64,000 nt of DNA from IMG/VR virus record IMGVR_UViG_3300045988_142996, positions 3,868 to 67,867 of that record. The stretch is one strand, 5' to 3'. The position numbers and the translations under genes were made by a program. Origin of the DNA: a virus. Shown here one piece after another: positions 1 to 64,000 of this stretch (position 1 is the first letter of the stretch; every line of letters starts with the position of its first letter). The notes beneath the pieces are model-generated. The model had not been told where the DNA came from and made no database searches. It worked only from the letters and a program-made list of their open reading frames with translations.

Positions 1-139
1 GCCTGCCGTTTCTCGTGGCCTCCCCAATCGGCAGCCATCCGGCAATGATACCAGCTCTCACCCATGCCGGATCACGTCCGTAGACCTTTGCTGCCACCCT
101 CACTGGAACAGCACCCAATTTTAACCTAGCTTTGTCCAT
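1..139 (-). CDS. Window-truncated second copy of the 5' part of the HTH/excisionase-like gene 62013..62261
   Basis: Identical to 62123..62261 (MDKARLKLGAVPVRVAAKVYG...). Divergent from the integrase. Confidence 0.5.
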   Translation of the reverse strand, partial: MDKARLKLGAVPVRVAAKVYGRDPAWVRAGIIAGWLPIGEATRNGR

Positions 140-258
140 ACTATCGTACTCCTTTTATGTTACTCTAAGCATATCCAGATACGTCTTAGGCATGAAAAGA
201 TAATAATGGTAAAACCGGTCGACTGCGTGCTGTATTTTATTTAGTTTGCGGCGCAGCA

Positions 259-287
259 TTGACAAGTCTGTGAGAATGGTTTAACCT
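259..287 (+). promoter_or_regulatory. Possible sigma-A-type promoter for the integrase
   Basis: TTGACA (259..264), 17-nt spacer, TAACCT (282..287), about 90 nt upstream of the int ATG. The -10 element is weak. Confidence 0.25.
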
Positions 288-375
288 AGAATAGCTTTTC
301 AAACAGAAAAAGCCCGGGTTGACCGAGCTTTTGAGTGAAAATGGCAAATTTATACAATGATTGAAGGAGGTTTAC

Positions 376-1605
376 ATGCTAAAACTCTGTCCAGAGTGTT
401 GTCTACAAGTGAGCGATAAGGCAGCAACTTGTCCTCATTGTGGTTACCCGCTCGACCAAACACCCGTTCCAGTCCTGCAGCGCCCCGTTCCACAAAAGCG
501 GCGAATGCATCTTCCGAACGGTTTCGGCAGCATCACTGAAGTCCGAACGAAAAATCTTCGTAACCCGTTTTATGTCACTGTTCCTGCCGGAAAAACTCCA
601 GAAGGCCGTCCCATTCGTAAGCCGCTCAAGCCCAAATCATCTTTTAAGACATATAACGAGGCTTATCAAGCACTGGTGGAATATCACCGAAATCCTTATG
701 ACCCAGAAACGATCATCAGCTTTCAGGAGCTATATGATCTCTGGTATCAAGAGCGGGAAAAAGCTAATCCCGATAAGACAACGCTTTGCCGCTATCGGAG
801 CCTTTGGCGGTATTCCGCGCCAATCAAAGATATTCCAGTACGCAATCTTCGTGTCCACCATTTAAAAGAATGCGTACTTCATGGAACCGCGGTGAATAAT
901 GGAGCAACCGTCGAAATTTCGCCAATCACTGGTTCAAAGCTAAAATTCATGTACAACCAGCTGTTTGATTATGCTGTTGAAAATGAATACGTAGATAAGA
1001 ACATCGCCCGCATGTTTAATGTCAACTGCGAATTTGAAACGCAGCATGAGCACTTCCCTTATACTGATGAAGAGATCAATATTCTCTGGAAAAATGTAGG
1101 AATCTGCGACGTTGCTGACCTGATCCTCATTCAGTGCTATTCTGGCTGGCGGCCGCAGGAGTTAGTCAAGTTAAAAATAGCAGACGTTCATCTTGACAAG
1201 CGTTGGATTCAGGGTGGTATGAAAACAAAAAATGGCAAAAATCGCCAGGTGCCTATTCATATGAAAATTATGCCGCTCATTCAGCATCGCTATAAGGAAG
1301 CGCAGAGTATCGGTAGCGAATATCTTTTTAATCATCATTACAAGCGCTGGCCCGACAGGTGGACTAAATACTCCTATGATTACCTTTCCGATTCGTTTAT
1401 CGAAACGCTCCCCTTGTTGGGCATCAGCCCAGAGCATCGTGGACATGATGGCCGCGTGCATTTTGTCACGTTGGCCAAGAAAGCGGAGATGGACGAATAT
1501 GCTCTCAAGCGAATCGTTGGTCATAAAATCGATGACCTTACCGAGCGTGTTTACACTAGGCGTACCGTTGAATGGCTCATCAGCGAGCTTGATAAGATTC
1601 CCTGA
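376..1605 (+). CDS. int: Tyrosine recombinase (phage integrase) with an N-terminal zinc ribbon and an arm-type DNA-binding domain
   Basis: CPECC...CPHCG zinc ribbon; GWRPQEL (box I Arg); HDGRVHF (HxxR); GHKIDDLTERVYT (His and Tyr nucleophile). GGAGG lies 5 nt before the ATG at 376; the ORF-track start at 361 is a TTG. Confidence 0.9.
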   Translation: MLKLCPECCLQVSDKAATCPHCGYPLDQTPVPVLQRPVPQKRRMHLPNGFGSITEVRTKNLRNPFYVTVPAGKTPEGRPIRKPLKPKSSFKTYNEAYQALVEYHRNPYDPETIISFQELYDLWYQEREKANPDKTTLCRYRSLWRYSAPIKDIPVRNLRVHHLKECVLHGTAVNNGATVEISPITGSKLKFMYNQLFDYAVENEYVDKNIARMFNVNCEFETQHEHFPYTDEEINILWKNVGICDVADLILIQCYSGWRPQELVKLKIADVHLDKRWIQGGMKTKNGKNRQVPIHMKIMPLIQHRYKEAQSIGSEYLFNHHYKRWPDRWTKYSYDYLSDSFIETLPLLGISPEHRGHDGRVHFVTLAKKAEMDEYALKRIVGHKIDDLTERVYTRRTVEWLISELDKIP

Positions 1606-1763
1606 TGTTCTAGCACCAATCCAGCACCGGGTCAAAATATTACAATTCGAGCTACGTTTTCTTCCATATATTTCCATTTATAGTTATGCACTTTTCATTC
1701 ACGATTTTTCTTTTTTAAAATGCAGAAAGTTCCAGTCGGTTCGTGCATTTTTGCGTCAAAACG

Positions 1764-1804
1764 TAAAAAAGAGCCGTCCTCCCGATTCCTCGAGAGAACA
1801 GCTC
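1764..1804 (-). terminator. Rho-independent terminator (minus strand)
   Basis: Minus strand reads GAGCTGTTCTCTCG-AGGAAT-CGGGAGGACGGCTC followed by TTTTTTAC. It lies in the noncoding gap between the lysis genes and int. Confidence 0.5.
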
Positions 1805-2265
1805 CATGGTATTGGCTTTATAAAAATCAGATAGAAATGGTGTTGCAGACGTCGATCAGGACGGGGTCGAGGGTCTTGGTCAAAAATCGCCTGTCGTAAA
1901 ATATCGCAGCAGTTCGTCATATTTTGCACATCTATCTATCACCACTCCATTTCCGTTCTATATTTTTATACGTCGATACGCGTTTGCCTGCTTTTCTGCA
2001 AAAAAGTTTCTTTTTAATCACCAATGGAGAAATGCTGCGGCTCAAAAAATAAAAGTCCCTGCAACTTTCGCTCACAGCTCCCACTCAGAGCCATAAACGA
2101 TCGCTGCAGGGGCTTTCTTCATATTACCGGTCACTCCATTTTGAATTATATAGACAGTTCCTGCCTTCGGTGAGTGCCAGATGAAACTTTTTCAGGCGGC
2201 TTTGGAGAAACATTCAGGTTGGATTCGTATACGCATCCATTCTCCTTTCCCGCCCGGAATCTCAA

Positions 2266-2517
2266 TCAGTTCTTCTCCAGGGCCTTCAGGCGATCGTATT
2301 CCTTGTCCGCAGCGATGGCCGCCTTGCTGAAGGAGTTGTTCTTCCACCAGGCGATCAGCGCCGCAACAACGGTGATGCCGCTGGTCACGAGCTGATTGAC
2401 CGTCTCGCTCTCGATGGGCAGCGGACTCTTGCCAAGGGCGCACAGCACCTGATTCAGCAGAGCCAGCAGCAGACAGAGGGTGCGGGCAATGGTTCCTGCA
2501 GAGATGTTAAAATTCAT
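2266..2517 (-). CDS. Holin (phage_holin_1 / LL-H, phi LC3-like)
   Basis: 83 aa with two hydrophobic segments and ...AALIAWWKNNSFSKAA..., typical of this holin family. It lies in the lysis cassette 239 nt downstream of the endolysin, with one small membrane-protein gene between them. Confidence 0.8.
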   Translation of the reverse strand: MNFNISAGTIARTLCLLLALLNQVLCALGKSPLPIESETVNQLVTSGITVVAALIAWWKNNSFSKAAIAADKEYDRLKALEKN

Positions 2518-2521
2518 AGTA

Positions 2522-2749
2522 TTAGCTCCTTTCGTGTTCGTATGTTTCGATATCTGACACCCGATGGTTCAGCACCTGAATGTCTCTCTGGATCACAGGG
2601 ATTTTTTCGGCAAAGCCGTTGTGCTTGCGTACTTCGCGTGTCAGTTCTTCGATTTTGTATTCCATGACCGCATTCGATCTCGAATTTGCGATCAGGACGC
2701 CGATTAGGGTCACTACGCCGCTCAGGACTGCGGCGATAATCGTTTCCAT
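2522..2749 (-). CDS. Small membrane protein of the lysis cassette (N-terminal TM plus coiled coil)
   Basis: 75 aa; METIIAAVLSGVVTLIGVLIA is a TM segment followed by a charged helix. It sits between the endolysin and the holin. Confidence 0.65.
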   Translation of the reverse strand: METIIAAVLSGVVTLIGVLIANSRSNAVMEYKIEELTREVRKHNGFAEKIPVIQRDIQVLNHRVSDIETYEHERS

Positions 2750-2755
2750 CGGCGC

Positions 2756-3184
2756 TCACCCCTTCCAACGGCTCTTGTCTTTGCGCACATCCACGTGCAC
2801 CCAGCCGTTCGCACGGCCAAGACCAGCCGGATAGAGCCCGATGCCGCCACGGTTCACCAGCAGCGTCTCCGCATAGGCCGCCACGTTTTCCGGGCTGATG
2901 CCGGTCACGCGGATGTCCGCCGCTTTGCCGTAACAGTGCTGGCTGTAGGTCGCACCGCCAACGGCCTTGTTGTGGTTTGCCGTACGGAAGCCGCTCGTAA
3001 TGGTCAGCGGCTTGTCAAAATGGACCCGGATCTGCTCCAGAATATCCACCAGTTCCGTGTCGATGAACATAGGGTCGCTTCCATCCTGACACCGGAATTC
3101 CCGCACCTTAAAGTGTTCCGAGAGCTTCCGGTTTCCGTTCTTCAAAACGGAAAATGCTTCAATGCTCATTTTGATTCCTTTCAT
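2756..3184 (-). CDS. Endolysin, peptidase M15 family (zinc D-Ala-D-Ala carboxypeptidase-like)
   Basis: FKVREFRC, SGFRTANHNKAVGGATYSQHCYGKAADI and WVHVD match the M15 zinc-peptidase pattern. ATGA overlap with the upstream gene. Confidence 0.85.
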   Translation of the reverse strand: MKGIKMSIEAFSVLKNGNRKLSEHFKVREFRCQDGSDPMFIDTELVDILEQIRVHFDKPLTITSGFRTANHNKAVGGATYSQHCYGKAADIRVTGISPENVAAYAETLLVNRGGIGLYPAGLGRANGWVHVDVRKDKSRWKG

Positions 3185-5064
3185 ACGCCGAAACAGACTG
3201 CAAAGGCGAGGGTGTTCCGTCCGTTATAGTTTCCGCGTCCCGTATCTTCGTTGGTACGGCAGAAATATCCATCGTTGCTCGACGCTTTCGAGCGCATCCA
3301 CTGCGTACAATTGTTGTCGGGGCTATTGGGGTTAGCGCAATACTTCGAGCCGCCGTTTGCAAAGTATGCGTACTGTCTCTGGTAGCTTGCCTCGTCCGAG
3401 TACGAATATCTGGTCGAGCCGTGCATCTCGTACTCGCTCAACAGCCACAGATAGTCCGTCGTCTTGTCGATGCCGAAGGTGTTGCGGGTGTACTTCACAC
3501 AGGGCTTCATCACAGCACGCAGGTCGGCCGGCAGCGTACCAAGCTGGCTTCTTGCCAGAGGCTCCAGTGGAGTTCCATTGTTGCCGAGGATGGTGCCGCG
3601 CATATAGCTCATGTCCCATCCGCCGTCCGTCGCGTTGTTCATCGGGCCGCCGCTCAGGGTCGCCAGCTTGCCGTTCGGACACTTCAGGATGAAGTGGATG
3701 CCTGCCCCGCTCTCGTACCTTGTGTTGTGCTCAATGCCGAGGATCGTAGCATTCAGGTCCGTTGAATAATGCGCATCGTCGTAGCAATTCCCCTCCACAT
3801 GGATCGTCTTGGAATCTCCTGCCTTGAACATCGACGCCGCCAGCTTGTTCGAGCTGATGAAGTCAATGGCTTTCCAGCTGAAGTCATTCAGAGTTGGATC
3901 GACTTTGGCATCCATTTTGATGGAAATCGTCCCCTTCACGGTCACTTCTACCTTCACTTCCGAAAGGCTCGTGTATGACGTTCCGGCAGCCGAAACATCC
4001 TCCGTCCGGTTCGTTACGACCGCATTGTAGATGCTCATGCCACTCGTTGCCGTGCCGGTTATCGTCAGAATATCATTTGCCCTTGCACGCTTTGGTGCGC
4101 TGTCCAGTGTCACATTGCTAAGCGAATAGATCACATCGTACCATTTGCCCTGCACTGCAGATGCCGTTATTTTGATTTTTCCGGTCACAGTCTCCACATG
4201 GATGGAAGCCGACAGCTTATCGTCTGCGATGGCCACGGCGCTTTTCGTAATGTCCACGCCGCCCATCATCACCGTCACGGTCGAAATATCATACTCGTTG
4301 TCGGGTATGATTTTCGCCGTATACGAGGACTCCTCCAGAACCGCTTCATCCAGATTCTCGTTCCGGCAGTTCGCCAGCTCATTCTCCACCTTGCACAAGC
4401 CATAATTCTGCACTCGCACAGCGCATTCTGCAACCGTGCCGCCGAGTTCTGCCCGTATCGTACAGGCTCCATTTTTCAGCGCCGTGATCCGTCCGTCGTC
4501 GCCGATGCTCACAATGCCTCGCTGGGAAGTCGTCACCTGAAGCTTGCGGTAGAACGTATCGGCCGGCACAATGCCAACCAGCAGCGAGAAGCTCATGCCC
4601 TTCTCCAGTGTTACACTCGTCCGGTTCAGAACCAGCTGCTTCACGGGGCGGTCGATGCGATCCGGCTGCAGGTTGTACTCCAGCGTGATGGTGGAGTTGC
4701 CTTTCTGGCTCTTCCAGGTGTTCACCCAGAGCAGACCCTTGTAGCAGTGCGCAGGGTTGTCCTCCAGCGCCAGCTCTACACGTTTGCCCTGCAGAGCATC
4801 CAGAATCGTCGTATAGGCCGTTTCCCAGTTGTCCCACCAGTCGTTTTCAACGTAGAACTCAATCTTGCCGGTCCGGTTGTCAAAGATGGGCTTGTGGGTC
4901 AGGCTCTGGCTGTAGTCCAGACTGCCGCTCCGGCCGCCCACGGTCACGAACTTTGTGCGCTCGATCGGCGGCGCGATCACCGGACGGCTGGACGGGATCA
5001 GGTGCCAGTCGTCGTAGGTGTTGATAAACCGATCATCCACGCGGATGACCACACTGTGATACAT
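3181..5064 (-). CDS. Tail/receptor-binding protein with a Dit-like N-terminus, a Big_2-like Ig domain and a C-terminal DUF6273-like module
   Basis: MYHSVVIRVDDRFINTYDDWHLIPSSRPVIAPP...GGRSGSLDYS resembles the siphovirus distal-tail domain. LVLNRTSVTLEKG...ACTIRAEL is Ig-like. The C-terminus carries YLWLLSEYE...TQWMRS. Confidence 0.7.
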   Translation of the reverse strand: MYHSVVIRVDDRFINTYDDWHLIPSSRPVIAPPIERTKFVTVGGRSGSLDYSQSLTHKPIFDNRTGKIEFYVENDWWDNWETAYTTILDALQGKRVELALEDNPAHCYKGLLWVNTWKSQKGNSTITLEYNLQPDRIDRPVKQLVLNRTSVTLEKGMSFSLLVGIVPADTFYRKLQVTTSQRGIVSIGDDGRITALKNGACTIRAELGGTVAECAVRVQNYGLCKVENELANCRNENLDEAVLEESSYTAKIIPDNEYDISTVTVMMGGVDITKSAVAIADDKLSASIHVETVTGKIKITASAVQGKWYDVIYSLSNVTLDSAPKRARANDILTITGTATSGMSIYNAVVTNRTEDVSAAGTSYTSLSEVKVEVTVKGTISIKMDAKVDPTLNDFSWKAIDFISSNKLAASMFKAGDSKTIHVEGNCYDDAHYSTDLNATILGIEHNTRYESGAGIHFILKCPNGKLATLSGGPMNNATDGGWDMSYMRGTILGNNGTPLEPLARSQLGTLPADLRAVMKPCVKYTRNTFGIDKTTDYLWLLSEYEMHGSTRYSYSDEASYQRQYAYFANGGSKYCANPNSPDNNCTQWMRSKASSNDGYFCRTNEDTGRGNYNGRNTLAFAVCFGV

Positions 5065-5067
5065 GTC

Positions 5068-7191
5068 TCATCCTCCGTTCTTGATGTAACCGATGGCCGA
5101 TTGGACCGCATTCCAGGCTTTTCCAGCCGTGGTAGCACCCGCAGCCAGACTGGCCGTGATGTTCTCTGCCGTGTCGCCGAAGGTGAACTTCTTCTGGTCC
5201 AGCGCATCCAGCGGGATCTCTTCCTTTGTGCACAGCACCCAGTCGTCGATGCCGTGCGGCACACTCCGGATGCGGGTCTTGCGAAGGAATCCCAGCCGGT
5301 CCACGTCCACACCGGCGTCCACAAGGTCACCTGCGTTGATCTTGATGCCACCGGAAAGGCCGCTGTCCTGCTTGTTCAGCTCGGTCTGTGCCGCCTTTTT
5401 CAGTGAGTTCGTGTCCGACTTCTTGCCATCTACAATGATGCAGCGCTGGCTCAGGCCATACAGCTCAATGGACTTTTCGTTGTTCACGGTCACTTCGATG
5501 GGCTTCGTTTTCTCAAATATCCACCAGCCGGTGGTCGTGTAGCCGTATGCCTTCACCGAATTCACGATGGAATACGCCTTCATGTAGTACGAAAGGTCCA
5601 GCAGGTTCGAGCCGAACTCGATGGTCTGCTCCGTAATATCCGGCACATCGCTCAGATAGTCCAGATAGCGGTAATATACCTTCAGGCCGTTTTCCATTTT
5701 GAAAATCTTGCGCAGACGTAAGATCCCGTTGAACTTCTCGACCAGACAGGTATTCAGAGCATCCCAGCAGGTGGTATAGCTCGTCTCATCCTTGTCGTCC
5801 TTCTTGTCGTCCGGCTTCGTCACGGTCACATTTCCCTTCAGGAAAACACGTCCTTCCGTGCGGAAACGGCTGTCCGGACAGGTCGTGGCCAGCGTTACCA
5901 GCTCATCCACCGTGTACACCTTGTTTTCCACCTTGCACGGCATGTCTCCCAGGTACGAGAGTTCTCCGTCGCAGTAGATTTCAAGGTTCAGGTCGTAGTC
6001 CGGCGTCATCTCGGTCACATACCCGCACCAGATCTCCTGTCCGTCCTCTTCCACAGACACGATCGCTTTCTTCAGCTGAAACAGCTTCCGTGCAGGGTTT
6101 GTGACGGGCACTTTGAATGAGAAGCTCCCAGGATCGTTCTTTTCCAGAATCAGGTCGGGTTCCAGTACGAACCGGTCTTCCGTGTCGGCGGCATCGTGCA
6201 GCAGCTCACGCTTGCTCCAGTAATATCCGTTCCCTTTTCCGGTAATGGTACCAACGAATACACGGTAGCCGGAACTTACACTCTTATAAAAGGTATAAGT
6301 CCCAGTCACTTCCGAGCATCCGTCGGTCACTGTAACGGTCACGGTATGGTTTGCTTCGCCTTCCAGCTGGTCAAAGGCTTCCTTTGTCAGTTCAAAGGTG
6401 TACTTCTCGCCGGAATATCCTTCAAAGGTCCGCCATACGTTCCCATCCACACTCTCGGTCACGGTCATCACATCGCCGTACTTGTCTCGGATGCTGTATG
6501 GCAGCTTGAACGGACTCCGCTTTGCGATCACGCTCTTCATCTCGAAGTAGCTGCTGGTCAACTCAGGCACGCACTTGTCCCGCAGAATACCTTCCACGTC
6601 CAGTGTGCAGTCAGCTGAAATGCACAAACATGCCATGACGCCGCAGCTGTCGCGCATCGAACGGTTATCCAGACTGACATTTCCCTTGGTGTCGAGCGAA
6701 AAGTAATAGGCATAGCACTGGTGCGATTCACCATCGCTGTCCTCGTACATTGCTTCGACACGTGTCCAGTAAGTGCTTCCCATCCAGTTTTTCCAGATGG
6801 CGTAGCGTACCGTCGGTTCAAGGAGCGGCCCGGAATAACTGCTGCTGTCAGTATTTAGTTTGAAACCAAATTCCCGATAATGCAGCGCAAACACTTTGTG
6901 TGCTCCTGCATCTCCGAGATCCGTCGATTCCACAAGGTCACGCTGTTCAAGGCTTTGGAGATAGGTACCTTCCAGATAATCCGACAGAGCGCTGCCTGTG
7001 TATGTGTAGTCGCCATAGTAACCGGAATCATTTATGAACTGTCTTGCAGGAAGTCCACTTTGACGGACCAGCAAGGTTTTTCCGGCACTGCGATAGTTGT
7101 GCATCGCCACGATGAAGTTCACTGCCACGCCGCTTTCCCGCAGCTGGATGATGCTCCCGGGCTCCATATCGCCCACACGTCTCAATGTCAT
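5068..7191 (-). CDS. Tail-associated (Tal-like, prophage-tail N-terminal region) protein with an extra N-terminal DUF6273-like module
   Basis: Residues from about 330 onward (LEPDLILEKNDPGSFSFKVPV...IVSVEEDGQEIWCGYVTEM...LEIYCDGELSYLGD) look like a phage minor structural / Tal N-terminal domain. ATG at 7191 lies 4 nt after the TMP stop. Confidence 0.65.
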   Translation of the reverse strand: MTLRRVGDMEPGSIIQLRESGVAVNFIVAMHNYRSAGKTLLVRQSGLPARQFINDSGYYGDYTYTGSALSDYLEGTYLQSLEQRDLVESTDLGDAGAHKVFALHYREFGFKLNTDSSSYSGPLLEPTVRYAIWKNWMGSTYWTRVEAMYEDSDGESHQCYAYYFSLDTKGNVSLDNRSMRDSCGVMACLCISADCTLDVEGILRDKCVPELTSSYFEMKSVIAKRSPFKLPYSIRDKYGDVMTVTESVDGNVWRTFEGYSGEKYTFELTKEAFDQLEGEANHTVTVTVTDGCSEVTGTYTFYKSVSSGYRVFVGTITGKGNGYYWSKRELLHDAADTEDRFVLEPDLILEKNDPGSFSFKVPVTNPARKLFQLKKAIVSVEEDGQEIWCGYVTEMTPDYDLNLEIYCDGELSYLGDMPCKVENKVYTVDELVTLATTCPDSRFRTEGRVFLKGNVTVTKPDDKKDDKDETSYTTCWDALNTCLVEKFNGILRLRKIFKMENGLKVYYRYLDYLSDVPDITEQTIEFGSNLLDLSYYMKAYSIVNSVKAYGYTTTGWWIFEKTKPIEVTVNNEKSIELYGLSQRCIIVDGKKSDTNSLKKAAQTELNKQDSGLSGGIKINAGDLVDAGVDVDRLGFLRKTRIRSVPHGIDDWVLCTKEEIPLDALDQKKFTFGDTAENITASLAAGATTAGKAWNAVQSAIGYIKNGG

Positions 7192-7195
7192 GGTA

Positions 7196-10100
7196 TCACC
7201 TTGCCCTTCTTGCGGCTCTTGCGCCGAGCCCTGCATCAATCCACCCGATGGTGGTTTTGCCGTCCACTACCACGCTCATGCCGTGGATACTGTCCGCCAC
7301 GCCGTCCATCCGTCCGCCCAGTGCGTTCACCGCGTTCAACAGGTCGGCATTGGACTGGGCTTTCACTCCATTTTGAAGTTCTGCCGCAGCATCCACCTGA
7401 GCCGCCAGACGTTTCGTTGTGCCGCCGTCCAGACTGACATTGTCAAAGGCCCGGTTGATGATATCGGTGCTCTCGTCCACGTCGGTCAGGTCCACTACCG
7501 GGCTGATGGTGGGCGTGTACTCGTATTCATCATCTGTCACCCGCTTGATGGCACCAACCGCAGCGATCGCAATATTCGTAGCATCGTCGGTCATGTCCTT
7601 GATGGCGTCGTCCACGGTGTCCTTGCCGTCGGTAATGCCGTCCGCAAAGTCCTTGTCAAGGTCAGAACCGGCGTCCTTTGCCGCGTCGGACTGCTTTTTA
7701 TCCTTTGCATGCTTGATGGCAATGGCCGCAATGCCGCCCAGCAGCGCCAAAATGATGCCTCCCGCCAGAATAAAGGGCCAGATTTCCGGCAGCAGCCCGA
7801 TCAGACTGCTGAATGCCCCGCCAATGGTTCCAACCACGCCGGTTGCCACTTCAGAGATTCCGCCTGCTCCAGCCAGTAATCCGGTGATCTCGCCGCCTGC
7901 GTTCTGCACGATGCCTACGATCTGCCCAAAGCCCTGTTCCAATGCAGGCAGTGCTTTGTCAAAGAGCTGCCCGACGCCTTCCAGCATCTTCTTGCCCTCG
8001 TTGGTGCCCATAAAGTCCAGCGCCGCCGTCACAGCGGACACTGCCGCACCGGCCCAGTCTCCCTGCAGGGCCGAGACGATAGCTGAGGTGAACTCAGTTC
8101 CGATCTCAATGCCCTCGTCGCTGAAGGCCGCGCCAAATGCATTGGACAGGCCGGTCTTCACGTTTTCCGGCAGGTTCTGCGATGCCTTGTTCCATGCCTT
8201 GGTCAGACCCTCGCTCAGGGGTTTCCAGTTCTTCTGCACGGCATAGGCAAGTTTCACCACCATGGATTTGCCTTCATCTTCCAGATTAAAGGCCTCGGCC
8301 AGGTTGGATGCAAAGCCCAGGAAGGCGCTCTGGGAGGAGAGCAGGTTGTCCTGTGCGGCTTCTTTCTCCTCCCGGGTTGCATTCTCTGAGTTGAGGATCT
8401 CCTGATACTTCGCCGTCTCCTTGAGCTGGAAGTTCATGTTCTTCAGGGCCGTCACCACGCCCAGAATGGACGTCGTCGTGCCCTGGAACTGCGCCTTCTT
8501 TGCCTGCTCGCTGTCTTTGCCGTATTCCTCCACGGCAGACTTGTAGGCATCCTCCCGCTGAGAGAGGTCGCCGTCGCTGTACACCGTGTTCAGGATGTCC
8601 ATGCGGCTCTGCATCCGGCTCTGGGCAGTCGAAATGGCATCGATCTGTGCGTCGATCAGGTTCAGTTCCTGCTGTGCCAGATCATTTTGAAGTTCCTGTG
8701 CCTCGGTGCGGGCGTCCAGCAGATCGTTCCAGGCTTCCATGGTGCGCATGTCTTCTTCGCCATACTGAGCCTTCAGGGCGTCATACTGCTCCTGCGCTTT
8801 GGCCAGCTTTTTCTCCTTGATGGCCAGTTCCGCCGTCATGTACTCGGTTTCCCGGTTGATCTTGTCGGTTTGGGTGGCTGTTTTGTCGTTCTGTGCCGTC
8901 CACAGGCCATATTCCTTTTCCAGCGTGTCGAGGTCGGTGTCGTAGCGCTTCGTCACGTCGTCAAAGAGGCCCACATACTGCTCTGCCTTCAGGTCGGCCA
9001 GACTGGTCTTTTCCTCCAGCAGGTCGAGGTAGGCCTCTTTGGTCTCGGTCTTATCCTTGCCCCAGCGCTTGGCCAGCTCGTCGTACTTCGCCTGTGCAAT
9101 GGCCACCCGGTCGGTCTGGTGCTGGATGTCCGCTGCGGCATTCTCGGTCTTCTTGGCCAGCAGCTCGTCCACCGAGGCACTGTACTGGTTTTCCTTCAGC
9201 CACAGGTCGTACTCTTCGTCTACCGTGTCCTTCAGGGTCTTGTTGGCCGCCAGCTGGGTCTTGTACTTTTCCGTGATCTGTTCGGCTACGGTCTTCTGCT
9301 TGGTGGAAGATTTGGTTTTCTTCTTGCCCGTACCGGTTCCGCCGGAGCCATCAGTGTTTCCAGAATCCGCATCAGGATTTTCCCGGTTTCCGTACAGCGA
9401 CGTCCAGTCGAAGCCATCTGCTTTCTTTTTTGCAGGAATTGCGTTCAAACCGGAATCGCGAAGGTCCATCTGTAACTGGCGTCGTTCCTGCGGAGTCAGA
9501 GACGGATCATTTAGTGCATTGCTTAGCTCCTCCTGGAGACCTTCTTTATAGGCAGCACCAGTTCTCCTGCCAACATCTCTTGCTTCATCCTCAACATCTG
9601 ATGCCTTATTTTCAAGTCCTTCGATTACGCCACCATCGTAATACTCACCATTTTCGATTCCGTCATCTGCATTAGAATGGATACCAACTTCATCTCGGAA
9701 AGCATTGTCCATACTCCGAGCGAGAATGGACATCGCCGTTTCTGCGGCAGGGGTTCCATTTTGAATTCCCTCAACAAGACCGCTGACAATGTAACCTGCA
9801 TTTTCGATGGCAAGTCTAGCGGGAGAAGCAATCCCCCAATAGTCATTGAATGCATCATTTTGGGAATCAGCCAGCTCCTCAACAGCATCGACTGCTTTAT
9901 CTCCTTCTTTTTCGATGCCTTTGGCGTAGCCTTCAGCGACATACTCGCCACTGCTTTGAGGATCAACACCATGTTCACTCTTGAATGCACTCTGAATCTT
10001 TTCGCCAATCCACTTGCCAAGCGCTCCGAATTTCGACCCGATATAATTGAATATTGAGCCAATAACAGAATCAATTGTTTCCAAAATCTTAGGAGTACAA

Positions 10101-13100
10101 TTGATTAGCACATCGCACAAAGCATAAATCAGCGTTTCCAATGTAGTCTCGATTTTGGGCAAGCATGCAATGAGAACATCGCAAAGAGCTGTAATAACGG
10201 CAATAAGGACATTTCCAATTGCAGGTATAGCTTTAACAATGGCATTGCATACTGCCACAATAATTTCTGCAATACCAGTTGCAATACCACCGATAGCACT
10301 GCCAAGACCAGCAATAACTCCCGCAATGAAAACGCCAACAGCCGCACCAAGTGATGCAAGCGCGCCAATGAGTGCACTTATCTTTACCGGCATGAGACTT
10401 ACAGCGGCCATCGTTCCAAGTAGCAATGCAAAACTTCCAGCCAGCAGGCCAAGCGCAACAGATACTGCAACCACGATAGGACCCGCAAGTGAGAGCGCGC
10501 CAATTGCGATTGCAAAGGTTCCAAGTGCTCCACCAAGCGCCAACAAGCCATGACCAATTTCAGTAAGCGACATCTCACCGAGTGCTTTTATCGGAGGAAC
10601 CAAAGCGTTTAACACCACCGCCATAACCAGGAAGGATGCAGCGCTGCCCAACGAACCTTTTACGAAAGTCAAAGCGAGACCCATTTCAATCAGGCCGCCT
10701 GCCAATGCAGCTAATGCCAAACCGATTTGATCAATCGTCATGCTGCCAAGATTAGTCATTGCATTAGACAGTATCAGAATTCCACCTGATAATATTGTCA
10801 GTGCGACTGCCGTTGAGAGCATGTGCTCGGCAAGAGACGATATCACACCAAACACAGCAATCTCTGCCAACAATCCCCCGATGGCGGCAAGGCCCTTTTT
10901 GAGATTATCGACTGGCATTTCGCTAAATTTGGAAACCGATTTTTCCAAGACTGCTAAAGCTGTGGCGAGAATCAGAATTCCAGCCGCCTTCCCAAGCGAC
11001 AATCCGTTAAACTTGCTTAAAGCAGAAAATGTGACAATTTCTGCAAGTAATCCACCAGCCGCAGTGAGTCCTTTCCCTATTTGATCCCACTTGAGATTGC
11101 CAAGTTGCTCAACCGCTCCTGCTAAAACACGTACCGATGCGGCCATAATCAGCATACTGGTTGCGTGCTTGGTGCCATCTTTTGCCCACCTTGAAATTGC
11201 AATTTGAACTGTGACAAGTTCAGCCATCACAGCGCCAAGCACTATTACTGAACCGAGAAGTTTATCCGAATCAACAGCTGCAATCTTTTTCAACGCAACC
11301 GAAAGAATAAGAACCCCTGCGGCCATAGCGACCATCGCTGTAGTTCCTTTTCCAACCTTCTTCGTTTTTTTCGTTATTTCATCAAATATCGCAAGCGAAG
11401 TCAGAAGTTCCGCAAAAAGTGCTGTCATCGCAGCCACAGATGCTGCCAATCGCTCCGGTTTCACCAGAGATAGTACAACAAGAGATCCTGCCAAAATGGC
11501 CACCGCGGTTGAGATGGTCTTCAGTGTCTCGGCATTCTTATTATTTTTCCATGCAGATACAGCATCTCCGAGCTTGTTAAGAAGCTCTGCCACACTGCCA
11601 ATGGTGTCCTTTATTGTTGAACCGATATCCTTAAATGCGTTGAAGAATCCCTTGATCCCCGCAATAAGACCAACAATCATCCCTGTATTTGCGAATCCCC
11701 AGATGGTATTTCCATCCAGATTTTTAAATGCACCCGCCGCGCCACTTCCCAACTCTTTAAAAATTTCTCCGAGCTGGTCGGTCAGCCATTTTAACTTAGG
11801 TATCACGAAATCAATAAATCTTTTTATCCAGTCGCCCACAGTCTTAATCGGATCGAACACAATACTCGTCTTGGCGCCAAGCTCAGCAATCCATTCAATA
11901 ACCGATTTAATAGCGCCAGATATTGTTTCAAGAACCGGGGTGATAGCGCTTGCAATATTCCCAAATGTTTCCGTGATATGAGACGATTTTTCAAGTTCTA
12001 CGAAATAGTCTCCGAGACCAGCAGCGACTTTCATAACACTCTTGGCAACCGGTTCAAATGCTGACAGCACCGTCCAAAGGGTATTTCCTGCTCCTTTGAT
12101 CACAGTCAGACCCATTTTCAGAACTGCAAATACGCCGGAAAATGCACGTTGCAAATACTCCGAGGTACTTTTACTGATGCTCATTTTCTTCGTCAGCTGG
12201 TCAAACGATTTTAATGTATCGTAGATGCCACTGCCCGTCGGTGCCAAAATTCCATTAAAAGCCTCTTTTATTGGAGAAAGAACCGATCCGATTCCCTTTA
12301 AAATATTTAGAATTCCCCGAAAGAAATATTCGCGGCCAGAAGTCTGTGCCATCTGATTTGCAAATTCTTCGATTGAAGATTCACCGTCGTCAATTTTCTT
12401 CACATAATTGGCGAAGGCTTCATGGTTCTTTTCGACTTCGTCCCTGGTGTATCCGAGTTTTTTCAGTTCTGCATCACTTTTATCAAGAAGGATTTCATAT
12501 CCATCAGCAGCACCTCGAATAGCCTGCTCCAAGTTATCCGCATCAATCTTTCCCGTCCGTAATGCGACACTAAGCGCTTCCTGAAAAGATCCAGCTTTTT
12601 CGATATCGTCATCCGTAATGATTCCAGCCTTATTAAAGCCTTCCTGCAATCCTGATTCCAGAATATCTCCAACATCACCGAGGCCGCTTCTCAGCAGTTT
12701 CGTCCAGCCGCTATCAAATCCCTCATGGAGAATGCTATTTCTAAGATCCTTACCTTCAGCAAACAAGTCATAGAGTTCGTCTGCAAGGTCGCTCCAAAAG
12801 CCTTTTGCCTCTTCATAGTCACCAAATATAATTTCAAAGGTCTGCAGCCAACCCGTGCTCACCGCATCTTTTGTTGCATCGATAGCCTCACCGAAGCTCT
12901 TTGCTTCCTGTGCGGCTTTAAACGCTTTTACGGTGACGTCATCGTACTTATCGGCTAATTCGTCGATAGCCTTCGATGCCGTAGTATACTTATCAGGCTC
13001 ACGATCCATCAGATCTTTGACTGCCTGCGTGAATTCAGCCATCTTGCCAAAGGCCTGCTCCATGACTTCCTTATCCGCCCACTTCTTTGCAAGAGTGGTC

Positions 13101-13855
13101 TGAAAGGTGCCGACCGTCACTTCGCCTTCTTTAATTTTGCCTAGCTCCACACCAGTTGCAATGATCTGTCGCTTCAATTCTGCAGTAGCAACACCCGCCA
13201 GCTCAACCGATTTCCAGTCCATCAGGTTCAGATACCCCTGACTGTAGCTCTGGTTCAGATTGTAAATCACTCGGCTGAACTCACTGGCCCCTTTGCCGGC
13301 ATAGGCTGTGGCATTGGCAATGCCCATGATCATCGGAATCAGTTTGTCAACATCGCCGCCTGCTGCGGTAAGTTGTCCTAAAGATGCCGTCATGTCAGTG
13401 AAGCCATAGCTTGTCTCATCCGAGTACCACATCAGCTTATCGAGGTAAGAGTTCACTTTAGTAATCGACTTACCCGTTGCATTCATGATGGTCTGAACAC
13501 TTGCTGTCTTTTGCGCGTATTTATCCCAACCTGCGGATACCTGGTCAATCGACAGGTTTTTTACCAGCCGTTCACCCGCATCTACCACTTGGTTTGTAAT
13601 TTTGGTTAAGGCGGCTATTCCAGCAATTTCCAAAGCTGAGAATTTAGAATTTAGGGTCTCAAGTGCCGATGTCATCTGCCCAAAATCAACTTTTTCGGAG
13701 GCATTTTCAATCTTGTTGAAACCTTTTTCGGCTCCGTCGAAACGTAAGCTCTTATTCAGATTTGCCAAACTGGCAAGGGTTTTTTGCACGTTTTGCTCAA
13801 ATCGCGCATTGTTGAATTGCATTTCCACAACGCGCTGGTCCACTTCCTGGCTCAC
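7196..13855 (-). CDS. Tail tape measure protein (TP901-type core), about 2,219 aa
   Basis: N-terminal region ...SLGQLTAAGGDVDKLIPMIMGIANATAYAGKGASEFSRVIYNLNQ... matches the TMP core. A huge Ala/Gly/Leu-rich hydrophobic centre and coiled-coil Lys/Glu repeats follow. GTG at 13855 overlaps the upstream TGA (GTGA), with GGAGG 7 nt upstream. Confidence 0.9.
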   Translation of the reverse strand: MSQEVDQRVVEMQFNNARFEQNVQKTLASLANLNKSLRFDGAEKGFNKIENASEKVDFGQMTSALETLNSKFSALEIAGIAALTKITNQVVDAGERLVKNLSIDQVSAGWDKYAQKTASVQTIMNATGKSITKVNSYLDKLMWYSDETSYGFTDMTASLGQLTAAGGDVDKLIPMIMGIANATAYAGKGASEFSRVIYNLNQSYSQGYLNLMDWKSVELAGVATAELKRQIIATGVELGKIKEGEVTVGTFQTTLAKKWADKEVMEQAFGKMAEFTQAVKDLMDREPDKYTTASKAIDELADKYDDVTVKAFKAAQEAKSFGEAIDATKDAVSTGWLQTFEIIFGDYEEAKGFWSDLADELYDLFAEGKDLRNSILHEGFDSGWTKLLRSGLGDVGDILESGLQEGFNKAGIITDDDIEKAGSFQEALSVALRTGKIDADNLEQAIRGAADGYEILLDKSDAELKKLGYTRDEVEKNHEAFANYVKKIDDGESSIEEFANQMAQTSGREYFFRGILNILKGIGSVLSPIKEAFNGILAPTGSGIYDTLKSFDQLTKKMSISKSTSEYLQRAFSGVFAVLKMGLTVIKGAGNTLWTVLSAFEPVAKSVMKVAAGLGDYFVELEKSSHITETFGNIASAITPVLETISGAIKSVIEWIAELGAKTSIVFDPIKTVGDWIKRFIDFVIPKLKWLTDQLGEIFKELGSGAAGAFKNLDGNTIWGFANTGMIVGLIAGIKGFFNAFKDIGSTIKDTIGSVAELLNKLGDAVSAWKNNKNAETLKTISTAVAILAGSLVVLSLVKPERLAASVAAMTALFAELLTSLAIFDEITKKTKKVGKGTTAMVAMAAGVLILSVALKKIAAVDSDKLLGSVIVLGAVMAELVTVQIAISRWAKDGTKHATSMLIMAASVRVLAGAVEQLGNLKWDQIGKGLTAAGGLLAEIVTFSALSKFNGLSLGKAAGILILATALAVLEKSVSKFSEMPVDNLKKGLAAIGGLLAEIAVFGVISSLAEHMLSTAVALTILSGGILILSNAMTNLGSMTIDQIGLALAALAGGLIEMGLALTFVKGSLGSAASFLVMAVVLNALVPPIKALGEMSLTEIGHGLLALGGALGTFAIAIGALSLAGPIVVAVSVALGLLAGSFALLLGTMAAVSLMPVKISALIGALASLGAAVGVFIAGVIAGLGSAIGGIATGIAEIIVAVCNAIVKAIPAIGNVLIAVITALCDVLIACLPKIETTLETLIYALCDVLINCTPKILETIDSVIGSIFNYIGSKFGALGKWIGEKIQSAFKSEHGVDPQSSGEYVAEGYAKGIEKEGDKAVDAVEELADSQNDAFNDYWGIASPARLAIENAGYIVSGLVEGIQNGTPAAETAMSILARSMDNAFRDEVGIHSNADDGIENGEYYDGGVIEGLENKASDVEDEARDVGRRTGAAYKEGLQEELSNALNDPSLTPQERRQLQMDLRDSGLNAIPAKKKADGFDWTSLYGNRENPDADSGNTDGSGGTGTGKKKTKSSTKQKTVAEQITEKYKTQLAANKTLKDTVDEEYDLWLKENQYSASVDELLAKKTENAAADIQHQTDRVAIAQAKYDELAKRWGKDKTETKEAYLDLLEEKTSLADLKAEQYVGLFDDVTKRYDTDLDTLEKEYGLWTAQNDKTATQTDKINRETEYMTAELAIKEKKLAKAQEQYDALKAQYGEEDMRTMEAWNDLLDARTEAQELQNDLAQQELNLIDAQIDAISTAQSRMQSRMDILNTVYSDGDLSQREDAYKSAVEEYGKDSEQAKKAQFQGTTTSILGVVTALKNMNFQLKETAKYQEILNSENATREEKEAAQDNLLSSQSAFLGFASNLAEAFNLEDEGKSMVVKLAYAVQKNWKPLSEGLTKAWNKASQNLPENVKTGLSNAFGAAFSDEGIEIGTEFTSAIVSALQGDWAGAAVSAVTAALDFMGTNEGKKMLEGVGQLFDKALPALEQGFGQIVGIVQNAGGEITGLLAGAGGISEVATGVVGTIGGAFSSLIGLLPEIWPFILAGGIILALLGGIAAIAIKHAKDKKQSDAAKDAGSDLDKDFADGITDGKDTVDDAIKDMTDDATNIAIAAVGAIKRVTDDEYEYTPTISPVVDLTDVDESTDIINRAFDNVSLDGGTTKRLAAQVDAAAELQNGVKAQSNADLLNAVNALGGRMDGVADSIHGMSVVVDGKTTIGWIDAGLGARAARRAR

Positions 13856-14235
13856 TTCGTTACCTCCTTCCACAGTTCATCCCGGATGGCATCAAACACC
13901 GGTTTCATCGCTGGGTTGATGTAATCCACGCCCTGCACATACCCGCCGTTTCGGGTGCCGTGTCCGTATTGCAAAATCACCGCAATGGGCACGCCGTCCA
14001 CGATGTTTGCGTTTTTCCAGCAAAGGGTCGCCCCGGTTTTCTCCATTTTGATTTCGTAGCCCCAGCTGGCGGCGGTCTTTCCCGTTGCCTTCGGGGTGGC
14101 TTCTGCCAGCGCTTCCACGCCCTTTTGGCCGTACTTTTCCAAGATGGGCCGGATGTTTCTCGTCCGCAGATGGGTCAGAAAGGTCAGGCTTTTCTTAAAG
14201 TCACCGCTCTGCCGCATTTCGATCACTCTGCTCAT
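13852..14235 (-). CDS. HK97 gp10-like neck/tail-completion protein
   Basis: 127 aa. ...AEATPKATGKTAASWGYEI...ILQYGHGTRNGGYVQGVDYINPAMKP resembles the HK97-gp10 family. It lies immediately upstream of the TMP. Confidence 0.55.
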   Translation of the reverse strand: MSRVIEMRQSGDFKKSLTFLTHLRTRNIRPILEKYGQKGVEALAEATPKATGKTAASWGYEIKMEKTGATLCWKNANIVDGVPIAVILQYGHGTRNGGYVQGVDYINPAMKPVFDAIRDELWKEVTK

Positions 14236-14239
14236 TCCG

Positions 14240-14785
14240 TCACCCCTTCGTGTGGTACTTCGCTTTCCGCATGGCGTTCAGCTCCCGCTGCCGGGCCATC
14301 TGTTCCTGCCGTCCCATCTTTTCCCGGGGCATGTTCTCTTCGCTGCAGGCCCGGATCAGAGTCAAAAGCCGGTTCAAATGCCACTTTTCGCAGCTGAACG
14401 GGATGCCGTACTCGCACATCGAGGCGTAGATCGTCTCTGCGGTCTGGAATCGTGACCGCCGCTTTGCTCCTCTTCGTTCCTTGAAGGTGGTTGCGGTCAT
14501 CGGGTCGTTCATATATGTCTGAATGGCTGCCAGGTTCTCCTTCGTCAGCCGCCGGTAAACGTTCGGGTCCACGCCCTGCGTCACGGTCATACACCGGATG
14601 TAGTCGTAGAGCTCCGCCTGTGTCTTCGGCTTCGACGGGTCGAGCCACGGCTTATGCCACTTGCATTCCCATTTGGACAGGGCAAGCAGGCTGTGCTCCA
14701 ATCGCAGCACCGTAGGTTTTGTGTGCACGAACTCATTGGTTCGTTCATCCCAGTCTTCCAGGCCGGGTACTGTGATTTCCAGCAT
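14240..14785 (-). CDS. Putative tail assembly chaperone-like protein (Gp15-like)
   Basis: 181 aa in the slot between the tail tube / chaperone genes and the TMP. Basic C-terminal tail. Family assignment is from memory only. Confidence 0.45.
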   Translation of the reverse strand: MLEITVPGLEDWDERTNEFVHTKPTVLRLEHSLLALSKWECKWHKPWLDPSKPKTQAELYDYIRCMTVTQGVDPNVYRRLTKENLAAIQTYMNDPMTATTFKERRGAKRRSRFQTAETIYASMCEYGIPFSCEKWHLNRLLTLIRACSEENMPREKMGRQEQMARQRELNAMRKAKYHTKG

Positions 14786-14840
14786 CGCGCTGCCTCCCTG
14801 TTTTGTTCAAATGTGGCCCGGTCACCCGGGCAAATGATAG

Positions 14841-14876
14841 AAAAATAAAAAGATGCCCGTTTTTTACGCGGGCATC
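14841..14876 (-). terminator. Rho-independent terminator (minus strand)
   Basis: Minus strand reads GATGCCCG-CGTAAAAAA-CGGGCATC followed by TTTTTATTTTT, downstream of 14909..15340. Confidence 0.6.
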
Positions 14877-14908
14877 CTCGCCGCCAGAGCGGCAAAATCA
14901 AGTTTTTA

Positions 14909-15340
14909 TCAGCCCCGGGTCAGAGCAGGGGCTGCGCTGCCGGTTGCGGCCATCTCCAGAGCAGGGTTTGCGTTCTGGCGCAGGCTTGCAGGGATCACGC
15001 CGTTCATAAACTCGGCGCAATACTTCTCGTCGGTGAACATCTTCATGTAGATCTCGTCGTACACAGGGCTTGCCTCAAAGTCGGCGCGGATGGCATCGTT
15101 CTTGTAGAACTTGCGGCCGTCCGGGCTCTTCTCGCCATAGCTCTTCAGCAGGATCTCCTTGATGAGCTTCTCCAGCTCCTTCTGGCTCTTGGCCCTGATG
15201 ATGCCGTTGATCTTGTCATCCATGCCGCCGTCGGTGGTCAGATGCATCTCCATCAGCTCGGCGCGGGTCAGGTTGAAGTAGAAATCCTCGGTACGCTCCA
15301 CACCGTTGTAATCGGTGTAGGTAATGGTCTTCTTAAGCAT
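14909..15340 (-). CDS. Tail assembly chaperone (gpG-like)
   Basis: 143 aa directly after the major tail protein. MLKKTITYTDYNGVERTEDFYFNLTRAELMEM... is typical of Gram-positive siphophage tail chaperones. Confidence 0.6.
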   Translation of the reverse strand: MLKKTITYTDYNGVERTEDFYFNLTRAELMEMHLTTDGGMDDKINGIIRAKSQKELEKLIKEILLKSYGEKSPDGRKFYKNDAIRADFEASPVYDEIYMKMFTDEKYCAEFMNGVIPASLRQNANPALEMAATGSAAPALTRG

Positions 15341-15373
15341 AATGGGTTCTCCTTTGCTCCATTTTGATTTTCA

Positions 15374-16033
15374 TCAGGCGGCTTCCTTCGCCAAAGCGAT
15401 CAGCTCGTCCGGGGTGGGCAGAGTGGCCTCTGCGCTTGCGGAGCCGTACAGCTTCTCTTCGATCTTGGCCATCTTCTTGGCATCCAGAACGGTGCTGTCA
15501 AAGCTCATGCAGGCCACGGGCTTGTAGCCGGTCACAGTCACAGGCACAGTGCCGCACTCCCAGCTGAAGGTCTCAGCATCGGGGCTGTCATTCACGGTCT
15601 CGTGGGTGCGCTCGCTGGGCTGTGCAGTGGCGTTCCATACCACATGGATCACATAGCCGGCGTCGGGGTTCTGGTCGTTGCCCACCTTGGTCTGCCAGCT
15701 GAAGCCAAAGGCCTTGCGGGTCTGCTGACCCAGAGTCACGCCGGGCACCGGGCTGGCGGAGCCGTCGCAGGCTTCCCACTCATCGGGGTAGGTATAAGCC
15801 TCCACGGTAAAACCGTAGTCCTCGCCGGAGATCAGGCGGGCATACTTCTGGTTGTCGGCCCACAGGTCGGTGGGCTCTGCGCCGCTGGGGCTCTCGGTCA
15901 CGCCAGTCAGGCCATTCCAGGCAACGCCGTTGTCATAGCCGGAGCCGCCGTCGGCCTTGGGGTACAGCACGCCCTTTTCCACGCCCATGGAGAACTTCCG
16001 CGCACCATCAGCATCCCAAATCAGTTTAGGCAT
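15374..16033 (-). CDS. Major tail (tube) protein
   Basis: MPKLIWDADGARKFSMGVEKGVLYP...VAWNGLTGVTESPSGAEPTDLWADNQKYA...VEAYTYPDEWEACDG matches the major-tail-protein pattern. GGAGG 8 nt before the ATG at 16033. Confidence 0.8.
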   Translation of the reverse strand: MPKLIWDADGARKFSMGVEKGVLYPKADGGSGYDNGVAWNGLTGVTESPSGAEPTDLWADNQKYARLISGEDYGFTVEAYTYPDEWEACDGSASPVPGVTLGQQTRKAFGFSWQTKVGNDQNPDAGYVIHVVWNATAQPSERTHETVNDSPDAETFSWECGTVPVTVTGYKPVACMSFDSTVLDAKKMAKIEEKLYGSASAEATLPTPDELIALAKEAA

Positions 16034-16059
16034 AGTCATTTCCTCCTTTGAAAATGATG

Positions 16060-16392
16060 TCAGTACCACACGCTGAATACGTCGTGGTATAAGTTGTCCG
16101 AAACAAAATGGCGGTCGTGGGTGCTCTTCTCAAGCAAACTCACGGCCGCCGTCATTTCACTGTCCGGTTTCGGGTCGATCACGGTAATGGTGTAGTGGAC
16201 TGTCTGCCGGTACACCTTGTCATTTGCATGCAGGTTGCGCAGCTTGTTCAGCTCGTACCGGATGCAGGGATACTTCATCTGCAGGTTTGCCGGGGGCTGG
16301 TAGTACACATTCTCGCTGCCGCACCGCTGTTTCACGATGCTGCGCAGGTACTTGTCCAGCTCGGAGCGTCTCTCACTCAGCTTCACTGCCAT
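16060..16392 (-). CDS. Head-tail joining / tail terminator-like protein
   Basis: 110 aa in the neck-gene position between the capsid and tail tube genes. No firm family recognised. Confidence 0.55.
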   Translation of the reverse strand: MAVKLSERRSELDKYLRSIVKQRCGSENVYYQPPANLQMKYPCIRYELNKLRNLHANDKVYRQTVHYTITVIDPKPDSEMTAAVSLLEKSTHDRHFVSDNLYHDVFSVWY

Positions 16393-16699
16393 GATAAAGC
16401 CCTCCCAGCGTCAGCACGACACGCGGGTATTCCACCGCCGCATCGGTCACCTTCCACTTGCCGCCGTAAAGCGTCACATACCGGATATCGCAAAAGTGCT
16501 CGGTGATGTAAGGGTCTGCGATGACGCTCAGCGTGTTCGCAAGGCTGATATCATCGTTCACCTTGTCGCCGGACTGTAACCTGCGCGTGTTCCGTGTCAG
16601 GTCGCCGTAACAGTCACGCTCTGTTACGATCTCCGAGTAGACGCTCGGCTCTGTCTCCTGGGTCGTTACGAATCCCAGCTTCCCAAACCACTTGCTCAT
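16373..16699 (-). CDS. Head-tail adaptor / head-closure-like protein
   Basis: 108 aa. Neck-gene position; overlaps the next gene by 20 nt. Confidence 0.55.
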   Translation of the reverse strand: MSKWFGKLGFVTTQETEPSVYSEIVTERDCYGDLTRNTRRLQSGDKVNDDISLANTLSVIADPYITEHFCDIRYVTLYGGKWKVTDAAVEYPRVVLTLGGLYHGSEAE

Positions 16700-16786
16700 C
16701 TTGCACTTTCACTCCATTTTGAATTTTCTGCGGCGCTTATGCCAGTTCATCCTTGTTCAGGATAAATTGGTCAAGCACAGCGCCGC

Positions 16787-17062
16787 TCAGGTAGGGTCGC
16801 TTGCGGTCCAGGTCACAGCCTTCAGGGTCGAAGCGGTGTCCATGGTCACCACACCGGCGGTGCCAAAGGCCACGGGCACCAGGTAGTTTGCACCCTCCAC
16901 GATCACCAGACGGCCCTTCTTGAAGGCGTCCTCGATTTCAGCGGCAATCACGGTCTCCTTCAGAGCCTTGTCCGCGTACAGCTTGTGGTCAGCGGTCTTG
17001 CCGTAGACCATGTAAGTCGCAACGTGCAGATCCTTGCCATGCTCATAGAACTTCTTCAGCAT
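16787..17062 (-). CDS. Hypothetical structural protein downstream of the capsid gene
   Basis: 91 aa ORF co-directional with and immediately after the capsid gene. Confidence 0.55.
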   Translation of the reverse strand: MLKKFYEHGKDLHVATYMVYGKTADHKLYADKALKETVIAAEIEDAFKKGRLVIVEGANYLVPVAFGTAGVVTMDTASTLKAVTWTASDPT

Positions 17063-17079
17063 ATGGTTCTTCCTCCTTC

Positions 17080-18843
17080 TCAGGCAACCTTGTACTCGAT
17101 GGCCATTGCGCTGAAGGGCACAGTCAGTGCGCCGGAGCAGCGGGTCTCGATCAGATACTTCTGCTGGTTGTAGTCGATGTCAAAGTCATCGAACATGTTC
17201 ACGGCACCGCCCTTGTCAGCACCCACGGTGTAGTCGGTCAGGTTGACCACAATGCCAAACAGCTCGCCGCCCTTGGCACCCTTCAGGCCGGCCATCTGGG
17301 GCACGGTCACGATCTCCTTCACACGCATGGCCTGTGCAACCTCTGCCTCGTTCTTGTACAGGCGGTGGCCGATTTTGTCCTCCAGCAGGAGCATGTCGGT
17401 CAGGTTGTCCTCAGTGGTGAACAGGGTCGGGTTGCCGCTGCCCTTGTAGTCCTTGCGGGCCTTCAGGGAAGCATTCATGGCAGCCTTGATCTTGGTCTCG
17501 GTGTCTGCGCCGGAAGCGACCTGGGCCTCCACCTTGATGGTGTAGAAGTCGTCATCGCTCACAATGGGGCGGATGTTGCCCTCGTTGATCTTGTCATCGG
17601 AAGCAGCGTTGCGGCCATCGCCGATCAGGTAGGCACGAGCCAGCTCCTCGTTCAGCTTGGTGCGCATCTCCTGCTTCAGCCAGGCGATCACGTCAAAGCC
17701 GGTGATGTCTGCAATGTCATCGCGGTCCATCTTCTGCTTCTTGTAAACGGTGGTGGGGCTGGTGGAGCGCTTCAGCAGGCCGAACACCTGTTCCTTCTTG
17801 AAGTTGCCCTTGATGTAGCCCTTGGCGCGTGCGTCCTCCTCGGTCAGGTCAGCGGCCATGCTCTTGACGCGGCTGAAGGGAATATGGTGCACACCGCCCA
17901 TGACCTTTGCGACCCAGCTCTGGTCGTTGTCAATGATGCGGGGCGGGTTGTCCAGCAGGTGATCCTCCGGGAACAGCCATTCCACATCCTCGATGCCGTG
18001 GGCGATAAAGGCATCCTTCATACTGCCGCAGCGCTTGCCGTCTGCCATGGCAGCGTTGACCTCATCCATACTGTGCTTCAGCACGCCCTTCTCGTTGTCA
18101 TTGTCGAAAACATTACGCTTCACGGTTTCTTCCTCCTTGTCTGTTTCTGCTGCATCGTCAGTGTCAGAGCCCTTGTTCTTCTTGGTTGCACCGATGATAG
18201 CGTAAACCACATTCTTCTGTTCATCAGTCATACTGTCGAAGACTTCCTTAACGGTCTTCTCATTACCCTGATTTTCAGTAGCATCTGCCATTTTTTCTTC
18301 CTCCTTTTCGTCAGAATGAGTGATCTTTTCTCCCTCATCCAAAGGGTTGTCGTCCGGGTCCAGGCCATGGGTCAGGCTCAGACCACTGTCGGTATAGATC
18401 ATGGCTTCGTAGCCATCATCTTCGTTGTAGTCGGCGCTGTGCTCCACGATCTCGTCGATCAGAGCACCCGGGTTGCATCCGGTCAGCACCAGACTCAGCT
18501 CCCGGATTACGCCATGCATCACCGTATTGCCGGCTTTCTTCAGGCCGTTTGCAAAGATGCTCATGGCATCAATGTCGCCGCAGCGCACCGCTTCCAGGGC
18601 CGTCTTGCCGCTTTTGGTGTCGTTCAGCTTCACATAGGCGTACACGCCATCCTTGCCGCGGTTCTGCAAAAGGGCATGGCCGAGTACATATTCCGGGCCG
18701 GAGTGATTGTGGTTCCACACCACGGGCACCTTCTTGCCGTTGTCGCCTGCAAAGGCGTTCGGCGCAATGGTCAGCCCGTCGTAGCACTTGGTGTTCGCCC
18801 TGGTCGCCCAGCCGGAAAAGTCATAGTCGAACGTCATATTCAT
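17080..18843 (-). CDS. Fusion of HK97-type prohead serine protease (S78) and HK97-fold major capsid protein
   Basis: N-terminus (VPVVWNHNHSGPEYVLGHA...DAMSIFANG...RELSLVLTGCNPGA) is protease-like. An acidic linker follows. The C-terminus (KGYIKGNFKKEQVF...LNEELARAYLIGDGR...TVPFSAMAIEYKVA) is capsid-like. Confidence 0.8.
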   Translation of the reverse strand: MNMTFDYDFSGWATRANTKCYDGLTIAPNAFAGDNGKKVPVVWNHNHSGPEYVLGHALLQNRGKDGVYAYVKLNDTKSGKTALEAVRCGDIDAMSIFANGLKKAGNTVMHGVIRELSLVLTGCNPGALIDEIVEHSADYNEDDGYEAMIYTDSGLSLTHGLDPDDNPLDEGEKITHSDEKEEEKMADATENQGNEKTVKEVFDSMTDEQKNVVYAIIGATKKNKGSDTDDAAETDKEEETVKRNVFDNDNEKGVLKHSMDEVNAAMADGKRCGSMKDAFIAHGIEDVEWLFPEDHLLDNPPRIIDNDQSWVAKVMGGVHHIPFSRVKSMAADLTEEDARAKGYIKGNFKKEQVFGLLKRSTSPTTVYKKQKMDRDDIADITGFDVIAWLKQEMRTKLNEELARAYLIGDGRNAASDDKINEGNIRPIVSDDDFYTIKVEAQVASGADTETKIKAAMNASLKARKDYKGSGNPTLFTTEDNLTDMLLLEDKIGHRLYKNEAEVAQAMRVKEIVTVPQMAGLKGAKGGELFGIVVNLTDYTVGADKGGAVNMFDDFDIDYNQQKYLIETRCSGALTVPFSAMAIEYKVA

Positions 18844-18894
18844 TCCTTTCTGTGGAGCACGGGTTGCGGCTCCCAGCGTCTATCTCGCTTCCGC

Positions 18895-20163
18895 TCATAT
18901 CCTGCTGGCCGCGGCCCGAGCCAGAAGCCGGTCCACCGTTTCCTTGCCGCCTGCCATGGCGGTATTCTGCGCCTCTTCCGGGCTCTGGTTCAGGTTCTTG
19001 TTGCTCAACTCATCCGCACGCGGGTCTTTCGAGGGCTTCAGCCCGATCACCTGCCGGAACTCGTTGGAGCTCATGATCTCGTTGCGGGTAAACTTGTCCG
19101 CCATCTCGGCCACCGTACCAATGGGTGCCAGCTTGAACGGGTCACGGAAGAACAGGATGCTCTGGCCTTGACTTCTTGCGGTCTTGGTCAGGAACTTCCG
19201 CTTCATCTCGTCCACGATCGCGCTGATGATAGGCTCCACGATGCGGTTGTAGTAGTTGGTCATCGCCGCCTCGTCCGCTGTCCCGTTCATGATCTCGATG
19301 GTAATACCCAATTGACTGTAAAACATGTTCGTCAGGTATTCGATCTGCTTCAGAAGGTTGTTTTCGAGGCTGCGATTCAACTGCGTCACCCGCTCGGTGC
19401 CGTCCGTCCACGCAATGCCGTATTTCGAGTCCCGGAGCTGCTCTTCGATCTCCCGCCGGCGCTTGTTTGCCTGCTCTCTGCGGGCTTCACTCTTCACCAC
19501 ATAGGGCAGCTGAATGATCAGGTCCAGCTTTCCGGCACCGGCCTGCTCGTCTACCACGTCCAGAAGGCTCAGCTTCCGGATCAGGCGCTGCATCGTGCTG
19601 TTCGGCTCGTTCATAATGGCGTAGAACGGGTTCTCGATCAGCGCCACGGTCTTTTTCGGCAGAACCAGTTCTTCCTTCTGGCCGGTCCGGTCGTTGTAAA
19701 GCCGCACCCGTACGTGTTCGGGGTACCATTCCAGCACCTTACCCACCCGCATGGAGTAGATCTTGTAGCCACTGCTCTTGCTGGGGTCGTAGTCCGCTTC
19801 CACCGGCACCACGGCCACCACACCCTCGTCCAGCATGCTCATCACAATGTCCTGAATGAGCCCCCGCCCGGTCTGGTCGATGTTGGCTTCTAAATTCAGG
19901 CAAGAATTAAGGCCCGAATCGATGACCGAATCAAACCGGCCATTGTCATCGAGCCTTACATGCTGTATCGTGATGGCGCTGCAGTCCATCGAAATGCGGT
20001 TGTATACGCTGGTCACAAAAGTGCGTTCGTTGCCACGCGTCAGCCGCACCCGGTCAGGCCGGTAGCTGTACCCGCCTGCATATCCTCCAAAGTTCGGGGG
20101 AGGGTCCCGGTTCAGAAAAGCGTTCCAGGCGTGCTTCAGCCGGGAACCAAGATTCATTTCCAT
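18895..20163 (-). CDS. Portal protein
   Basis: About 422 aa, between the terminase region and the protease-capsid gene. ATG at 20163 (MEMNLGSRLKHAWNAF...). Portal family not determined. Confidence 0.7.
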   Translation of the reverse strand: MEMNLGSRLKHAWNAFLNRDPPPNFGGYAGGYSYRPDRVRLTRGNERTFVTSVYNRISMDCSAITIQHVRLDDNGRFDSVIDSGLNSCLNLEANIDQTGRGLIQDIVMSMLDEGVVAVVPVEADYDPSKSSGYKIYSMRVGKVLEWYPEHVRVRLYNDRTGQKEELVLPKKTVALIENPFYAIMNEPNSTMQRLIRKLSLLDVVDEQAGAGKLDLIIQLPYVVKSEARREQANKRRREIEEQLRDSKYGIAWTDGTERVTQLNRSLENNLLKQIEYLTNMFYSQLGITIEIMNGTADEAAMTNYYNRIVEPIISAIVDEMKRKFLTKTARSQGQSILFFRDPFKLAPIGTVAEMADKFTRNEIMSSNEFRQVIGLKPSKDPRADELSNKNLNQSPEEAQNTAMAGGKETVDRLLARAAASRI

Positions 20164-20198
20164 TTTGAATTTTCCCTTCCTCAAAAGCGCAGGAGTGG

Positions 20199-20657
20199 TT
20201 AAACCAGCATGCTACGATCATAGCGTTCGCTGGTTACTTTCATAACTGCCGAGATTGCTGTAGCGGCCATTCCTTTTTGAATCACTTGAGAATCAACAAT
20301 GTTTTTTCCAATTTTTGTCACGGCTCCATAGTTATTGTAGAGCGTATTGATGGTTCCAAGTGCCGTTGCTGCTGTTCCTGCAATCCCGATTGCCTGCTTA
20401 ATCCTATCTGGTTTTGCAATCAAGGATTCATACTGTTTTTCTTTTTGCAAACGGTTGATTTTTGCATTAAGCTCCGAATCGCTCAATTCTCTGACGCTCT
20501 TTTTCTCGTGTGCGTGGGTATAGTCAGGGTGGTCATTCTGCTGATATCTCTTTTTGCCTTCTGCTGTTAAGCTGCCATCCTTATTCTGATAGCGTCGGGC
20601 ACCCCACTTCTGACCTTTGATGCCCCAATGATAAAGTTCATCATTATATATGGTCAT
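20199..20657 (-). CDS. Small protein with an N-terminal ELYHWGIKGQKWGARR motif and a C-terminal glycine-zipper hydrophobic segment
   Basis: AAAGGAGG lies 6 nt before the ATG at 20657. Motif at residues 6-22; LSDSELNAKINRLQKEKQYESL helix; IGIAGTAATALGTINTL hydrophobic stretch. Confidence 0.7.
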   Translation of the reverse strand: MTIYNDELYHWGIKGQKWGARRYQNKDGSLTAEGKKRYQQNDHPDYTHAHEKKSVRELSDSELNAKINRLQKEKQYESLIAKPDRIKQAIGIAGTAATALGTINTLYNNYGAVTKIGKNIVDSQVIQKGMAATAISAVMKVTSERYDRSMLV

Positions 20658-20726
20658 ATTCCACCTCCTTTGCCGATAAACAAAAAGCGCACCAGCAATG
20701 AAGCTGATGCGCTCTGTCAAAAGTAT

Positions 20727-20933
20727 TTACGGGATAATATCCAAAATGGACTCGCACATTTTTCCGATTTCGTTCGGGAAATAATTGTCATCCAGACCTC
20801 GGTATTCAAGTTCGTCGCCGACCCGCTCTTCGATATCCGCCCATTCATCAGAAAAATCATTGATTTTAGTATAATCGTAGTTGAGCCCCAAACTTCTTAA
20901 AAACTCAATCTGTTTCTCGGTAAGCATACTCAA
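20727..20933 (-). CDS. Small acidic protein, candidate immunity/antitoxin for the upstream toxin-like gene
   Basis: 68 aa with about 17 D/E versus 6 K/R by my count. Its start abuts the stop of 20934..21422. Confidence 0.55.
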   Translation of the reverse strand: MSMLTEKQIEFLRSLGLNYDYTKINDFSDEWADIEERVGDELEYRGLDDNYFPNEIGKMCESILDIIP

Positions 20934-21422
20934 TCACCTTTTCGTGTATTTTCGGATTGCGTCATGCCCTGTTTTCCAAACAGTTGTGATGCACCCGTTC
21001 TCTGGATTTACATTTACCGTTGCGTACTGTCCAATGAATCGCTGGCTTGGCTGGCCTTTTTCATTGTAGCGTACTTTTATTTTATCAGCATTTAATGGCT
21101 TTTGCAATGCATCCAGCATACCGTCAAGAGTAACCTGTCGTGTTTTATCCTGTGTGCGAGCCAAGGCATGAATCGAGAGTCCTTTTACAAGTACACCATT
21201 TGATGTATAGAACGGTTTTCGGAATTTCCGTGCCGCTCGAGCCTCAATTGAATACCGATCATGCTCAAGCTGCTCTTTCGTTCTCCGCACACCCCACTTC
21301 ATACCCTTAATGCCGTAGTGCCACAGCTCTTGAGTACCATCAGTCCATCTCCACATTTGGTGGCATCCTCTTTCTATCTGTTCTATTGCGTTTGTAACCA
21401 TCCACGTGTTATACTTATTCAA
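20934..21422 (-). CDS. Toxin-like protein: N-terminal ELWHYGIKGMKWGVRR motif plus a C-terminal DUF4258/RelE-like (BECR-fold) domain
   Basis: C-terminus LSIHALARTQDKTRQVTLDGMLDALQKP...GQPSQRFIGQYATVNVNPENGCITTVWKT follows the H-x3-R-x3-R ... G-x-(I/V)-T-(V/W) pattern of DUF4258-type RNase toxins. The start codon is uncertain (TTG at 21422 or ATG at 21401). Confidence 0.55.
   Translation of the reverse strand: MNKYNTWMVTNAIEQIERGCHQMWRWTDGTQELWHYGIKGMKWGVRRTKEQLEHDRYSIEARAARKFRKPFYTSNGVLVKGLSIHALARTQDKTRQVTLDGMLDALQKPLNADKIKVRYNEKGQPSQRFIGQYATVNVNPENGCITTVWKTGHDAIRKYTKR
21386..21415 (+). promoter_or_regulatory. Sigma-A-type promoter for the plus-strand two-gene cassette
   Basis: TTGCGT (21386..21391), 18-nt spacer, TATACT (21410..21415), about 45 nt upstream of the ATG at 21463, which has a GAGGAGG RBS. 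Confidence 0.45.
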
Positions 21423-21462
21423 ACCACTTTTTGCGATTATTTAACTCGAGGAGGTTCAGATC

Positions 21463-22518
21463 ATGTCCGATTCCGAAATGCTTTCCACTCAGTCTTCCAG
21501 CTGCGAGATCACATTATGTGATATTCCACTGGACTTCGGCGATGCAATGCGATTCCATAAAATTGAATTTCCTGAGCAAGCCGGACTTGCGGCCAACTTG
21601 CTTCTTCGGCTTGTTCCTGCTGAACTCGCAGTGGGGGCAGCATCGAGCACCTATGTTCTTCGGTTTCCAAAAGGTATTCAGGGTTCTCTTATGAACTTGC
21701 ATCAGGGTGGACAGTCTACCGTTATGAAGGATGCTACCGGACATTTTGTAGGAACTGCATCGTTATATCGCACTGATCCGGTATCACTGGCAACTTTCCA
21801 GGTGTTTAGCATTGCATCTTTTGCGACAGGACAGTATTTTCTTGCAGACATCAGCTCAAAACTCACCGAAGTCAATAAGAAGCTAGATGACCTTCTTGCA
21901 TTTCTGCAGACCTCAAAGCGCACAGAACTTCTCTCCGAGCTGACGTTTGTGAAATATGCATTGGCAAATTATTCAACGATTATGCTTAATGATGCTCAGT
22001 GCATTGCAACGATTGGAAATCTTCAGCGTGCAAAAACCAAAGCGATTGCTGATATAGAGTTTTATACCGAGCAGCTCGAGAGTGCAGTCGCTGGCAAGTC
22101 GAATGAGAGCCAAGCTCAAATTGTTTTGCAGAATAAGCAGGGGGTTGATCTCGCCTCTCAACTTTATGCTATCAGCGGAATTATGGAAACCTACTATTCA
22201 CAAAATTGGAACGAGTCCTATCTTGCAAATATCAAAGCGGATGCCAAACCTCTTTTCGCTCTTACGCAAAACCGCATGATTGGTGCTTTGAGAACATTCT
22301 CTGATAAGGTGACCAAAGAGCTTGAGGCCCGGAAGAAAAATCCTCTTACTAAAAACGAGGTTTCCAAAAAAGAGTGCGAAGTTCTGCGAGTATGTGACGC
22401 TCTAAATTCTCAAGCTGAATCTCCGCTTCTTATTTTGATGACGGATGCTCTGAATAAGCCTTCAAGGGAAACAGAGCTTTATCTTCGTCCAGACGGTAGT
22501 GTCTACCAAAAGATTTAA
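21463..22518 (+). CDS. Hypothetical 351-aa protein, gene A of the plus-strand moron (helical, one hydrophobic helix)
   Basis: Strong RBS. It runs opposite to the whole structural operon. N-terminal LVPAELAVGAASSTYVLRFPKGIQGSLMNL...; hydrophobic FQVFSIASFATGQYFL; long helical remainder. No family recognised. Confidence 0.75.
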   Translation: MSDSEMLSTQSSSCEITLCDIPLDFGDAMRFHKIEFPEQAGLAANLLLRLVPAELAVGAASSTYVLRFPKGIQGSLMNLHQGGQSTVMKDATGHFVGTASLYRTDPVSLATFQVFSIASFATGQYFLADISSKLTEVNKKLDDLLAFLQTSKRTELLSELTFVKYALANYSTIMLNDAQCIATIGNLQRAKTKAIADIEFYTEQLESAVAGKSNESQAQIVLQNKQGVDLASQLYAISGIMETYYSQNWNESYLANIKADAKPLFALTQNRMIGALRTFSDKVTKELEARKKNPLTKNEVSKKECEVLRVCDALNSQAESPLLILMTDALNKPSRETELYLRPDGSVYQKI

Positions 22519-22550
22519 TCATCGTGAGGAAAAATAGAAAGGAGCATTTC

Positions 22551-23084
22551 ATGACTGTCGTTTGTCCCAGCTGCGGAAAGAAACTTCAAGTTCTCGATGA
22601 CAAACCAACGAATGGAAAATGCGGAAGTTGCGGTGTCTCTTTCACCGTTGAGTACACGGCTGACGAAACCGCCATTGTTTCAGTCAAGACAGAAAAGACA
22701 TTTTGGGAAAAACATCCTAAAATAGCTAAGGGCTTCGCAGCTGTATTGGGAGTTGGCTTTTTAGCCGGTGTGACTTGGCTTGCCGTCAAACCTAAAATCG
22801 ACGAGTTCGCCAATGATTCTCCCATAGTAGAAGACAATCAGTCTGATACAGCCCCCACTGCCACTTGCGTTGAAGTTAATAATGACAAGGCGCAGGATGA
22901 TGCCACTTATGAGCAAAAAGAAATTCCTGTAAGCGGTGGCAAAGTGAAACTATCCGGAAATCGTCATGCATCTCAAAAGAAACGTGAAACAGCTGCTGAA
23001 AATGGTTATGCAGATTTAGCACCCGATGAAACCTGGCGTGTTCCGTCAACGAGGGTTATTGAAACCCCAGTCAAAGAATCTTGA
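22551..23084 (+). CDS. Zinc-ribbon plus single-TM membrane protein, gene B of the plus-strand moron
   Basis: CPSCGKK...CGSCG zinc ribbon; TM segment GFAAVLGVGFLAGVTWLAV; low-complexity C-terminal tail. AAAGGAG 7 nt before the ATG at 22551. Its stop abuts the TerL stop. Confidence 0.7.
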   Translation: MTVVCPSCGKKLQVLDDKPTNGKCGSCGVSFTVEYTADETAIVSVKTEKTFWEKHPKIAKGFAAVLGVGFLAGVTWLAVKPKIDEFANDSPIVEDNQSDTAPTATCVEVNNDKAQDDATYEQKEIPVSGGKVKLSGNRHASQKKRETAAENGYADLAPDETWRVPSTRVIETPVKES

Positions 23085-24830
23085 TCACTCAAACGCATCC
23101 CGGTTATTCTTATAAGCTACATACGCATCCATCATAGCGGCAACCGCATCGATCTTCTGATCATACCTCTGTTTCAGAAGCTTGCGGTTGCCGTTTGTGT
23201 CTTCCAGGGTAATGCAGTTGCCCATAGCAAATTGCATCAGTTGCTCGTCAAACAGCAGTTTTCGCTGTTCGCTCAGCTTCTTCAGCTCGCCCAGCGGCAC
23301 GCTCTCTGTCTTTGCGCCCTGGATCACCTTCTCGATGGCATACTCGCCGTTCTCTCTGGCCCATCGTTCCACAAAGTCCTTTGCGTTATAGGGGTCGTAG
23401 CCGAAAGACCGTACGTCGTACCCGCTGTTCTCGATAAAGTGGTCAAGGTCGTCGTACACTTCCATCATGTCCAGCACGGTGCCTTCCAGCACCACAAGTG
23501 TTCCCTCCCGCATGAACTCGTCATACTTCTGCCGCATTGCAATGGGCAGCTTCGAGAGGGTGTAGCTCGTAATGTAGTCCCTCGTCTTCACGCCGAAATA
23601 TCCGTGCTCCATCGGGAACAGGAAGGTAAACGCGCAAAAGTCGTCGCCCTGGCTGAGGTCTGCGCCCATGCTGCACGCCATCTGCCAGAAGTCCCGGTGC
23701 CGGTGCGGCAGGGTCTCCTCGTAGGGGAAGAAGTAGGTGTAACCCTCCATCGGGATGCCGAAGCGCTTTGCCAGGATGTCATTCCGGCTGGCAGGAGCCT
23801 TCTCGGCGCGTTCAACGTCCAGCTGGTAGGCTTCGTAGCTCACTGTGGCTCCCAGGTTCGGGTTCGCCTTCACCCACATGCTGGGGTCATTTACCTCGTC
23901 GATGCTGTCCAGCTTGTAGTACCAGATGGACACATGCGGGTTCACATAGTCGCCCTTCAGGATGCTCATCAATTCCATTTTGATGTCGTCACCGCAGCCG
24001 TTGCGCACCGTGCCCTCGCTGCTGGTGGCTACGATCAGGTAATCCTCCACCTTGCAGCTACCCTGCTCGATAGCGCCAATGGGGTCTTCCCGGATGGGGC
24101 ACGAGAGCCATTCATCCACTGTGGCCACCTTGTCTCTCCGTCCCTGCAGCTTGTCGATGCTCATGGGGCGGATTTCCAAAAGGCTGTTGGTCAGGAAGTT
24201 CTCGATGCCCTTCTTCGTGCTGGCCAGCTTCACCCGCGCCGACTGGGAGCCGGTAGTGTTCTGCATGCTGCCTTCGGTCATAAAACGGTACAGCGGACCG
24301 CGGCTCCGCGCCAGTGCCGTGCGGATGGGGCTCAGCACCTCTTCCGCCTGCTTCATGGTGGGAGCCGTCGTGATCTGTTGCGTCGTGTGTCCGTCCACTG
24401 CAAGGAAGTATTGCTGGATGCAGCTGTCGTAGATGCTCTTTGCCGCGCCTCGTGCCACGATCAGATACTGCTTGCGGACAAGGCGGTGCTTGATGCGCTT
24501 CTGGATGTACCTGCCGCCATGGCCGTCGGGGTTGGGCTTGTAGATGGTGCGTTCTTCAAAGTAGTACCATCCGAAGATTTCCTCCGCCCATAGCTTGAAG
24601 GTGTCCAGCAACTTCATGTCACTGCCGTCGGTCAGGGTCAGTTCCCGTTCACAGAACTTCACAAAGCCATCCATGGCCTTGTCGTCGTAGTAGATACCCG
24701 GATTTGCGATAAGATCATCGATCCGGTTCATCTCCATGGAGATTTCCCTGCAGACAGGAATTTCGCCTCGCAGCACGGCCTCCCGGAAACGGCCGTAATA
24801 TTTTGGCGTAGCCGTGTTCGAGAGTGCCAT
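23085..24830 (-). CDS. terL: Terminase large subunit (Terminase_1-like)
   Basis: 581 aa. ...RKQYLIVARGAAKS (Walker A-like)... and a C-terminal nuclease-like half. Typical size and position. Confidence 0.85.
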   Translation of the reverse strand: MALSNTATPKYYGRFREAVLRGEIPVCREISMEMNRIDDLIANPGIYYDDKAMDGFVKFCERELTLTDGSDMKLLDTFKLWAEEIFGWYYFEERTIYKPNPDGHGGRYIQKRIKHRLVRKQYLIVARGAAKSIYDSCIQQYFLAVDGHTTQQITTAPTMKQAEEVLSPIRTALARSRGPLYRFMTEGSMQNTTGSQSARVKLASTKKGIENFLTNSLLEIRPMSIDKLQGRRDKVATVDEWLSCPIREDPIGAIEQGSCKVEDYLIVATSSEGTVRNGCGDDIKMELMSILKGDYVNPHVSIWYYKLDSIDEVNDPSMWVKANPNLGATVSYEAYQLDVERAEKAPASRNDILAKRFGIPMEGYTYFFPYEETLPHRHRDFWQMACSMGADLSQGDDFCAFTFLFPMEHGYFGVKTRDYITSYTLSKLPIAMRQKYDEFMREGTLVVLEGTVLDMMEVYDDLDHFIENSGYDVRSFGYDPYNAKDFVERWARENGEYAIEKVIQGAKTESVPLGELKKLSEQRKLLFDEQLMQFAMGNCITLEDTNGNRKLLKQRYDQKIDAVAAMMDAYVAYKNNRDAFE

Positions 24831-24918
24831 GGTTTATGCTCCTATCAGATTTTCCCGATCATCCACCAATGCCGATTAAGATACACCGGCTTTAGTCCGT
24901 CATGCTTAGCCTCCTAGC

Positions 24919-26046
24919 TTACCGCTTGTCCTGCTGGGCCAGCAGCTGGGTCTCGGTCAGCAGTTCGGCAAGGGTGGGGTAGTGGTAGCCGGTGAGCCAG
25001 ATCTCTACGGTGTAGCCGCCGGTCGACGTTTCTGTTGCAAAGTGCAGGGTCCCGTTTGTCTGGAAAGTCGTGTTGGATGCGAAAATTCCAGTGCCATTTC
25101 CGTAGTTATGATTGGCGGTGCAGCCTTTTGCAATGTCTACTTCCTCGCCGTACCCGCCGGTACTGCTGTTATATTTCGTCTTGACGTGCACGTAGTCCAG
25201 GCCGTCTGGCATTTTGATATCGTAGGTCTTCCACCTTTTTCCGGTTTCTTCGTAGTGGTTCCACACCAGCCGGGGCTCCGACTTTACCGCCACGGCGGCA
25301 GCGATCTTATCATTGAGGGTCTTGCCGCTGAGGGTGCCGTCCGGGGCAATGTCCAGATAGTCGCCCACCTTGACGCCGCCCAGCTGGGCCGCCGTGGCGG
25401 CAGGCAGGGCGCACTGCTCTGCTGCAGACAGCGTGCCGTCAGGGGCAATATTCAAGCCAGTTCCTACTTTAACGCCGCCCAGCGTGGTTGCCGTGGCGGC
25501 AGGCAGGGCGTACTGCTCTGCTGCAGACAGCGTGCCGTCAGGGGCAATATTCAAGCCAGTTCCTACTTTAACGCCGCCAAGCGTGGTTGCCGTGGCCGGC
25601 GGCAAGGTGTAGGGCGTAGTACCCACGGCCAATGGTCCAAATGCCATTAAAAGGTCCTCCCTTATGATGTAATAGTATGCAGCCAACGCCGCCGTGGGGA
25701 TATGCTTTGCTCGCAAACGGAGCACGCCGGGCAGACTTTCAGAGCTAGAGAGAAAACATGCTGTCTCTGCGACATTTTGACCTGCCGGAGTAATTTCGAC
25801 TGCCACCACATCGTTCTCCGTCAGACCAGAGACAGGGATGTCCACATAATATGGATAACCATAATCCCCGTCTTGCTGCCAGCCTGTGGTCGGGATGGTG
25901 AAAGCAGTAAGTGCAACCTTATCTGCCTTGGCCTTGTCCAATGCTGAAACTGCACCAGACACAGTGACCGTCAGCGTGCTCAACTCCTGCAGCACTCGCT
26001 CCGAAACATCTCGCAGGCCGGCCAGAATGGTCTGAAAGCTACTCAT
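24919..26046 (-). CDS. Fibre protein with three LGGVKVG-x-GL-x-IAPDGTLS repeats
   Basis: 375 aa. The tandem 33-aa repeats (LPAATATTLGGVKVGTGLNIAPDGTLSAAEQ) are typical of phage fibre proteins. Confidence 0.75.
   Translation of the reverse strand: MSSFQTILAGLRDVSERVLQELSTLTVTVSGAVSALDKAKADKVALTAFTIPTTGWQQDGDYGYPYYVDIPVSGLTENDVVAVEITPAGQNVAETACFLSSSESLPGVLRLRAKHIPTAALAAYYYIIREDLLMAFGPLAVGTTPYTLPPATATTLGGVKVGTGLNIAPDGTLSAAEQYALPAATATTLGGVKVGTGLNIAPDGTLSAAEQCALPAATAAQLGGVKVGDYLDIAPDGTLSGKTLNDKIAAAVAVKSEPRLVWNHYEETGKRWKTYDIKMPDGLDYVHVKTKYNSSTGGYGEEVDIAKGCTANHNYGNGTGIFASNTTFQTNGTLHFATETSTGGYTVEIWLTGYHYPTLAELLTETQLLAQQDKR
25327..25611. repeat. Tandem 99-bp repeat, about 3 copies (two nearly identical), inside the fibre gene
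   Basis: ctgctctgctgcagacagcgtgccgtcaggggcaatattcaagccagttcctactttaacgccgcc recurs at 25414 and 25513 (period 99). Confidence 0.9.
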
Positions 26047-26049
26047 TGA

Positions 26050-26994
26050 TTATGCCTCCGCAAATACCTCGTCCAGCATGGCCTTCACCTCGGCGGAAGT
26101 TGCCAGGACCAGGCCATCGAGCTTGGTCTTATCGGCGGCAGACATCAGACCTGCATTGGTAGCAGTAGCCTCGCCATAGGAAACGAGAGGCTGCCAGGTG
26201 CCATCGCCACGCAGGAACTTACCCTGTGCCCCGGCAGGAGGTGCGGGTACCAGACCGTTTGTGCCAGCAGCAGAAGACGTTGCACCGCTCATGGGAGAAT
26301 AGGTAGTATTGGTGCCAGGAATGCCCAGACCTGTAATATCCTCCTTCGTCACCGGCGCAACTTCGGTAACATGACCGTAGGCATCCACCGTCACCTTGTA
26401 CAGGCCGCTGCTTCGTGCCGTATAAGTCGGATGGGTGTACTTGTTTGCACCCTCGGCAATCCCGGCCAGCTTGGCACTCTCAGCATCGGTCATCAGACGC
26501 TTGCCGTTTTCTTTCTGCACATAACCGCTCAGGTCAACGGTGGTGTCGTCCAGCTGCTCCATGGTGTAGCTACCGTTTGTGCCCTTGATCTTGGCGTAGA
26601 TGTCGTAGTGCTTGGTCTTGGGGTTCAGCACCAGGTACATCACGTTTTCGGTGGCACTGTCCACACCGGGTACGGTATCAACCTTCTGGAAGCTGGCATG
26701 GCCAGTCTTGGCGATGGCCGTCTGAATAGCAGATGCCACCTGTGCGCTGGTCTGCCAAGAGCTATCATTGGTCAGCTGACTGGTCTTGGTGGGCACGGTA
26801 ATATCCACAGCCTTGGCGTTGACTGCCTGTGCCTGACCATTGACCTTGATGGTCTCGATGACGTTTGCCTGACCACCTTTGTTTTCCAGAGCCTTCACGC
26901 GTGCCTTCAGTGCTTCGTCTCTTGCTTTCTGGCGATTTGCCAGGTCCTGAAGGTCACGCAGTTCAGGAATATGCGATAAATCGTAAGTTGCCAT
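26050..26994 (-). CDS. Fibre / head-fibre-like structural protein
   Basis: 314 aa. N-terminal coiled coil, SQLTNDSSW motif, GLVPAPP...KFLRGDGTWQ, NAGLMSAADKTKLD. C-terminal ATSAEVKAMLDEVFAEA tail. Confidence 0.7.
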   Translation of the reverse strand: MATYDLSHIPELRDLQDLANRQKARDEALKARVKALENKGGQANVIETIKVNGQAQAVNAKAVDITVPTKTSQLTNDSSWQTSAQVASAIQTAIAKTGHASFQKVDTVPGVDSATENVMYLVLNPKTKHYDIYAKIKGTNGSYTMEQLDDTTVDLSGYVQKENGKRLMTDAESAKLAGIAEGANKYTHPTYTARSSGLYKVTVDAYGHVTEVAPVTKEDITGLGIPGTNTTYSPMSGATSSAAGTNGLVPAPPAGAQGKFLRGDGTWQPLVSYGEATATNAGLMSAADKTKLDGLVLATSAEVKAMLDEVFAEA

Positions 26995-27470
26995 TAGTCT
27001 TCCTCCTTAAAAATCTCATCCAACATTTCTTTTACTTCTTCGGCACTTGCAACCCGGATGTTGATTCCGGCCACTTCTCTCACAAATGCCTCCCACGCCG
27101 GTGTTCCGGGCCGAGGAAGCTGTCCATCTTCTGTTCCACTATTTGCAGCAACAATATACATGAGGTCCGCACTGGTGATCGTCACACCGTCACCATCGGT
27201 CCCCTCGAAAGTGCATACGCCCTTTCCTGCATTTTGTGTCACGATATCCGGAACGTCAACGAACCCATCCTTTACCAGGGATGTCCCCAGCGTTTTCCCA
27301 CATGCAGTATGCCAACAGACCCGCACAGTAAGGTTCTCCCATTCACCACGAGGGTCTATGGCAAGACGGTAAACTCCACGATTTCCGGCGTATCCGAGTG
27401 CCAAAGCAATCGTATTGCCGGGCGGTTGGGCCGTCCCATTTGAGCGCAGCGTGACAGCAAGATCTATCAT
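26994..27470 (-). CDS. Hypothetical structural protein sharing the C-terminal SAEEVKxMLDExF tail
   Basis: The ATG at 27470 follows the upstream TGA by 4 nt. Ends ...RVASAEEVKEMLDEIFKEED. The longer ORF-track start (27707) overlaps the upstream gene. Confidence 0.6.
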   Translation of the reverse strand: MIDLAVTLRSNGTAQPPGNTIALALGYAGNRGVYRLAIDPRGEWENLTVRVCWHTACGKTLGTSLVKDGFVDVPDIVTQNAGKGVCTFEGTDGDGVTITSADLMYIVAANSGTEDGQLPRPGTPAWEAFVREVAGINIRVASAEEVKEMLDEIFKEED

Positions 27471-27474
27471 GTCG

Positions 27475-28791
27475 TCACCCCTTTTGCTTAATATCCGGTT
27501 CCAACAAGACAACGGCGATCGTAAGCTCCTTTGTCGGTTTTGTTTTCGACCAGAACTTAAGTGCGCCATCCAACGCCTGACAGGTCCCATATAGGCCTGC
27601 TGCGATCGCAGATGGGACATCGTCCGGCTCGACAGTTGCGATCGGAACCAGAAACGCCGTGCATTCCGCTTTTTCGAGCGTACAGGAATATGCGGCATCC
27701 GAATCACTTTTGCTCCACCTCGTCACGGGGATCTTCACAAGTTGTGAACCGATAACCCCTCCGTTATAGGAGGTTGTGATGCTGTCCAGCAGTTTGACTA
27801 CGTTCGTTTCGCTGGTCTTTGCAGCATTTGCGCTGGTGGCGGCTCCCGACTCACTCGCCTTTGCGGCGGTTGCGCTAGATGCAGCCTCGGCGGCACTGCT
27901 CTGAGATGCCGTGGCACTGGAATTTGCTTTTGTCGCACTGCCAGCGGCATTTGTCTCGCTGACTTTAGCCGCATCGGCACTGGTAGCCGACTCTGTTGCC
28001 GAGTTCTTTGCGTTCTTCTCTGACGACTCCGCAGCGGTTGCGGCTTCGGTAGCAGCATTGGCGCTGGTAGCAGCATTTGACTCGCTAACTTTAGCGGCTT
28101 GCTCACTACTCGAAGCGGCAGTTTGACTGACCTTTGCCGCACGGGCACTGGTTGCCGCTGCTTCTGCGCTTGTGCCGGACGAATCTGCGTAGGATTTTGC
28201 GTTCCGCTCGGCATTGGCGGCTTCGGCAGCACTTCGTGAAGCAGCCGCTGCTGCATCTTCTGCCCCGGTCACCAGCGTACCGGAATAGATCATCAGGTCG
28301 TTCTTCAGATGCGTCAGATAATCCACAATCTCCGGTATATCCCCACCTTCGTAGGGTTCCAAACCTTCAAGCACAGTTCCTGCGCCGAGGGTGGTGTGGT
28401 AAGCCTTCTGGACGACCCCGTCGACATCCGTCATAAAGCAGTTCACCACGAACAGAACGGTTCCTTTAACCATCGTAGCATCTGCGGCCACGGTCCAGAT
28501 AAAGCAGAAGCTGTCAGTCTCCACGGTCTTTTCCGTTACCGTAAAATAATTGATGTCGCCGTCCGCATTCTGGTAGTTGATCCTGATGCAAAATTCGGAC
28601 AAGTCAGACCCATGATAAAAGCGATTCATCCGGAACCGCACGCGGTTCACATCCTTGTCTCCTTCTACGCCCAGAACAACGCCTCGTTCAGGAACGGTGA
28701 TGATACGCAAATGCTCGTCAATGATGAACGAAAGCTCGTCATCGCATCCTGCCTGATTTGCTGATTCCAGCAGCTCGTCAATACTCGCCAT
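27475..28791 (-). CDS. Fibre/baseplate protein: BppU-N-like N-domain plus a long Ala/Ser-rich coiled coil
   Basis: N-terminus LRIITVPERGVVLGVEGDKDVNRVRFRMNRFY.... About 150 aa of (A/S)xxAxxSxxxA repeats follow. ATG at 28791. Confidence 0.7.
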   Translation of the reverse strand: MASIDELLESANQAGCDDELSFIIDEHLRIITVPERGVVLGVEGDKDVNRVRFRMNRFYHGSDLSEFCIRINYQNADGDINYFTVTEKTVETDSFCFIWTVAADATMVKGTVLFVVNCFMTDVDGVVQKAYHTTLGAGTVLEGLEPYEGGDIPEIVDYLTHLKNDLMIYSGTLVTGAEDAAAAASRSAAEAANAERNAKSYADSSGTSAEAAATSARAAKVSQTAASSSEQAAKVSESNAATSANAATEAATAAESSEKNAKNSATESATSADAAKVSETNAAGSATKANSSATASQSSAAEAASSATAAKASESGAATSANAAKTSETNVVKLLDSITTSYNGGVIGSQLVKIPVTRWSKSDSDAAYSCTLEKAECTAFLVPIATVEPDDVPSAIAAGLYGTCQALDGALKFWSKTKPTKELTIAVVLLEPDIKQKG

Positions 28792-28805
28792 TCGTTCACT
28801 TCCTT

Positions 28806-29258
28806 TCAAAGATTATCGTTTACAAGCCCTTCCAGACTCACACCATTTCCGATAGTGGTCCCAAATGCCTGTTCGATTTTTCCGTTTGCTCCTCTTTTCA
28901 CGCAATAGACAGTGAATTGCACAGTGCCTTTGTAGGAGACCACGTCTTTCCCCACGATCCACGTGAAGCTGATTGCATCATCAGTGACCGTTTTGTCCAC
29001 CGCATCAAAGCCGCCACGCTCATTCTCGGCATTATCGTAAAGAACTTGGATCTCAAAGTCCGAAAGATCGGTTCCACGATAATACCGTGACATCCGGAAC
29101 CGGACGAGATTCACGTCTTTGTCTCCCTCTACGCCCAGAACAACGCCTCGTTCGGGAACTGAGATCAGTCGAAGGTCTTTGTCGATCACAAAGCACAGTT
29201 CTTCTTCATCCCGATTCGGCTCGACCATGGCTGCCAGAACTTCTTCCACACTCGCCAT
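28806..29258 (-). CDS. Paralogue of the N-terminal domain of 27475..28791 (BppU-N-like)
   Basis: LRLISVPERGVVLGVEGDKDVNLVRFRMSRYYRGTDLSDFEIQV aligns closely with the neighbouring gene's N-terminus. Confidence 0.7.
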   Translation of the reverse strand: MASVEEVLAAMVEPNRDEEELCFVIDKDLRLISVPERGVVLGVEGDKDVNLVRFRMSRYYRGTDLSDFEIQVLYDNAENERGGFDAVDKTVTDDAISFTWIVGKDVVSYKGTVQFTVYCVKRGANGKIEQAFGTTIGNGVSLEGLVNDNL

Positions 29259-29560
29259 CACGCCACCTGCTCAACCAACACCGGATTTGTCTTCATCCGG
29301 GTCTTGCCGGTCTGACCGATCAGTTGTACTTTAAAGCTTCTGCCGTCGGTCACATCATCGGGCACAGTGCACTCAAAGTCGGCATTCAGCGCAACAGCGT
29401 ATTCGTCATTGAACACCATGACTTTCTTTGCATAGAGCCAATCATTGTCTCTCAATTGCACATGGCAGCACAGATACCCTTTGCTTCCGGCCATGATGCC
29501 GGAAAAATCGCCCTGCTTGGAAAGTTTCTGTCCTTCCACTGCAAACATCAGTTTCCGCAT
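29258..29560 (-). CDS. Hypothetical structural-module protein
   Basis: 100-aa ORF, translationally coupled on both sides (overlaps). Confidence 0.55.
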   Translation of the reverse strand: MRKLMFAVEGQKLSKQGDFSGIMAGSKGYLCCHVQLRDNDWLYAKKVMVFNDEYAVALNADFECTVPDDVTDGRSFKVQLIGQTGKTRMKTNPVLVEQVA

Positions 29561-29901
29561 CTAACTTCCTCCTTATCGCATTCGGTGTACAGCCGCCATT
29601 CCAGCTCGCTGATCATGCTCTTGGTCGCATCCATCACGCTGCTGGACTGAGGAGGATCGAACAGCAGACGAACTTTCATTGCCACGTAGCTTTTCACAGC
29701 TTCGATGTCAGCTTTGTTCTTACAGAAATCACTCCAGGTCGCCGTGGCGTCAACGATACCAAAACCCTCCTGCGGTCCTACGCCCATTTGACGAAGGATC
29801 ATCAGCACGCTGTTGATGTGCATGATAAGGTCGGTATCAAAGGCCGTGTACTCCTCGGTCAGCCCGAGCAGCTTCTTCACTGAGGTCAGGATACTGTCCA
29901 T
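29548..29901 (-). CDS. gp6-like head-tail connector protein
   Basis: MDSILTSVKKLLGLTEEYTAFDTDLIMHINSVLMILRQMG... resembles Phage_connect_1 (DNA-packaging / head-tail connector). Confidence 0.5.
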   Translation of the reverse strand: MDSILTSVKKLLGLTEEYTAFDTDLIMHINSVLMILRQMGVGPQEGFGIVDATATWSDFCKNKADIEAVKSYVAMKVRLLFDPPQSSSVMDATKSMISELEWRLYTECDKEEVRCGN

Positions 29902-29916
29902 TTTGATTTATCTCCT

Positions 29917-30180
29917 TTAGTCTGCGATGCGCTGGTTGTCCCACTTCTTGTAGGCATCCAGATAGGTCTCACACTTGTCGCCGTTGTGCGTGACCTCGTA
30001 ATACATCCCGTCGGATACAGTGGTGCTCACAAGCGCCTTCCAGTTCTGCAGGGTTTTGCTGAACCATACGATGAACACGTCCTCCATCGTCAGCTTCTTG
30101 CCGTCGGTCACGTCCACATGGGCGTTAAAGTAGTCCACCACCAGCTGCTTTGCGCGGTTCATCATAGCTTCGTTGTTCAT
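29917..30180 (-). CDS. Hypothetical protein
   Basis: 87-aa ORF in the co-directional array. Confidence 0.55.
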   Translation of the reverse strand: MNNEAMMNRAKQLVVDYFNAHVDVTDGKKLTMEDVFIVWFSKTLQNWKALVSTTVSDGMYYEVTHNGDKCETYLDAYKKWDNQRIAD

Positions 30181-30198
30181 TTTGTTTTCCTCCTTTTA

Positions 30199-30399
30199 TC
30201 ATTCCTCATGGTCCATTACACCTTCGGATGCAATGGCTGCATTTGCCCAGAACAATGCCTCATCCAACTTCGTCAGCGCCAGACTGCGCTCACGGCTCGG
30301 TGCAATACACTGCACCATGTGTTCTGCCTCCTGCATCTTCAGCCGCAGGTTCGTGCTGTATGCTGCTTCCGCAACATTAAACTTTCGTACCGGATACAT
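30199..30399 (-). CDS. Small helical protein with an SRERSLALTKLDEALFWANAAI motif (possibly Acb2/Tad1-hairpin-like)
   Basis: GGAGG 7 nt before the ATG at 30399; 66 aa. The motif resembles the conserved R-x-x-SLA-x-TKLEEA-x-(M/F)WA helix I recall from that family. Unverified. Confidence 0.5.
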   Translation of the reverse strand: MYPVRKFNVAEAAYSTNLRLKMQEAEHMVQCIAPSRERSLALTKLDEALFWANAAIASEGVMDHEE

Positions 30400-30400
30400 C

Positions 30401-30853
30401 TCATTTCCTCCAAGGACAGGTATCGCCCGGGCGTCTCTCTGCAAATGCAGGCTTTAAGATCGTGTCATCTCCGTAGTGGATGGCTTTGTGAGTGCGGTCG
30501 CTCACGCAGATCACATTCTCCGGATCGAGCAGCGCATCTGTATGACCAATCACGTCTTCTTTCGTCAGCGGGTTCAGATGGTGGATAATAATGCGCGGCC
30601 GGACGGGTTTGCCGTTTTGTATCACCCAATCTGTGATCTCGCGGTCAGGACAGCCAAGGTCACATCCCGCATCCCGTACAATGATCTTGTCCCGGAACTG
30701 CCGCCATTCTCTCGACTGGTAAAAGCTCTGGTTCAGATATCGGTCAAAGCCGAATGTGTCATAGCCCACCGTTCCATGCAACTGCAGGTAATGGAACCGA
30801 TCATCAAATGTCTGTAAGCGGATGAGCTCTGAGTATCTTTTAAGTGTACTCAT
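30401..30853 (-). CDS. HNH endonuclease (packaging-associated)
   Basis: ...RIIIHHLNPLTKEDV...DRTHKAIH... is an H-N-H pattern. It sits next to the putative small terminase gene. ATG at 30853. Confidence 0.75.
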   Translation of the reverse strand: MSTLKRYSELIRLQTFDDRFHYLQLHGTVGYDTFGFDRYLNQSFYQSREWRQFRDKIIVRDAGCDLGCPDREITDWVIQNGKPVRPRIIIHHLNPLTKEDVIGHTDALLDPENVICVSDRTHKAIHYGDDTILKPAFAERRPGDTCPWRK

Positions 30854-31181
30854 CGGGTTCTTCCTCATCCTGCCCGTTGTAGATACGCATTGCCCGGATG
30901 GCCTCTGCATACATTTCTTCGGTATTCTTGGCTGCCTGCAGCGCTTCGGTCTTTGCACGCAGGAGCTTGTTTTCTTCTTCCAGTTTTTCTTTTTCCAGCT
31001 CGGACTTGAACGTAGCCAGTTTCAGAAAATGTGTCGTCTCTGCTGAAGATGCAGTGCCTTCCCGCAGCCGCTTCTCCACCAGATCCATCGCCAGAGATAT
31101 CATCTGGTTTTCTCGTGCTTCTGGAGACAACGCCGGCCGCATTCCGACATCCTCGCCAGATGAGACCTTTCTTGTCTTCAT
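30840..31181 (-). CDS. Putative terminase small subunit / DNA-binding coiled-coil protein
   Basis: 113 aa. ...REGTASSAETTHFLKLATFKSELEKEKLEEENKLLRAKTEAL.... It is the first gene after a 410-bp noncoding region and is adjacent to the HNH. Function inferred from position. Confidence 0.35.
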   Translation of the reverse strand: MKTRKVSSGEDVGMRPALSPEARENQMISLAMDLVEKRLREGTASSAETTHFLKLATFKSELEKEKLEEENKLLRAKTEALQAAKNTEEMYAEAIRAMRIYNGQDEEEPDEYT

Positions 31182-31265
31182 GGGTTTTCATTCCTTTCGC
31201 AAGGGTTTTGGGCCGAACTGCCCTTGATTCTGTTTTGTTATGGCGGCTTCTACAGCACTTATAGA

Positions 31266-31422
31266 GCTTTTGTAAGGGCTTATGAGAGCTGCTTGAGAAA
31301 ATCTGTGAAAACGATGCCTGCAAAGCATTGAAAGGAGAAATTTTGTTAAGCAAAAGGAGGTTAAAGTCTGAGAACCCATCATAGGAGGTTGTGTCCACTA
31401 TCTCATAAGCCCTTACAAAAGC
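31266..31422. repeat. Perfect 22-bp inverted repeat flanking a 113-bp segment
   Basis: gcttttgtaagggcttatgaga (31266..31287) is the reverse complement of tctcataagcccttacaaaagc (31401..31422). Confidence 0.95.
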
Positions 31423-31543
31423 CCTGATTGCTCAGCAATCAAAGCCTTTTATCCCCGGAGATTGATGCTGAGCCTTGGTCTACACCCCAAAGCCCAAATA
31501 TCAATTTTACCCCCGGGGAAATATTAAAGACCGGCGCGATTTA

Positions 31544-31575
31544 GGGAGGGGGTGTGTTTTTCGGGACCCCCTCCC
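31544..31575 (-). terminator. GC-rich 10-bp stem-loop downstream of 31593..31862 (possible terminator or packaging-site element)
   Basis: gggagggggt-12 nt-accccctccc. No clear U-tract follows on either strand. Confidence 0.35.
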
Positions 31576-31592
31576 CTGTCTAATGGATAGAT

Positions 31593-31862
31593 TTACGCCG
31601 CAGTCGTGTCATTTTCTGCATCGGGGAGGGTCTTTTTGACCTTCCGGTACAGGTTTAAAGGATCATCACGAATGATCTGATCGATTGTACGCTCAATTTC
31701 ATAGGCGTTTTCGTTATCCGTGAGCTGATCCGAGGTATAAGAGAGCCGTGCGAGGAGTCCACAGGAGTTATAACCGTGGTCGCAGTCAAAACGATACCAC
31801 TGATCGAACTGGTCGTGCGGATCGTAAGGATTATCGACCGTGGTAATGAAACAACGAACCAT
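31593..31862 (-). CDS. Hypothetical protein
   Basis: 89-aa ORF (MVRCFITTVDNPYDPHDQFDQWYRFDCDHGYN...) directly after the polymerase-like gene. Confidence 0.6.
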   Translation of the reverse strand: MVRCFITTVDNPYDPHDQFDQWYRFDCDHGYNSCGLLARLSYTSDQLTDNENAYEIERTIDQIIRDDPLNLYRKVKKTLPDAENDTTAA

Positions 31863-31883
31863 AATTTTCGCTTCCTTTCGACC

Positions 31884-34646
31884 TTATTTCTTCAGTGCAT
31901 CATAAATCGTGGATTTCGGAACATTACAGGCTTCAGCAACTTCGGCATAGCTGTAACCCATGTCAAGCATTGCTCGTGCTTTGCTCAATTTGGCATTAGA
32001 AAGCGTTGTCGATGCTTTCGGCATTGCGCGTTTGATGATTTCAGAAGAATCAGAACTGTTCAGAAACTTCGTCAACATCGAATCCGAAATTGCATGATTC
32101 TGAACAGCTTCCCATTCCTTGTCCGTAAAGACGATCTTGGAGTTCCGACCGCTTGCACCAACAGAATCTCGTGCACGCTGCATCTCAACAGCAGAGATCT
32201 TCTTGATCTCTTTCTTGTCGGCTTTGCGATCAAGGCCTTGTGCTTCGATTTTTGCATTGATGTTGGCGTTTGCAATAATCATGGCACGCCGTTCTTTTGG
32301 CTTGTTGGTCAGAACTGCCTGATACTTTGCTTTCAAGGACTCAACCTCTGCCGCATACTTCTTGGCCGCTGCCGGATCACGCCGGATGCCCTTCATATTG
32401 ACGGCTTCCTTGCGTGCCTGATTAGTCAGAGCCTTCAGGCCATTGGCAAAGTCTGCGTACAACTCCTCCTGCTTTGTGCCAGAGGACAAGGTATGGACAT
32501 CTTTGATCATAGAGATGCGACTTACCTCATCTTCAGCCACATGCACATTACCCTTCTCGTCCTTGTAGGTACGGCCACTCTCCTTGTAGATGAGTTCGCC
32601 GGTCTCCTTGTCGATACGTGTGCTGCCACGACGCTCAGGAACACGGACGGTCTGCTTGCGACGGGACAGCAGCGTGGATGCACCACCGTACTTCGTATTG
32701 CCGTCTTCATCCACCCGGATCTGGTACTTCTGCTTCAGCTCCTGGATGCCGTTTTCACGCTCAGACCTCTTGTAGTCCAGGCCATGCTTCTCAGCATCAA
32801 TGACAACCATAGAGTGGCGCACTGCTCGCTCCAGATCTTCTGGCGTTGCACCACGCAAGGTCATGTCCGTAATCAGGTTCGAGATAATTCCCATCTCTTT
32901 CTGCTTCTCATCCTTCTTCATGAGACGAACATTGTTGGGGTTGCCTTCCGGAACAGAGTAGGCAGTCTTGGGGTCGAAGTTCTTCAGACCAGGAAGCGGA
33001 TTCGTTGAGTTGATACGAACCTTATCGCTCATCGGGATAGCCATAACGGTATCGCCATCAAAGTCTGCACCAGACAGCCGCTCTGCGACCTTCGCGTTGA
33101 TGCCGATGGCGTCCTGAATCGCGCCCAAATTGCGCTTACCACTGAGGTTCTTGTTGTTGACAGTCACAACGGGAATCTCAAATGTGCCTGCATGCGGATA
33201 ACGAATCAGTGCAAGCTGTGTTCCGTTCTCGTATGTAGGGCAATAGGCTTCTTTCTCACTGATGTTATTCAGCGGAAGGATGACCTTCGTTGACTGACCG
33301 GGAAATGCAGACGCTTTCAGGGTCATGGACGTGCCTTCACACTGGTCAGCAAAGTCCATCAGCATTTTTTTCTTGACAGTCGGGTTCGTGTAATGCATGA
33401 TCTCATCGTACTCGGCCTTATAGTCAGCCATAGTGAGGTCAAGCTGGCGTTTGATGAGCGGAACGGGCTGCTTGGACAGGAACTGCGAAGAAACATTCTT
33501 CGACATCGTGTCCCAGTCGCCTTCTTCTTTCAGCTTATTGATGGGAGAAAGATGCTCTTTGCCGTCGGCACCAATATAAGTGCTCTGGCCGTTCGCTTTG
33601 ATGGCTGCACCGAACGGGTTATCCGGATCATCCTTGATGGGCTTGAAGACCTTCATCTTGGGTGTACCAGAAGGCTTATTGGTATTAAAGACAATATCAA
33701 CACCCTTCGGCAGGTCATCAGAATATACGGCCATGCCCTTCAGGTAGTGGCTGTCATCCACCATGATACGAACCTGCGCATAATGGGAATTGCCCAAATC
33801 CAAATCAGGAACGCCGCGGCGAATCTCCATAACACCGTCTTTTGCAAGGCCGCCTTCGTCGCCATAGCGCACCGCCACACGATCAGAGCTCATGCTCACA
33901 GGACGCTGTAGTTTTTTGAAGCTGTCTCCACCATCGTCGGAATGATAGTCGCCAAGGGACTGAATCTCACTCTGATGCTTGTAGGCATAGCTCTGATCGA
34001 ACTCAGGCTTGCCCAGAACGGTGATATTTGTCTGCTGACGAGGATTGGTCGGCTGCTTGATGCCGACACCATAGCGCTTATAGCCGTATTCCGCTTCCAG
34101 AATATAAACAGCCTCATCCAGCTTGCCTTCCGAGACGCCAAGCGTAAGGTTGGAACCTTCGGAAATATCAATCATGCCTTTCTTGTCAACTTCCTTCTTC
34201 AGGACGTCAGCAATCTTTTCAGCCTGATCTTTCTTGGTTCCAACGCCATTCTGGTACATGGAGCGGACCGTCGATTCGGACAGGTTCAACTTCTGGCCGA
34301 TTTCAGTCCAGCCTTTGCCATCTTCTTTCAGTGCACGAATCTGATCCCACTGCAGCGCTTTACGGTCATGGCCGGCTTTGGCTCTTGCCACACGAAACTC
34401 GCTGGCACCCAGCTTGTACTCATCGGGCAGAGTCGCATTGATGGCCTCAAGGATCTCATTTTCACTCATGCCCTGAGTCTTCAGCTTATCGATTCGAGAA
34501 ATAAAATCGCCCGAATGCTGGTAAGGCGTCTCGCCACTACCCCAGGGATAACGGCCAGAATGACGCTTGGTGCCGTAATGCTCCAGCGTATCGCCGCCGT
34601 ATTCAATACCAAAATAGCTCGAAATATCTTTTTCAACTGGATTCAT
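31884..34646 (-). CDS. YonO-like single-subunit two-barrel RNA polymerase candidate with HTH modules
   Basis: LIRYPHAGTFEIPVV...ERLSGADFDGDTVMAIPM is an RxP strand followed about 45 aa later by the DxDGD metal loop (compare beta-prime NADFDGDQMAVH). HTH-like GKGWTEIGQKLNLSESTVRSMY and C-terminal GYSYAEVAEACNVPKSTIYDALKK. Confidence 0.6.
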   Translation of the reverse strand: MNPVEKDISSYFGIEYGGDTLEHYGTKRHSGRYPWGSGETPYQHSGDFISRIDKLKTQGMSENEILEAINATLPDEYKLGASEFRVARAKAGHDRKALQWDQIRALKEDGKGWTEIGQKLNLSESTVRSMYQNGVGTKKDQAEKIADVLKKEVDKKGMIDISEGSNLTLGVSEGKLDEAVYILEAEYGYKRYGVGIKQPTNPRQQTNITVLGKPEFDQSYAYKHQSEIQSLGDYHSDDGGDSFKKLQRPVSMSSDRVAVRYGDEGGLAKDGVMEIRRGVPDLDLGNSHYAQVRIMVDDSHYLKGMAVYSDDLPKGVDIVFNTNKPSGTPKMKVFKPIKDDPDNPFGAAIKANGQSTYIGADGKEHLSPINKLKEEGDWDTMSKNVSSQFLSKQPVPLIKRQLDLTMADYKAEYDEIMHYTNPTVKKKMLMDFADQCEGTSMTLKASAFPGQSTKVILPLNNISEKEAYCPTYENGTQLALIRYPHAGTFEIPVVTVNNKNLSGKRNLGAIQDAIGINAKVAERLSGADFDGDTVMAIPMSDKVRINSTNPLPGLKNFDPKTAYSVPEGNPNNVRLMKKDEKQKEMGIISNLITDMTLRGATPEDLERAVRHSMVVIDAEKHGLDYKRSERENGIQELKQKYQIRVDEDGNTKYGGASTLLSRRKQTVRVPERRGSTRIDKETGELIYKESGRTYKDEKGNVHVAEDEVSRISMIKDVHTLSSGTKQEELYADFANGLKALTNQARKEAVNMKGIRRDPAAAKKYAAEVESLKAKYQAVLTNKPKERRAMIIANANINAKIEAQGLDRKADKKEIKKISAVEMQRARDSVGASGRNSKIVFTDKEWEAVQNHAISDSMLTKFLNSSDSSEIIKRAMPKASTTLSNAKLSKARAMLDMGYSYAEVAEACNVPKSTIYDALKK

Positions 34647-34647
34647 G

Positions 34648-35202
34648 TCAGCACCCCATCTTCAGCTTTGCAATAATCGGATCAAACTCACGGATCTTCT
34701 CCATCACAACGTTGACATCATCCGCCTCAGGTGTGGCGATAATAATATCATCAGACTGATAGATGCGATTCTCGATCTGAATTTTCTCCGGCTTCACACG
34801 ATATTCCAGACAGAACAGAGCATCGTAAATCAGCAGCTGTTCCATATGCGCCGGAATCACCCCCGTTTTAAGGTCGTGGATCCGAAGAATATCATCGCGG
34901 AAACAAATCGAGTCTGCTGTCCCAAAGCAATTCTCAGAATAATAGAGCACCTGCTCAGGGGTCATGCGGAATCCAATGGCGTCGTTGACATAACTGTTCA
35001 ACGTCTTCTTCGAGCGCGGCAGCTTCTGGCCAAGAGAAATGCACTTTGCTGCAAACTCGTGCAGTTCGGTGCCTTTCTGCGCAGCCATGAAGCTGGTATA
35101 GGCCGCTGCAATTTTCTCGGGATCGTAATTGATCCAATGATACTTACTAGCGCCGAGAAATGCGTGTTGGCCTGTCAGACGCGAATGATCGTTGAAGGTC
35201 AT
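34648..35202 (-). CDS. PD-(D/E)XK nuclease (Cas4/RecB-like exonuclease)
   Basis: GTADSICF...ILRIHDLKTG gives a D...D-x-K motif. 184 aa, in the replication/recombination block. Confidence 0.6.
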   Translation of the reverse strand: MTFNDHSRLTGQHAFLGASKYHWINYDPEKIAAAYTSFMAAQKGTELHEFAAKCISLGQKLPRSKKTLNSYVNDAIGFRMTPEQVLYYSENCFGTADSICFRDDILRIHDLKTGVIPAHMEQLLIYDALFCLEYRVKPEKIQIENRIYQSDDIIIATPEADDVNVVMEKIREFDPIIAKLKMGC

Positions 35203-35464
35203 CCAAAATCTCCTCCTTATTTTCCGGGTAAATGAACGCAGCGTAGCTCATCCGGTTCATGAGATCAACGTAGTAATCTTGATTCGGACGATGCGGTGCA
35301 TTTGCAGAGCGTTTGCCTTCAAGCGCTGCCCACTTGTCTCCGCACAAAACCAAGAGATCAGGCATTCCCTGAATCTCGTTTGGATCAATGTGCAGAACAA
35401 TGCAGCCCGGAAAGCGCTCTTTGAGTTCTCTTACCAGGTTTGTTTTGAATCGGTTCTCCAGCAT
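35147..35464 (-). CDS. VRR-NUC / Holliday-junction-resolvase-like nuclease
   Basis: GMPDLLVLCGDKWAALEGKR gives a D...E-x-K motif. GGAGGAG RBS before the ATG at 35464. Confidence 0.55.
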   Translation of the reverse strand: MLENRFKTNLVRELKERFPGCIVLHIDPNEIQGMPDLLVLCGDKWAALEGKRSANAPHRPNQDYYVDLMNRMSYAAFIYPENKEEILDDLQRSFASDRPTRISRR

Positions 35465-35516
35465 AAAATCTCCTCCAAAAAGAAAAAGAGCAGCGTGCAA
35501 AGACACACTCTCTCCT

Positions 35517-35545
35517 CTTCATAAAAGAGCATGTATTTTACGCGT
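35517..35545 (-). promoter_or_regulatory. Copy 1 (variant) of the conserved 29-nt motif
   Basis: Minus strand reads ACGCGTAAAATACATGCTCTTTTATGAAG. 21 nt from the A of ACGCG to TTATG. Upstream of 35147..35464. Confidence 0.5.
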
Positions 35546-35588
35546 TTGTTTTTGTCGGTAGATGTCGGTTTTTGTCGGAAAACTTGCA

Positions 35589-35617
35589 AAAGAAAAAGAC
35601 GCAGATTGCTCTGCGTC
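35589..35617 (-). terminator. Rho-independent terminator (minus strand)
   Basis: Minus strand reads GACGCAGAGCAATCTGCGTC followed by TTTTTCTTTT, downstream of 35641..36003. Confidence 0.7.
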
Positions 35618-35640
35618 TTCGTCGTGTTTATTTGAGAATA

Positions 35641-36003
35641 TCAATCCTCATGGGTATGTTCTGCATAGAAATAGTACCAATCCGGAACACCAGCCAGAAG
35701 CCGTCTTCCATCATCGTACTCAAACTTACCGTAGTCTTCGTTCAGTTCAAGGTTAGCGGACTCGTATTCATCAAGCTCGATGACCTGATCGATTTCGTCC
35801 TCCGTTTTCGTGATGTTGCAGGGCGGACAAGCCCAATATCCGGGAACTTCTTCTATCATGTTTCGTCCGCAGGTGCACACCGGAACCTTTGTGTGAATCT
35901 CGCGGTACCGGTTCGCATAACAGTGGACAACATTCCCTGCTGCATCAGTGGTGGTCCATTCTTCAAAGCCATTGTCATTGATAAAGCGGTCCATGTAAGC
36001 CAT
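35641..36003 (-). CDS. Cys-rich hypothetical protein (putative zinc-binding)
   Basis: 120 aa. ...VPVCTCGRNMIEEVPGYWACPPCN... followed by an acidic C-terminal half. Confidence 0.6.
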   Translation of the reverse strand: MAYMDRFINDNGFEEWTTTDAAGNVVHCYANRYREIHTKVPVCTCGRNMIEEVPGYWACPPCNITKTEDEIDQVIELDEYESANLELNEDYGKFEYDDGRRLLAGVPDWYYFYAEHTHED

Positions 36004-36051
36004 CTTTACTACCTCATAAGCATCTAATCGGTGTGTGCATCATTTAAATCA

Positions 36052-36080
36052 AGTATACAACGCTGGTTGGGTTCTTACAA
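36052..36080 (-). promoter_or_regulatory. Sigma-A-type promoter (minus strand)
   Basis: Minus strand reads TTGTAA (36080..36075), 17-nt spacer, TATACT (36057..36052), about 45 nt upstream of the ATG at 36003. Confidence 0.45.
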
Positions 36081-36135
36081 GATTTTCGCCTTGAACTTTT
36101 CGTTAATTTGGGTCGTTTTTCGTCTCTGCCCAAAA

Positions 36136-36433
36136 GCCCACTTTTATTTTCTACTTATATATATTTTTTTCATTTTTAATAAATAAATAAGAAAAAAAGT
36201 GGGCAAGTGGGCAAAATGGCTTTTTCTTCCAAAAATATAACGTATTTACGCAATATTTTATCCAAAATTCGTGCCCACTTTTGGTTTTAAAAGTGGGCAG
36301 AAAGTGGGCTTTTGGCCAGAAATTGTGAATATTTTGTGAACAAACGGTCATTTTCGTCTATTCTAGAATAGAATTTCACGTCTCTGACACACAAAACCCA
36401 AAACAAAAGTGGGCACGAATTTCAAAAGTGGGC
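36136..36433. repeat. Cluster of eight AAGTGGGC repeats (six direct, two inverted) next to an AT-rich tract: iteron/operator array
   Basis: Copies at 36197, 36205, 36291, 36302, 36407 and 36426 (direct) and 36136 and 36273 (complement), mostly in the context AAAAGTGGGCA. AT-rich 36141..36196. No credible ORF. Confidence 0.85.
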
Positions 36434-36470
36434 AAAAGAAAAAGGCCCTGAATTTTACTCCAGAGCCTTT
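36434..36470 (-). terminator. Rho-independent terminator (minus strand)
   Basis: Minus strand reads AAAGGCTCTG-GAGTAAAATT-CAGGGCCTTT followed by TTCTTTT, downstream of 36476..36823. Confidence 0.65.
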
Positions 36471-36475
36471 ATTAT

Positions 36476-36823
36476 TTATTCGCCGCGCCATTCCATGATG
36501 ATATTGGATGGGTGACTATAATAGCCTTTATTTTTCCCTTCCGTTTGAAAGGTAATACTAGCATATCCCTTTGCTGGATAGTAGCGGTAGGAGTCGACAT
36601 AGCCCTCCATGATAAGGTTTCCCCCGGGAGTATAAAGCCAGGCATAATATGGAGATTGTTTTCCAGAATCGCAGAAGAACCCATTGTCCTCCAGCATTCC
36701 CCAGGATGTTATTGTTCCGTTTGTCGCTTCATCCAAAACGTCCACGGTTTCCGCATAACAAGGAACTGTCACGGAAAACATTAGGAGCGCTGCGATTACG
36801 GCCACCATAATATTCTTTTTCAT
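36476..36823 (-). CDS. Secreted protein (signal peptide)
   Basis: MKKNIMVAVIAALLMFSVTVPCYA-ETVD signal-peptide pattern. GGAGGG RBS before the ATG at 36823. Confidence 0.7.
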   Translation of the reverse strand: MKKNIMVAVIAALLMFSVTVPCYAETVDVLDEATNGTITSWGMLEDNGFFCDSGKQSPYYAWLYTPGGNLIMEGYVDSYRYYPAKGYASITFQTEGKNKGYYSHPSNIIMEWRGE

Positions 36824-36891
36824 TAAACGTCCCTCCTTTTTGTCTAAAAATAACATAAATTCTAACTGCTGTCAATGCCAATTTTCATCAG

Positions 36892-37230
36892 TTATTTCTC
36901 CAAACCCATCAAATATTCCGCACTCCGATAGACAAAATATCGCGGTGCAGGCGGTCGAACAAGTGCTTTTCTCGTGACATCTTCCATGCCAGATTGCTTT
37001 GTCCGCCACCCAATCGAGATGCAATGCCGGATATTCCGCTCCATTCTTTCCGGATTTGCCGCGTATTTTTGCCCGAGTTGTTCGTAATAAATGTACATGT
37101 GCGCCGGCTGTTCATCCTCCAGCAAAGCATCCGTGACCATGTCGATCAGCTCACCAAGCGGATTAAATCCCATCAACCATGGTTCAATGCCGACGCTTTT
37201 CAGATAATCATAGGTTCGAGGTCGCATCAA
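36892..37230 (-). CDS. Spo0A C-terminal-domain-like DNA-binding protein
   Basis: ...YEQLGQKYAANPERMERNIRHCISIGWRT... parallels the Spo0A_C signature (...tt.s.VERAIRHAIEvAW...). There is no receiver domain. Confidence 0.6.
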   Translation of the reverse strand: MMRPRTYDYLKSVGIEPWLMGFNPLGELIDMVTDALLEDEQPAHMYIYYEQLGQKYAANPERMERNIRHCISIGWRTKQSGMEDVTRKALVRPPAPRYFVYRSAEYLMGLEK

Positions 37231-37239
37231 ATCACCACC

Positions 37240-37431
37240 TCACAGATGAATCACACAGGCCGTCAGAGCCGAGCAGCCAAGCATGACAATGATCCAGAAA
37301 ATATCTTTCGGATGCACAATGATATGTACTTCTCCATCGATTTTCCTGAGATGAGTGCCGATTTTAAATCCCATACTGAGTCCATGCCAGTAGAGACAGC
37401 ACATCAAAGCAAAGAGTAGAAATCTCATCAT
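37240..37431 (-). CDS. Small two-TM membrane protein
   Basis: 63 aa with hydrophobic N- and C-terminal segments. Confidence 0.55.
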   Translation of the reverse strand: MMRFLLFALMCCLYWHGLSMGFKIGTHLRKIDGEVHIIVHPKDIFWIIVMLGCSALTACVIHL

Positions 37432-37637
37432 GTGGGCATCTCCAATCCTTCTCGGATGTCGTTTTTGATATACTCAGTCTCGCCAAGGGTCTTACGCCAC
37501 TGAATAATTGCCCTATCCAAAGCAGCTTTTGATACACCGTCATTCCTTGCAAAGATTAGTGACTGAGAATATGACCAACTCCCATCGACATAACGTCCTG
37601 CCAAAATATTAGCAGCATCGGCCTCGTCAATCTTCAT
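37428..37637 (-). CDS. Hypothetical protein
   Basis: 69-aa ORF overlapping both neighbours by 4 nt (coupled). Confidence 0.55.
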   Translation of the reverse strand: MKIDEADAANILAGRYVDGSWSYSQSLIFARNDGVSKAALDRAIIQWRKTLGETEYIKNDIREGLEMPT

Positions 37638-38020
37638 GAACGAACCTCCACGTCCGGCAGAATATCCGTATGGAAATAGAGCTTGTAGTGGTACGGATCA
37701 GTATGGGTGCCGGTAATATCCTCAACAACATACATCGTGTATTCATTCAAATACACATAGTTCTTCTTGTATTCGTTCGGGCCGGTCTTCACGGTGCAAA
37801 CCAATTCGCTGTGGCCGTTGTTTGAGATGGACATAGCACCTTCCATCTCAAGAACAACTTTGTCCGTACGCGCGTTATAGACCGTGATTCGGCGCTCCGC
37901 TTCAAAGTAGTCAGCCTGTTTCGAGAGGTTCTGGTTCACCTTGTCGGCTTCAGAGCACCCGCACAGGCACCCCACCAGCATCATCAGACATACAAAGACA
38001 CAAATAATACGGTTTTTCAT
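37634..38020 (-). CDS. Lipoprotein
   Basis: MKNRIICVFVCLMMLVGCLCGCS is a signal peptide with lipobox-like Cys residues. The rest is a beta-rich domain. Confidence 0.7.
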   Translation of the reverse strand: MKNRIICVFVCLMMLVGCLCGCSEADKVNQNLSKQADYFEAERRITVYNARTDKVVLEMEGAMSISNNGHSELVCTVKTGPNEYKKNYVYLNEYTMYVVEDITGTHTDPYHYKLYFHTDILPDVEVRS

Positions 38021-38027
38021 TGTTACT

Positions 38028-38171
38028 TCACCTCAATATCAAATAAACCAGAAGCAAGAGCCATCCGATATATATGATGGTTCTCTGCTTTTCTTCGCTA
38101 ATGTTCTCAGCGAAAGACATTCCAATGGCAATGGCCTGCCAAATAATGCTTATAAGCAGCACAGTTCGCAT
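38028..38171 (-). CDS. Small two-TM peptide (47 aa, below the ORF-track cutoff)
   Basis: MRTVLLISIIWQAIAIGMSFAENISEEKQRTIIYIGWLLLLVYLILR. Its ATG overlaps the ThyX stop (TGATG) and it fills an otherwise empty 150-nt gap. Confidence 0.5.
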   Translation of the reverse strand: MRTVLLISIIWQAIAIGMSFAENISEEKQRTIIYIGWLLLLVYLILR

Positions 38172-38887
38172 CACTTCACTGCACTGCCTTTCCGTGTCTG
38201 TTCATCCTCGGGCCAGTACGTGTAAATATCATCGAAGACCACCGGGATCTTCTTCTGTACCTCTTTCAGCAGCGGGCACATAAGCTCCCGCATCTGAGGA
38301 TGGGCCGCCACAAGAGTACGCAGTTTGAAGATGTTGCGCCACTCACGGTAGTTGGCAGTCACCACAATCTCAGTTTTCAGGCACAGCGGCAGCACGCAGC
38401 GGGCCTGTTCGGGACGCATACCGAGTGCAATCATATCCTTATAAAGGATTTCCGCAGATTCGCAGGAATCAAGCCAAGTGCTGCCAGGCGTATATTCTGC
38501 GCTTTCACAGTTCTTGTCAGTGTCGGTCACATCAATATAAAACGGCCGAATAAAGCTCAGCTCCCCGCCAAACTTTTCCTTCGAGTAGTTGCAGTACCGG
38601 GTGCTCTCCTGTGCAAAGCTCGCAATGCGATGCCGCACCAGCTCATTCGCCACACCACGGTCGCACGTAAACAGCACGCTCAGCTGAGAATGCTCCAGCA
38701 TAGCCTCATGCCCCTGCTTCACCAGAAAGCCCACCAGCTTCTTTGCCGACTCACCGTCCGGCGTGATCTTGTCCTCGCTCTTGTAGCAGACCCGCGCCAC
38801 TCGCTCGATCTGCTGCAGCTCCTTGATGCCGCCCTCAGAAATATCAGTGAGGATTTCGTACTTAGGTTCAACGATTTTCATAATCAA
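38171..38887 (-). CDS. thyX: FAD-dependent thymidylate synthase ThyX
   Basis: RHRIASFAQESTRY matches the ThyX signature RHR-x7-S-x-RY. 238 aa. Confidence 0.9.
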   Translation of the reverse strand: MIMKIVEPKYEILTDISEGGIKELQQIERVARVCYKSEDKITPDGESAKKLVGFLVKQGHEAMLEHSQLSVLFTCDRGVANELVRHRIASFAQESTRYCNYSKEKFGGELSFIRPFYIDVTDTDKNCESAEYTPGSTWLDSCESAEILYKDMIALGMRPEQARCVLPLCLKTEIVVTANYREWRNIFKLRTLVAAHPQMRELMCPLLKEVQKKIPVVFDDIYTYWPEDEQTRKGSAVK

Positions 38888-39243
38888 TTCTTCTCCTTTT
38901 TTGTCAAATAATCAAATGCTTCAGCCTCAAGGCCGTGCAACCAGCTTTTTTCCTCTGTAAGCCAGCCCAGTACGCCTTTTGCGAGAACCTCAGGCTTCCG
39001 TTCGCACAAGCGGCAGGGCCCCATGCACCAGGGTTCCCCGCAACCGCTTTTCTTGTGCTTTCGGTCAGGCGAAATCGCCCAAGTTTCGCCGTTCCAATAA
39101 TTTATGATGCCCCCGTAAAATACGGGATCGTTGACGGTTGGGTCTGCAGGCACAAAAGCCGACGTGAACCCAGGGATCTTATCAGCCTTGTCAAGACCGA
39201 GCAATTCGATTCGCCGAAGGTATTCTTCCTTAGAAATTCTCAC
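38884..39243 (-). CDS. Hypothetical Cys-containing protein
   Basis: 119-aa ORF coupled to thyX (4-nt overlap). Confidence 0.6.
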   Translation of the reverse strand: MRISKEEYLRRIELLGLDKADKIPGFTSAFVPADPTVNDPVFYGGIINYWNGETWAISPDRKHKKSGCGEPWCMGPCRLCERKPEVLAKGVLGWLTEEKSWLHGLEAEAFDYLTKKEKN

Positions 39244-39294
39244 AGTAAATTTTCCTTTCTTACGTCCAAACTTCTTCTGTAGGATTCCAGCACT

Positions 39295-39438
39295 TCACAC
39301 CAAAATCCTGAACATCGTAAACCAAATCACCTTCAGCGTAACCGTAACGATGATCAGCCACGCGCAGATAACTATGGTCATAGCCAGCATATGGCCGAGG
39401 AACACTCCGAGCTTCGTCCAAATATCATTCATTTCCAT
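39295..39438 (-). CDS. Small membrane peptide (start uncertain)
   Basis: ...WTKLGVFLGHMLAMTIVICAWLIIVTVTLKVIWFTMF is hydrophobic. The ATG at 39438 or 39432 lies near the upstream stop. Confidence 0.4.
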   Translation of the reverse strand: MEMNDIWTKLGVFLGHMLAMTIVICAWLIIVTVTLKVIWFTMFRILV

Positions 39439-39625
39439 CAACCCTTTCAAAGCCCGCAAAGTCTCCAAAGCCGATATTCCCATGTTCGCAGTGATGAACC
39501 GGTTTATATTTTTCCAATTCAGGTACATGATTTAGGGCATCTCCTAACCCCACATAGCATAAACCATCATTGAATTTTTCCCCACACAAACTGCATTTGT
39601 AGGCTGAAAAATAGAATGTTGTCAC
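39425..39625 (-). CDS. Small Cys/His-rich protein
   Basis: The GTG at 39625 overlaps the upstream TGA (GTGA), with GAGGAGG upstream. ...YKCSLCGEKF...HHCEHG. Confidence 0.5.
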   Translation of the reverse strand: MTTFYFSAYKCSLCGEKFNDGLCYVGLGDALNHVPELEKYKPVHHCEHGNIGFGDFAGFERVDGNE

Positions 39626-39831
39626 CCAACACGCCTCCTCACAGCATCCACCCGGCACTCCGCCGCGTTCAGCTCAAAGATGGCTGCCGTGACGAATTCC
39701 GGGTCGCAGTTTTCAAAGTGATTCCGCGCCACCTCCAGGTCACGCAAAGCCTCTCGCAGCGTGTTAACCGTTGCCGGAATCGGCTCCATGCGGAATATCT
39801 TTTTGACATACTCAGCGATTTTTCGCAGCAT
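39622..39831 (-). CDS. DUF2508 (YaaL)-like small protein
   Basis: ...LREALRDLEVARNHFENCDPEFVTAAIFELNAAECRVD follows the W/A-x-x-x-F-E-x-x-x-DP-x-x-(I/V)-x-x-AI-(Y/F)-E-L pattern. GGAGG before the ATG at 39831. Confidence 0.5.
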   Translation of the reverse strand: MLRKIAEYVKKIFRMEPIPATVNTLREALRDLEVARNHFENCDPEFVTAAIFELNAAECRVDAVRRRVG

Positions 39832-40189
39832 TTCTACACCTCCACATCTTTGTGACTTGACGAGCCGTGAGCCAGCCCTCAACATCATCATGACCAAGCA
39901 GCTGCGCACCCATCACCTCGATAAGCCCCTGCTCAAAGCCATAGGAACCCCAACCCCAAACACCATCCCAGATACGATTTCCCGAAGCATCATATGCAAC
40001 AATTTGCTCACCACCATCGTGCCGTCCGCCCGGAAGAAACTCCTGATTGTCCGGTCTATCCATCTCAGGCCAACGACGTCCATAAGTATGCAGAACCTTA
40101 GCGTGCTTCAGCAGAATATCCAGTTTCTGCATCTCGGTCATGTGGTTCCAAACCCGGAGTTTCCAGGTTTTCTTAGACATGTTTCTCAT
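39812..40189 (-). CDS. Hypothetical protein
   Basis: About 125 aa from the ATG at 40189 (MRNMSKKTWKLRVWNH...WGWGSYGFEQGLIEVMG...). Confidence 0.55.
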   Translation of the reverse strand: MRNMSKKTWKLRVWNHMTEMQKLDILLKHAKVLHTYGRRWPEMDRPDNQEFLPGGRHDGGEQIVAYDASGNRIWDGVWGWGSYGFEQGLIEVMGAQLLGHDDVEGWLTARQVTKMWRCRNAAKNR

Positions 40190-40344
40190 TTCTGCATTTC
40201 CTTTCGTCAGCCTCCATGGTCTTTGCGATTTTATGCTGAATATAAAGCACGCAGCCAGCCTGGCTATCACACCCGAATGAAGCCAACAGTCCAGCAATAG
40301 CATTCAGAGAGTTCAAATCCTCTTCAGTAAATATCATTTAGCGT

Positions 40345-40572
40345 TCACTGTTCCTCCTGATACTCTATGATTTTGGTCACTTCACTCTGAACCTGGCGTA
40401 AGAAATCACACGCAACCGAACAACCACATTCCCCCAATGCCTCAGCGATATTGCCCAAACTATCCATATCGGTTCTTGTGAGATTAACTTTAGGAATAAC
40501 TTCGATGTTCTCTTCTGTGATGAACGGTGTATAGTCTCCACAATGGCAACATTTAATGTTCATGCGTTGCAT
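40345..40572 (-). CDS. Cys-rich hypothetical protein
   Basis: MQRMNIKCCHCGDYTPF...GECGCSVACDF. AGGGAG RBS before the ATG at 40572. Confidence 0.55.
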   Translation of the reverse strand: MQRMNIKCCHCGDYTPFITEENIEVIPKVNLTRTDMDSLGNIAEALGECGCSVACDFLRQVQSEVTKIIEYQEEQ

Positions 40573-40879
40573 ACAAACATCTCCCTTCAATGGTAAAAAC
40601 AAAGAGCCGCATATTTCTCCACGGCTCGATACCTTTAGATTTTTTCACCAACTCATCATGTTCCTTTCTTGTGATATACCCATTAAAATAAGCTGAGGTC
40701 AGTCCATCCCAACGGCCCTGACGGTGTCCGCTTTTGTATCCGGCATCCCAAGTGGCCTTCCATTTCTTGTATCCCATCGTGTTAATCTTCAACTTGATGT
40801 AATCCACTTCAGCCAGCACCAAGCCAATAGCGGCACACATACCGACCATTTTGACAACAACTTTAAATGCTTTTTTCAT
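40553..40879 (-). CDS. Membrane-anchored hypothetical protein whose ORF reads through a terminator-like hairpin
   Basis: N-terminal TM segment (VGMCAAIGLVLA). The last ~20 codons (IEPWRNMRLFVF...) are the translation of the hairpin at 40604..40627 plus its T-run. Confidence 0.6.
   Translation of the reverse strand: MKKAFKVVVKMVGMCAAIGLVLAEVDYIKLKINTMGYKKWKATWDAGYKSGHRQGRWDGLTSAYFNGYITRKEHDELVKKSKGIEPWRNMRLFVFTIEGRCLYATHEH
40595..40627 (-). terminator. Member of the GAGCCG..CGGCTC hairpin family, located inside the 3' end of ORF 40553..40879
   Basis: Minus strand reads GAGCCGTGGAGAAATATGCGGCTC followed by TTTGTTTTT, one mismatch from the copies at 44004, 53736 and 61198. Confidence 0.4.
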
Positions 40880-40909
40880 AGTAAATATCTCCTTTCAAAT
40901 ATGAGTTCA

Positions 40910-40938
40910 CCTCATAAAGGAGACTGTTATTTTCGCGT
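40910..40938 (-). promoter_or_regulatory. Copy 2 of the conserved 29-nt motif
   Basis: Minus strand reads ACGCGAAAATAACAGTCTCCTTTATGAGG. It overlaps the last codons (TRK*) of 40927..41088. 32 nt upstream of the ATG at 40879. Confidence 0.55.
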
Positions 40939-41088
40939 TTTCTCCTCAAACTTCACGGGCTTTACCGTACCCTCCCGTGCATACTCCGTCAGGCACTCGT
41001 TGCAAGGCTCGTCCGTCTCCAGCACCTTGAAGTTCTTGCACTTCGGGCAGTAGGACGCATAATTTACTTCGCGCATCCAGTCATTCAT
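40927..41088 (-). CDS. Small zinc-ribbon protein (53 aa, below the ORF-track cutoff)
   Basis: MNDWMREVNYASYCPKCKNFKVLETDEPCNECLTEYAREGTVKPVKFEEKTRK. Its ATG overlaps the upstream TGA (ATGA). Confidence 0.55.
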   Translation of the reverse strand: MNDWMREVNYASYCPKCKNFKVLETDEPCNECLTEYAREGTVKPVKFEEKTRK

Positions 41089-41798
41089 TTTTTCGCCTCC
41101 TCAATCGCAAAATGTGCAGTCTTTTCACGGCAGCAAGGGCACATCGCGATTTTAACGTCGCTTTCATAAAGGTACGGTATATCATCCCATGCCTGCTTGT
41201 AAAACTTATGTACGTCGCCGCACTTCAGGCATCTGGTGCGTACAGCGAGCTTGTCCAACGACTCTTGCTTAACTTCTGTCGAAAACCTATAATCCTCCTC
41301 CGGTACCATAGAATATTCACGGCAGTTTGGACATTGAATTAAGGCTGTCGGGCATTCGCGCATCAGGTCGTCATATGCACGCTTAGGGTGTGTCTCCCGT
41401 GCGCCACAAATTTTGCAAATAAGCGTAACTTTAGGCTTCACATTTTTATCTTTCCGGGCCTCTTCCACCTTCACCGCAAACCTATCATCCAACTCCGGGT
41501 GAGTCTCCCGCTGGTTCAATGCCCAGAGCAGGTTCCAGCAGGCAGCGCGCAGGTGGTCCTCATCGTTCATACCGACCATGTACTTTGCCAGATGCCGAGA
41601 AGCACTGTCCAGAAGCGAATGCAGCGGGATACCCTTATCCACGTTGTGCTCGCCGTACTTCAGCGCACCTTCCTCGCAGTGCTTGCTGACCTCCATGATG
41701 CCATACCAAGGTAAGAGATCCATTCTGCCCTTCCCTGCATGCATATCACGCTTGGCACCGGTTTCAAATTCGGTGCGGTCTCCAGAATCCTTAATCAT
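41085..41798 (-). CDS. MazZ-like dATP/dGTP pyrophosphohydrolase N-domain (DUF5664) fused to multiple zinc ribbons
   Basis: KDSGDRTEFETGAKRDMHAGKGRMDLLP...GALKYGEHNVDKGIP...DSASRHLAKYMVG.NDEDHLRAACWNLLWAL matches the DUF5664 pattern. The C-terminal half has four CxxC pairs. Confidence 0.65.
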   Translation of the reverse strand: MIKDSGDRTEFETGAKRDMHAGKGRMDLLPWYGIMEVSKHCEEGALKYGEHNVDKGIPLHSLLDSASRHLAKYMVGMNDEDHLRAACWNLLWALNQRETHPELDDRFAVKVEEARKDKNVKPKVTLICKICGARETHPKRAYDDLMRECPTALIQCPNCREYSMVPEEDYRFSTEVKQESLDKLAVRTRCLKCGDVHKFYKQAWDDIPYLYESDVKIAMCPCCREKTAHFAIEEAKK

Positions 41799-42138
41799 TT
41801 TTTAACCCTCCAAAGTTTTTCACAAATTCGTCGATGCTTGACGTGGCATCCAAAAGCGCAGCTCCTAAATCTGCGAGTCCTGCGTTTAGGAAATAACCGC
41901 TCTTAACAAGGCCTTCGTATCTCAGAGCTACTTTTTTACCCCGTTTAATTTTTTCTCCCGGAATCATGTAGCGAACATTTGTGCACATGCTCCAGCGCCA
42001 GTCCATCATTTTATTGTAATCTGCCCGGTTGTTCGGAGCGGCACGAAAGAACTTGCTTAACATAACGGTAGTTCCGCCAAAGCCGTTCCTGCGCCTGTAA
42101 ATCTGCTTCAGATGCTTCTTAGACAGGTTTTTCATCAA
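41791..42138 (-). CDS. Hypothetical protein
   Basis: 115-aa basic ORF, coupled to its neighbours. Confidence 0.55.
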   Translation of the reverse strand: MMKNLSKKHLKQIYRRRNGFGGTTVMLSKFFRAAPNNRADYNKMMDWRWSMCTNVRYMIPGEKIKRGKKVALRYEGLVKSGYFLNAGLADLGAALLDATSSIDEFVKNFGGLKND

Positions 42139-42380
42139 GTAACCTCCAATACCTGCTCCGGCGAATAAATGCCGAAGAAATTATACGCACCAAGCTCCTC
42201 CAGTGAGACTCCGATAAAATATCCATCCTTACCGCAGAATGTCACATAGTCTAAGCCAATTTCCGTTGGATTGCGAAAAATGTACATTTTTAGTGCATTT
42301 CCAAATGTTCTATATTCCTTGCACCTGCTTTTCAGCATCCGGTCGATTCGCTTGATTGTTTTCTTCGATGGGTTGCACAT
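42135..42380 (-). CDS. Hypothetical protein
   Basis: 81-aa ORF with overlapping stop/start codons on both sides. Confidence 0.55.
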   Translation of the reverse strand: MCNPSKKTIKRIDRMLKSRCKEYRTFGNALKMYIFRNPTEIGLDYVTFCGKDGYFIGVSLEELGAYNFFGIYSPEQVLEVT

Positions 42381-42595
42381 TACTTGACACGCCCCTTCAA
42401 AATATCCATCACCTTCATAATCAGATCGCAGTATTCGGTGCCATAGATCTTTGCGTCATTTCCTTCATGATGGCGCTCTTCTTCCTCGAAGTGATCCGCG
42501 CAAGGGATTTCGATGTTCTTTTCATCAAGCAAATCCTCGAAAGCGTCCACAACTGCATAGGCGAGTTCTCTTTCGATGTCCATTTTAAATTCCAT
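42380..42595 (-). CDS. Small acidic protein
   Basis: 71 aa, rich in D/E (…DAFEDLLDEKNIEIPCADHFEEEERHHEGND…). Confidence 0.55.
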   Translation of the reverse strand: MEFKMDIERELAYAVVDAFEDLLDEKNIEIPCADHFEEEERHHEGNDAKIYGTEYCDLIMKVMDILKGRVK

Positions 42596-43802
42596 AAAAT
42601 TTCCTTTCGTTGAACTTTTTCTTTTCCATCAGGGCTCTGCCGATTGCAAGATCAATACCAGCCCTGCTCTTCAAGTGATAGAAATACAAATCGGTATACG
42701 GCGTGTTCAGCCTGTCAATACGCCCAGATGCTTGCTCCATCACCTTGTAGGAGTAATTTTGGCTGTAAAATATAATGGTGTCCGTCTTGATGCAGTTCCA
42801 GCCTTCTGCCCCGGCATTATACTGCACAAGATAGACCCACTTCTTACCATCCGGTATCGGCTGATGCTTGTGTCCATTCCACTGCGCCACCTCAACATCT
42901 TTGTCATATGCCAGATTCAGCAGAATATCCAGCTCATAGTCAAAGTTGTAGAAGACGATAGCTCGCGGATGTGTCTTGCAAATATCCAGCATTGCATCTG
43001 CCCTGCTCGGATCGGTGTTCACAAGTTTGCGCAGCAGATAACAGAACTCGCTGGCAGTTTCGATTGGCCGGTTCTCATACGGGTTCCAGCGGGATTTGTG
43101 AATCTCCTTGTACTTCAGCCGGTCAAAGCCCACATACACTGTCTCATGGTGCTGCACGGTATGCCGCTTGAAGTCCATATCCACCAGAATTCGATCACGC
43201 AGCCTGACAAGCCGGGTTGTGTTGATGTATCGATCAATTTTCGGGAACTTCGAGAACCGCGAGTAGACGATATGCTCGTTTTTGAACTGTGTCCTATTCT
43301 TGTAGAATCCGTTTGCAACGAATACCGGAATATAATCTGTCCAGCAATCGCCTGGCGTAGCACTCAGAAGGATCCAGTCATTCTCTTTTGTGATCTTCAA
43401 GAATGACTTGACCCACTGTCCATCGCCAACCACACGCTGTTCATCAAATATAAAGAAGGCATCTTTTGCTCCGACATACTTATGAACATTGTTCCAGGAA
43501 TCGACTACAACTTTGTGCTTATACATCCGCGCGCTCTCGTCCGTAGTCATCATGAAAGGGATCATCTCTTCTTCCCATTCCAAGGTATCTCGCTTGCGGG
43601 CAGTCGTGATGATATACAAATCTTGCGGAGGATCATGCATTTTTACATACCGCTTGGTATTCACCCGACCGCCGTTCTTGATATAGTAGTAAGCCAGTCC
43701 AGTCCGGCTCTTTCCGCTGCCGACACCACCGCACAGAATGCAGCCATTTTTCATTCGGTTGACTGCATCCAGCTGGTAGTCGTAGAGATTTACTCCAGAC
43801 AA
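42585..43802 (-). CDS. SF2 (SNF2/DEAD-like) helicase
   Basis: YDYQLDAVNRM...LCGGVGSGKSRTGL (motif I), FFIFDEQRVVG (motif II, DEQR), a C-terminal helicase lobe ...AGAEGWN... and QASGRIDR (motif VI). Confidence 0.8.
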   Translation of the reverse strand: MSGVNLYDYQLDAVNRMKNGCILCGGVGSGKSRTGLAYYYIKNGGRVNTKRYVKMHDPPQDLYIITTARKRDTLEWEEEMIPFMMTTDESARMYKHKVVVDSWNNVHKYVGAKDAFFIFDEQRVVGDGQWVKSFLKITKENDWILLSATPGDCWTDYIPVFVANGFYKNRTQFKNEHIVYSRFSKFPKIDRYINTTRLVRLRDRILVDMDFKRHTVQHHETVYVGFDRLKYKEIHKSRWNPYENRPIETASEFCYLLRKLVNTDPSRADAMLDICKTHPRAIVFYNFDYELDILLNLAYDKDVEVAQWNGHKHQPIPDGKKWVYLVQYNAGAEGWNCIKTDTIIFYSQNYSYKVMEQASGRIDRLNTPYTDLYFYHLKSRAGIDLAIGRALMEKKKFNERKFYGI

Positions 43803-43809
43803 ATATCTT

Positions 43810-43980
43810 TCACCTCAGTTCCATATGCACATGAATGGAAGCCGGACTACAGCGATTCTCGTATGCCAGCAACGCAATTGTGGCTTCCTCTTCTTCCTCG
43901 CCCTCACCGAACAACGTATAGGCAAATAGTTCTTTTCCGTTATACTCAAAGACCTTCCAAGTGCACCATTTTTCTTTCAT
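43810..43980 (-). CDS. Small acidic hypothetical protein
   Basis: MKEKWCTWKVFEYNGKELFAYTLFGEGEEEEEATIALL.... The ATG at 43980 lies after the terminator and GGAGG. Confidence 0.5.
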   Translation of the reverse strand: MKEKWCTWKVFEYNGKELFAYTLFGEGEEEEEATIALLAYENRCSPASIHVHMELR

Positions 43981-43994
43981 TTCTGCGCCTCCAT

Positions 43995-44027
43995 AAAAAG
44001 AAAGAGCCGCAGATTTCTCCACAGCTC
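43995..44027 (-). terminator. Rho-independent terminator, GAGCCG..CGGCTC hairpin family
   Basis: Minus strand reads GAGCTGTGGAGAAATCTGCGGCTC followed by TTTCTTTTT. Confidence 0.65.
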
Positions 44028-44036
44028 AATGCCTTG

Positions 44037-44315
44037 TCAGTAAAGTTGAATGCCTTGTGTTTCCAGTATGTTCTTGAAAATAGCGCAGTTTTCGATTGTG
44101 CTCCGATACATACTCGCCTTAAAGTCATTACGCAGTCCGTGATAATTATCAATCGCGTACACCGTTTCCACGCTGGGATTTCTCATCTTCAGCATGGAAG
44201 CCTGATATACGATATTGGTAATCGTAATCTCTTCCTCAGTAATGAAATGGTAGGCAAGCACCTTGTACATCTTGTCTGCTCCACCAAGTCCATAAATATA
44301 AACCTGTCTGGTCAT
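44037..44315 (-). CDS. Hypothetical protein
   Basis: 92-aa ORF. AAAGGAG RBS immediately after motif copy 3. Confidence 0.6.
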   Translation of the reverse strand: MTRQVYIYGLGGADKMYKVLAYHFITEEEITITNIVYQASMLKMRNPSVETVYAIDNYHGLRNDFKASMYRSTIENCAIFKNILETQGIQLY

Positions 44316-44328
44316 TCAAACCATCTCC

Positions 44329-44357
44329 TTTCATAAAAGACTATGATTTTTTCGCGT
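44329..44357 (-). promoter_or_regulatory. Copy 3 of the conserved 29-nt motif
   Basis: Minus strand reads ACGCGAAAAAATCATAGTCTTTTATGAAA. It overlaps the last codons (DAKKS*) of 44341..44505. Confidence 0.55.
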
Positions 44358-44505
44358 CAGTAGGGCAATATTTCATCTTGAGCATTGACAGTTCAATGAT
44401 AGTGTCGATATCTTCCAGCTCGTCTTTCATTGAAAAAGACTTTCTCAACTTGCCGTTTTCGATCACAATGTTCTGCGCTGCAGTGAGCGCTTCGTAGATA
44501 GTCAT
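44341..44505 (-). CDS. Small hypothetical protein
   Basis: MTIYEALTAAQNIVIENGKLRKSF.... GAGGGG RBS before the ATG at 44505. Confidence 0.5.
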   Translation of the reverse strand: MTIYEALTAAQNIVIENGKLRKSFSMKDELEDIDTIIELSMLKMKYCPTDAKKS

Positions 44506-44509
44506 GTTT

Positions 44510-44791
44510 TCACCCCTCTTCATCATAGAGATTCGGGCAGAAGCTGGTGTAGAAGTAGATGCTGAAGAGATGCACGCCCTTCTCCATATCCTCATCCACA
44601 GCTGCAACCTCTTCGCGGCCAATGAGCTCGTCATAGATATCATTGTAGTGCTCCATCAGCCACTCATTGGGCATCTCCGAGAACGCGGCAAGATCATCCT
44701 CCACACCGAAAATCCAGTTGCCATAGTTGGTGCTCTCAGTGCCATGCTCAACCATATAATCCACGATTTCTTTCACTTTCAGTTCGTCCAT
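44510..44791 (-). CDS. Highly acidic small protein (candidate DNA mimic / anti-restriction)
   Basis: 93 aa, D/E-rich throughout (MDELKVKEIVDYMVEHGTES...EEVAAVDEDMEKG...). Function is inferred only from composition. Confidence 0.55.
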   Translation of the reverse strand: MDELKVKEIVDYMVEHGTESTNYGNWIFGVEDDLAAFSEMPNEWLMEHYNDIYDELIGREEVAAVDEDMEKGVHLFSIYFYTSFCPNLYDEEG

Positions 44792-44832
44792 AATGTTTTC
44801 TCCTTACATTATTATAATAGGGCTCTCGCCCA

Positions 44833-44911
44833 TGGTGGGTCAGGCAGGATTTGAACCCGCGATCAAGCAGTTATGAGCTGCCAGCTTTTAACCCGGCTAA
44901 GCTACTGACCC
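44833..44911 (-). tRNA. tRNA with a CAT anticodon (elongator Met or lysidine-type Ile2), CCA encoded
   Basis: Minus strand reads GGGTCAG-TAGCTTAGCCGGGTTAAAAGCT-GGCAG-CTCATAA-CTGCT-TGATC-GCGGG-TTCAAAT-CCTGC-CTGACCC-A-CCA. 7-bp acceptor stem, canonical T-loop, G1-C72, so not an initiator. Confidence 0.85.
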
Positions 44912-44948
44912 AAATAAAAAGAGAGCCTGCGCTACACCGCAAGCTCTC
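44912..44948 (-). terminator. Rho-independent terminator directly 5' of the tRNA
   Basis: Minus strand reads GAGAGCTTGCG-GTGTAG-CGCAGGCTCTC followed by TTTTTATTT, which runs straight into the tRNA 5' end. Confidence 0.6.
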
Positions 44949-45057
44949 TCGAAAATATAAAACCGAGCCGTCACCTCAGAGAACGCCATTTGCGACGTGG
45001 GCACTCACCGTCTGGAGCATTCAACCGAGGACCGACCCCGGCACTCGGAAATATCAA

Positions 45058-45420
45058 TTAGACAAAGCGCTTCATACGCTTCTTAACAACATCAGGCGCG
45101 ACATAGGCAATGTCAACCAGATACTGCGGAATGTTATAGGTCTTTGCCGTGTAGTTCTCGACGATGCAGCCATCGAACTCCTTGTCCTTATCATAGATAC
45201 CGATAAATGCATCCGCATCGGCCATCTTCTTGACGGACTCTCCCAGATACCACAGGCGCTGGCTTGCACATTCGGGAGCATCCTCTTCGATAAAAGTCGG
45301 GATAACCTCGAACTCCGTATCGAAAACAGCTTCCGCGATTCTGTGCATCTGCTCCATCGTTGCTTTGATTTCTGCATCCGAGCGACCGCGCATCGGGCAG
45401 CTGATAAACAGTTTTTCCAT
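45058..45420 (-). CDS. Nucleoside 2-deoxyribosyltransferase-like (DUF4406-type) protein
   Basis: MEKLFISCPMRGRSDAEI...ADAFIGIYD...FDGCIVENYTAKTYNIP fits the Rossmann-like NDT/DUF4406 pattern. Assignment is tentative. Confidence 0.4.
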   Translation of the reverse strand: MEKLFISCPMRGRSDAEIKATMEQMHRIAEAVFDTEFEVIPTFIEEDAPECASQRLWYLGESVKKMADADAFIGIYDKDKEFDGCIVENYTAKTYNIPQYLVDIAYVAPDVVKKRMKRFV

Positions 45421-45429
45421 GTATCCTCC

Positions 45430-45963
45430 TTAGAACGGCATATCGTTCGGGTCGTTGGGCTCGGCCATATCTGCGTCTGGTGCTGCATTCACATGTGCAT
45501 AACGCTCTGCGTAAGGATCCGGGTCGGCATCCTGCTCAACGTACATCACATCGGCGTACAGGGTGAACTCGCCAGGAGCGTTGCGTTTCTCAACAAGGTT
45601 TGCCTGACAGCAGACATTTTTGACACGAATGAAGTCCAGCTGACCGATAGTTTCAGGTGTGCACAGCAGACGCTTACCCTGCAGAGTGATCCAGTAGACG
45701 TGCGGCGGCCACTTGGAGTCCATGTTGACCGTGACGGGAACATAGTAGGTAGGCGTAAAGCCGTCGTCATAGGTACGTTCCGGATTCGGATGGGTCTCCT
45801 TGACGTTGATGCCCATCGCCCGCATATCCATGGCCTGCTCGACCGTGGGAATCACGATATTGACCCGGCGCTTGTCCGAGCCAAAGCGGTCCCGGGTGGG
45901 GTCACCGGAGAAGTTGGTATCGAAAATGAAACGGGTATCGTCAATGTTAACCTTCTGACGCAT
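45430..45963 (-). CDS. Phage single-stranded DNA-binding protein (DUF2815-like) with an acidic C-terminal tip
   Basis: Ends ...DADMAEPNDPNDMPF, resembling the SSB D-D-D-I-P-F protein-interaction tip. It lies next to the replicase. Confidence 0.6.
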   Translation of the reverse strand: MRQKVNIDDTRFIFDTNFSGDPTRDRFGSDKRRVNIVIPTVEQAMDMRAMGINVKETHPNPERTYDDGFTPTYYVPVTVNMDSKWPPHVYWITLQGKRLLCTPETIGQLDFIRVKNVCCQANLVEKRNAPGEFTLYADVMYVEQDADPDPYAERYAHVNAAPDADMAEPNDPNDMPF

Positions 45964-46006
45964 AAATATAAGTCTCCTTACTTATTTATAATGTGTGTTT
46001 TGCCTT

Positions 46007-46435
46007 TTACTCTCCGCGCTCAGCTTTGCTGGCGACAATATGGGCAAGCTCATGCACGGTCTTGGTCGCGATTGCTGCCTCCTTCTTTTTCTTCTTGGGG
46101 TACTGCTTGAAAACCTTATGGAAGTGGTTGTCATTGCCCGCCATCTTCTTCACGATGGCCATGGCGAGACCTTTCTCCATATCGTAGCTGTCTTCCGGGC
46201 CGCACTTCACAACGGTCTTGGTGCCATCTGACCACAGAACAATGGTTGCTGGGTCATTGAAGATGACCTTGCGGATGCTGACACGGCACATGCCGAACAG
46301 CACGATATCATTCTTCTTGGCCAGTTCCGTGGACTGGCGGCCATAGTCAACCGCCATTGCGATTGTTCTGTCATTTACAAACATCGCCGTGGACAGATCA
46401 TTGCACATATTCCAATTCCAGTAATTCTTTCTCAT
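46007..46435 (-). CDS. Hypothetical protein
   Basis: 142 aa (…TIVLWSDGTKTVVKCGPEDSYDMEKGLAMAIVKKMAGN…), directly after the replicase gene. Confidence 0.6.
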   Translation of the reverse strand: MRKNYWNWNMCNDLSTAMFVNDRTIAMAVDYGRQSTELAKKNDIVLFGMCRVSIRKVIFNDPATIVLWSDGTKTVVKCGPEDSYDMEKGLAMAIVKKMAGNDNHFHKVFKQYPKKKKKEAAIATKTVHELAHIVASKAERGE

Positions 46436-49400
46436 TTATCTCACCTCGAAATTTCTTGCTGCTTCGTCCTGAATATCAGTCCAGGGCATATCGGGTTTCT
46501 GCCAAGGCGGCTCACCAGCGTCATCTGCTACGAACCACTCGAAGTTCCCATGTTTAGCGATGGCATCCGCAGCATCATCCGCCATCTTGTCAAAGTAGGA
46601 ACGATCCACCATGTCCTCCATCTGGAGTTCATGAACCATCTCACTTTCCAGCCAGCGATAGCCTTTCGTCCCCGTCACCGCTGCATATGTCTTCTCTCCA
46701 GCATCATTGACACCAGATTCCCGGACAAGTAAAGCGCCACCAGAGCCAGGCTTTACAGGGCAGAACGAGCCAACACGGCCAACGAAAATATAATTGTGCT
46801 CGCCTTCCGGGAGGTCTTCGTTTTTGTCCAGATAGATTGCGCCTTTGGAAACAGTTTTCGTCTGGCACAAATCTGCAAACACAATCGGCTCATGCGAGAA
46901 GAGCGTCTTGAACACATACGGAATCTGGAACTGCGTGCCGGTCGCCGTCCATTCCTTGCTGTGCTCTCCGTTCTTCTCGGGAGTATAGCCATACTGACTC
47001 TGACACTGATCCGCATCCAGATACCGGGCAATGTACACTGCGTCGTTCACCAGGCACATCTTTTCGTAGGTGGCCTCATGCTCGAAGGTGTAGCCGTATT
47101 TCTCGGCAAACTTCGTGCAGAAATCAATGATTTCCGGTGTTGCATCAGGGATCTTGATAGAATCCGTCTTGATGTGCGCCACCGTGAAGCCACGCTGCTG
47201 GACCTCATCCTGCAAAGTGCGCATGAACAAAGCACCGCGCAGCGCAACGATGTTGTTGGCGTTCTTGCGATTCCGGAACGGATTCTCAAAGGTTGCCGAC
47301 GTTAAGCCGTACACCGAGTTGATGGCGATTTTCAGCGCCTGCGACAATGCTTTTGCCTGCTTCGGGTCGTCCAGATACTTTGCCAGCTTTCCATTGAAGA
47401 GCTTCTTTGCCTTGTCGTACTCCTTGTGCTTAACGTAGATACGAACATCCATCAGGTCGTTGAAGTTTTTGGTGTACTCACCGAAGTAATTCAGAGCGAC
47501 AGCAGAATGCGGGTGCAGGGACGCAACATCCAGCAGCGCAACATTCCAGTACATACCGGGTTCAGCATAGACATAGCCACCCAAACCCAAGTCCGTACCA
47601 CGGAACATGTTGTGCATCCGACCATCCTCACCGCGCACCCACTCATAGCCCGGAAAGGCATTGAGATAGGGATTCTTGGTGAGAATATCAGGTTCCACTT
47701 CGACCAGGTCATCCGATTCGCCAGTGGCCAGATCCGTATACACCAGCCGAGGATTCTTCTCCTTTCCAAAGATGATACGGGTGGTCAGACTGTTGGTGGT
47801 GTCATTGACCGTCATACCAGCCACGTCTGCCAGAATCTCACGAGCGATGAAATCTGCATGGCGCGCATTGAAGACAGCTTCCGTCGCCAGAACGTCATTG
47901 TCGCAATACCGTGCAACCTCTTCCCATTTTTCTTCCGGCACAGGCTGATCCCAAGGAAGTCCAAGTTCCTGATGGTGAATGCCAAGCTCGATCTCGAACT
48001 TCTTCAGGCTCTGCTTCTTGGCACTGAAATCATAAATATCAGTGTAGGAGAAGTTATACGCCTCGCCAAAGAAGCCCGTATGCTGGTTGATGATCTGCTG
48101 AGACAAGTCATAAATTGCCTCGACGGACCACCCAATCATACGGGCATAGAGAATATGGTTGTCGTACTTGCGGTTGTTGAAGCCAATCAGACGATACTGC
48201 GAGAGTTTTGCAATATCATCCGCACTGGGATTGATCATGCGATAGACCGTAGTGTTTTCTTTTTCCGGTGTACTCTGGAACTTCCAGTTGACCAGAAGCA
48301 GGTTTGGGAACACTTCACAGTCAAAGAAGACGATCGGTGCTTCGCATGTAACAGTTTCTGTCGGCTCCTTGGATTTGAAATGCATCTTAGACACGATTTT
48401 CAGGCACGCATCCGCCTGATTCGAGCTGGATGCCGCAAAGCCCAGGATCGCATTGCGCATATCGTCCACATCATAGGTAAGGTCGCTGTTATAAGCATCC
48501 TCCAGAATTTTGTAGATGAAGTCGATGGACGGCTTGGTATAGGGATGAATTTCTTTGTTGAGATTGCGCATGATGAGGATTCGCAGCGCTTTCTCACTCT
48601 GGACACGATCGGTGCTAACCATTTTTTCTCCCTTCACTGGTAATCCGGAGCTGATGGGTGCTACCGGAATATCATTGCATTTTGAGAGCTTTCTCCGCAG
48701 TGAGCTCTTGCCCGTGAACACTTTGACCTCGATGTGCTCGTCGTAGATCCGGCTGAGTTTGGATGCGTCACCGGAGTAAATATAATGCAGGTGAATGCCC
48801 GCACCCGATTTGCTCAGCTCAGCATAGGTTCTCGGCCATTTGCTGGCGGCTTCGAGATTCCGCTCAAAGGACTTCTTGCCATCCTCTCCCGGAATATCAA
48901 AGTCAATGACGATGTGGTTCTCTGGTACTTTCACATAGTGCAGTCGGCTGGTGTCTAAATCCGACAGCTTTGTACGAACCTTCTCCCAGTAGTCCGTCGG
49001 AGTGCCGTTTTCCTTGGCATACTGAGCCGGGCAGTCCTTGCAAATATCATCCAAAACTGAATGCTGTATCTTGAAATTGATCCAAGATGCCTGCTTCTCG
49101 GGCTCGACCGTTCCAAAAGCAGACTTCTTCTCGAACTTTTCCGTCTTGAATCCGCTGTAGTAGCTTCGGATGCGCTCGCCACTGTCAGTATTGACACGCT
49201 CCTTATACTCACGGAAGTAGTTCATAAGTTCTTCCTTGAACACCCGCCGAGAGCTCATATACGGAACGTTCGTGCTGGTACAGAAGTTCTTGTACATCTC
49301 CCATGCCACCTGCAGGGATACGCCATCTTCCTTTTTGAAGACGTAGTAGCTGTCCTCCACAAAGTTGTACATGTCGTTGGAAGCACTCAGCATGCGAATT

Positions 49401-50431
49401 GGAATATAATCGTCATAGGCATGCTTATTGTTCTCGTAGACATTCCGACAGTACCAAGCGATGGCACCCAGTTCAAAGTCGATTTGAGAGACCAGTTCCT
49501 CATACTTTTTGGCAGGCACTTTATTGCCGGTAGGCTCTACGTCGATCAGGCGTCGAACAATACCCGACTTCGCATTGGTGATTTTCACAGGACTGTTCGT
49601 ACCAAGAATCAGGAAGCATTTGAATCGGTTCTCATAGGCGGACTTGAACTTCTCGTTGACCGTCATAGATTCGTGAGAAACCAACGAGTTGATGCGGGTG
49701 TTGTCTTCAATGCGGCTCAGATCACCATCGTGCTGGATTGCAATCAGCGGGTTCGAGCGAAAGGCTTCCAGCGCAAATGCGTTTGAGGATGAACCCAGGA
49801 CTTTCGCATCGAAGGGCGCAAAATATCCAGCGAACAGCTTCTGAATGACATTGATGACGGTAGATTTACCTGTACCCGGAGCACCATACATGACAAGGAA
49901 CTTCTGAATCTTCTTAGAGTCACCATTTACGATTGCTCCGATGGCCCATTCGATCTTCATCCGCTCCGTCGGTGCATACAGTACGCTCAACAGCTCGTCC
50001 CAGGCTTTGATACTCCCCTGCTCCAGTGGATAAGGAAGCCGCTTGGATGCGTAATCTTCCTTTCGCACTTCAGTGTTGGAGAATATCAATTTCTCGTCGA
50101 GCATGGTAAAAGAGTCCCGCATCTGACGCTGACAGTATTTGTGCCAGAGATCGATCATTCCGGACTCTGCATCCCACATGTGAAGCACCCGGTAATTATC
50201 AAAGTCACACTTGTGCTCTTCCGCATAGTTGTCCAGCTCCCGGTCAATCAGCTGGAGCGCGTCCTGCTCATCCGTAGACCACAAGCCACGCTCCTCCAGC
50301 CAAATCGCATAGAAGTCCCCGCCTCGAATCATCAAGTCCTTAGAATGCTTGATGATCAGTTTGGGATAGATTTCAATCACCCCGTGTTTGCCCGTTCTGC
50401 GAGCAATGAAAAGGAAATCAATCATTGGCAA
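46436..50431 (-). CDS. Replicase fusion: SF3/D5-like helicase + AEP primase-polymerase + family-B DNA polymerase (1331 aa)
   Basis: Walker A MYGAPGTGKST. AEP motifs HIVIDFDIP and SGAGIHLHYIY. PolB ExoI FFDCEVFPN, ExoII GFNNRKYDNHIL, ExoIII YCDNDVLATEAVF, motif A DVASLHPHS, motif B KIAINSVYGLT, motif C HIKTDSIKI. Confidence 0.85.
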   Translation of the reverse strand: MPMIDFLFIARRTGKHGVIEIYPKLIIKHSKDLMIRGGDFYAIWLEERGLWSTDEQDALQLIDRELDNYAEEHKCDFDNYRVLHMWDAESGMIDLWHKYCQRQMRDSFTMLDEKLIFSNTEVRKEDYASKRLPYPLEQGSIKAWDELLSVLYAPTERMKIEWAIGAIVNGDSKKIQKFLVMYGAPGTGKSTVINVIQKLFAGYFAPFDAKVLGSSSNAFALEAFRSNPLIAIQHDGDLSRIEDNTRINSLVSHESMTVNEKFKSAYENRFKCFLILGTNSPVKITNAKSGIVRRLIDVEPTGNKVPAKKYEELVSQIDFELGAIAWYCRNVYENNKHAYDDYIPIRMLSASNDMYNFVEDSYYVFKKEDGVSLQVAWEMYKNFCTSTNVPYMSSRRVFKEELMNYFREYKERVNTDSGERIRSYYSGFKTEKFEKKSAFGTVEPEKQASWINFKIQHSVLDDICKDCPAQYAKENGTPTDYWEKVRTKLSDLDTSRLHYVKVPENHIVIDFDIPGEDGKKSFERNLEAASKWPRTYAELSKSGAGIHLHYIYSGDASKLSRIYDEHIEVKVFTGKSSLRRKLSKCNDIPVAPISSGLPVKGEKMVSTDRVQSEKALRILIMRNLNKEIHPYTKPSIDFIYKILEDAYNSDLTYDVDDMRNAILGFAASSSNQADACLKIVSKMHFKSKEPTETVTCEAPIVFFDCEVFPNLLLVNWKFQSTPEKENTTVYRMINPSADDIAKLSQYRLIGFNNRKYDNHILYARMIGWSVEAIYDLSQQIINQHTGFFGEAYNFSYTDIYDFSAKKQSLKKFEIELGIHHQELGLPWDQPVPEEKWEEVARYCDNDVLATEAVFNARHADFIAREILADVAGMTVNDTTNSLTTRIIFGKEKNPRLVYTDLATGESDDLVEVEPDILTKNPYLNAFPGYEWVRGEDGRMHNMFRGTDLGLGGYVYAEPGMYWNVALLDVASLHPHSAVALNYFGEYTKNFNDLMDVRIYVKHKEYDKAKKLFNGKLAKYLDDPKQAKALSQALKIAINSVYGLTSATFENPFRNRKNANNIVALRGALFMRTLQDEVQQRGFTVAHIKTDSIKIPDATPEIIDFCTKFAEKYGYTFEHEATYEKMCLVNDAVYIARYLDADQCQSQYGYTPEKNGEHSKEWTATGTQFQIPYVFKTLFSHEPIVFADLCQTKTVSKGAIYLDKNEDLPEGEHNYIFVGRVGSFCPVKPGSGGALLVRESGVNDAGEKTYAAVTGTKGYRWLESEMVHELQMEDMVDRSYFDKMADDAADAIAKHGNFEWFVADDAGEPPWQKPDMPWTDIQDEAARNFEVR

Positions 50432-50460
50432 TCAATTTCCTCCTTTCTTCGAGGCAAATA

Positions 50461-50760
50461 TCAATCGTTGGGCTTCTCGTTGGACAGCTTCGCATGGCCA
50501 TCGCAATGGACGGTCTTCTCAGCCTCCGCCTGCTTCATCTTGTTTAGTTCGGCAAGCGTGGCGTCATGTTTCTCAGCCAGGTCATCACGATCCTTCTTTG
50601 CTTCAACGCACTTCTTGCACTCCATGCCCAGTGTCTTCACCAGCAGGTAGACAATGCCTGCCATACCGAGGAGAGCCAGGTTCTTCTTGAAGAGCTTAGC
50701 CTTGTAACGGTCGAGTGCGCATTCGGTCTGAGCCAGCTGATAGTAGATGTTGCTTTCCAT
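50461..50760 (-). CDS. Single-TM membrane protein with a coiled coil
   Basis: ALLGMAGIVYLLV is a TM segment. GAGGAGG RBS before the ATG at 50760. Confidence 0.55.
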   Translation of the reverse strand: MESNIYYQLAQTECALDRYKAKLFKKNLALLGMAGIVYLLVKTLGMECKKCVEAKKDRDDLAEKHDATLAELNKMKQAEAEKTVHCDGHAKLSNEKPND

Positions 50761-50773
50761 AATAAAGTCCTCC

Positions 50774-51340
50774 TCAAATATCATTTTCATTGATGTACGC
50801 CATCATCTGATACCAGATGTCCAGCGTACGCATATCTTCTTTCGGGTTTTGCAGGGTGAACAGACCGCCTGCACCGTTGGGCTGGTAGTCTCTGCGACGG
50901 AAACGTTCCATCACAAACTCTGCACGGCTGCGATGAAAACGGTTATCATCCATAGCGGCAAGACCAAGGCTCACCACCATATTCCAGAACCACTGCCCAG
51001 CACGATAGCCGGCGTTCGGGTCTTCCATGATCTGCTCCTCGCAACGAAGTGCCAGAGCAACCATCATTTCGAGCATACTGCACTCTTTACCCCGAAGTGC
51101 AATATTGACGTTGTTACCCGGAATATCAGGGTGCTCGTCCATAAAGCGACCACGCAGGTTTGTTCCGTCTACTGCACGGTTTTCGTCCATCTCGTTGTCC
51201 GGGAGGAAGTCCGTGTCGTAGAGAAATTGGAGCAAATATCGAAACGAAAGGTTGCGGGGCTCCCATTTCCCGCAAACCAGTTCATAGAGCCAGTCGAAAT
51301 ATCTCTTTTCGACGTCGGCTCGCAGTTCATCAATCGTCAT
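50774..51340 (-). CDS. Hypothetical protein
   Basis: 188-aa ORF (MTIDELRADVEKRYFDWLYELVCGKWE...). No family recognised. Confidence 0.6.
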   Translation of the reverse strand: MTIDELRADVEKRYFDWLYELVCGKWEPRNLSFRYLLQFLYDTDFLPDNEMDENRAVDGTNLRGRFMDEHPDIPGNNVNIALRGKECSMLEMMVALALRCEEQIMEDPNAGYRAGQWFWNMVVSLGLAAMDDNRFHRSRAEFVMERFRRRDYQPNGAGGLFTLQNPKEDMRTLDIWYQMMAYINENDI

Positions 51341-51878
51341 AGTCCTCCTCTTCCCGCTCCGGATATACGTCTGCGTAATTCTGGAGCGCCTTCACTACTT
51401 CAAAGTCCTTGTGATAGGTGTGGTTGCGCACATGAATCCCGTCCGGCATGAACTTACCCATAGAATCCAGCGCCTTCTGACCGACAACAGCTTCGATATT
51501 GTCCACCTTGGTGCCGTCACTGTCGTAAGCCAGCACCCCATCTGCAAAAAGGGTCAGGAAGCTGCTTTCGTAGTCGTCATCCGCACCGAACTCATCCGGC
51601 TCGATAATCTCGATTGGCTCCAGCGGCGGCTTATCTGGCTTTTCCGGGTCATCCACCTGGCGATACGGCCCGGAAATCAGCTCAACAGCCTTTTTCTGAG
51701 CCTCCTCCTTCACACGCTCGTCCATGGTCTGCTCCCTCTTTTTGTAGTGCTCGCGAACATCGGCGATCTGCTCATCTGCAAACGCCTGATACTTCTTGCG
51801 CATCGCACAATGCATGAAAAAAGCACCAGCCGCAAAGCCAGTGCTAACCAGAAAAATATCACGAATCCAGCTTTTCAT
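51330..51878 (-). CDS. N-terminally membrane-anchored hypothetical protein
   Basis: IFLVSTGFAAGAFFM is a TM segment, followed by a charged linker and an acidic globular domain. Confidence 0.6.
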   Translation of the reverse strand: MKSWIRDIFLVSTGFAAGAFFMHCAMRKKYQAFADEQIADVREHYKKREQTMDERVKEEAQKKAVELISGPYRQVDDPEKPDKPPLEPIEIIEPDEFGADDDYESSFLTLFADGVLAYDSDGTKVDNIEAVVGQKALDSMGKFMPDGIHVRNHTYHKDFEVVKALQNYADVYPEREEEDYDD

Positions 51879-52029
51879 TGGAATCTCCTTCTTTGACGGT
51901 CATCATAGTGAACGCAAGTCCTCCGAAAAAGAGAGACACGCTCATCAGAACGCCGCCAATAATGTGTCTTTTGCGTTGGGTATCGGTCAGGTAGTCCAGA
52001 AACAGGAACATGTTTTCCAAACTGCTCAT
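51859..52029 (-). CDS. Small membrane protein
   Basis: MSSLENMFLFLDYLTDTQRKRHIIGGVLMSVSLFFGGLAFTMM.... GAGGA RBS before the ATG at 52029. Confidence 0.5.
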   Translation of the reverse strand: MSSLENMFLFLDYLTDTQRKRHIIGGVLMSVSLFFGGLAFTMMTVKEGDSNEKLDS

Positions 52030-52039
52030 ACAAATATCC

Positions 52040-52129
52040 TCAATTAGAAAGGACGGCCAGACCAGATAAGAAGCATACTCCGGCCATGGCTGCGAACACA
52101 TAAGACAAAGTCCTTACAACTCTGGTCAT
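52040..52129 (-). CDS. 29-aa hydrophobic peptide (below the ORF-track cutoff)
   Basis: MTRVVRTLSYVFAAMAGVCFLSGLAVLSN. AAAGGAGG RBS 7 nt upstream of the ATG at 52129. Confidence 0.45.
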   Translation of the reverse strand: MTRVVRTLSYVFAAMAGVCFLSGLAVLSN

Positions 52130-52153
52130 AGCGAATCCTCCTTTAAATATCCA

Positions 52154-53077
52154 TCAGATCTTATTGACAATTGGGCCATCAACATTGAAATGCAGCACGA
52201 CCGAGCGGTCACCCTGCATCTTGTCCAGACCGAACTTCACACAGTTGGACAGTTCTTCATTGTTGGGATCATAGACCCAGCCAACGAGCTGACCGTTGGG
52301 CTTATAGATCTGCTGGCCATTGTTGTAGCGACCGATCATGCGGTAAACTTCGTTCAGGAAAAGATAACCGCGCATCCGAAGCTGGTTGTTTGCATGCGTC
52401 TCCACCATGCTCAGAAATGCTTTGTTCAGCTGCGCGTCCGGTTCCCAGGTATCGACCATCTCATCAAAAATCAGGTCGTACGGCGAGTGTTCGCCATCGG
52501 TTTCATCAATGTAGGACTTGACAACCTCCTCGGTGCCATCTTCGTTGATGACCTTAGACTCAACTTCAACTGCCTTAACGCCATGCTCGATCTCGTGCTG
52601 GACACGCTCACCAAAGCGCTCCGACACACGACCCTTGTACTCGTTGAATGCCTTGTCCAGCGTAACATAAGCTGCGGTCAGAGCAGCATTGCGCTTCTGC
52701 AGGATATGATTCGAGCCAACCATGCAGCCGAGAGACAGAGTACCCAGGATGACTGCCGGCGCATAGAGCTTTACCAGCTTCACGCCGGTCTGCACATAAA
52801 CCGTGGTCAGATCCTTCTTGGCGTCCTCTTCAGTGTACTCGGCACCTTCCTTGACCTCAACCTTGCCATCCTTCACATCGTGGATGGTTGCAACGCTGGA
52901 CTGGTGCGCAGACATAATATCATTGACCTTCAGAGTTGCCTTGCAGGCCATGACAGCGCTGGTCACAGCACCAACGGCACCGCAGACCATCAGAATCTCA
53001 GGGCTATGCTTGCCCAGCTTGAACTTTGCTTTTGCTGCAAAACGGCTTGCTTTGACCATAATATCGTTCATTTTCAT
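52154..53077 (-). CDS. Membrane-hairpin protein, paralogue 1 of 3 (DUF6353-like)
   Basis: KHSPEILMVCGAVGAVTSAVMACKAT...ILGTLSLGCMVGSNHILQKRNAALTAAYVTL is shared with 54186..54941 and 55540..56289. Confidence 0.7.
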   Translation of the reverse strand: MKMNDIMVKASRFAAKAKFKLGKHSPEILMVCGAVGAVTSAVMACKATLKVNDIMSAHQSSVATIHDVKDGKVEVKEGAEYTEEDAKKDLTTVYVQTGVKLVKLYAPAVILGTLSLGCMVGSNHILQKRNAALTAAYVTLDKAFNEYKGRVSERFGERVQHEIEHGVKAVEVESKVINEDGTEEVVKSYIDETDGEHSPYDLIFDEMVDTWEPDAQLNKAFLSMVETHANNQLRMRGYLFLNEVYRMIGRYNNGQQIYKPNGQLVGWVYDPNNEELSNCVKFGLDKMQGDRSVVLHFNVDGPIVNKI

Positions 53078-53093
53078 AAATATCTTTCCTTTC

Positions 53094-53705
53094 TCAGTTG
53101 TTAAAAGCGACGGGCTTCGGCAGCCGGATAATATAACCGCCGCTCACGGGCTGCACATAGGCACGGCCCTGAATCTCGTACCAGCCGTACTTATTATCCG
53201 TATAGTTCGAGGTCATGCCGACCAGATCATAGAAGTCAGCGACCGACACGCTTCCGTACGTAGCGACCGCATCGGCCATCTGACTCAGGACTTCCTCCGC
53301 ATCGCCCCGTGAGGAGAAAATCACATCCTGATAGTTGATGGGCGTGGCAACAGCCGGCCGTGCAGTGTTGTTCCGGTTGGAATACTGGTTATAAGAAACC
53401 CGGCTGGGGGTTGCATAGCTCGTGCCAGAAGGTGCTCTGGGATGGTCATCACCGAACATCACCATATTGATCGTCTTCCAGACCAGATCTACAATGACAT
53501 TTTTCAGCGAAGGAATCGCAACATCTTTGACGATATGATCCCGAACGGTCTTCAGGTCCTCCGCGATGAACATACCTGCGACCTTCTGAATATCATTTTT
53601 CTCCTTGGTCACAACTTTGCCAGTGGTTACCTTCTCGAACTTTTTCTCATGCTTTTCGGCATTTCCGGTCGTAATGGAGTTCTTCGGCAATTCAATATTT
53701 GCCAT
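53094..53705 (-). CDS. Hypothetical protein
   Basis: About 203 aa from the ATG at 53705. The C-terminus ...SVSVADFYDLVGMTSNYTDNKYGWYEIQGRAYVQPVSGGYIIRLPKP looks like a conserved phage domain of unknown function. Confidence 0.6.
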   Translation of the reverse strand: MANIELPKNSITTGNAEKHEKKFEKVTTGKVVTKEKNDIQKVAGMFIAEDLKTVRDHIVKDVAIPSLKNVIVDLVWKTINMVMFGDDHPRAPSGTSYATPSRVSYNQYSNRNNTARPAVATPINYQDVIFSSRGDAEEVLSQMADAVATYGSVSVADFYDLVGMTSNYTDNKYGWYEIQGRAYVQPVSGGYIIRLPKPVAFNN

Positions 53706-53719
53706 TGGATTCACCTCTC

Positions 53720-53759
53720 AAAAATAAAAAGGTAAGAGCCGCAGATTTCTCCACGGCTC
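53720..53759 (-). terminator. Rho-independent terminator, GAGCCG..CGGCTC hairpin family
   Basis: Minus strand reads GAGCCGTGGAGAAATCTGCGGCTC followed by TTACCTTTTTATTTTT. Confidence 0.65.
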
Positions 53760-53777
53760 TCGCCCGAACCATTCACA

Positions 53778-54110
53778 TTAGTTTTCTTCTTCAGTCTCTT
53801 CGACCTCGTTGAAGTCAGCATCCTCGATCTCTTCCGGTTCGTCCTTCACGATCTTCACCGGGCACTGGAACTTGATGTGCTTCTTCGGCTTCTTCTCCTT
53901 CTCAACCTTCTTCTCGCCCTTGCGATTCTTCAGTTTGTTTGCAGCCCATACAACGCCGCCAACAACTGCCGCACCGCCAAGAACGAACAAGGGGTTGATG
54001 CCAGAGTTCTCAACCTCTGCCTGCACCTCATTGTTCTCTGTAACCACGGGAGTCACTTCGTTAGAAGTTTCCTCGGTAGTAACCTCGTTCATGTTGTTCA
54101 TTTCGTCCAT
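53778..54110 (-). CDS. Bitopic membrane protein (acidic N-terminus, TM, basic/acidic C-terminus)
   Basis: INPLFVLGGAAVVGGVVWAA is a TM segment flanked by Glu-rich and Lys-rich tracts. Confidence 0.6.
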   Translation of the reverse strand: MDEMNNMNEVTTEETSNEVTPVVTENNEVQAEVENSGINPLFVLGGAAVVGGVVWAANKLKNRKGEKKVEKEKKPKKHIKFQCPVKIVKDEPEEIEDADFNEVEETEEEN

Positions 54111-54155
54111 AGTAATAATCTCCTTTCAAGATTTGTCCAATGTAAACCTTATTGG

Positions 54156-54184
54156 TTCCATAAAGCAGGGTGAATTTTTCGCGT
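54156..54184 (-). promoter_or_regulatory. Copy 4 of the conserved 29-nt motif
   Basis: Minus strand reads ACGCGAAAAATTCACCCTGCTTTATGGAA, 1 nt after the stop of 54186..54941 and 45 nt upstream of the ATG at 54110. Confidence 0.6.
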
Positions 54185-54185
54185 C

Positions 54186-54941
54186 TCACACGCCAAAATA
54201 GTGCGGCATTTCAACGTAATTGACAACCAGGCAGGGCTGCCCTTCTTCGTCCAGGCGAGAAGCATAGCAGGTTTCGATGTAACCGCGATCAATGTCCCAG
54301 CCCATCGTATCGCCGAGCTTCATCTCATCGAGGCCGATCAGGTCATACCACTCATTCAGACTCATACGCATATCATCCCGCAGTTGACGGTTGAAGTCAT
54401 TGACCGCCTTGTCGATCTGGTTCTTCGTGGCAACAAAATATCTGCTGCTCAGCGAGTCAAAGCACTTGATCTGACCGGCAGCATTGTTCACAACCAGTGA
54501 CTTCGGCTCCGGCACCTTCTGCTGCTGTTCGATGGCCACCGACTGTCGAATCTCGCGCTCCTTATCCTCGCCAATGGTCTCCAGAACTTTATCGCGGTAG
54601 GAACGCATCGTGCTCTCGCTCAGAGTATAAGCTGCAGTCAAAGCAGCATTGCGACGTGCATTCACACCGCTGGCACCGATGATGCAGGCAGTCGATACGG
54701 CGAAGCTGACCACCGTCGGAATATAAACCGGCGCTGCCGTCTTGATGATCTCCTTTGCTTCCAGCTTTTCAACACCCAGTTCCTGCTTCTTATCCTCCAG
54801 CAGGATTATGGCTTTCGGCGTCGCCTTGATGGCAAAAATCACGGAGGATGCTGCCCCCGCGATGCCTAGGCCCACAAGAATCTCCGGGCTGTGCTGTTTT
54901 GCGCCCTTCCAGAGTGCGTTTGCAAATGCTTTGAGTTTCAT
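54186..54941 (-). CDS. Membrane-hairpin protein, paralogue 2 of 3 (DUF6353-like)
   Basis: KQHSPEILVGLGIAGAASSVIFAIKATPKA...STACIIGASGVNARRNAALTAAYTLS. ATG at 54941 after GGAGG. Confidence 0.7.
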   Translation of the reverse strand: MKLKAFANALWKGAKQHSPEILVGLGIAGAASSVIFAIKATPKAIILLEDKKQELGVEKLEAKEIIKTAAPVYIPTVVSFAVSTACIIGASGVNARRNAALTAAYTLSESTMRSYRDKVLETIGEDKEREIRQSVAIEQQQKVPEPKSLVVNNAAGQIKCFDSLSSRYFVATKNQIDKAVNDFNRQLRDDMRMSLNEWYDLIGLDEMKLGDTMGWDIDRGYIETCYASRLDEEGQPCLVVNYVEMPHYFGV

Positions 54942-54963
54942 TGTTGTTCTTACCTCCTGAAAA

Positions 54964-54999
54964 TATAAAAGAAAAGAGCCGCAGCTTTCGCCACGACTC
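54964..54999 (-). terminator. Rho-independent terminator (hairpin subfamily shared with 60198)
   Basis: Minus strand reads GAGTCGTGGCGAAAGCTGCGGCTC followed by TTTTCTTTTATATTTT. Confidence 0.6.
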
Positions 55000-55010
55000 T
55001 CGTCTTGCAC

Positions 55011-55253
55011 TTAAATGTGCCCGGTCTCCACCATATTCTTGAACCGGATCTCGCTTTCCTGTTCGATCATGATTTCATCCTTGTGAAGGATGTCCCAACG
55101 ATACCGAACATACTCATACAGTCGAACCGGCTGTAAAGCAATCGTAATCGCCAACCCCATCAGGGTATAGATCACCTGCTTTGCACACCGCTTCAACTGA
55201 TTCCATGTCAGTTTGTCGATTTCCTTCCAGAACTCGTAATCATAATTGTGCAT
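55011..55253 (-). CDS. Small membrane protein
   Basis: MHNYDYEFWKEIDKLTWNQLKRCAKQVIYTLMGLAITIALQPV.... AAAGGAG RBS before the ATG at 55253. Confidence 0.55.
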   Translation of the reverse strand: MHNYDYEFWKEIDKLTWNQLKRCAKQVIYTLMGLAITIALQPVRLYEYVRYRWDILHKDEIMIEQESEIRFKNMVETGHI

Positions 55254-55282
55254 AATAAAATCTCCTTTCAATTTGTGGATTC

Positions 55283-55311
55283 TTCCATAATGCAGAGAGA
55301 TTTTTTCGCGT
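55283..55311 (-). promoter_or_regulatory. Copy 5 of the conserved 29-nt motif
   Basis: Minus strand reads ACGCGAAAAAATCTCTCTGCATTATGGAA, directly after terminator 55317..55346. Confidence 0.6.
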
Positions 55312-55316
55312 CTTGA

Positions 55317-55346
55317 CGAAAAGAAAGAGAGGCATCACTGCCCCTC
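55317..55346 (-). terminator. Rho-independent terminator overlapping the stop of 55335..55499
   Basis: Minus strand reads GAGGGGCA-GTGA-TGCCTCTC followed by TTTCTTTTC. Confidence 0.55.
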
Positions 55347-55499
55347 AGACTTTTTGCTCTCGGCGAGCTTCTTATCGACTGCTTCGTCGATTCGTGCATC
55401 CAGGTCTTTGTCCTCGGCATAATCCTGCAGTATCGTGCCGATAAAGCCTACGACCATGCCTGCCATGCCCAGAATTCTCCAAATGTTCGTCTTATTCAC
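55335..55499 (-). CDS. Small membrane protein (start uncertain: GTG 55499 with GGAGG, or the ATG at 55517 inside the motif)
   Basis: ...NKTNIWRILGMAGMVVGFIGTILQDYAEDKD.... GGAGG 7 nt before the GTG. Confidence 0.5.
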   Translation of the reverse strand: MNKTNIWRILGMAGMVVGFIGTILQDYAEDKDLDARIDEAVDKKLAESKKSEGQ

Positions 55500-55511
55500 A
55501 AGTCTCACCTC

Positions 55512-55540
55512 CTTCATAATGGCCCTGGTATTTTTCGCGT
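55512..55540 (-). promoter_or_regulatory. Copy 6 of the conserved 29-nt motif
   Basis: Minus strand reads ACGCGAAAAATACCAGGGCCATTATGAAG. The preceding TGA is the stop of 55540..56289, and the SD follows TTATG directly. Confidence 0.6.
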
Positions 55541-56289
55541 CAGAACGGCTGTCCCGGCTCATAATTTTCCCAATCCTTCACAGGATCGGCCCAAGGGCTG
55601 AAGTAATATACTGTCAGGCCATCGTCTGTTTTCTGTTCATCGCATTCCACATCCAGCCAGAAGTATTCCCATTCATCCACCATCTGGTCGATGCACCAGC
55701 CACGCGATTCCGGATCTGGCTGATAATCAAGACCCAGCAATTCGCACCATGCTTCAAGCGAAACACCACCGTCCAGAGCCAACTTCTTGTTCAACATATA
55801 GGCAGCTTCATAAACTTGAGCCATCGTTGCATTGAAATATCTTTTCGTGTACGGCTCGTAAAAGAGCTTTATCGCATCGCCATTTTTGTCAAGAGGCATT
55901 TCTTCGACTTTTCGATGAATATCATGCTCCATCTCTTCGCCGACCTGCTCTGCTACCTTTTTGCGATAGGCACTGTAGGTCTGCTGAACCGCAATGTATG
56001 CCGCCATGAGCTCTTTCTGGGTCTTTTTGTTCAGGCAGTTCGAGCCCATAATGCAGGCAATCGTGCCAACGCCCACGACAGCGGCCAGAATATAATAACG
56101 CCAGCATGTCTCGACCGTTTCCTTCCTGGTCATGGGTTCATTTTGGTTCAGGTCGATCAGGCTTTGTGCCTTCGTAGTAGCTTTTGCCGTCTCAACAGCC
56201 GTCACCACCACGCCTGCAGCAGCGACCACAGACAGGATCGTTGCGCCGTGCTTGCTGATGTACGAGACAATCTTTTTGCTCAGTTTCAT
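55540..56289 (-). CDS. Membrane-hairpin protein, paralogue 3 of 3 (DUF6353-like)
   Basis: SKHGATILSVVAAAGVVVTAVETAKATTKA...GTIACIMGSNCLNKKTQKELMAAYIAVQ. ATG at 56289. Confidence 0.7.
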   Translation of the reverse strand: MKLSKKIVSYISKHGATILSVVAAAGVVVTAVETAKATTKAQSLIDLNQNEPMTRKETVETCWRYYILAAVVGVGTIACIMGSNCLNKKTQKELMAAYIAVQQTYSAYRKKVAEQVGEEMEHDIHRKVEEMPLDKNGDAIKLFYEPYTKRYFNATMAQVYEAAYMLNKKLALDGGVSLEAWCELLGLDYQPDPESRGWCIDQMVDEWEYFWLDVECDEQKTDDGLTVYYFSPWADPVKDWENYEPGQPF

Positions 56290-56305
56290 TGTTGTTCTCC
56301 TTTTA

Positions 56306-56656
56306 TCAATGATGGGTTCTCCAACGGTTTCGGTTTGATGCATTCACAATGCCTCTCGGATATCCAACCATAAGACAGGCCGGCACAGCGTCATTGCGCA
56401 GAAATATCCGTCCCGCCCTCTCATGAACTCCGAGGGCGAGCTTGTTGGCATCAATAAAATCCCGGATGCCTGCAACGATCGCGCGGCTGTTGGGCCGATC
56501 CTGTTCATTCAGTACAACTTCCATAATGAACGCTCCACTGTAAACAAATTCGCTGACAATGCTGCGAACATCCACCTTGTCAACTTTTTGCTTTGGCTCA
56601 TAGGAAGCATTGTACATTGCCGTGAATTCTTCCGAGCTGATGCTTTTCAGTTCCAT
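56306..56656 (-). CDS. Hypothetical protein
   Basis: MELKSISSEEFTAMYNASYEPKQ.... AAAGGAG RBS before the ATG at 56656. Confidence 0.55.
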   Translation of the reverse strand: MELKSISSEEFTAMYNASYEPKQKVDKVDVRSIVSEFVYSGAFIMEVVLNEQDRPNSRAIVAGIRDFIDANKLALGVHERAGRIFLRNDAVPACLMVGYPRGIVNASNRNRWRTHH

Positions 56657-56667
56657 GATTGCTCCTT

Positions 56668-56892
56668 TCACAGCACACCGGCCTTCGACAAAATATCAAT
56701 CAGGGCTTCCTGGGTCATTTCGGCGTCGATATCCAAGTGTACTCTGACCATTTTAGTTTTGTCTGTGTAGTTTACCCGAAGGTCGTTCAGCTGAACGAGG
56801 GCGTCGATTCCCTGCTTTTTGATTGCTTTGCCTACTGCTGCCGAAACCAGCCGGCGCAAAAATCCAGATTGAATGTGCATAATGTCCTCCAT
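56668..56892 (-). CDS. Hypothetical protein
   Basis: 74-aa ORF with an AAAGGAG RBS. Confidence 0.55.
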   Translation of the reverse strand: MEDIMHIQSGFLRRLVSAAVGKAIKKQGIDALVQLNDLRVNYTDKTKMVRVHLDIDAEMTQEALIDILSKAGVL

Positions 56893-56943
56893 GATGGTTC
56901 TCCTTTCAAAGTTAAAAATAAAAAAGGCAGAGGGCGAATCTTT

Positions 56944-57129
56944 TTAGAATTCGTACTCTTCCTGATTTGCTTTCTGAATTTTCTTCAGTTCCTTGCGCTC
57001 CTTCCACTTCTCCCATGCCACAATGCCGCCGATGAGTGCGCAATACACTCCGGCGACAACGCCACACAGTTTGAAGTAAGTACCCCAAGTCCACTGCTTG
57101 TTCATAAAGTTCTTAATTGCTTTCATCAT
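56944..57129 (-). CDS. Small membrane protein
   Basis: MMKAIKNFMNKQWTWGTYFKLCGVVAGVYCALIGGIVAW.... AAAGGAG RBS. Confidence 0.55.
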   Translation of the reverse strand: MMKAIKNFMNKQWTWGTYFKLCGVVAGVYCALIGGIVAWEKWKERKELKKIQKANQEEYEF

Positions 57130-57162
57130 AGTAATTTCTCCTTTCAATGTAAGCCCTCTTAC

Positions 57163-57191
57163 CTTCATAAAGCATCGTGATTTTTTCGCGT
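57163..57191 (-). promoter_or_regulatory. Copy 7 of the conserved 29-nt motif
   Basis: Minus strand reads ACGCGAAAAAATCACGATGCTTTATGAAG, directly after terminator 57197..57230. Confidence 0.6.
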
Positions 57192-57196
57192 TTGGT

Positions 57197-57230
57197 AAAA
57201 AGAAAAGAGCCTACGATTTCTCGTAAGCTC
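57197..57230 (-). terminator. Rho-independent terminator
   Basis: Minus strand reads GAGCTTACGAGAAATCGTAGGCTC followed by TTTTCTTTTT. Confidence 0.65.
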
Positions 57231-57279
57231 TTTGAGATAAGGCTAAATATCAATTCGTGTACCGGTTTCCGTTAAATCC

Positions 57280-57411
57280 TTAGTTCTTCGACGGCCGGAA
57301 CAGTCCCACCAGAACCCAGATGACCAGACCAATTGTCAGTCCGATCACTGCGGTCACAATGACCTGCCCAACCGTTACGCTCGTATTCCAGATTTTCTTC
57401 AAAATATCCAT
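57280..57411 (-). CDS. 43-aa TM peptide (below the ORF-track cutoff; the listed ORF 57272..57508 is in another frame)
   Basis: MDILKKIWNTSVTVGQVIVTAVIGLTIGLVIWVLVGLFRPSKN. AAAGGAG RBS 8 nt before the ATG at 57411. Confidence 0.55.
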   Translation of the reverse strand: MDILKKIWNTSVTVGQVIVTAVIGLTIGLVIWVLVGLFRPSKN

Positions 57412-57438
57412 CGTACTTCTCCTTTTGCTTGGGCCTTA

Positions 57439-57467
57439 TCCCATAAGACGAGGAGAATTTTTCGCGT
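57439..57467 (-). promoter_or_regulatory. Copy 8 of the conserved 29-nt motif
   Basis: Minus strand reads ACGCGAAAAATTCTCCTCGTCTTATGGGA, directly after terminator 57468..57502. Confidence 0.6.
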
Positions 57468-57502
57468 AAAAGAAAAAAGAGCCTGTGATTCCTCACAAGC
57501 TC
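57468..57502 (-). terminator. Rho-independent terminator
   Basis: Minus strand reads GAGCTTGTGAGGAATCACAGGCTC followed by TTTTTTCTTTT. Confidence 0.65.
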
Positions 57503-57511
57503 TCTCAAATA

Positions 57512-57850
57512 TCAATTGTCCATTGCTGCTTTAAATTCCTCCACGGTCATTTCCACACGCGGTGCAGCATCTTCTGCTTTCAGGAGGCCATCCCGCACAA
57601 GACCAGTCAAAATATCAATCTCAACCTTGTGCTTGGCGATTTTCTCCTGCGCTTTCTTTTGCTCACGCTCAATCCAGTCTTTATCAACAGGGCACCATGA
57701 GCGACAATCGGGATATCTTTCGTTTCCACACTTGTTGCACATCATACGATGACGCCCCAAATCCGGGATCTCTTCCTGATATTCTTTAATATAAGTTGTC
57801 CACTTTCCGTTTTTCTTCACAGGAACGATCATGTGAGATGTCACTTGCAT
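57512..57850 (-). CDS. Cys-containing hypothetical protein
   Basis: MQVTSHMIVPVKKNGKWTTYIKEYQ...MMCNKCGNERYPDCRSWCPV.... GGGAGG RBS before the ATG at 57850. Confidence 0.55.
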   Translation of the reverse strand: MQVTSHMIVPVKKNGKWTTYIKEYQEEIPDLGRHRMMCNKCGNERYPDCRSWCPVDKDWIEREQKKAQEKIAKHKVEIDILTGLVRDGLLKAEDAAPRVEMTVEEFKAAMDN

Positions 57851-57939
57851 GTATTTCGCCTCCCTTTGTTTCATTATAGCATGACCGAAACAAAAGCAAA
57901 AGACCATGTTTCAGATCTTTTGCTCTTCCAGAGTTGAAA

Positions 57940-58134
57940 TTAGGAAATCAACGTCTGGTAACGTGCGTTCAGACGCTCCATGGTATCTGCATCAGTGTCA
58001 ACATAGATGTGGAACTCCATTCGGTTCTTGGCGTTTATCACGCTTTCAATAACCAACTTGTTGTATCCTTCATCATGCAACATTCTCATGCCAATGCCGA
58101 GTTGTCTGTCGCTCTTTGCCAGAAGGCATTCCAT
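57940..58134 (-). CDS. Hypothetical protein, separated from motif copy 9 by the IS element
   Basis: MECLLAKSDRQLGIGMRMLHDEGYNKLVIESV.... GGAGG 8 nt before the ATG at 58134. Confidence 0.55.
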   Translation of the reverse strand: MECLLAKSDRQLGIGMRMLHDEGYNKLVIESVINAKNRMEFHIYVDTDADTMERLNARYQTLIS

Positions 58135-58389
58135 AACTCTCACCTCCTCGTATTATAAAAGAGTAGTATTTATAGACCGCTCTCCAGCGGTATGCTACAC
58201 TGTATGGGATGCTGTGGATTGGTGAACACCTCCTACCGCAAAGACGGTTTGACGAAGGCTCCAACCACAGCTTCTTTGTTGAAATGTTAATCAGTTAGAT
58301 ACCGCCAGACGGTTTATTTAGAACGAGGTTACAAGAGCAAAGAAGTCTGTGGTCCTAAGCAGCATTGAATAATATAACGGAGGTATAAA

Positions 58390-59565
58390 ATGGTCTGTGT
58401 CGGAATTGATGTTGCCAAAGATAAGCATGACTGTTGCATTCTCGATTCGGAAGGAACGACCCTTGTCGATTGCTTTACCATTCCCAACAACATGGATGGT
58501 TTCAAAAGTCTGCTACAAACAATCCAAGACTGTTCTCAAAAATCAGACAAAATAAAAGTAGGGCTTGAGGCTACCGGACATTATAGCTACAACATCCTTG
58601 GGTTTCTTCTTGACAATGATCTGCCCGTCTATGTCATGAATCCCTTGCATACCAACCTGTATCGAAAGAGCCTCAGTCTTCGCAAAACTAAAACCGATCG
58701 TGTGGATGCAAAAACGATTGCAACTATGCTGTTGTCCGATGTAGACCTCAAGTCCTACACAGATACAGCATATCACAACGAAGAACTAAAGTCACTCACG
58801 AGATACCGATTTGATAAAGTTCAGGAACGCGCTAAACTAAAGCAGTCGGTGTCCAGATTGGTTACAATCCTGTTTCCGGAATTGGAACAGCTTGTTTCGT
58901 CTATCCACGGCACTTCAATCTACGCACTTCTCAGTGAGTATCCCGGTGCAAAGCAGATTTCAGAAGCTCATCTGACCAGATTAGCTAATATTCTCGTGAA
59001 AACATCCAGAGGCCATTACCGAAAAGATAAAGCTACTCATATCCGAGATGCAGCCAGAATATCCATTGGTTCTGTTATGCCTGCTAAGTCTTTGGAATTA
59101 AAGCACACCATTAAGCTCATTCAAGAACTTACCTCCGAAATCAATGAAATTGAAGATGCCATTCGGAAAATCATGGATGAATTGAAACCGCCGATCCTTT
59201 CGATTCCCGGAATGGGATTTCATTCTGCTGCGATGATTCTTGCAGAGGTAGGGGATTTTTCGAATTTTAACTCTCCTGACAAAGTTTTGGCTTATGCTGG
59301 ATGTTCTCCCTCCACATACCAGTCAGGAAAACTCACAAACTGCTATGCACACATGGAAAAGCGTGGCTCTCGTTATCTTCGATACGCTCTTTACACTGCA
59401 ACCAAATACGTCTGTTACTGGAATCCTGTTTTTACTGAATACCTTACCAAAAAGCAAGCTGAAGGCAAGCACTACAATGTTGCCCTATCTCATGCCACAA
59501 AGAAACTCGTACGACTGATTTACGCTTTGCAGAAGTCCGGTAAAGCATATCTTGCCGTCACTTGA
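58390..59565 (+). CDS. IS110-family (DEDD / RuvC-like) transposase
   Basis: MVCVGIDVAKDKHDCCILD... (DEDD_Tnp_IS110 N-terminus) and ...IPGMGFHSAAMILAEVGDFSNFNSPDKVLAYAGCSPSTYQSGK (Transposase_20 domain). Confidence 0.9.
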   Translation: MVCVGIDVAKDKHDCCILDSEGTTLVDCFTIPNNMDGFKSLLQTIQDCSQKSDKIKVGLEATGHYSYNILGFLLDNDLPVYVMNPLHTNLYRKSLSLRKTKTDRVDAKTIATMLLSDVDLKSYTDTAYHNEELKSLTRYRFDKVQERAKLKQSVSRLVTILFPELEQLVSSIHGTSIYALLSEYPGAKQISEAHLTRLANILVKTSRGHYRKDKATHIRDAARISIGSVMPAKSLELKHTIKLIQELTSEINEIEDAIRKIMDELKPPILSIPGMGFHSAAMILAEVGDFSNFNSPDKVLAYAGCSPSTYQSGKLTNCYAHMEKRGSRYLRYALYTATKYVCYWNPVFTEYLTKKQAEGKHYNVALSHATKKLVRLIYALQKSGKAYLAVT

Positions 59566-59617
59566 TTTTCTCCAGAGCCTGAGTTAAACCTAAGAACAAC
59601 TTAGCTGGCGCAGCGAA

Positions 59618-59742
59618 CCCTTGACAAACCGAAACATTCAAATGCTATTCTGTTTTTGCGAGGGTTGGCTGGGCTTGCTTTGCTGTTCTCTCCGTCACCC
59701 TCGCTACTCCAAGGCCAGCATTTGAATGATGTTTGTCAGGGG
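59618..59742 (+). ncRNA. Candidate IS110/IS1111-type guide (bridge/seek) RNA: nested long inverted repeats 3' of the transposase
   Basis: Outer arms cccttgacaaac..acattcaaatgct / agcatttgaatg..gtttgtcagggg. Inner stem gcgagggt (59658) / accctcgc (59697). Strand and extent are not established. Confidence 0.3.
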
Positions 59743-59797
59743 CAGCGGATGGTTGGCGGATTTTTTCATTTTAGGGCTTGACTTTTAATAGTTAGTC

Positions 59798-59826
59798 TTC
59801 CATAATAGAGCAAGGTATTTTCGCGT
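59798..59826 (-). promoter_or_regulatory. Copy 9 of the conserved 29-nt motif (now facing the IS element)
   Basis: Minus strand reads ACGCGAAAATACCTTGCTCTATTATGGAA. The preceding TAG is the stop of 59827..60189. Confidence 0.6.
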
Positions 59827-60189
59827 CTACACCTCTTTCCGATCAAACACCGTCTCCCACCTCTCTTTCTTCATCGGTTTCATCCTGATGGCCCACATCA
59901 GCTGCCGGACAGTCACCGTCGGATAAAATCCATTTTGATTTTTCTTTTTGGCGTGTTCGATAAAATACTCCCGGAATCCTTCGTGCATATAGATTTTGTC
60001 CGTCAGCCATGGGTCGATGGGGCCCCAGAAAGTCGCTCGGCTCTTCTCATTGAATCTTTGCTGGATGACACACAGGCCTTTCCCATGCTCTGCATACAGC
60101 GTACAAGTCTGGTACACCGGGTGATTGCATCGGTAGGTCACGCCGTAGTAATGCGTCCACTCTTCGGACGGCTCGGTATAATATCTCAT
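59827..60189 (-). CDS. Hypothetical protein (no SD; the ATG abuts the terminator T-run)
   Basis: 120-aa ORF (MRYYTEPSEEWTHYYGVTYRCNHPVYQTC...). The upstream sequence is ...GGCCTCTTTTTTTTATG. Confidence 0.55.
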   Translation of the reverse strand: MRYYTEPSEEWTHYYGVTYRCNHPVYQTCTLYAEHGKGLCVIQQRFNEKSRATFWGPIDPWLTDKIYMHEGFREYFIEHAKKKNQNGFYPTVTVRQLMWAIRMKPMKKERWETVFDRKEV

Positions 60190-60223
60190 AAAAAAAAGAG
60201 GCCGCAGCTTTCGCCACGACCTC
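60190..60223 (-). terminator. Terminator-like hairpin plus U-tract immediately 5' of a start codon
   Basis: Minus strand reads GAGGTCGTGGCGAAAGCTGCGGCCTC followed by TTTTTTTT, then the ATG of 59827..60189. Confidence 0.55.
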
Positions 60224-60235
60224 CACGGTTCCTCC

Positions 60236-60643
60236 TTACTTTGTCTTCGTCCAGGTTCCTCTCAGGATCTCACGGCCTTCTTTCCGTCTCTGACTCAGCG
60301 GCATAATACCACCAGCGTCATTCACGCCCTCGAACACATCGTTCCAGATATACAGCGCCATAGTTCCCACAACGCCTGCGATCGATGCGCCGACCTTCCA
60401 CCATTCAATCTTGCGAGCCTTCTCCGCATTCTCCACGTCCAATTCCACCTGCCGCTTCTTCAGCTGCAGCTCGTCCTCTTTCGCTTCCTTTGCTTCCCGG
60501 CTCTCACGATCCTTCAGACTGGTCTCCTGCATCTTCGCAATGCTGTTCACCGTTGCCGTATACTCCTCTGTGCCCGGCTTCATCGTTTTCAACGCATCAT
60601 ATGCCATCTCCAGAGCTTCATTTGCCATTTTTTCATTGTCCAT
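60236..60643 (-). CDS. Coiled-coil protein with a C-terminal TM segment
   Basis: Glu/Lys-rich helix followed by WWKVGASIAGVVGTMALYIW (TM). Confidence 0.6.
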   Translation of the reverse strand: MDNEKMANEALEMAYDALKTMKPGTEEYTATVNSIAKMQETSLKDRESREAKEAKEDELQLKKRQVELDVENAEKARKIEWWKVGASIAGVVGTMALYIWNDVFEGVNDAGGIMPLSQRRKEGREILRGTWTKTK

Positions 60644-60679
60644 TTTGATTTCTCCTTTGCAAAATAAATTCGGAGTTTC

Positions 60680-60708
60680 CTCCGTAAAGCAGCGAGTTAT
60701 TTTCGCGA
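60680..60708 (-). promoter_or_regulatory. Copy 10 (variant) of the conserved 29-nt motif
   Basis: Minus strand reads TCGCGAAAATAACTCGCTGCTTTACGGAG. It overlaps the last codons (SRK*) of 60697..60936. Confidence 0.5.
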
Positions 60709-60936
60709 TTTGACCTTCTGGACGCGGAGGATCACATAATCGTTCGTTTCCAAATTGTCCGGGGACTCGTCCAGATTCAGGAACAGGTGTGCACCATCGT
60801 CCTCTTCACCGGTATAGCCAACGATGATCGTCCCGACGGATTCTCGGCTCAGATCACGTCGGATGCCCAGTACAACACCAAGGCAGAACCCCAGCACCAC
60901 GGCAATTCCCGTAAGGATCCAGATCAGATAGCTCAT
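60697..60936 (-). CDS. N-terminally anchored small membrane protein
   Basis: MSYLIWILTGIAVVLGFCLGVVLGI is a TM segment followed by a short soluble domain. AAAGGAG RBS. Confidence 0.6.
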   Translation of the reverse strand: MSYLIWILTGIAVVLGFCLGVVLGIRRDLSRESVGTIIVGYTGEEDDGAHLFLNLDESPDNLETNDYVILRVQKVKSRK

Positions 60937-60989
60937 AAGACACAACTCCTTTTAAAAATATAAGTGAATGAATGGCTGACTGCGTGATG

Positions 60990-61020
60990 AAAAAATAAGA
61001 GCCGATGTTTCCATCAGCTC
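60990..61020 (-). terminator. Rho-independent terminator
   Basis: Minus strand reads GAGCTGATGGAAACATCGGCTC followed by TTATTTTTT. Confidence 0.65.
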
Positions 61021-61032
61021 CATTTTGAAATG

Positions 61033-61140
61033 TTATTTCTTTTTGTTTCTTTTGTGTTCTCCTTTCCGTTTCTCGATCAGGAGCTTTAAAACCTCCCATA
61101 AAATCAATAATACAAAAAGCTGCACTACAAAATTGTACAT
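61033..61140 (-). CDS. 35-aa TM peptide with a Lys-rich tail (below the ORF-track cutoff; listed ORF 60854..61216 is probably spurious)
   Basis: MYNFVVQLFVLLILWEVLKLLIEKRKGEHKRNKKK. AAGGTGG lies 9 nt before the ATG at 61140. It sits between a motif copy and a terminator. Confidence 0.45.
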   Translation of the reverse strand: MYNFVVQLFVLLILWEVLKLLIEKRKGEHKRNKKK

Positions 61141-61153
61141 CAGTCATACCACC

Positions 61154-61182
61154 TTTCATAAAGGTAGCTGAATTTTTCGCGT
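61154..61182 (-). promoter_or_regulatory. Copy 11 of the conserved 29-nt motif
   Basis: Minus strand reads ACGCGAAAAATTCAGCTACCTTTATGAAA, directly after terminator 61189..61221. Confidence 0.6.
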
Positions 61183-61188
61183 CAGCGC

Positions 61189-61221
61189 AAAAAGAAAGAG
61201 CCGCAGATTTCTCCACGGCTC
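61189..61221 (-). terminator. Rho-independent terminator, GAGCCG..CGGCTC hairpin family
   Basis: Minus strand reads GAGCCGTGGAGAAATCTGCGGCTC followed by TTTCTTTTT. The hairpin is identical to the one at 53736. Confidence 0.7.
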
Positions 61222-61228
61222 TTAGCCT

Positions 61229-61537
61229 TTAGTAAACGATATACTTCGTATACTGTTTCTTTTCCACTTGCTTGATTACACCTGCTTTCTTCAGCAGTTC
61301 AAAATCACGGATAATCCCGCCCATGTCAAACGCTTCAAATTCAACATTGAAGTCGCTGCGCTTCAGCTTTCCGTCCTCGTAGTCTCTGATTCGATAGATT
61401 CCCTGGCCAATCAGCCTCGGGTCCATCTTGCAGTTCCGACGAACGACTTCCATCATCAGCTCGCGCCCTTCAATGCCGTCATCTCTGACGCCCTTGACGA
61501 TAACGGTCATGTGATTCACTTTGTTGCTCTTAAACAT
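61229..61537 (-). CDS. Hypothetical protein
   Basis: 102-aa ORF with an AAAGGAG RBS, about 40 nt after motif copy 12. Confidence 0.6.
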   Translation of the reverse strand: MFKSNKVNHMTVIVKGVRDDGIEGRELMMEVVRRNCKMDPRLIGQGIYRIRDYEDGKLKRSDFNVEFEAFDMGGIIRDFELLKKAGVIKQVEKKQYTKYIVY

Positions 61538-61574
61538 ATTGTGTTCTCCTTTGCATTAAAACAGTGAATATTCG

Positions 61575-61603
61575 TTCCATAAAGGTATCTGAATTTTTCG
61601 CGT
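61575..61603 (-). promoter_or_regulatory. Copy 12 of the conserved 29-nt motif
   Basis: Minus strand reads ACGCGAAAAATTCAGATACCTTTATGGAA. The preceding TGA is the stop of 61603..62016. Confidence 0.6.
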
Positions 61604-62016
61604 CACTGTCGCTCTTTGCTCAGGAGCCAGAAGAAATATCGGTAGTGTTCGTAGTAAACTTCTCTGCAGCACGGGCAGCCTTTGTTCCTTAAAATATCAT
61701 ACCCGATTCCCTGTGTTACGCCTTCCAGTATGTAAGGAGCCAGCACGGTGTCCAGATCGGCAATGCATTTGTCCACAATATCAATGTGGCTGGAGTAGTA
61801 AACTCGTGCCAACGCCTGCCGTTCCGTCGGGCTTTCGGGTGGTACGCCTTTGATGACGCCCGAAATGTTATGCGGTGACGTCTGCCAACCGTCGATCAGG
61901 TTCAGAGCTTTATTCCACTCCGGGTACTGCATACAGAAGTGCTTCAGTTCATAGTAGCGTTGTTTCGGAATATGATAGGGGTTCTTTTTTGAAAGCTCAG
62001 GACGTTCTCTTTTCAT
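61603..62016 (-). CDS. Putative RinA/ArpU-like (sigma-70 region-4-like) transcriptional regulator
   Basis: MKRERPELSKKNPYHIPKQRYYELKHFCMQYPEW...PTERQALARV...ILEGVTQGIGYDIL... resembles phage late-activator / sigma-like proteins. ATGA overlap with the upstream gene. Tentative. Confidence 0.4.
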   Translation of the reverse strand: MKRERPELSKKNPYHIPKQRYYELKHFCMQYPEWNKALNLIDGWQTSPHNISGVIKGVPPESPTERQALARVYYSSHIDIVDKCIADLDTVLAPYILEGVTQGIGYDILRNKGCPCCREVYYEHYRYFFWLLSKERQ

Positions 62017-62261
62017 TCTTCGCCCCTCCATTCGTAGCCTGTCTGCTCGAAAAGAAGCTTCGGCGAAATATAATAATTGATTCTCCCGTATTTTGAGCTC
62101 ATTTCCTTGAGATCGGTCACGCGCCTGCCGTTTCTCGTGGCCTCCCCAATCGGCAGCCATCCGGCAATGATACCAGCTCTCACCCATGCCGGATCACGTC
62201 CGTAGACCTTTGCTGCCACCCTCACTGGAACAGCACCCAATTTTAACCTAGCTTTGTCCAT
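62013..62261 (-). CDS. HTH DNA-binding protein (excisionase/Xis-like or early regulator), first gene of the minus-strand array
   Basis: 82 aa. ...VPVRVAAKVYGRDPAWVRAGIIAGWLPIGEA... is an HTH_17/Xis-like pattern. Divergent from the integrase. Confidence 0.45.
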   Translation of the reverse strand: MDKARLKLGAVPVRVAAKVYGRDPAWVRAGIIAGWLPIGEATRNGRRVTDLKEMSSKYGRINYYISPKLLFEQTGYEWRGEE

Positions 62262-64000
62262 ACTATCGTACTCCTTTTATGTTACTCTAAGCATATCCAG
62301 ATACGTCTTAGGCATGAAAAGATAATAATGGTAAAACCGGTCGACTGCGTGCTGTATTTTATTTAGTTTGCGGCGCAGCATTGACAAGTCTGTGAGAATG
62401 GTTTAACCTAGAATAGCTTTTCAAACAGAAAAAGCCCGGGTTGACCGAGCTTTTGAGTGAAAATGGCAAATTTATACAATGATTGAAGGAGGTTTACATG
62501 CTAAAACTCTGTCCAGAGTGTTGTCTACAAGTGAGCGATAAGGCAGCAACTTGTCCTCATTGTGGTTACCCGCTCGACCAAACACCCGTTCCAGTCCTGC
62601 AGCGCCCCGTTCCACAAAAGCGGCGAATGCATCTTCCGAACGGTTTCGGCAGCATCACTGAAGTCCGAACGAAAAATCTTCGTAACCCGTTTTATGTCAC
62701 TGTTCCTGCCGGAAAAACTCCAGAAGGCCGTCCCATTCGTAAGCCGCTCAAGCCCAAATCATCTTTTAAGACATATAACGAGGCTTATCAAGCACTGGTG
62801 GAATATCACCGAAATCCTTATGACCCAGAAACGATCATCAGCTTTCAGGAGCTATATGATCTCTGGTATCAAGAGCGGGAAAAAGCTAATCCCGATAAGA
62901 CAACGCTTTGCCGCTATCGGAGCCTTTGGCGGTATTCCGCGCCAATCAAAGATATTCCAGTACGCAATCTTCGTGTCCACCATTTAAAAGAATGCGTACT
63001 TCATGGAACCGCGGTGAATAATGGAGCAACCGTCGAAATTTCGCCAATCACTGGTTCAAAGCTAAAATTCATGTACAACCAGCTGTTTGATTATGCTGTT
63101 GAAAATGAATACGTAGATAAGAACATCGCCCGCATGTTTAATGTCAACTGCGAATTTGAAACGCAGCATGAGCACTTCCCTTATACTGATGAAGAGATCA
63201 ATATTCTCTGGAAAAATGTAGGAATCTGCGACGTTGCTGACCTGATCCTCATTCAGTGCTATTCTGGCTGGCGGCCGCAGGAGTTAGTCAAGTTAAAAAT
63301 AGCAGACGTTCATCTTGACAAGCGTTGGATTCAGGGTGGTATGAAAACAAAAAATGGCAAAAATCGCCAGGTGCCTATTCATATGAAAATTATGCCGCTC
63401 ATTCAGCATCGCTATAAGGAAGCGCAGAGTATCGGTAGCGAATATCTTTTTAATCATCATTACAAGCGCTGGCCCGACAGGTGGACTAAATACTCCTATG
63501 ATTACCTTTCCGATTCGTTTATCGAAACGCTCCCCTTGTTGGGCATCAGCCCAGAGCATCGTGGACATGATGGCCGCGTGCATTTTGTCACGTTGGCCAA
63601 GAAAGCGGAGATGGACGAATATGCTCTCAAGCGAATCGTTGGTCATAAAATCGATGACCTTACCGAGCGTGTTTACACTAGGCGTACCGTTGAATGGCTC
63701 ATCAGCGAGCTTGATAAGATTCCCTGATGTTCTAGCACCAATCCAGCACCGGGTCAAAATATTACAATTCGAGCTACGTTTTCTTCCATATATTTCCATT
63801 TATAGTTATGCACTTTTCATTCACGATTTTTCTTTTTTAAAATGCAGAAAGTTCCAGTCGGTTCGTGCATTTTTGCGTCAAAACGTAAAAAAGAGCCGTC
63901 CTCCCGATTCCTCGAGAGAACAGCTCCATGGTATTGGCTTTATAAAAATCAGATAGAAATGGTGTTGCAGACGTCGATCAGGACGGGGTCGAGGGTCTTG
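62123..64000. repeat. Right copy of the 1,878-bp terminal direct repeat
   Basis: Identical to 1..1878. Confidence 0.97.
62498..63727 (+). CDS. int: Integrase (the same gene as 376..1605, seen again because of the wrap-around)
   Basis: Identical sequence at offset 62122. Confidence 0.9.
   Translation: MLKLCPECCLQVSDKAATCPHCGYPLDQTPVPVLQRPVPQKRRMHLPNGFGSITEVRTKNLRNPFYVTVPAGKTPEGRPIRKPLKPKSSFKTYNEAYQALVEYHRNPYDPETIISFQELYDLWYQEREKANPDKTTLCRYRSLWRYSAPIKDIPVRNLRVHHLKECVLHGTAVNNGATVEISPITGSKLKFMYNQLFDYAVENEYVDKNIARMFNVNCEFETQHEHFPYTDEEINILWKNVGICDVADLILIQCYSGWRPQELVKLKIADVHLDKRWIQGGMKTKNGKNRQVPIHMKIMPLIQHRYKEAQSIGSEYLFNHHYKRWPDRWTKYSYDYLSDSFIETLPLLGISPEHRGHDGRVHFVTLAKKAEMDEYALKRIVGHKIDDLTERVYTRRTVEWLISELDKIP

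Follow-up and report, generated by a model that had tools for sequence, protein, structure and literature searches.

Two adjacent genes, ORF1 and ORF2, which lie between terminase and portal in a viral DNA stretch of 64,000 nucleotides (the window), very probably encode a toxin and its immunity protein. ORF1 carries near its N-terminus a 25-residue tag, Pfam DUF7211, the mark of a large family of interchangeable effectors, seemingly not described before, in the head-gene region of many phages; from sequence comparison, we consider it quite probable that the tag is the shared module of this polymorphic effector family. On balance, and with some reserve, we favour an overall reading in which the pair is a phage polymorphic-toxin cassette whose toxin would be loaded through the tag and injected. 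Phage-borne polymorphic toxins have so far been tied to the MuF handle, and the locus suggests a second, far smaller one, present on effector genes by the hundred, both in phages of gut Firmicutes and in well-sampled actinobacteriophage collections, for which strains, lysates and genetics are available.

The cassette and its neighbourhood

All three ORFs that a previous, sequence-only reading had placed between terminase and portal are found there, on the minus strand, with TerL on one side and the portal on the other. The features of the region are the following (window coordinates).

17080..18843, minus strand: S78 prohead protease fused to the major capsid protein
18895..20184, minus strand: portal (Pfam Phage_portal; phrog_12), directly downstream of ORF3
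20199..20657, minus strand: ORF3, 152 aa, core-type DUF7211 protein
20586..20648, minus strand: DUF7211 motif of ORF3, YNDELYHWGIKGQKWGARRYQ (Pfam)
20684..20715, minus strand: terminator-like hairpin with a 13-bp stem (7 G-C pairs) and a T-rich tail, within the 69 nt that separate ORF2 from ORF3
20727..20927, minus strand: ORF2, 66 aa, acidic, candidate cognate immunity protein
20934..21356 (stop included), minus strand: ORF1, 140 aa, DUF7211 tag plus predicted C-terminal BECR-type (DUF4258/Ntox49-like) domain
20937..21224, minus strand: toxin domain of ORF1, residues 45-140, from alignment and profile search
21276..21329, minus strand: DUF7211 motif of ORF1, residues 10-27, LWHYGIKGMKWGVRRTKE (Pfam match)
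21463..23084, plus strand: two opposite-strand genes, ORF351 and ORF186, in the same low-GC island
23085..24830, minus strand: TerL, terminase large subunit (Pfam TerL_nuclease and TerL_ATPase; phrog_9), upstream boundary of the island
29548..29901, minus strand: Phage_connect_2-type connector (HMM match, E 1.9e-45)

Two gene starts differ from those first proposed. ORF1, previously given as 162 aa, most likely begins at ATG 21356, 9 nt past GAAAGAGGA, which yields 140 aa; its homologues have 139-141 aa and begin MWRW. ORF2 had been assigned 68 aa and a start at the toxin's stop codon, and most likely starts at ATG 20927, with a ribosome-binding site (AAAGGTGA) that overlaps the TGA stop of ORF1; its homologues have a length similar to the resulting 66 aa. 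For ORF3 the original start, ATG 20657, preceded by AAGGAGGTG, was upheld.

G+C content is about 45% across 20.2-23.1 kb compared to 55-58% in the flanks. Within this island, ORF351 is conserved in phage FP_oengus, while ORF186, which has a zinc ribbon, is absent from it; both genes lie outside the toxin cassette. The window TerL is 78% identical to that of FP_oengus, and the protease-capsid fusion is a hallmark of the DUF7211-bearing phage lineage. The connector, located here 4.7 kb upstream of TerL, is in related phages usually the upstream neighbour of the DUF7211 genes. The hairpin behind ORF2 would set ORF1-ORF2 apart as a cassette of its own; terminator-like sites in the region are not more numerous than in shuffled sequences, so the case stands on the quality and position of this particular site. 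PADLOC returned no defence-system match for the five island genes and, as had been noticed before, no MuF domain (Phage_Mu_F or Phage_min_cap2) is detected by Pfam in ORF1-3 or their neighbours.

The N-terminal motif already noticed in both ORF1 and ORF3 is no chance resemblance: ORF1, with 40.4 bits (E 1.9e-10), and ORF3, with 27.3 bits, are both above the 27-bit gathering threshold of Pfam DUF7211 (PF23847, a 25-position profile). The proposal of ORF3 as a second cargo does not hold. Sequence comparison identifies it as a conserved core member of the family, of a type (cluster 0, 117 members) found in 79 of 95 sources, and the ORF3-type gene is the only DUF7211 gene at this position in FP_oengus (AUV56562, ~70% identical). 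It also matches phrog_32444 (E 1e-53). Besides the tag, it has a further conserved helix motif (LSDxEL...INRLxxExQY) and a tail rich in Ala, Gly and Thr. This tail, described earlier as a hydrophobic glycine zipper, is hydrophobic only to a weak or moderate degree, the best 19-residue Kyte-Doolittle mean being 1.12, below the usual transmembrane threshold. Since the core DUF7211 gene comes after the lysin in actinophages, a holin-like membrane protein was considered, but finds no support given this weak segment and the separate holin annotated in ReqiPepy6, 1706 and Eddiemania. None of the 2165 ORF3 relatives bears a functional name.

The probable toxin domain and its partner gene

All 48 relatives of ORF1 match DUF7211, and eight positions (H, G, K, K, W, G, R, R) are invariant among them. 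In the AF2 model of ORF1 pLDDT is below 50 at residues 1-6 and 10-21, and the motif on its own is predicted to be disordered. The C-terminal domain is modelled with a pLDDT of about 90, as helices H62-68 and H77-85 followed by a four-stranded sheet. H63, R73, T125, W127 and T129 are invariant in it (140-aa numbering; H63 and R73 in 25 diverse sequences), and H63 and R73 fit the 'H, [KR]' signature of Ntox49 (Zhang et al. 2012, PMC3482391), a family that DUF4258 overlaps (bioRxiv 10.64898/2026.08.28.747851). The window protein itself, searched up to E 1, does not hit Pfam DUF4258 (curated cut-off 25 bits). Among its 48 relatives, 18 match DUF4258 (best E 1.1e-4) and two match PBECR2; related MuF-fused proteins score 19.9 and 23.5 bits for DUF4258, both under the cut-off. 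Since relatives match the model and the window protein does not, homology is plausible rather than membership in the curated family.

The best PDB matches in Foldseek are BECR toxins (CdiA-CT NC101, RelE and a colicin-type RNase), weak at E 0.1-1 and TM ~0.2-0.3, and matches in BFVD go down to E 2.5e-8 and include, at E 5.6e-3, a DUF4258 protein from Microbacterium phage Honk. PDB sequence searches with ORF1, the ORF1 family profile, the connector and the capsid fusion returned nothing usable. Together with the MuF-fused versions described below, these data support the earlier view of ORF1 as a DUF4258/RelE-like toxin, in which the C-terminal region is a basic, BECR-type, DUF4258/Ntox49-like domain of predicted RNase type; ORF1 would presumably act as an RNase.

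A profile of the ORF1 toxin domain retrieved 1181 cluster representatives, with the domain at the C-terminus in all of them, and the same domain terminates Phage_Mu_F, Phage_min_cap2 and portal-MuF proteins. Among the best 150 of the 1181 matches, 48 are proteins of at least 300 aa, and Phage_Mu_F or Phage_min_cap2 is present in nine of ten domain-bearing proteins tested. By sequence, the domain is homologous to MuF toxin domains.

ORF2 is strongly acidic, as previously stated (pI 4.05, net charge -11.5; the pI of ORF1 is 10.2), and presents neither a Pfam match nor a DNA-binding domain. An ORF2 homologue follows 18 of 19 ORF1-type genes. Both MuF-fused versions for which downstream sequence was available (n = 2, in the unrelated phages L095 and L098) are likewise followed by homologous genes, of 59 and 65 aa. 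This linkage supports ORF2 as the cognate immunity gene of ORF1, the role first suggested for it, and its product would neutralise the toxin. The pair also occurs in L004 without a head module nearby, which indicates that the cassette is able to persist outside the head module. For another effector type, a DUF7211-Gln_amidase gene in L084, an 84-aa ORF that overlaps and follows it is a candidate partner only. In a natural toxin-partner deletion fusion (P0060), AF2 modelled the partner part, from an alignment of eight toxins, with a moderate pLDDT of 65-79 that says nothing on the interface.

The DUF7211 family across phages

We surveyed 80 IMG/VR viral contigs selected by the DUF7211 motif alone, and 77 of them share one head module (connector, TerL, portal and protease-capsid fusion). 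Each contig has one to six DUF7211 genes, the range per phage being one to eight overall. Where TerL and portal are both present (65 loci), every one of the 185 DUF7211 genes lies on the TerL strand: 110 are found between these two genes, 74 are upstream of TerL and a single one is past the portal, a genomic restriction of the family. The motif is inside the first 40 residues in 198 of 214 proteins. Some carry it mid-protein, e.g. the LigT fusions and 1706 gp07, so DUF7211 is not strictly an N-terminal signal.

The variable regions of 255 DUF7211 ORFs fall into at least 75 clusters, with recognisable domains that include Ntox50, Gln_amidase (Tox-PL1, a glutamine deamidase), GNAT and LigT; MuF proteins, too, carry Ntox50 as a toxin domain (Jamet 2017, PMC5576092). 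A search for the individual survey member that bears Ntox50 did not single one out. The suggestion of a handle much shorter than MuF is thus borne out as an architecture, one tag on at least 75 variable regions, while its role in delivery is what we infer. Measured against the criteria for polymorphic toxin systems of Jamet 2017 (PMC5576092) and Zhang 2012 (PMC3482391), the family has a conserved N-terminal region with diverse C-terminal domains, toxin domains common to other polymorphic toxin families (MuF, Phage_min_cap2, Ntox50, Tox-PL1) and a downstream partner gene that travels with the toxin domain.

The lineage includes Lactococcus phage 1706, FP_oengus and actinophage clusters, all with the protease-capsid fusion and without MuF, and the hosts seen are Faecalibacterium, Lactococcus and several actinobacteria. 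Many of these phages, 1706 for instance, are presumably virulent. A phmmer search with five MuF regions, of limited sensitivity, found no MuF relative in the 95 DUF7211 sources. One DUF7211 gene often sits just upstream of TerL, a place that would suit a small terminase subunit; this assignment was rejected, as one phage can have up to eight paralogues, several with toxin or enzyme domains. GenBank labels two DUF7211 proteins, 1706 gp07 and ReqiPepy6 gene019, as 'structural protein'; these labels and the restriction of the family to the head module bear indirectly on delivery through the tag. Our literature search on DUF7211 and the motif string found no relevant paper, and the repeated motif goes unmentioned in the Arthrobacter and Gordonia phage papers.

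Proposed mechanism, alternatives and known systems

In the reading we favour, ORF1-ORF2 would have been inserted beside ORF3, a conserved head-module gene, in an FP_oengus-like temperate Faecalibacterium phage of the gut. In ORF1, a short helical linker would join the DUF7211 tag to a C-terminal RNase-type domain of BECR fold, and ORF2, translationally coupled to ORF1, would block the toxin in the producing cell. Each phage would have one core DUF7211 member (here ORF3) and up to seven others with unrelated variable regions. By docking to a conserved component of the head, be it portal, connector, capsid interior or packaged DNA, the tag would bring a few copies of these proteins into the capsid, from which they would pass into the next cell together with the DNA. 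RNA cleavage by ORF1 in that cell would either aid host takeover or harm cells that lack ORF2. Taken by itself, the step of capsid loading and injection of DUF7211 proteins has, in our estimation, somewhat under an even chance of being right. More tentatively, and by analogy with encapsulin cargo-loading peptides or the T4 capsid-targeting sequence, DUF7211 could be a self-sufficient capsid-loading peptide of ~25 residues in one widespread HK97-fold phage lineage (1706, FP_oengus, many actinophages), any carrier of which would be enclosed and delivered.

We consider it unlikely that ORF1-ORF2 is instead an intracellular toxin-antitoxin or abortive-infection moron, never packaged, whose toxin acts solely in the producing cell, where it would maintain the prophage, exclude other phages or time lysis, with DUF7211 in an unrelated role. 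DUF4258 does figure among RelE/ParE type II toxins (Gerdes 2025, PMC11980606), and the compact two-gene unit with a terminator-like hairpin behind it, its place within a low-GC island and the pair found away from head genes in L004 would all suit such a module. However, type II systems have a DNA-binding antitoxin, usually upstream, and the DUF4258 order is antitoxin-toxin (Gerdes 2025, PMC11980606), whereas here the toxin gene comes first and the downstream partner has neither a DNA-binding domain nor a Pfam match. A purely intracellular role also fits poorly with the same toxin domain and partner family on MuF and minor-capsid proteins, with a cassette on the late head-gene strand that matches no PADLOC defence model, and with a tag confined to head-module genes.

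DUF7211 proteins might instead be head assembly or ejection factors (analogues of SPP1 gp7 or lambda gpW, scaffold-like, or binding DNA ends), the motif being an interaction or DNA-binding element for morphogenesis and the enzymatic domains incidental. The core type, with its second conserved helix motif, lies beside connector, TerL or portal in the 79 of 95 sources that have it, basic and aromatic residues abound in the motif, and the GenBank labels quoted above agree. As an account of the whole family we find this quite improbable: it leaves unexplained the 75 unrelated variable regions, several of which are recognised polymorphic-toxin domains (Ntox50, Tox-PL1, the MuF-shared BECR domain), and the tightly linked acidic partner gene. 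For ORF3 alone it may well apply, and it is then compatible with our main explanation. We give very little credence to DUF7211 as a signal for cellular export (e.g. type VII-like) by which lysogens would secrete toxins against competitors. The hosts of the family belong to Firmicutes and Actinobacteria, phyla with which type VII secretion is associated. The motif holds a W-G pair, and type VII-linked prophage polymorphic toxins are known in Mycobacterium abscessus (PMC7953293). Yet a predicted disordered motif of 25 residues is far from the ~100-residue helical hairpin of WXG/LXG proteins, and no secretion genes are nearby. Moreover, the genes belong to the late head operon, also in phages such as 1706 that we take to be virulent.

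If DUF7211 is such a self-sufficient loading peptide, phages of this lineage would possess interchangeable sets of as many as eight effectors for injection, RNases and a deamidase as well as acetyltransferases and RNA-repair enzymes. A tag that loads capsids would explain the recurrent unannotated gene block between terminase and portal, lengthen the list of injected proteins, including RNA-repair enzymes that possibly counter host anticodon nucleases, and provide a short peptide for putting chosen cargo into phage particles. Should it not load capsids, there would still be a clean pair of toxin and immunity genes, and Pfam DUF7211 would have gained a defined family.

Short packaging peptides have a precedent in the internal proteins of T4, where a short N-terminal capsid-targeting sequence is the packaging signal; DUF7211 bears no sequence relation to it. 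SPP1 gp7, a MuF-type minor head protein, resembles the ORF3 type in that its gene adjoins the portal gene, and by analogy an ORF3-type protein may fill the gp7 niche in a MuF-less lineage. The two have no sequence similarity, ORF3 being a 152-aa protein with a weakly hydrophobic tail, known from sequence alone. The idea of enzymes packaged in the head and delivered with the DNA, BECR RNases among them, is common to the T4 proteins and to PBECR-domain polyvalent proteins (Iyer et al. 2017, cited in bioRxiv 10.64898/2026.08.28.747851); the latter are single giant multi-domain proteins, whereas DUF7211 effectors are separate small genes with a common tag. With the DUF4258/Ntox49 BECR toxins (Colicin-like or RelE/ParE superfamily) ORF1 has in common a small alpha+beta domain, an invariant His in the helix preceding the sheet, a conserved Arg, and, for its family, weak yet recurrent Pfam matches and Foldseek neighbours such as CdiA-CT, RelE and colicin-type RNases. 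It differs in that the window protein stays under every curated threshold and in that its partner ORF2 is neither Imm22 nor a member of any Pfam family.

The closest parallel is found in the MuF polymorphic toxins of temperate phages (Jamet et al. 2017, PMC5576092; in Zhang et al. 2012, PMC3482391, toxins of a 'phage DNA packaging system'). In both groups, genes of the head module combine a conserved handle with exchangeable toxin domains at the C-terminus, Ntox50 among them, both are common in gut Firmicutes, and a small immunity gene lies directly downstream of MuF toxins as ORF2 does of ORF1; MuF/minor-capsid-protein-2 proteins even have the identical toxin domain and partner family. The MuF domain, however, is missing from the DUF7211 locus, where a 25-residue motif takes the place of a domain of at least 100 residues in a protein of at least 300, and DUF7211 genes precede the portal on either side of TerL, whereas MuF toxins come after it. 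DUF7211 also occurs in presumably virulent phages such as 1706, unlike MuF toxins, and its biological role may therefore differ. MuF toxins are reported in temperate phages only, and typically as a single muf gene, compared to the one to eight DUF7211 paralogues per phage (Jamet 2017, PMC5576092).

The TerL-portal interval

ORF1 (the toxin candidate), ORF2 (its acidic partner) and ORF3 (the core DUF7211 protein) are encoded on the window minus strand, the same strand as TerL, the portal gene and the protease-capsid fusion:

23085-24830, minus: TerL
22524-23084, plus: opposite-strand gene ORF186, between TerL and ORF1
21463-22518, plus: opposite-strand gene ORF351, between TerL and ORF1
ATG at 21356, minus: ORF1, 140 aa, most likely start, nine bases past GAAAGAGGA
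ATG at 20927, minus: ORF2, 66 aa, most likely start; AAAGGTGA overlaps the TGA of ORF1
ATG at 20657, minus: ORF3, 152 aa, preceded by AAGGAGGTG
18895-20184, minus: portal gene
17080-18843, minus: prohead-protease/major-capsid fusion

Place and strand of the three small frames, together with the 152 aa of ORF3, agree with the sequence-only reading, but the starts it gave for ORF1 (162 aa) and ORF2 (68 aa) do not hold, the DNA itself pointing to 140 and 66 aa. ORF1 homologues measure 139-141 aa with an MWRW N-terminus, and the length of ORF2 likewise matches its homologues. ORF2 and ORF3 are separated by 69 nt, within which lies a terminator-like hairpin of good quality (13-bp stem). At 20925-20936 the ATG of ORF2 is in frame with ORF1, two codons past its TGA, an arrangement not kept in the Faecalibacterium prausnitzii locus L004. 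A predicted promoter-like site inside ORF1 (21079-21107, minus; TTGCAA, 17 nt, TAAAAT, extended TG), approximately 150 nt upstream of ORF2, could allow toxin-independent ORF2 expression; sites of this kind are no more numerous here than in shuffles of the region.

The phage shows synteny with Faecalibacterium phage FP_oengus, to which its TerL is 78%, its portal 64.6% and its capsid fusion 60% identical. The TerL-portal interval of FP_oengus holds homologues of ORF3 and ORF351 and lacks ORF1, ORF2 and ORF186. Since FP_oengus has ORF3 without ORF1 and ORF2, the ORF1-ORF2 pair is an accessory insertion beside a backbone gene. G+C is about 45% across 20.2-23.1 kb versus 55-58% in the surroundings. 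ORF351 (51% identical to FP_oengus AUV56561) belongs to no family, ORF186 combines an N-terminal zinc ribbon with a hydrophobic segment, and PADLOC and Pfam assigned nothing to either; running against the late operon, both may be lysogen-expressed morons.

Window positions 1-1878 and 62123-64000 are identical over 1878 bases, so the window wraps around a 62,122-bp genome, and this FP_oengus-like phage genome is therefore circular or terminally redundant. A 414-aa tyrosine integrase is seen twice in the window (361-1605 and 62483-63727), and an IS110-family transposase (DEDD_Tnp_IS110 + Transposase_20) lies within the phage genome at 58390-59565 (plus). The connector-TerL interval (24919-27707, minus) holds genes for fibre-like proteins, an unusual place for them, one with repeated ATATTLGGVKVGTGLNIAPDGTLSAAEQ units and a Phage_head_fibr match; the equivalent place in FP_oengus is occupied by just one 693-aa protein plus two small genes.

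The ORF1 toxin domain and its partner

The strongest of the results on the ORF1 toxin domain is a profile search against 1.84 billion representatives, which at E <= 1e-3 returned 1181 matches (666 at E <= 1e-10), every one with the toxin domain at its C-terminus. Among the best 150 of the 1181, 48 are at least 300 aa long and 13 carry the DUF7211 motif. Nine of ten scanned matches contain Phage_Mu_F or Phage_min_cap2, the MuF handle of known phage polymorphic toxins, one of the nine being a portal-MuF fusion. Because the domain is carried on MuF and minor-capsid proteins, we conclude from sequence homology that the ORF1 C-terminal domain is one of the MuF polymorphic toxins' domains (Jamet et al. 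2017, PMC5576092), and we consider both its predicted architecture and its homology to MuF toxin domains established.

A Pfam scan of the window protein gave no DUF4258 match for ORF1 itself; 18 of its 48 relatives match DUF4258 (best E 1.1e-4) and two match PBECR2. The ORF1 AF2 model (mean pLDDT 82, C-terminal domain about 90) comprises two helices and a four-stranded sheet. Its closest PDB structures, weak matches at E 0.1-1, are CdiA-CT of E. coli NC101, an archaeal RelE and a colicin-type RNase domain. Among predicted viral structures, the model matches phage proteins of greater length (E 2.5e-8) as well as a DUF4258 protein from Microbacterium phage Honk (E 5.6e-3). H63, R73, T125, W127 and T129 (140-aa numbering) are invariant in 25 diverse toxin-domain sequences. 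The Ntox49 signature is 'H, [KR]' and MuF is listed among Ntox49 trafficking modes (Zhang et al. 2012, PMC3482391); DUF4258 has been equated with Ntox49, in the Colicin-like branch of BECR (2026 preprint, bioRxiv 10.64898/2026.08.28.747851). The DUF4258 matches of the relatives, the weak structural matches to BECR toxins and the MuF-borne profile matches all favour the earlier proposal that ORF1 is a toxin.

Three short profile matches (P0154, P0162, P0164) have an ORF1-type C-terminal domain without DUF7211; their alternative N-terminal motifs, NPxHDxxGRFT and GNANSGRYPRGSG, may be additional small handles. In P0054, the N-terminal ~65 residues of a Phage_connect_2 protein are joined to a DUF7211 toxin.

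ORF2 (computed pI 4.05, net charge -11.5; pI 10.2 for ORF1) belongs to no family in the Pfam scan. A homologue directly follows 18 of 19 ORF1-type genes in the collected loci, the exception being a 72-aa fragment, and W29, the IEE triplet, G37, C58 and P66 are retained in these partners down to 41% identity. The decisive point for ORF2 as a putative immunity gene comes from two unrelated phages (L095 and L098) in which a MuF protein, encoded directly past the portal gene, terminates in an ORF1-type toxin domain: the following gene encodes an ORF2 homologue in both, of 59 aa in L095 (LNDLQIKFLQKIGV...VIEEAVGDYL...CESILDYI) and 65 aa in L098. The N-terminal handle differs, yet the partner accompanies the toxin domain, as expected of a cognate immunity gene. 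Gene order thus establishes toxin-partner linkage across different handles and, with the 18/19 association, supports the immunity role suggested from sequence. In P0060 a natural in-frame deletion joins toxin and partner; its AF2 model, which carries no interface information, folds the toxin part well and gives the partner part as two helices (pLDDT 65-79).

The pair also occurs in an F. prausnitzii element, away from head genes (L004-L006; GCA_047022515 and metagenome contigs; pair gene at 6001-6632, toxin 69% identical), none of which were found within 6 kb of it. The element is integrase-bounded, adjoins spo0A and is rich in small genes; the fetched 12.4-kb stretch has one DUF6353 gene in L004 and three each in L005 and L006, and L004 also has XkdX, an M15 peptidase and a holin. 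The element may represent a defective prophage or else a satellite that borrows a helper's capsids.

The DUF7211 motif and its bearers

What ORF1 and ORF3 share at their N-termini, noticed in the sequence-only reading, corresponds to DUF7211 (PF23847), a Pfam family of unknown function with 25 positions: both proteins reach the gathering score of 27 (40.4 and 27.3 bits, respectively). Residues H, G, K, K, W, G, R and R are invariant in the 48 ORF1 relatives. AlphaFold pLDDT is below 50 at ORF1 residues 1-6 and 10-21, covering most of the motif, and in the model DUF7211 behaves like a short linear motif, not a folded domain. The literature searched contained no mention of DUF7211 or its motif string, and no description of a DUF7211 effector family.

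The motif is present also in Actinobacteria phages, and annotated DUF7211 phages show one gene order: Phage_connect_2 connector, DUF7211 gene(s), TerL, DUF7211 gene(s), portal, protease-capsid fusion. In Lactococcus phage 1706 the connector is gp06 and gp07 (462 aa) has two DUF7211 stretches; Rhodococcus phage ReqiPepy6 (L011, 406-9696) bears the motif in gp013 and all seven TerL-portal genes (gp015 to gp021), the largest array seen, with eight genes; Streptomyces phage Scarif has five matches to the motif, four of them in the TerL-portal interval and the other upstream of TerL. The layout recurs in Arthrobacter phages GoCrazy and Ingrid and in Gordonia phage Eddiemania. Just upstream of TerL, ReqiPepy6 gp013 (L011 442-2037) and Eddiemania gp15 (L012 3936-5624) fuse a LigT/2H phosphoesterase ('RNA ligase') N-terminally to DUF7211; as the enzyme precedes the tag, the latter is not strictly a leader peptide. 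Were such a fusion carried in virions, it would supply an RNA-repair activity with which host tRNA nucleases could be countered. The annotated phages fall in an Actinobacteria-Firmicutes supercluster whose conserved block is given as connector, TerL, portal and protease, DUF7211 genes not being listed (bioRxiv 10.1101/842583).

For an unbiased sample, IMG/VR was scanned by peptide pattern alone. Of the stretches that fitted the pattern, at least 600 in number, 454 passed confirmation, and the 80 loci retained were all annotated with HMMs built for four head genes. The head module is present in 77 of the 80, and a locus holds between one and six DUF7211 genes (median 2). TerL and portal are both present in 65 loci; the 185 DUF7211 genes of these loci are all encoded on TerL's strand, with 110 located in the TerL-portal interval, 74 upstream of TerL and one past the portal. 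In 198 of 214 ORFs the motif falls inside the first 40 residues. For 253 DUF7211 ORFs, clustering of the sequence outside the motif gave 75 variable-region groups, the largest (117 members, 79 sources) including ORF3 and another, with 19 members, ORF1; most others are singletons. Pfam matches, from one representative per group, were Ntox50 (E 1.1e-19), Gln_amidase (papain-fold toxin 1), GNAT acetyltransferases and LigT; Ntox50 is named among MuF toxin domains (Jamet 2017, PMC5576092). The deamidase (Gln_amidase) fusion belongs to a group of eight and lies in the TerL-portal interval of L084, followed by an overlapping 84-aa ORF, and the GNAT fusion shares an array with an ORF1-type toxin in L018. 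By annotation, then, the tag is established as confined to a single head module and attached to many unrelated variable regions.

ORF3 had been proposed as a second cargo with a hydrophobic C-terminus. It is not exchangeable, being a member of the core group and present in FP_oengus, and its hydrophobicity peak (1.12) falls under the usual transmembrane cut-off. The core-type consensus runs from the tag through a loose 'n..G.lt..gkk' stretch (QNKDGSLTAEGKKRY in ORF3), a variable spacer and a second conserved motif, a helix, (L/M)SDxEL...INRLxLExQY, to an Ala/Gly-rich tail. ORF3 has 2165 relatives at 90% clustering, whose names offer nothing beyond 'DUF7211 domain-containing protein'. ORF3 is most plausibly a conserved minor protein of this lineage's head module and may be the functional counterpart of MuF/gp7.

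Proposed delivery and comparison with MuF toxins

In the mechanism we propose, ORF1 would act as an RNase neutralised by ORF2, and the tag would dock its bearer onto a head component or DNA, so that tagged proteins would be enclosed in the capsid and then enter the next cell. Virion association is hinted at solely by annotation: 1706 gp07 and ReqiPepy6 gene019 bear the GenBank label 'structural protein', and the tag is matched by a PHROG with the name 'virion structural protein'. Single-sequence phmmer, hence a weak negative, found no MuF relative in any DUF7211 source.

Apart from the correction to ORF3, the original interpretation of a toxin-immunity cassette with a short non-MuF handle is supported, the handle being the DUF7211 motif on many variable regions, with a putative role in delivery. 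Common to this system and MuF polymorphic toxins are the toxin domain and the logic of a head-module gene, a swappable toxin and downstream immunity. The DUF7211 system differs in having no MuF domain and a 25-residue motif as its handle; its phages hold several paralogues each, its genes flank TerL whereas MuF genes come after the portal, and the family reaches phages that we take to be virulent, such as 1706.

Follow-up and report, generated by a model that had tools for sequence, protein, structure and literature searches.

A candidate stand-alone defence gene on the opposite strand of the TerL–portal slot in an Oengus-like Faecalibacterium phage

The window, by which is meant the whole 64,000-nt stretch of DNA analysed, represents a circular genome of 62,122 bp that is kin to Faecalibacterium phage FP_oengus. 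Two plus-strand genes, termed A and B, lie between TerL and the other cargo of this genome, where the initial annotation had placed them, and are flanked by minus-strand DUF7211 genes and TerL (Table 1). The integrase and the IS transposase had been named as the other plus-strand genes, and Pfam agrees for both; further long plus-strand ORFs of the window overlap longer minus-strand genes. The stop codon of B (23082–23084) directly abuts that of the convergent TerL gene (23085–23087), just as had been described. For the distance from A to B, earlier given as 5–32 nt, both starts of B are possible, a GTG at 22524 being the alternative. Because its homologues all start MTV..., the ATG, and with it the 32-nt gap, is preferred. 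A and B stand apart in codon composition, with GC3 of 0.41 and 0.37 respectively, while TerL has 0.77 and portal 0.78. The true start of the DUF7211 gene divergent from A is probably M23, at about 21356. This gene is one of a set with variable C-termini, and it shares only the N-terminal motif with the Ntox50-bearing counterpart at another locus (L001).

The promoter that had been proposed for A, TTGCGT and TATACT with an 18-nt spacer, is present in the sequence, and a TG at 21407–21408 makes its −10 an extended one (TGtTATACT, 21407–21415). When the intergenic region upstream of A is aligned for nine diverged Oengus-like loci, the only invariant elements are TTGC, TAT..T, GAGGAGG and the ATG, and the sequences that flank them diverge. 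Judged from the alignment, conservation across these loci is stronger evidence for the promoter than is the match to consensus: the −35 fits at just 3 of 6 positions, which is why a generic promoter scan did not report the site. The ribosome-binding sites claimed for both genes can be read in the sequence. A scan showed nothing resembling a terminator in the gap from A to B, and so their co-transcription is likely.

Table 1. Position of the genes, signals and protein regions discussed (coordinates are those of the window)
Feature	Coordinates	Strand	Basis and remarks
Integrase	361–1605	+	Pfam
Portal gene, opposite edge of the TerL–portal slot	18895–20184	−	Synteny with loci whose products match Phage_portal; slot analysis
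DUF7211-headed divergent neighbour of A	20934–21422	−	Pfam DUF7211, E 1.9e-10
Gene A promoter	21386–21415	+	−35 TTGCGT 21386–21391, 18-nt spacer, −10 TATACT 21410–21415
Gene A ribosome-binding site, GAGGAGG	21448–21454	+	8 nt 5′ of ATG; invariant in 9/9 aligned loci
Gene A	21463–22518	+	351 aa, ATG start; FP_oengus gp68-like, candidate stand-alone defence protein
A residues 15–101, strand-rich N-terminal region	21505–21765	+	AlphaFold secondary structure, low-confidence pLDDT
A residues 106–142, long helix with the most conserved motif, SFATGQYFL	21778–21888	+	AlphaFold model, conservation
A residues 150–334, helical bundle	21910–22464	+	High confidence, pLDDT 88–98
A residues 337–350, C-terminal beta hairpin	22471–22512	+	Model; G345 and Y348 conserved
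Gene B ribosome-binding site, AAAGGAG	22538–22544	+	6 nt 5′ of ATG
Gene B	22551–23084	+	177 aa, ATG start
TerL, convergent neighbour, one edge of the cargo slot	23085–24830	−	Pfam TerL_nuclease 1.6e-36, TerL_ATPase 3.6e-9
IS110 transposase	58390–59565	+	Pfam

In the predicted structure of protein A, the N-terminal strands carry conserved columns in the motif Y64..F68-P69-x-G71..G82-G83. The helical bundle is conserved over its first half, and its last third (residues 261–335) is, by block conservation, the most variable part. The 'hydrophobic helix' of the initial annotation does not reach transmembrane grade. The hydrophobicity of helix 106–142 is too low for a membrane span, and the highest 19-residue Kyte-Doolittle mean of the protein, 1.5, falls at residues 42–60 and not at 112–130. 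Across the family the median of the highest Kyte-Doolittle value is 1.39, and it exceeds 1.6 in only 16% of members. On these values protein A is probably soluble, unlike a membrane effector, and its candidacy as a transmembrane or membrane-disrupting abortive-infection effector was rejected.

Two AlphaFold models of A were obtained, with pTM of 0.69 and 0.81. Foldseek comparison of both with the PDB gave a best E of 0.12, the pTM 0.81 model being without a PDB match at E<0.1. The best matches are generic helical bundles (syntaxin, designed repeats, chemoreceptors) and are not read as homology. Against BFVD there was one match, to an uncharacterised Siphoviridae protein that is presumably a member of the A family. 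Sequence-profile searches of the PDB with two A alignments gave matches at chance level only. A pore-forming toxin of the ClyA/MakA/Vip3 kind was considered and rejected (Vip3A_N did not pass the cut-off at E 0.019; the Foldseek match to MakA had E 0.75 and a TM of about 0.19). Searches of A against Pfam, PADLOC (PADLOC-DB v2.0.0, the defence-family search), PHROG and NCBIfam gave nothing significant, nor did those of 46 diverse members of the family, whose matches to PADLOC were only scattered single ones, all at E of at least 9e-4. Conserved nuclease, NTPase and protease motifs were not found in the family, nor were ATPase, nuclease, HEPN or anticodon-nuclease motifs in A.

The zinc ribbon ascribed to B is a putative one: the CxxC...CxxC pairs are present (residues 5–28, with all four cysteines invariant among homologues), but Pfam support is sub-threshold, every zinc-ribbon match lying under the cut-off (E 0.005–0.1, the best at 0.005–0.01). 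The single transmembrane segment that had been described is found at residues 61–79 (Kyte-Doolittle mean 1.99) and precedes a variable linker (residues 86–120). The tail had been taken to be disordered; residues 124–177, with a C-terminal motif, are in fact more conserved than the rest of the protein. Nothing significant was found for B in Pfam, PADLOC, PHROGs or NCBIfam, its best PADLOC match being HEC-08 at E 0.036. The initial annotation could assign neither protein to a known defence family, and these searches bear it out.

The TerL–portal junction of Oengus-like Faecalibacterium siphophages is a hypervariable insertion hot spot for accessory genes. Among related contigs (TerL 75–95% identical) the length of the slot ranges from −8 to 4,156 nt. 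Of 67 related viral contigs, 14 carry gene A and the other 53 (79%) lack it, though they keep TerL and portal. Four loci have an empty slot; in a further 20–25 or so, one small gene (less than about 800 nt) is all that the slot holds, and at least 13 of these genes are DUF7211, which is frequent in the slot with or without A. Pfam gave no family above cut-off for ten other cargo proteins. Strand calls for cargo of no recognised kind are unreliable, as the greedy ORF caller takes antisense shadow ORFs in GC-rich structural genes; the slot was read only from recognisable protein-like cargo and from the gene calls that came with the contig records. In the window it contains two late-strand DUF7211 genes and two opposite-strand genes, probably independently mobile morons that are transcribed together.

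In FP_oengus, a member of the same phage group with a TerL of 581 aa, gp68 (YP_009797594.1, 'hypothetical protein') is 51% identical to A over its full length and has the same slot and orientation (DUF7211 gp69 ← gp68 → ← TerL gp67). Unlike the window, FP_oengus has no gene B, and gp68 ends some 60 nt from the TerL stop. Prophage morons for defence or superinfection immunity are familiar from variable hot spots, among them those of P2/P4, mycobacteriophage prophage-mediated defence and lambda RexAB. The description of A and B as moron-like accessory cargo is sustained by their opposite strand, their own conserved promoter, their foreign GC3 and their patchy presence in relatives; they resemble the known cargo in strand, promoter and composition, and in that slot content varies between syntenic phages. 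The hot spot of the window differs in lying inside the packaging/head module (terminase–portal) and not near att, immunity or cos, and its cargo families, unlike those of the other hot spots, have no known family assignment. Oengus itself is temperate, encodes a tyrosine integrase and has been found in as many as 40% of virome samples from the gut (PMC5883640).

The family of A comprises 1,695 representatives (50% identity clusters, E<=1e-3), almost all of them full-length at about 350 aa; close homologues make up 86 clusters. A literature search on the accessions and on DUF7211 found nothing. By sequence matching, members occur in temperate phages, on small mobilisable elements and embedded in bacterial immunity operons of the BREX and type I R-M kinds; those in defence operons are only about 35% identical to the A of the window. 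Context loci were gathered with A1 and the distant-clade alignment as queries. Of 18 non-phage context groups, 11 have defence neighbours: type I R-M in four, BREX in three (one not verified by Pfam), and McrBC, NERD, HEPN and STAND. Even on the assumption of a defence neighbour at 10% of random loci, the binomial tail comes to 1.6e-7. The context proportions are not an unbiased estimate, since the metagenome sample took the top 80 matches to a profile whose seed was a member embedded in type I R-M.

The neighbours that follow were verified by Pfam or PADLOC, save where stated. In one locus (L037) the order is HsdR-[A homologue]-HsdM-HsdS, and stop codons overlap the next start; three more loci (L092, L097 and L062) are likewise of type I R-M. 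L025 has the order BrxB-BrxC-[A homologue]-PglX-...-Schlafen, a BREX layout shared by L028, from Ruthenibacterium, judged by its ORFs only. On a Mesobacillus plasmid, a distant homologue that adjoins an AAA_21 ATPase is 3.6 kb from brxL-pglZ-pglX. Elsewhere McrB/McrC (L040), NERD (L057) or HEPN (L048) is near the homologue, or Imm70, a kinase-NB-ARC STAND protein and AAA_21 lie around it (L009). The neighbours of some homologues are housekeeping genes (YmdB, Fpg, TyrS/RecN). The R-M-embedded copies are only 49–53% identical to each other, and two homologues that are 89% identical lie in different defence loci, type I R-M in one case and NERD in the other, which argues that the association with defence arose repeatedly. 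A candidate defence role, initially suggested for both genes of the window, gains support from these neighbourhoods in the case of A.

PrrC and RloC are defence genes embedded in operons of the type I R-M or BREX type. Genes embedded in type I R-M loci (TgvAB; 10.1101/2024.04.04.588119) and in BREX loci (PMC12839542) proved to be independent defence modules, and the embedded back-up effectors named include BrxU/GmrSD, PARIS and Schlafen/HEPN (10.1101/2024.04.04.588119, PMC12839542). Homologues of A are seated in a comparable way, between hsdR and hsdM, with codons overlapping, or between brxC and pglX, and the A family is found as a free-standing mobile gene too. A has no sequence or fold similarity to PrrC, RloC, TgvAB, BrxU/GmrSD, PARIS or Schlafen/HEPN.

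On balance, guilt by association makes it somewhat more likely than not that A is a moron from a new family, acting by itself in defence or superinfection immunity; B would be an independent moron. A would probably be expressed in the lysogen from its own sigma-A-type promoter and guard the cell against other phages. The fast-evolving C-terminal helices, together with the small beta cap formed by the N- and C-termini, may be the sensing surface, and the highly conserved helices 106–205 the output module. A conformational or oligomeric switch, and not catalysis, would be the output, since the family lacks conserved nuclease, NTPase and protease motifs; searches for an effector motif, a transmembrane helix or a fold match that could bear on this putative switch were negative. 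The position of homologues inside methylation-based systems suggests that A may be a back-up layer, acting once those systems are evaded or inhibited. The fullest form of the proposal is rather unlikely to hold in all its parts: that A founds an unrecognised anti-phage immunity family with a new fold of helical bundle plus beta cap, serves as a non-enzymatic guard or back-up for type I R-M/BREX, abounds among Clostridia of the gut and the temperate phages that infect them, and shields Oengus-type lysogens.

The initial annotation saw in A and B an obligate two-gene system for abortive infection or superinfection exclusion, with A as cytosolic sensor and B as membrane-anchored effector or partner. 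This is improbable. The short gap without a terminator-like site, and hence probable co-transcription, would suit it. The A+B arrangement does recur in two other metagenome contigs, but these are near-identical to the window (98% for B) and so belong to one lineage, the window's own, and are not independent co-occurrences. A is without B in FP_oengus, in the abundant P0010 and P0057 lineages and in most relatives, and none of the 14 A-containing slots of viral contigs has a B homologue. In the same slot, B homologues (65–80% identity) sit behind unrelated genes of 102 or 168 aa and B-like proteins (26–33% identity) behind a family of about 277 aa, so that the two are not conserved as neighbours from either side, an outcome that the initial annotation had itself named as refuting the pair. 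Nor do the homologues within R-M and BREX operons have a B-like neighbour. A loose theme of A plus a small membrane or zinc protein does run through relatives, A being followed in some by a different small membrane protein of 117–142 aa and, for one distant homologue, by a zinc-ribbon protein of 76 aa. B is thus, on the evidence of its homologues, a separate single-pass membrane moron with a putative zinc ribbon and not the obligate partner of A, though from their probable co-transcription and recurrence the two may still cooperate in this one lineage. That A would be an immunity protein against the toxin-like C-termini of its DUF7211 neighbours, protecting the lysogen or producing cell from a phage-delivered polymorphic toxin, is very improbable. 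It has in its favour that A divergently adjoins DUF7211 genes in most Oengus-like phages, that the DUF7211 neighbour in L001 bears an Ntox50 toxin domain (E 1e-19), and that immunity-type genes are found by distant homologues of A, with Imm70 adjoining in L009 and SUKH-1 near in L036. An immunity protein would normally be expected to vary together with its cognate toxin, yet A is 51–87% identical where the adjoining DUF7211 C-termini are unrelated and only a 25-aa head is common. DUF7211 is common in slots with A and in those without it, and the R-M- and BREX-embedded homologues have no toxin neighbour. Gene A, moreover, runs divergently from the toxin gene instead of following it, and 350 aa would be a large size for an immunity protein.

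The location of A between terminase and portal genes, and its retention along with TerL in a degraded prophage, could be taken to mean a lytic-cycle protein (a helper in assembly, packaging or scaffolding) that is merely encoded on the other strand. With 53 of 67 relatives lacking A, several of them running from TerL directly into portal, A was rejected as a core morphogenesis gene. The lack of any PHROG or virion-protein match, and the presence of homologues in bacterial R-M/BREX operons and on mobilisable elements, make even a helper's role extremely improbable. Less easily set aside, though still quite unlikely, is that A modulates methylation-based immunity, serving phages as a restriction-alleviation or anti-restriction factor and R-M/BREX operons as self-control of restriction. 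Eight of the 11 defence contexts are based on DNA modification (type I R-M four, BREX three, McrBC one), and related phages bear other counter-defence-like genes (hairpin matches to Acb2/Tad1). In a distant phage clade the A gene is co-oriented with early and late genes, in line with the early ones and ahead of the late operon, an arrangement that would equally fit an early function of benefit to the phage. An inhibitor between hsdR and hsdM or brxC and pglX would, however, harm its own operon, and homologues of A also adjoin NERD, HEPN and STAND genes, which are methylation-independent. The Oengus-like A, on the anti-lytic strand with a constitutive-type promoter and missing from 79% of relatives, has the pattern typical of a moron that benefits the lysogen. 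Protein A is slightly acidic overall yet unlike a DNA mimic, and no anti-defence family was seen among its matches, in libraries without a dedicated anti-defence set.

Among temperate phages of the keystone human gut commensal Faecalibacterium prausnitzii, the Oengus-like group ranks with the most prevalent. If the guard or back-up reading of A is true, Oengus-type prophages would use A to protect this host, itself among the most abundant gut commensals, from rival phages. A family of about 1,700 clusters that has no name, domain model or structural relative recurs in type I R-M/BREX operons; it is a concrete and cheaply testable candidate for a new defence mechanism, from the poorly explored anaerobic gut Clostridia. 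Should A turn out to have no part in defence, one would still have to explain why homologues lie within immunity operons.

Sie2009 and Ltp are membrane superinfection-exclusion proteins of Firmicute phages. Like them, B is a small membrane protein that a prophage encodes on the strand opposite its lytic genes and that spans the membrane once, and it is a candidate for an envelope-level exclusion factor. It has no homology to them and no lipoprotein signal, and differs also in its putative N-terminal zinc ribbon of cytoplasmic type and its conserved charged C-terminal motif. With other unannotated zinc-ribbon and membrane proteins among its cargo, the TerL–portal hot spot is a defined site to mine for more exclusion functions that prophages may encode.

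Three divergent representatives of the A family, P0091 and P0207 among them, lie on short contigs (1.7–7.7 kb). On the contig of P0091 the A homologue comes directly after a 248-aa gene, and on that of P0207 a weak WYL match is the sole neighbour.

The two ends of the window are identical (1-1878 and 62123-64000, 0 mismatches in 1,878 nt). The genome is therefore one of 62,122 bp, circular or terminally redundant, that has been written past its start, and the integrase gene is consequently present twice in the window. The minus strand carries nearly all the genes; besides A and B, the neighbours on the plus strand between portal and TerL, only the integrase and IS110 transposase genes there are convincing. 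The portal-TerL interval, 2.9 kb in length, is of lower GC: A has a GC3 of 0.41, B one of 0.37 and the two genes headed by the Pfam family DUF7211 are at 0.43-0.44, where TerL and portal are at 0.77-0.78. A and B both have strong Shine-Dalgarno sequences, and the stop codons of B and TerL touch. With layout, stop-to-stop contact, Shine-Dalgarno sequences and plus-strand census as found in the ORFs and the sequence, the initial annotation described the locus accurately, including the scarcity of other plus-strand genes.

Positions of the principal genes in the window and of the modelled parts of protein A
Feature	Position	Strand	Remark
Tyrosine integrase gene	361-1605	plus	
Portal gene	18895-20184		boundary of the slot
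DUF7211-headed gene 1	20199-20720	minus	
DUF7211-headed gene 2	20934-21422	minus	
Gene A	21463-22518	plus	351 aa
Gene B	22551-23084	plus	177 aa
Large terminase gene, TerL	23085-24830		TerL_nuclease E 1.6e-36
IS110-family transposase gene, inserted in the phage genome	58390-59565	plus	DEDD_Tnp_IS110 E 1e-46
Strand-rich N-terminal region of A	residues 15-101		AlphaFold, low confidence
37-residue helix of A, with family signature SFATGQYFL	residues 106-142		AlphaFold
Helical bundle of A	residues 150-334		AlphaFold, high confidence
Beta hairpin of A	C-terminus		AlphaFold

Among deposited phages, A is matched (tblastn) by gp68 of Faecalibacterium phage FP_oengus, 51% identical over its full length and labelled 'hypothetical protein'. 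As in the window, gp68 there is oriented against both a DUF7211 gene (gp69) and TerL (gp67), between which it lies. Oengus, a prophage, encodes a tyrosine integrase, and up to 40% of samples of the human virome contain it (PMC5883640). Hosts among the genome-collection matches are Faecalibacterium, Lawsonibacter, Ruminococcus, Ruthenibacterium and other Clostridia.

The promoter proposed for A (TTGCGT-18-TATACT, predicted at 21386-21415, where a TG makes an extended −10) is present in the sequence. A generic consensus scan missed it, and the site count in the region was no higher than in shuffled sequence. Its core positions are conserved in an alignment of nine relatives, with 48-87% identity between their A proteins, where nothing intergenic is invariant except TTGC, correctly spaced TAT..T, the ribosome binding site GAGGAGG and the ATG. 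Together these form a phylogenetic footprint that marks a predicted promoter, independent of its surroundings.

When 1.84 billion representative proteins were searched with a profile, the A family came to 1,695 members at E<=1e-3 and to 271 at E<=1e-30; almost every member is about 350 aa long and aligns end to end. Pfam, PADLOC, PHROGs and NCBIfam gave no significant match to A or to 46 diverse relatives. The AlphaFold model of A, built on a 150-sequence alignment, has a pLDDT of 81 and a pTM of 0.81. Foldseek comparison of A models to the PDB gave nothing at E<0.1, sequence-profile searches of the PDB also found nothing, and the single BFVD match to the model is an uncharacterised viral protein. 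Conservation is highest at residues 121-205 and 231-250, and lowest in the C-terminal third (261-335). Conserved positions are Q124, D142, K152, E155, E159, N169, Q179, Q188, Y201, Q233, E242 and N248, plus hydrophobics; among the polar ones, Q124, K152, E159, Q179, E242 and N248 are invariant. The family conserves no set of His, Cys or Asp residues such as nucleases, proteases and NTPases typically have. The 'hydrophobic helix' earlier ascribed to A is not of transmembrane grade, as no segment reaches transmembrane hydrophobicity, and A is probably soluble. Probably defensive prophage morons in variable hot spots are already known as a kind; the protein family, fold and mechanism of A are in none of the libraries searched here.

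The main evidence on function is in the genomic surroundings of A homologues outside phages. With context groups dereplicated at 90% identity, and with metagenome loci limited to the 80 that best matched a profile whose seed was an R-M-embedded homologue, defence neighbours are present in 11 of 18 non-phage groups and plain housekeeping neighbours in 3, the rest having neighbours of neither clear kind. L025, a Clostridia MAG, has its homologue at 6932-8014 within a BrxB-BrxC-[A]-PglX-...-Schlafen/AlbA_2 operon, every neighbour being Pfam-confirmed, and by ORF layout the start of this BREX arrangement is repeated in Ruthenibacterium lactatiformans. In L037, a metagenome locus, the homologue at 8001-9092 is between HsdR and HsdM and overlaps both, with its start on the HsdR stop and its stop on the HsdM start. 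Type I R-M genes adjoin it in three more groups (L092, L097, L062), and such neighbours are labelled REase_I (E 7e-225), MTase_I and Specificity_I by PADLOC. Other neighbours are McrB/McrC (L040), a NERD protein (L057), a HEPN protein on a Mob_Pre element (L048), and Imm70 with a kinase-NB-ARC STAND protein and AAA_21 (L009). On a Mesobacillus plasmid the homologue adjoins an AAA_21 ATPase, with brxL-pglZ-pglX 3.6 kb away. The A of the window is about 35% identical to the homologues in defence operons. R-M-embedded copies are only 49-53% identical to each other, a distance that equally separates them from the copies of phages and of BREX loci, and of one pair of homologues 89% identical, one is in a type I R-M locus and the other beside NERD. 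The gene therefore moves, and repeatedly lands in immunity loci.

In published work, a gene embedded in a type I R-M or BREX operon typically proves to be a defence module in its own right or a back-up: TgvAB is a module within a type I R-M operon that provides independent defence (10.1101/2024.04.04.588119), and back-up effectors associated with BREX include Schlafen and HEPN (PMC12839542).

A small Cro/C1-type HTH gene (HTH_26) is directly upstream of A homologues on Mob_Pre mobilisable elements and also near R-M and BREX copies (L046 6590-6856, L048 7751-7969, L025 1820-2053). This gene could encode a regulator specific to the cassette. Separately, a reverse transcriptase (RVT_1 E 3e-10, Pfam) adjoins a distant A homologue at L031 1671-4701, and the N-terminal sequences of the 139-aa and 405-aa genes alongside look Avd-like and DGR-target-like, which points to a putative diversity-generating retroelement.

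A and B had been proposed to form a two-gene defence or superinfection-exclusion moron, and their distribution does not bear this out. Two clusters of A homologues, 71% (P0010, 85 collection blocks) and 51% (P0057, 168 collection blocks) identical to A, are in the same slot, the TerL-portal junction that spans 20185-23084 in the window, without B and with about 60 nt between the end of the homologue and the TerL stop. Close homologues of B fall into only three clusters. The homologues 80% and 65% identical to B abut TerL as in the window, and the gene upstream is unrelated to A, either a 102-aa gene or one for a protein of 168 aa whose N-terminal part has a hydrophobic segment (in L012, the 102-aa gene has its match in the C-terminal domain of a 277-aa family mentioned below). 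In a survey of 80 viral contigs (loci L117-L196) with TerL 75-95% identical, TerL and portal were both found in 67, at distances between −8 and 4,156 nt. Of these slots, four are empty, and one small gene is the sole content of roughly 20-25, a DUF7211 gene in at least 13. A is in 14 slots, B in none of those 14; in one (L119, TerL 94% identical) 276-aa and 122-aa proteins flank A in place of B. The A+B arrangement is known elsewhere in only two contigs, near-identical to the window. Further opposite-strand cargo comprises zinc-ribbon/TM proteins 26-33% identical to B, a zinc-ribbon/coiled-coil/TM family of 274-277 aa, a multi-TM protein of 117-142 aa, a repeat protein of 241/316 aa and an EcsC-like protein. 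Against Pfam, no family scored above cut-off for the other opposite-strand cargo. These families combine in many ways across relatives. The slot is a hot spot in which separate modules are reshuffled, and its location within the packaging module is unusual. The pairing of A and B is not conserved beyond near-identical contigs, and by the initial annotation's own standard this tells against it.

B is probably a membrane moron, unrelated to A and adjacent to it. It has a putative zinc ribbon on the predicted cytoplasmic side with a K-rich flank, a TM helix, a variable linker and a conserved charged C-terminal motif. Its last 55 residues, formerly taken for a disordered tail, are its most conserved part. 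A guess is that B may act at the envelope.

On balance we lean towards A being a moron with a defence function of its own, a single-gene module. An obligate A+B system, though co-transcription is probable and the pair recurs in one lineage, is rendered distinctly improbable by the separate distributions of the two genes. That A instead modulates or inhibits R-M and BREX is somewhat less far-fetched, given the bias of its contexts to methylation-based systems and its in-line placement in a distant phage clade; it is still unlikely, being hard to square with embedding within R-M and BREX operons and with NERD, HEPN and STAND neighbours. Immunity against DUF7211 toxin-like proteins would accord with an Ntox50 neighbour in L001 and with Imm70 and SUKH neighbours of homologues, but A is conserved even where the C-termini of its DUF7211 neighbours are unrelated, and we give this very little credence. 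A morphogenesis role, brought to mind by the position between terminase and portal, is if anything harder to credit, since A is missing from 79% of relatives.

As a defence module, A would be a sensor-and-switch protein, working by conformational change or oligomerisation. This is favoured because A is probably soluble and lacks a conserved catalytic motif, and has a conserved helical core and a fast-evolving C-terminal surface. Because the family prefers methylation-based systems, A may serve as a back-up when these are bypassed. The family is a well-supported candidate for a role in defence that lends itself to testing, and the gut phage-host system to which it belongs is an important one.

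The DUF7211-headed proteins have a common N-terminal motif of about 25 aa (HYGIKGMKWGVRR) and C-termini unrelated between related phages. One (L001 7419-7916) has an Ntox50 toxin domain at its C-terminus (E 1e-19), and a 920-aa protein of the window (31884-34646, minus strand) starts with a motif similar to the DUF7211 head. The set has what appears to be a polymorphic-toxin-like architecture within a siphophage packaging module, and its products are possibly virion-delivered effectors.

Upstream of TerL, three loci have Acb2/Tad1-hairpin Pfam matches, anti-CBASS/Thoeris sponge-like (L001 11811-12401, L004 11514-12110, L008 14164-14364). Two contigs with P0057 homologues (L005 and L007) have a degraded prophage adjoining pfk and dnaE, which is without portal, capsid and tape-measure genes; it has kept TerL and a DUF7211 gene, its A homologue is intact and its integrase truncated. 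In the window, GC falls to 0.45-0.47 at 10001-13000, inside a 2,225-aa tape-measure-like ORF (7196-13873) whose adjacent parts are at 0.51-0.58, which suggests a mosaic or inserted segment.
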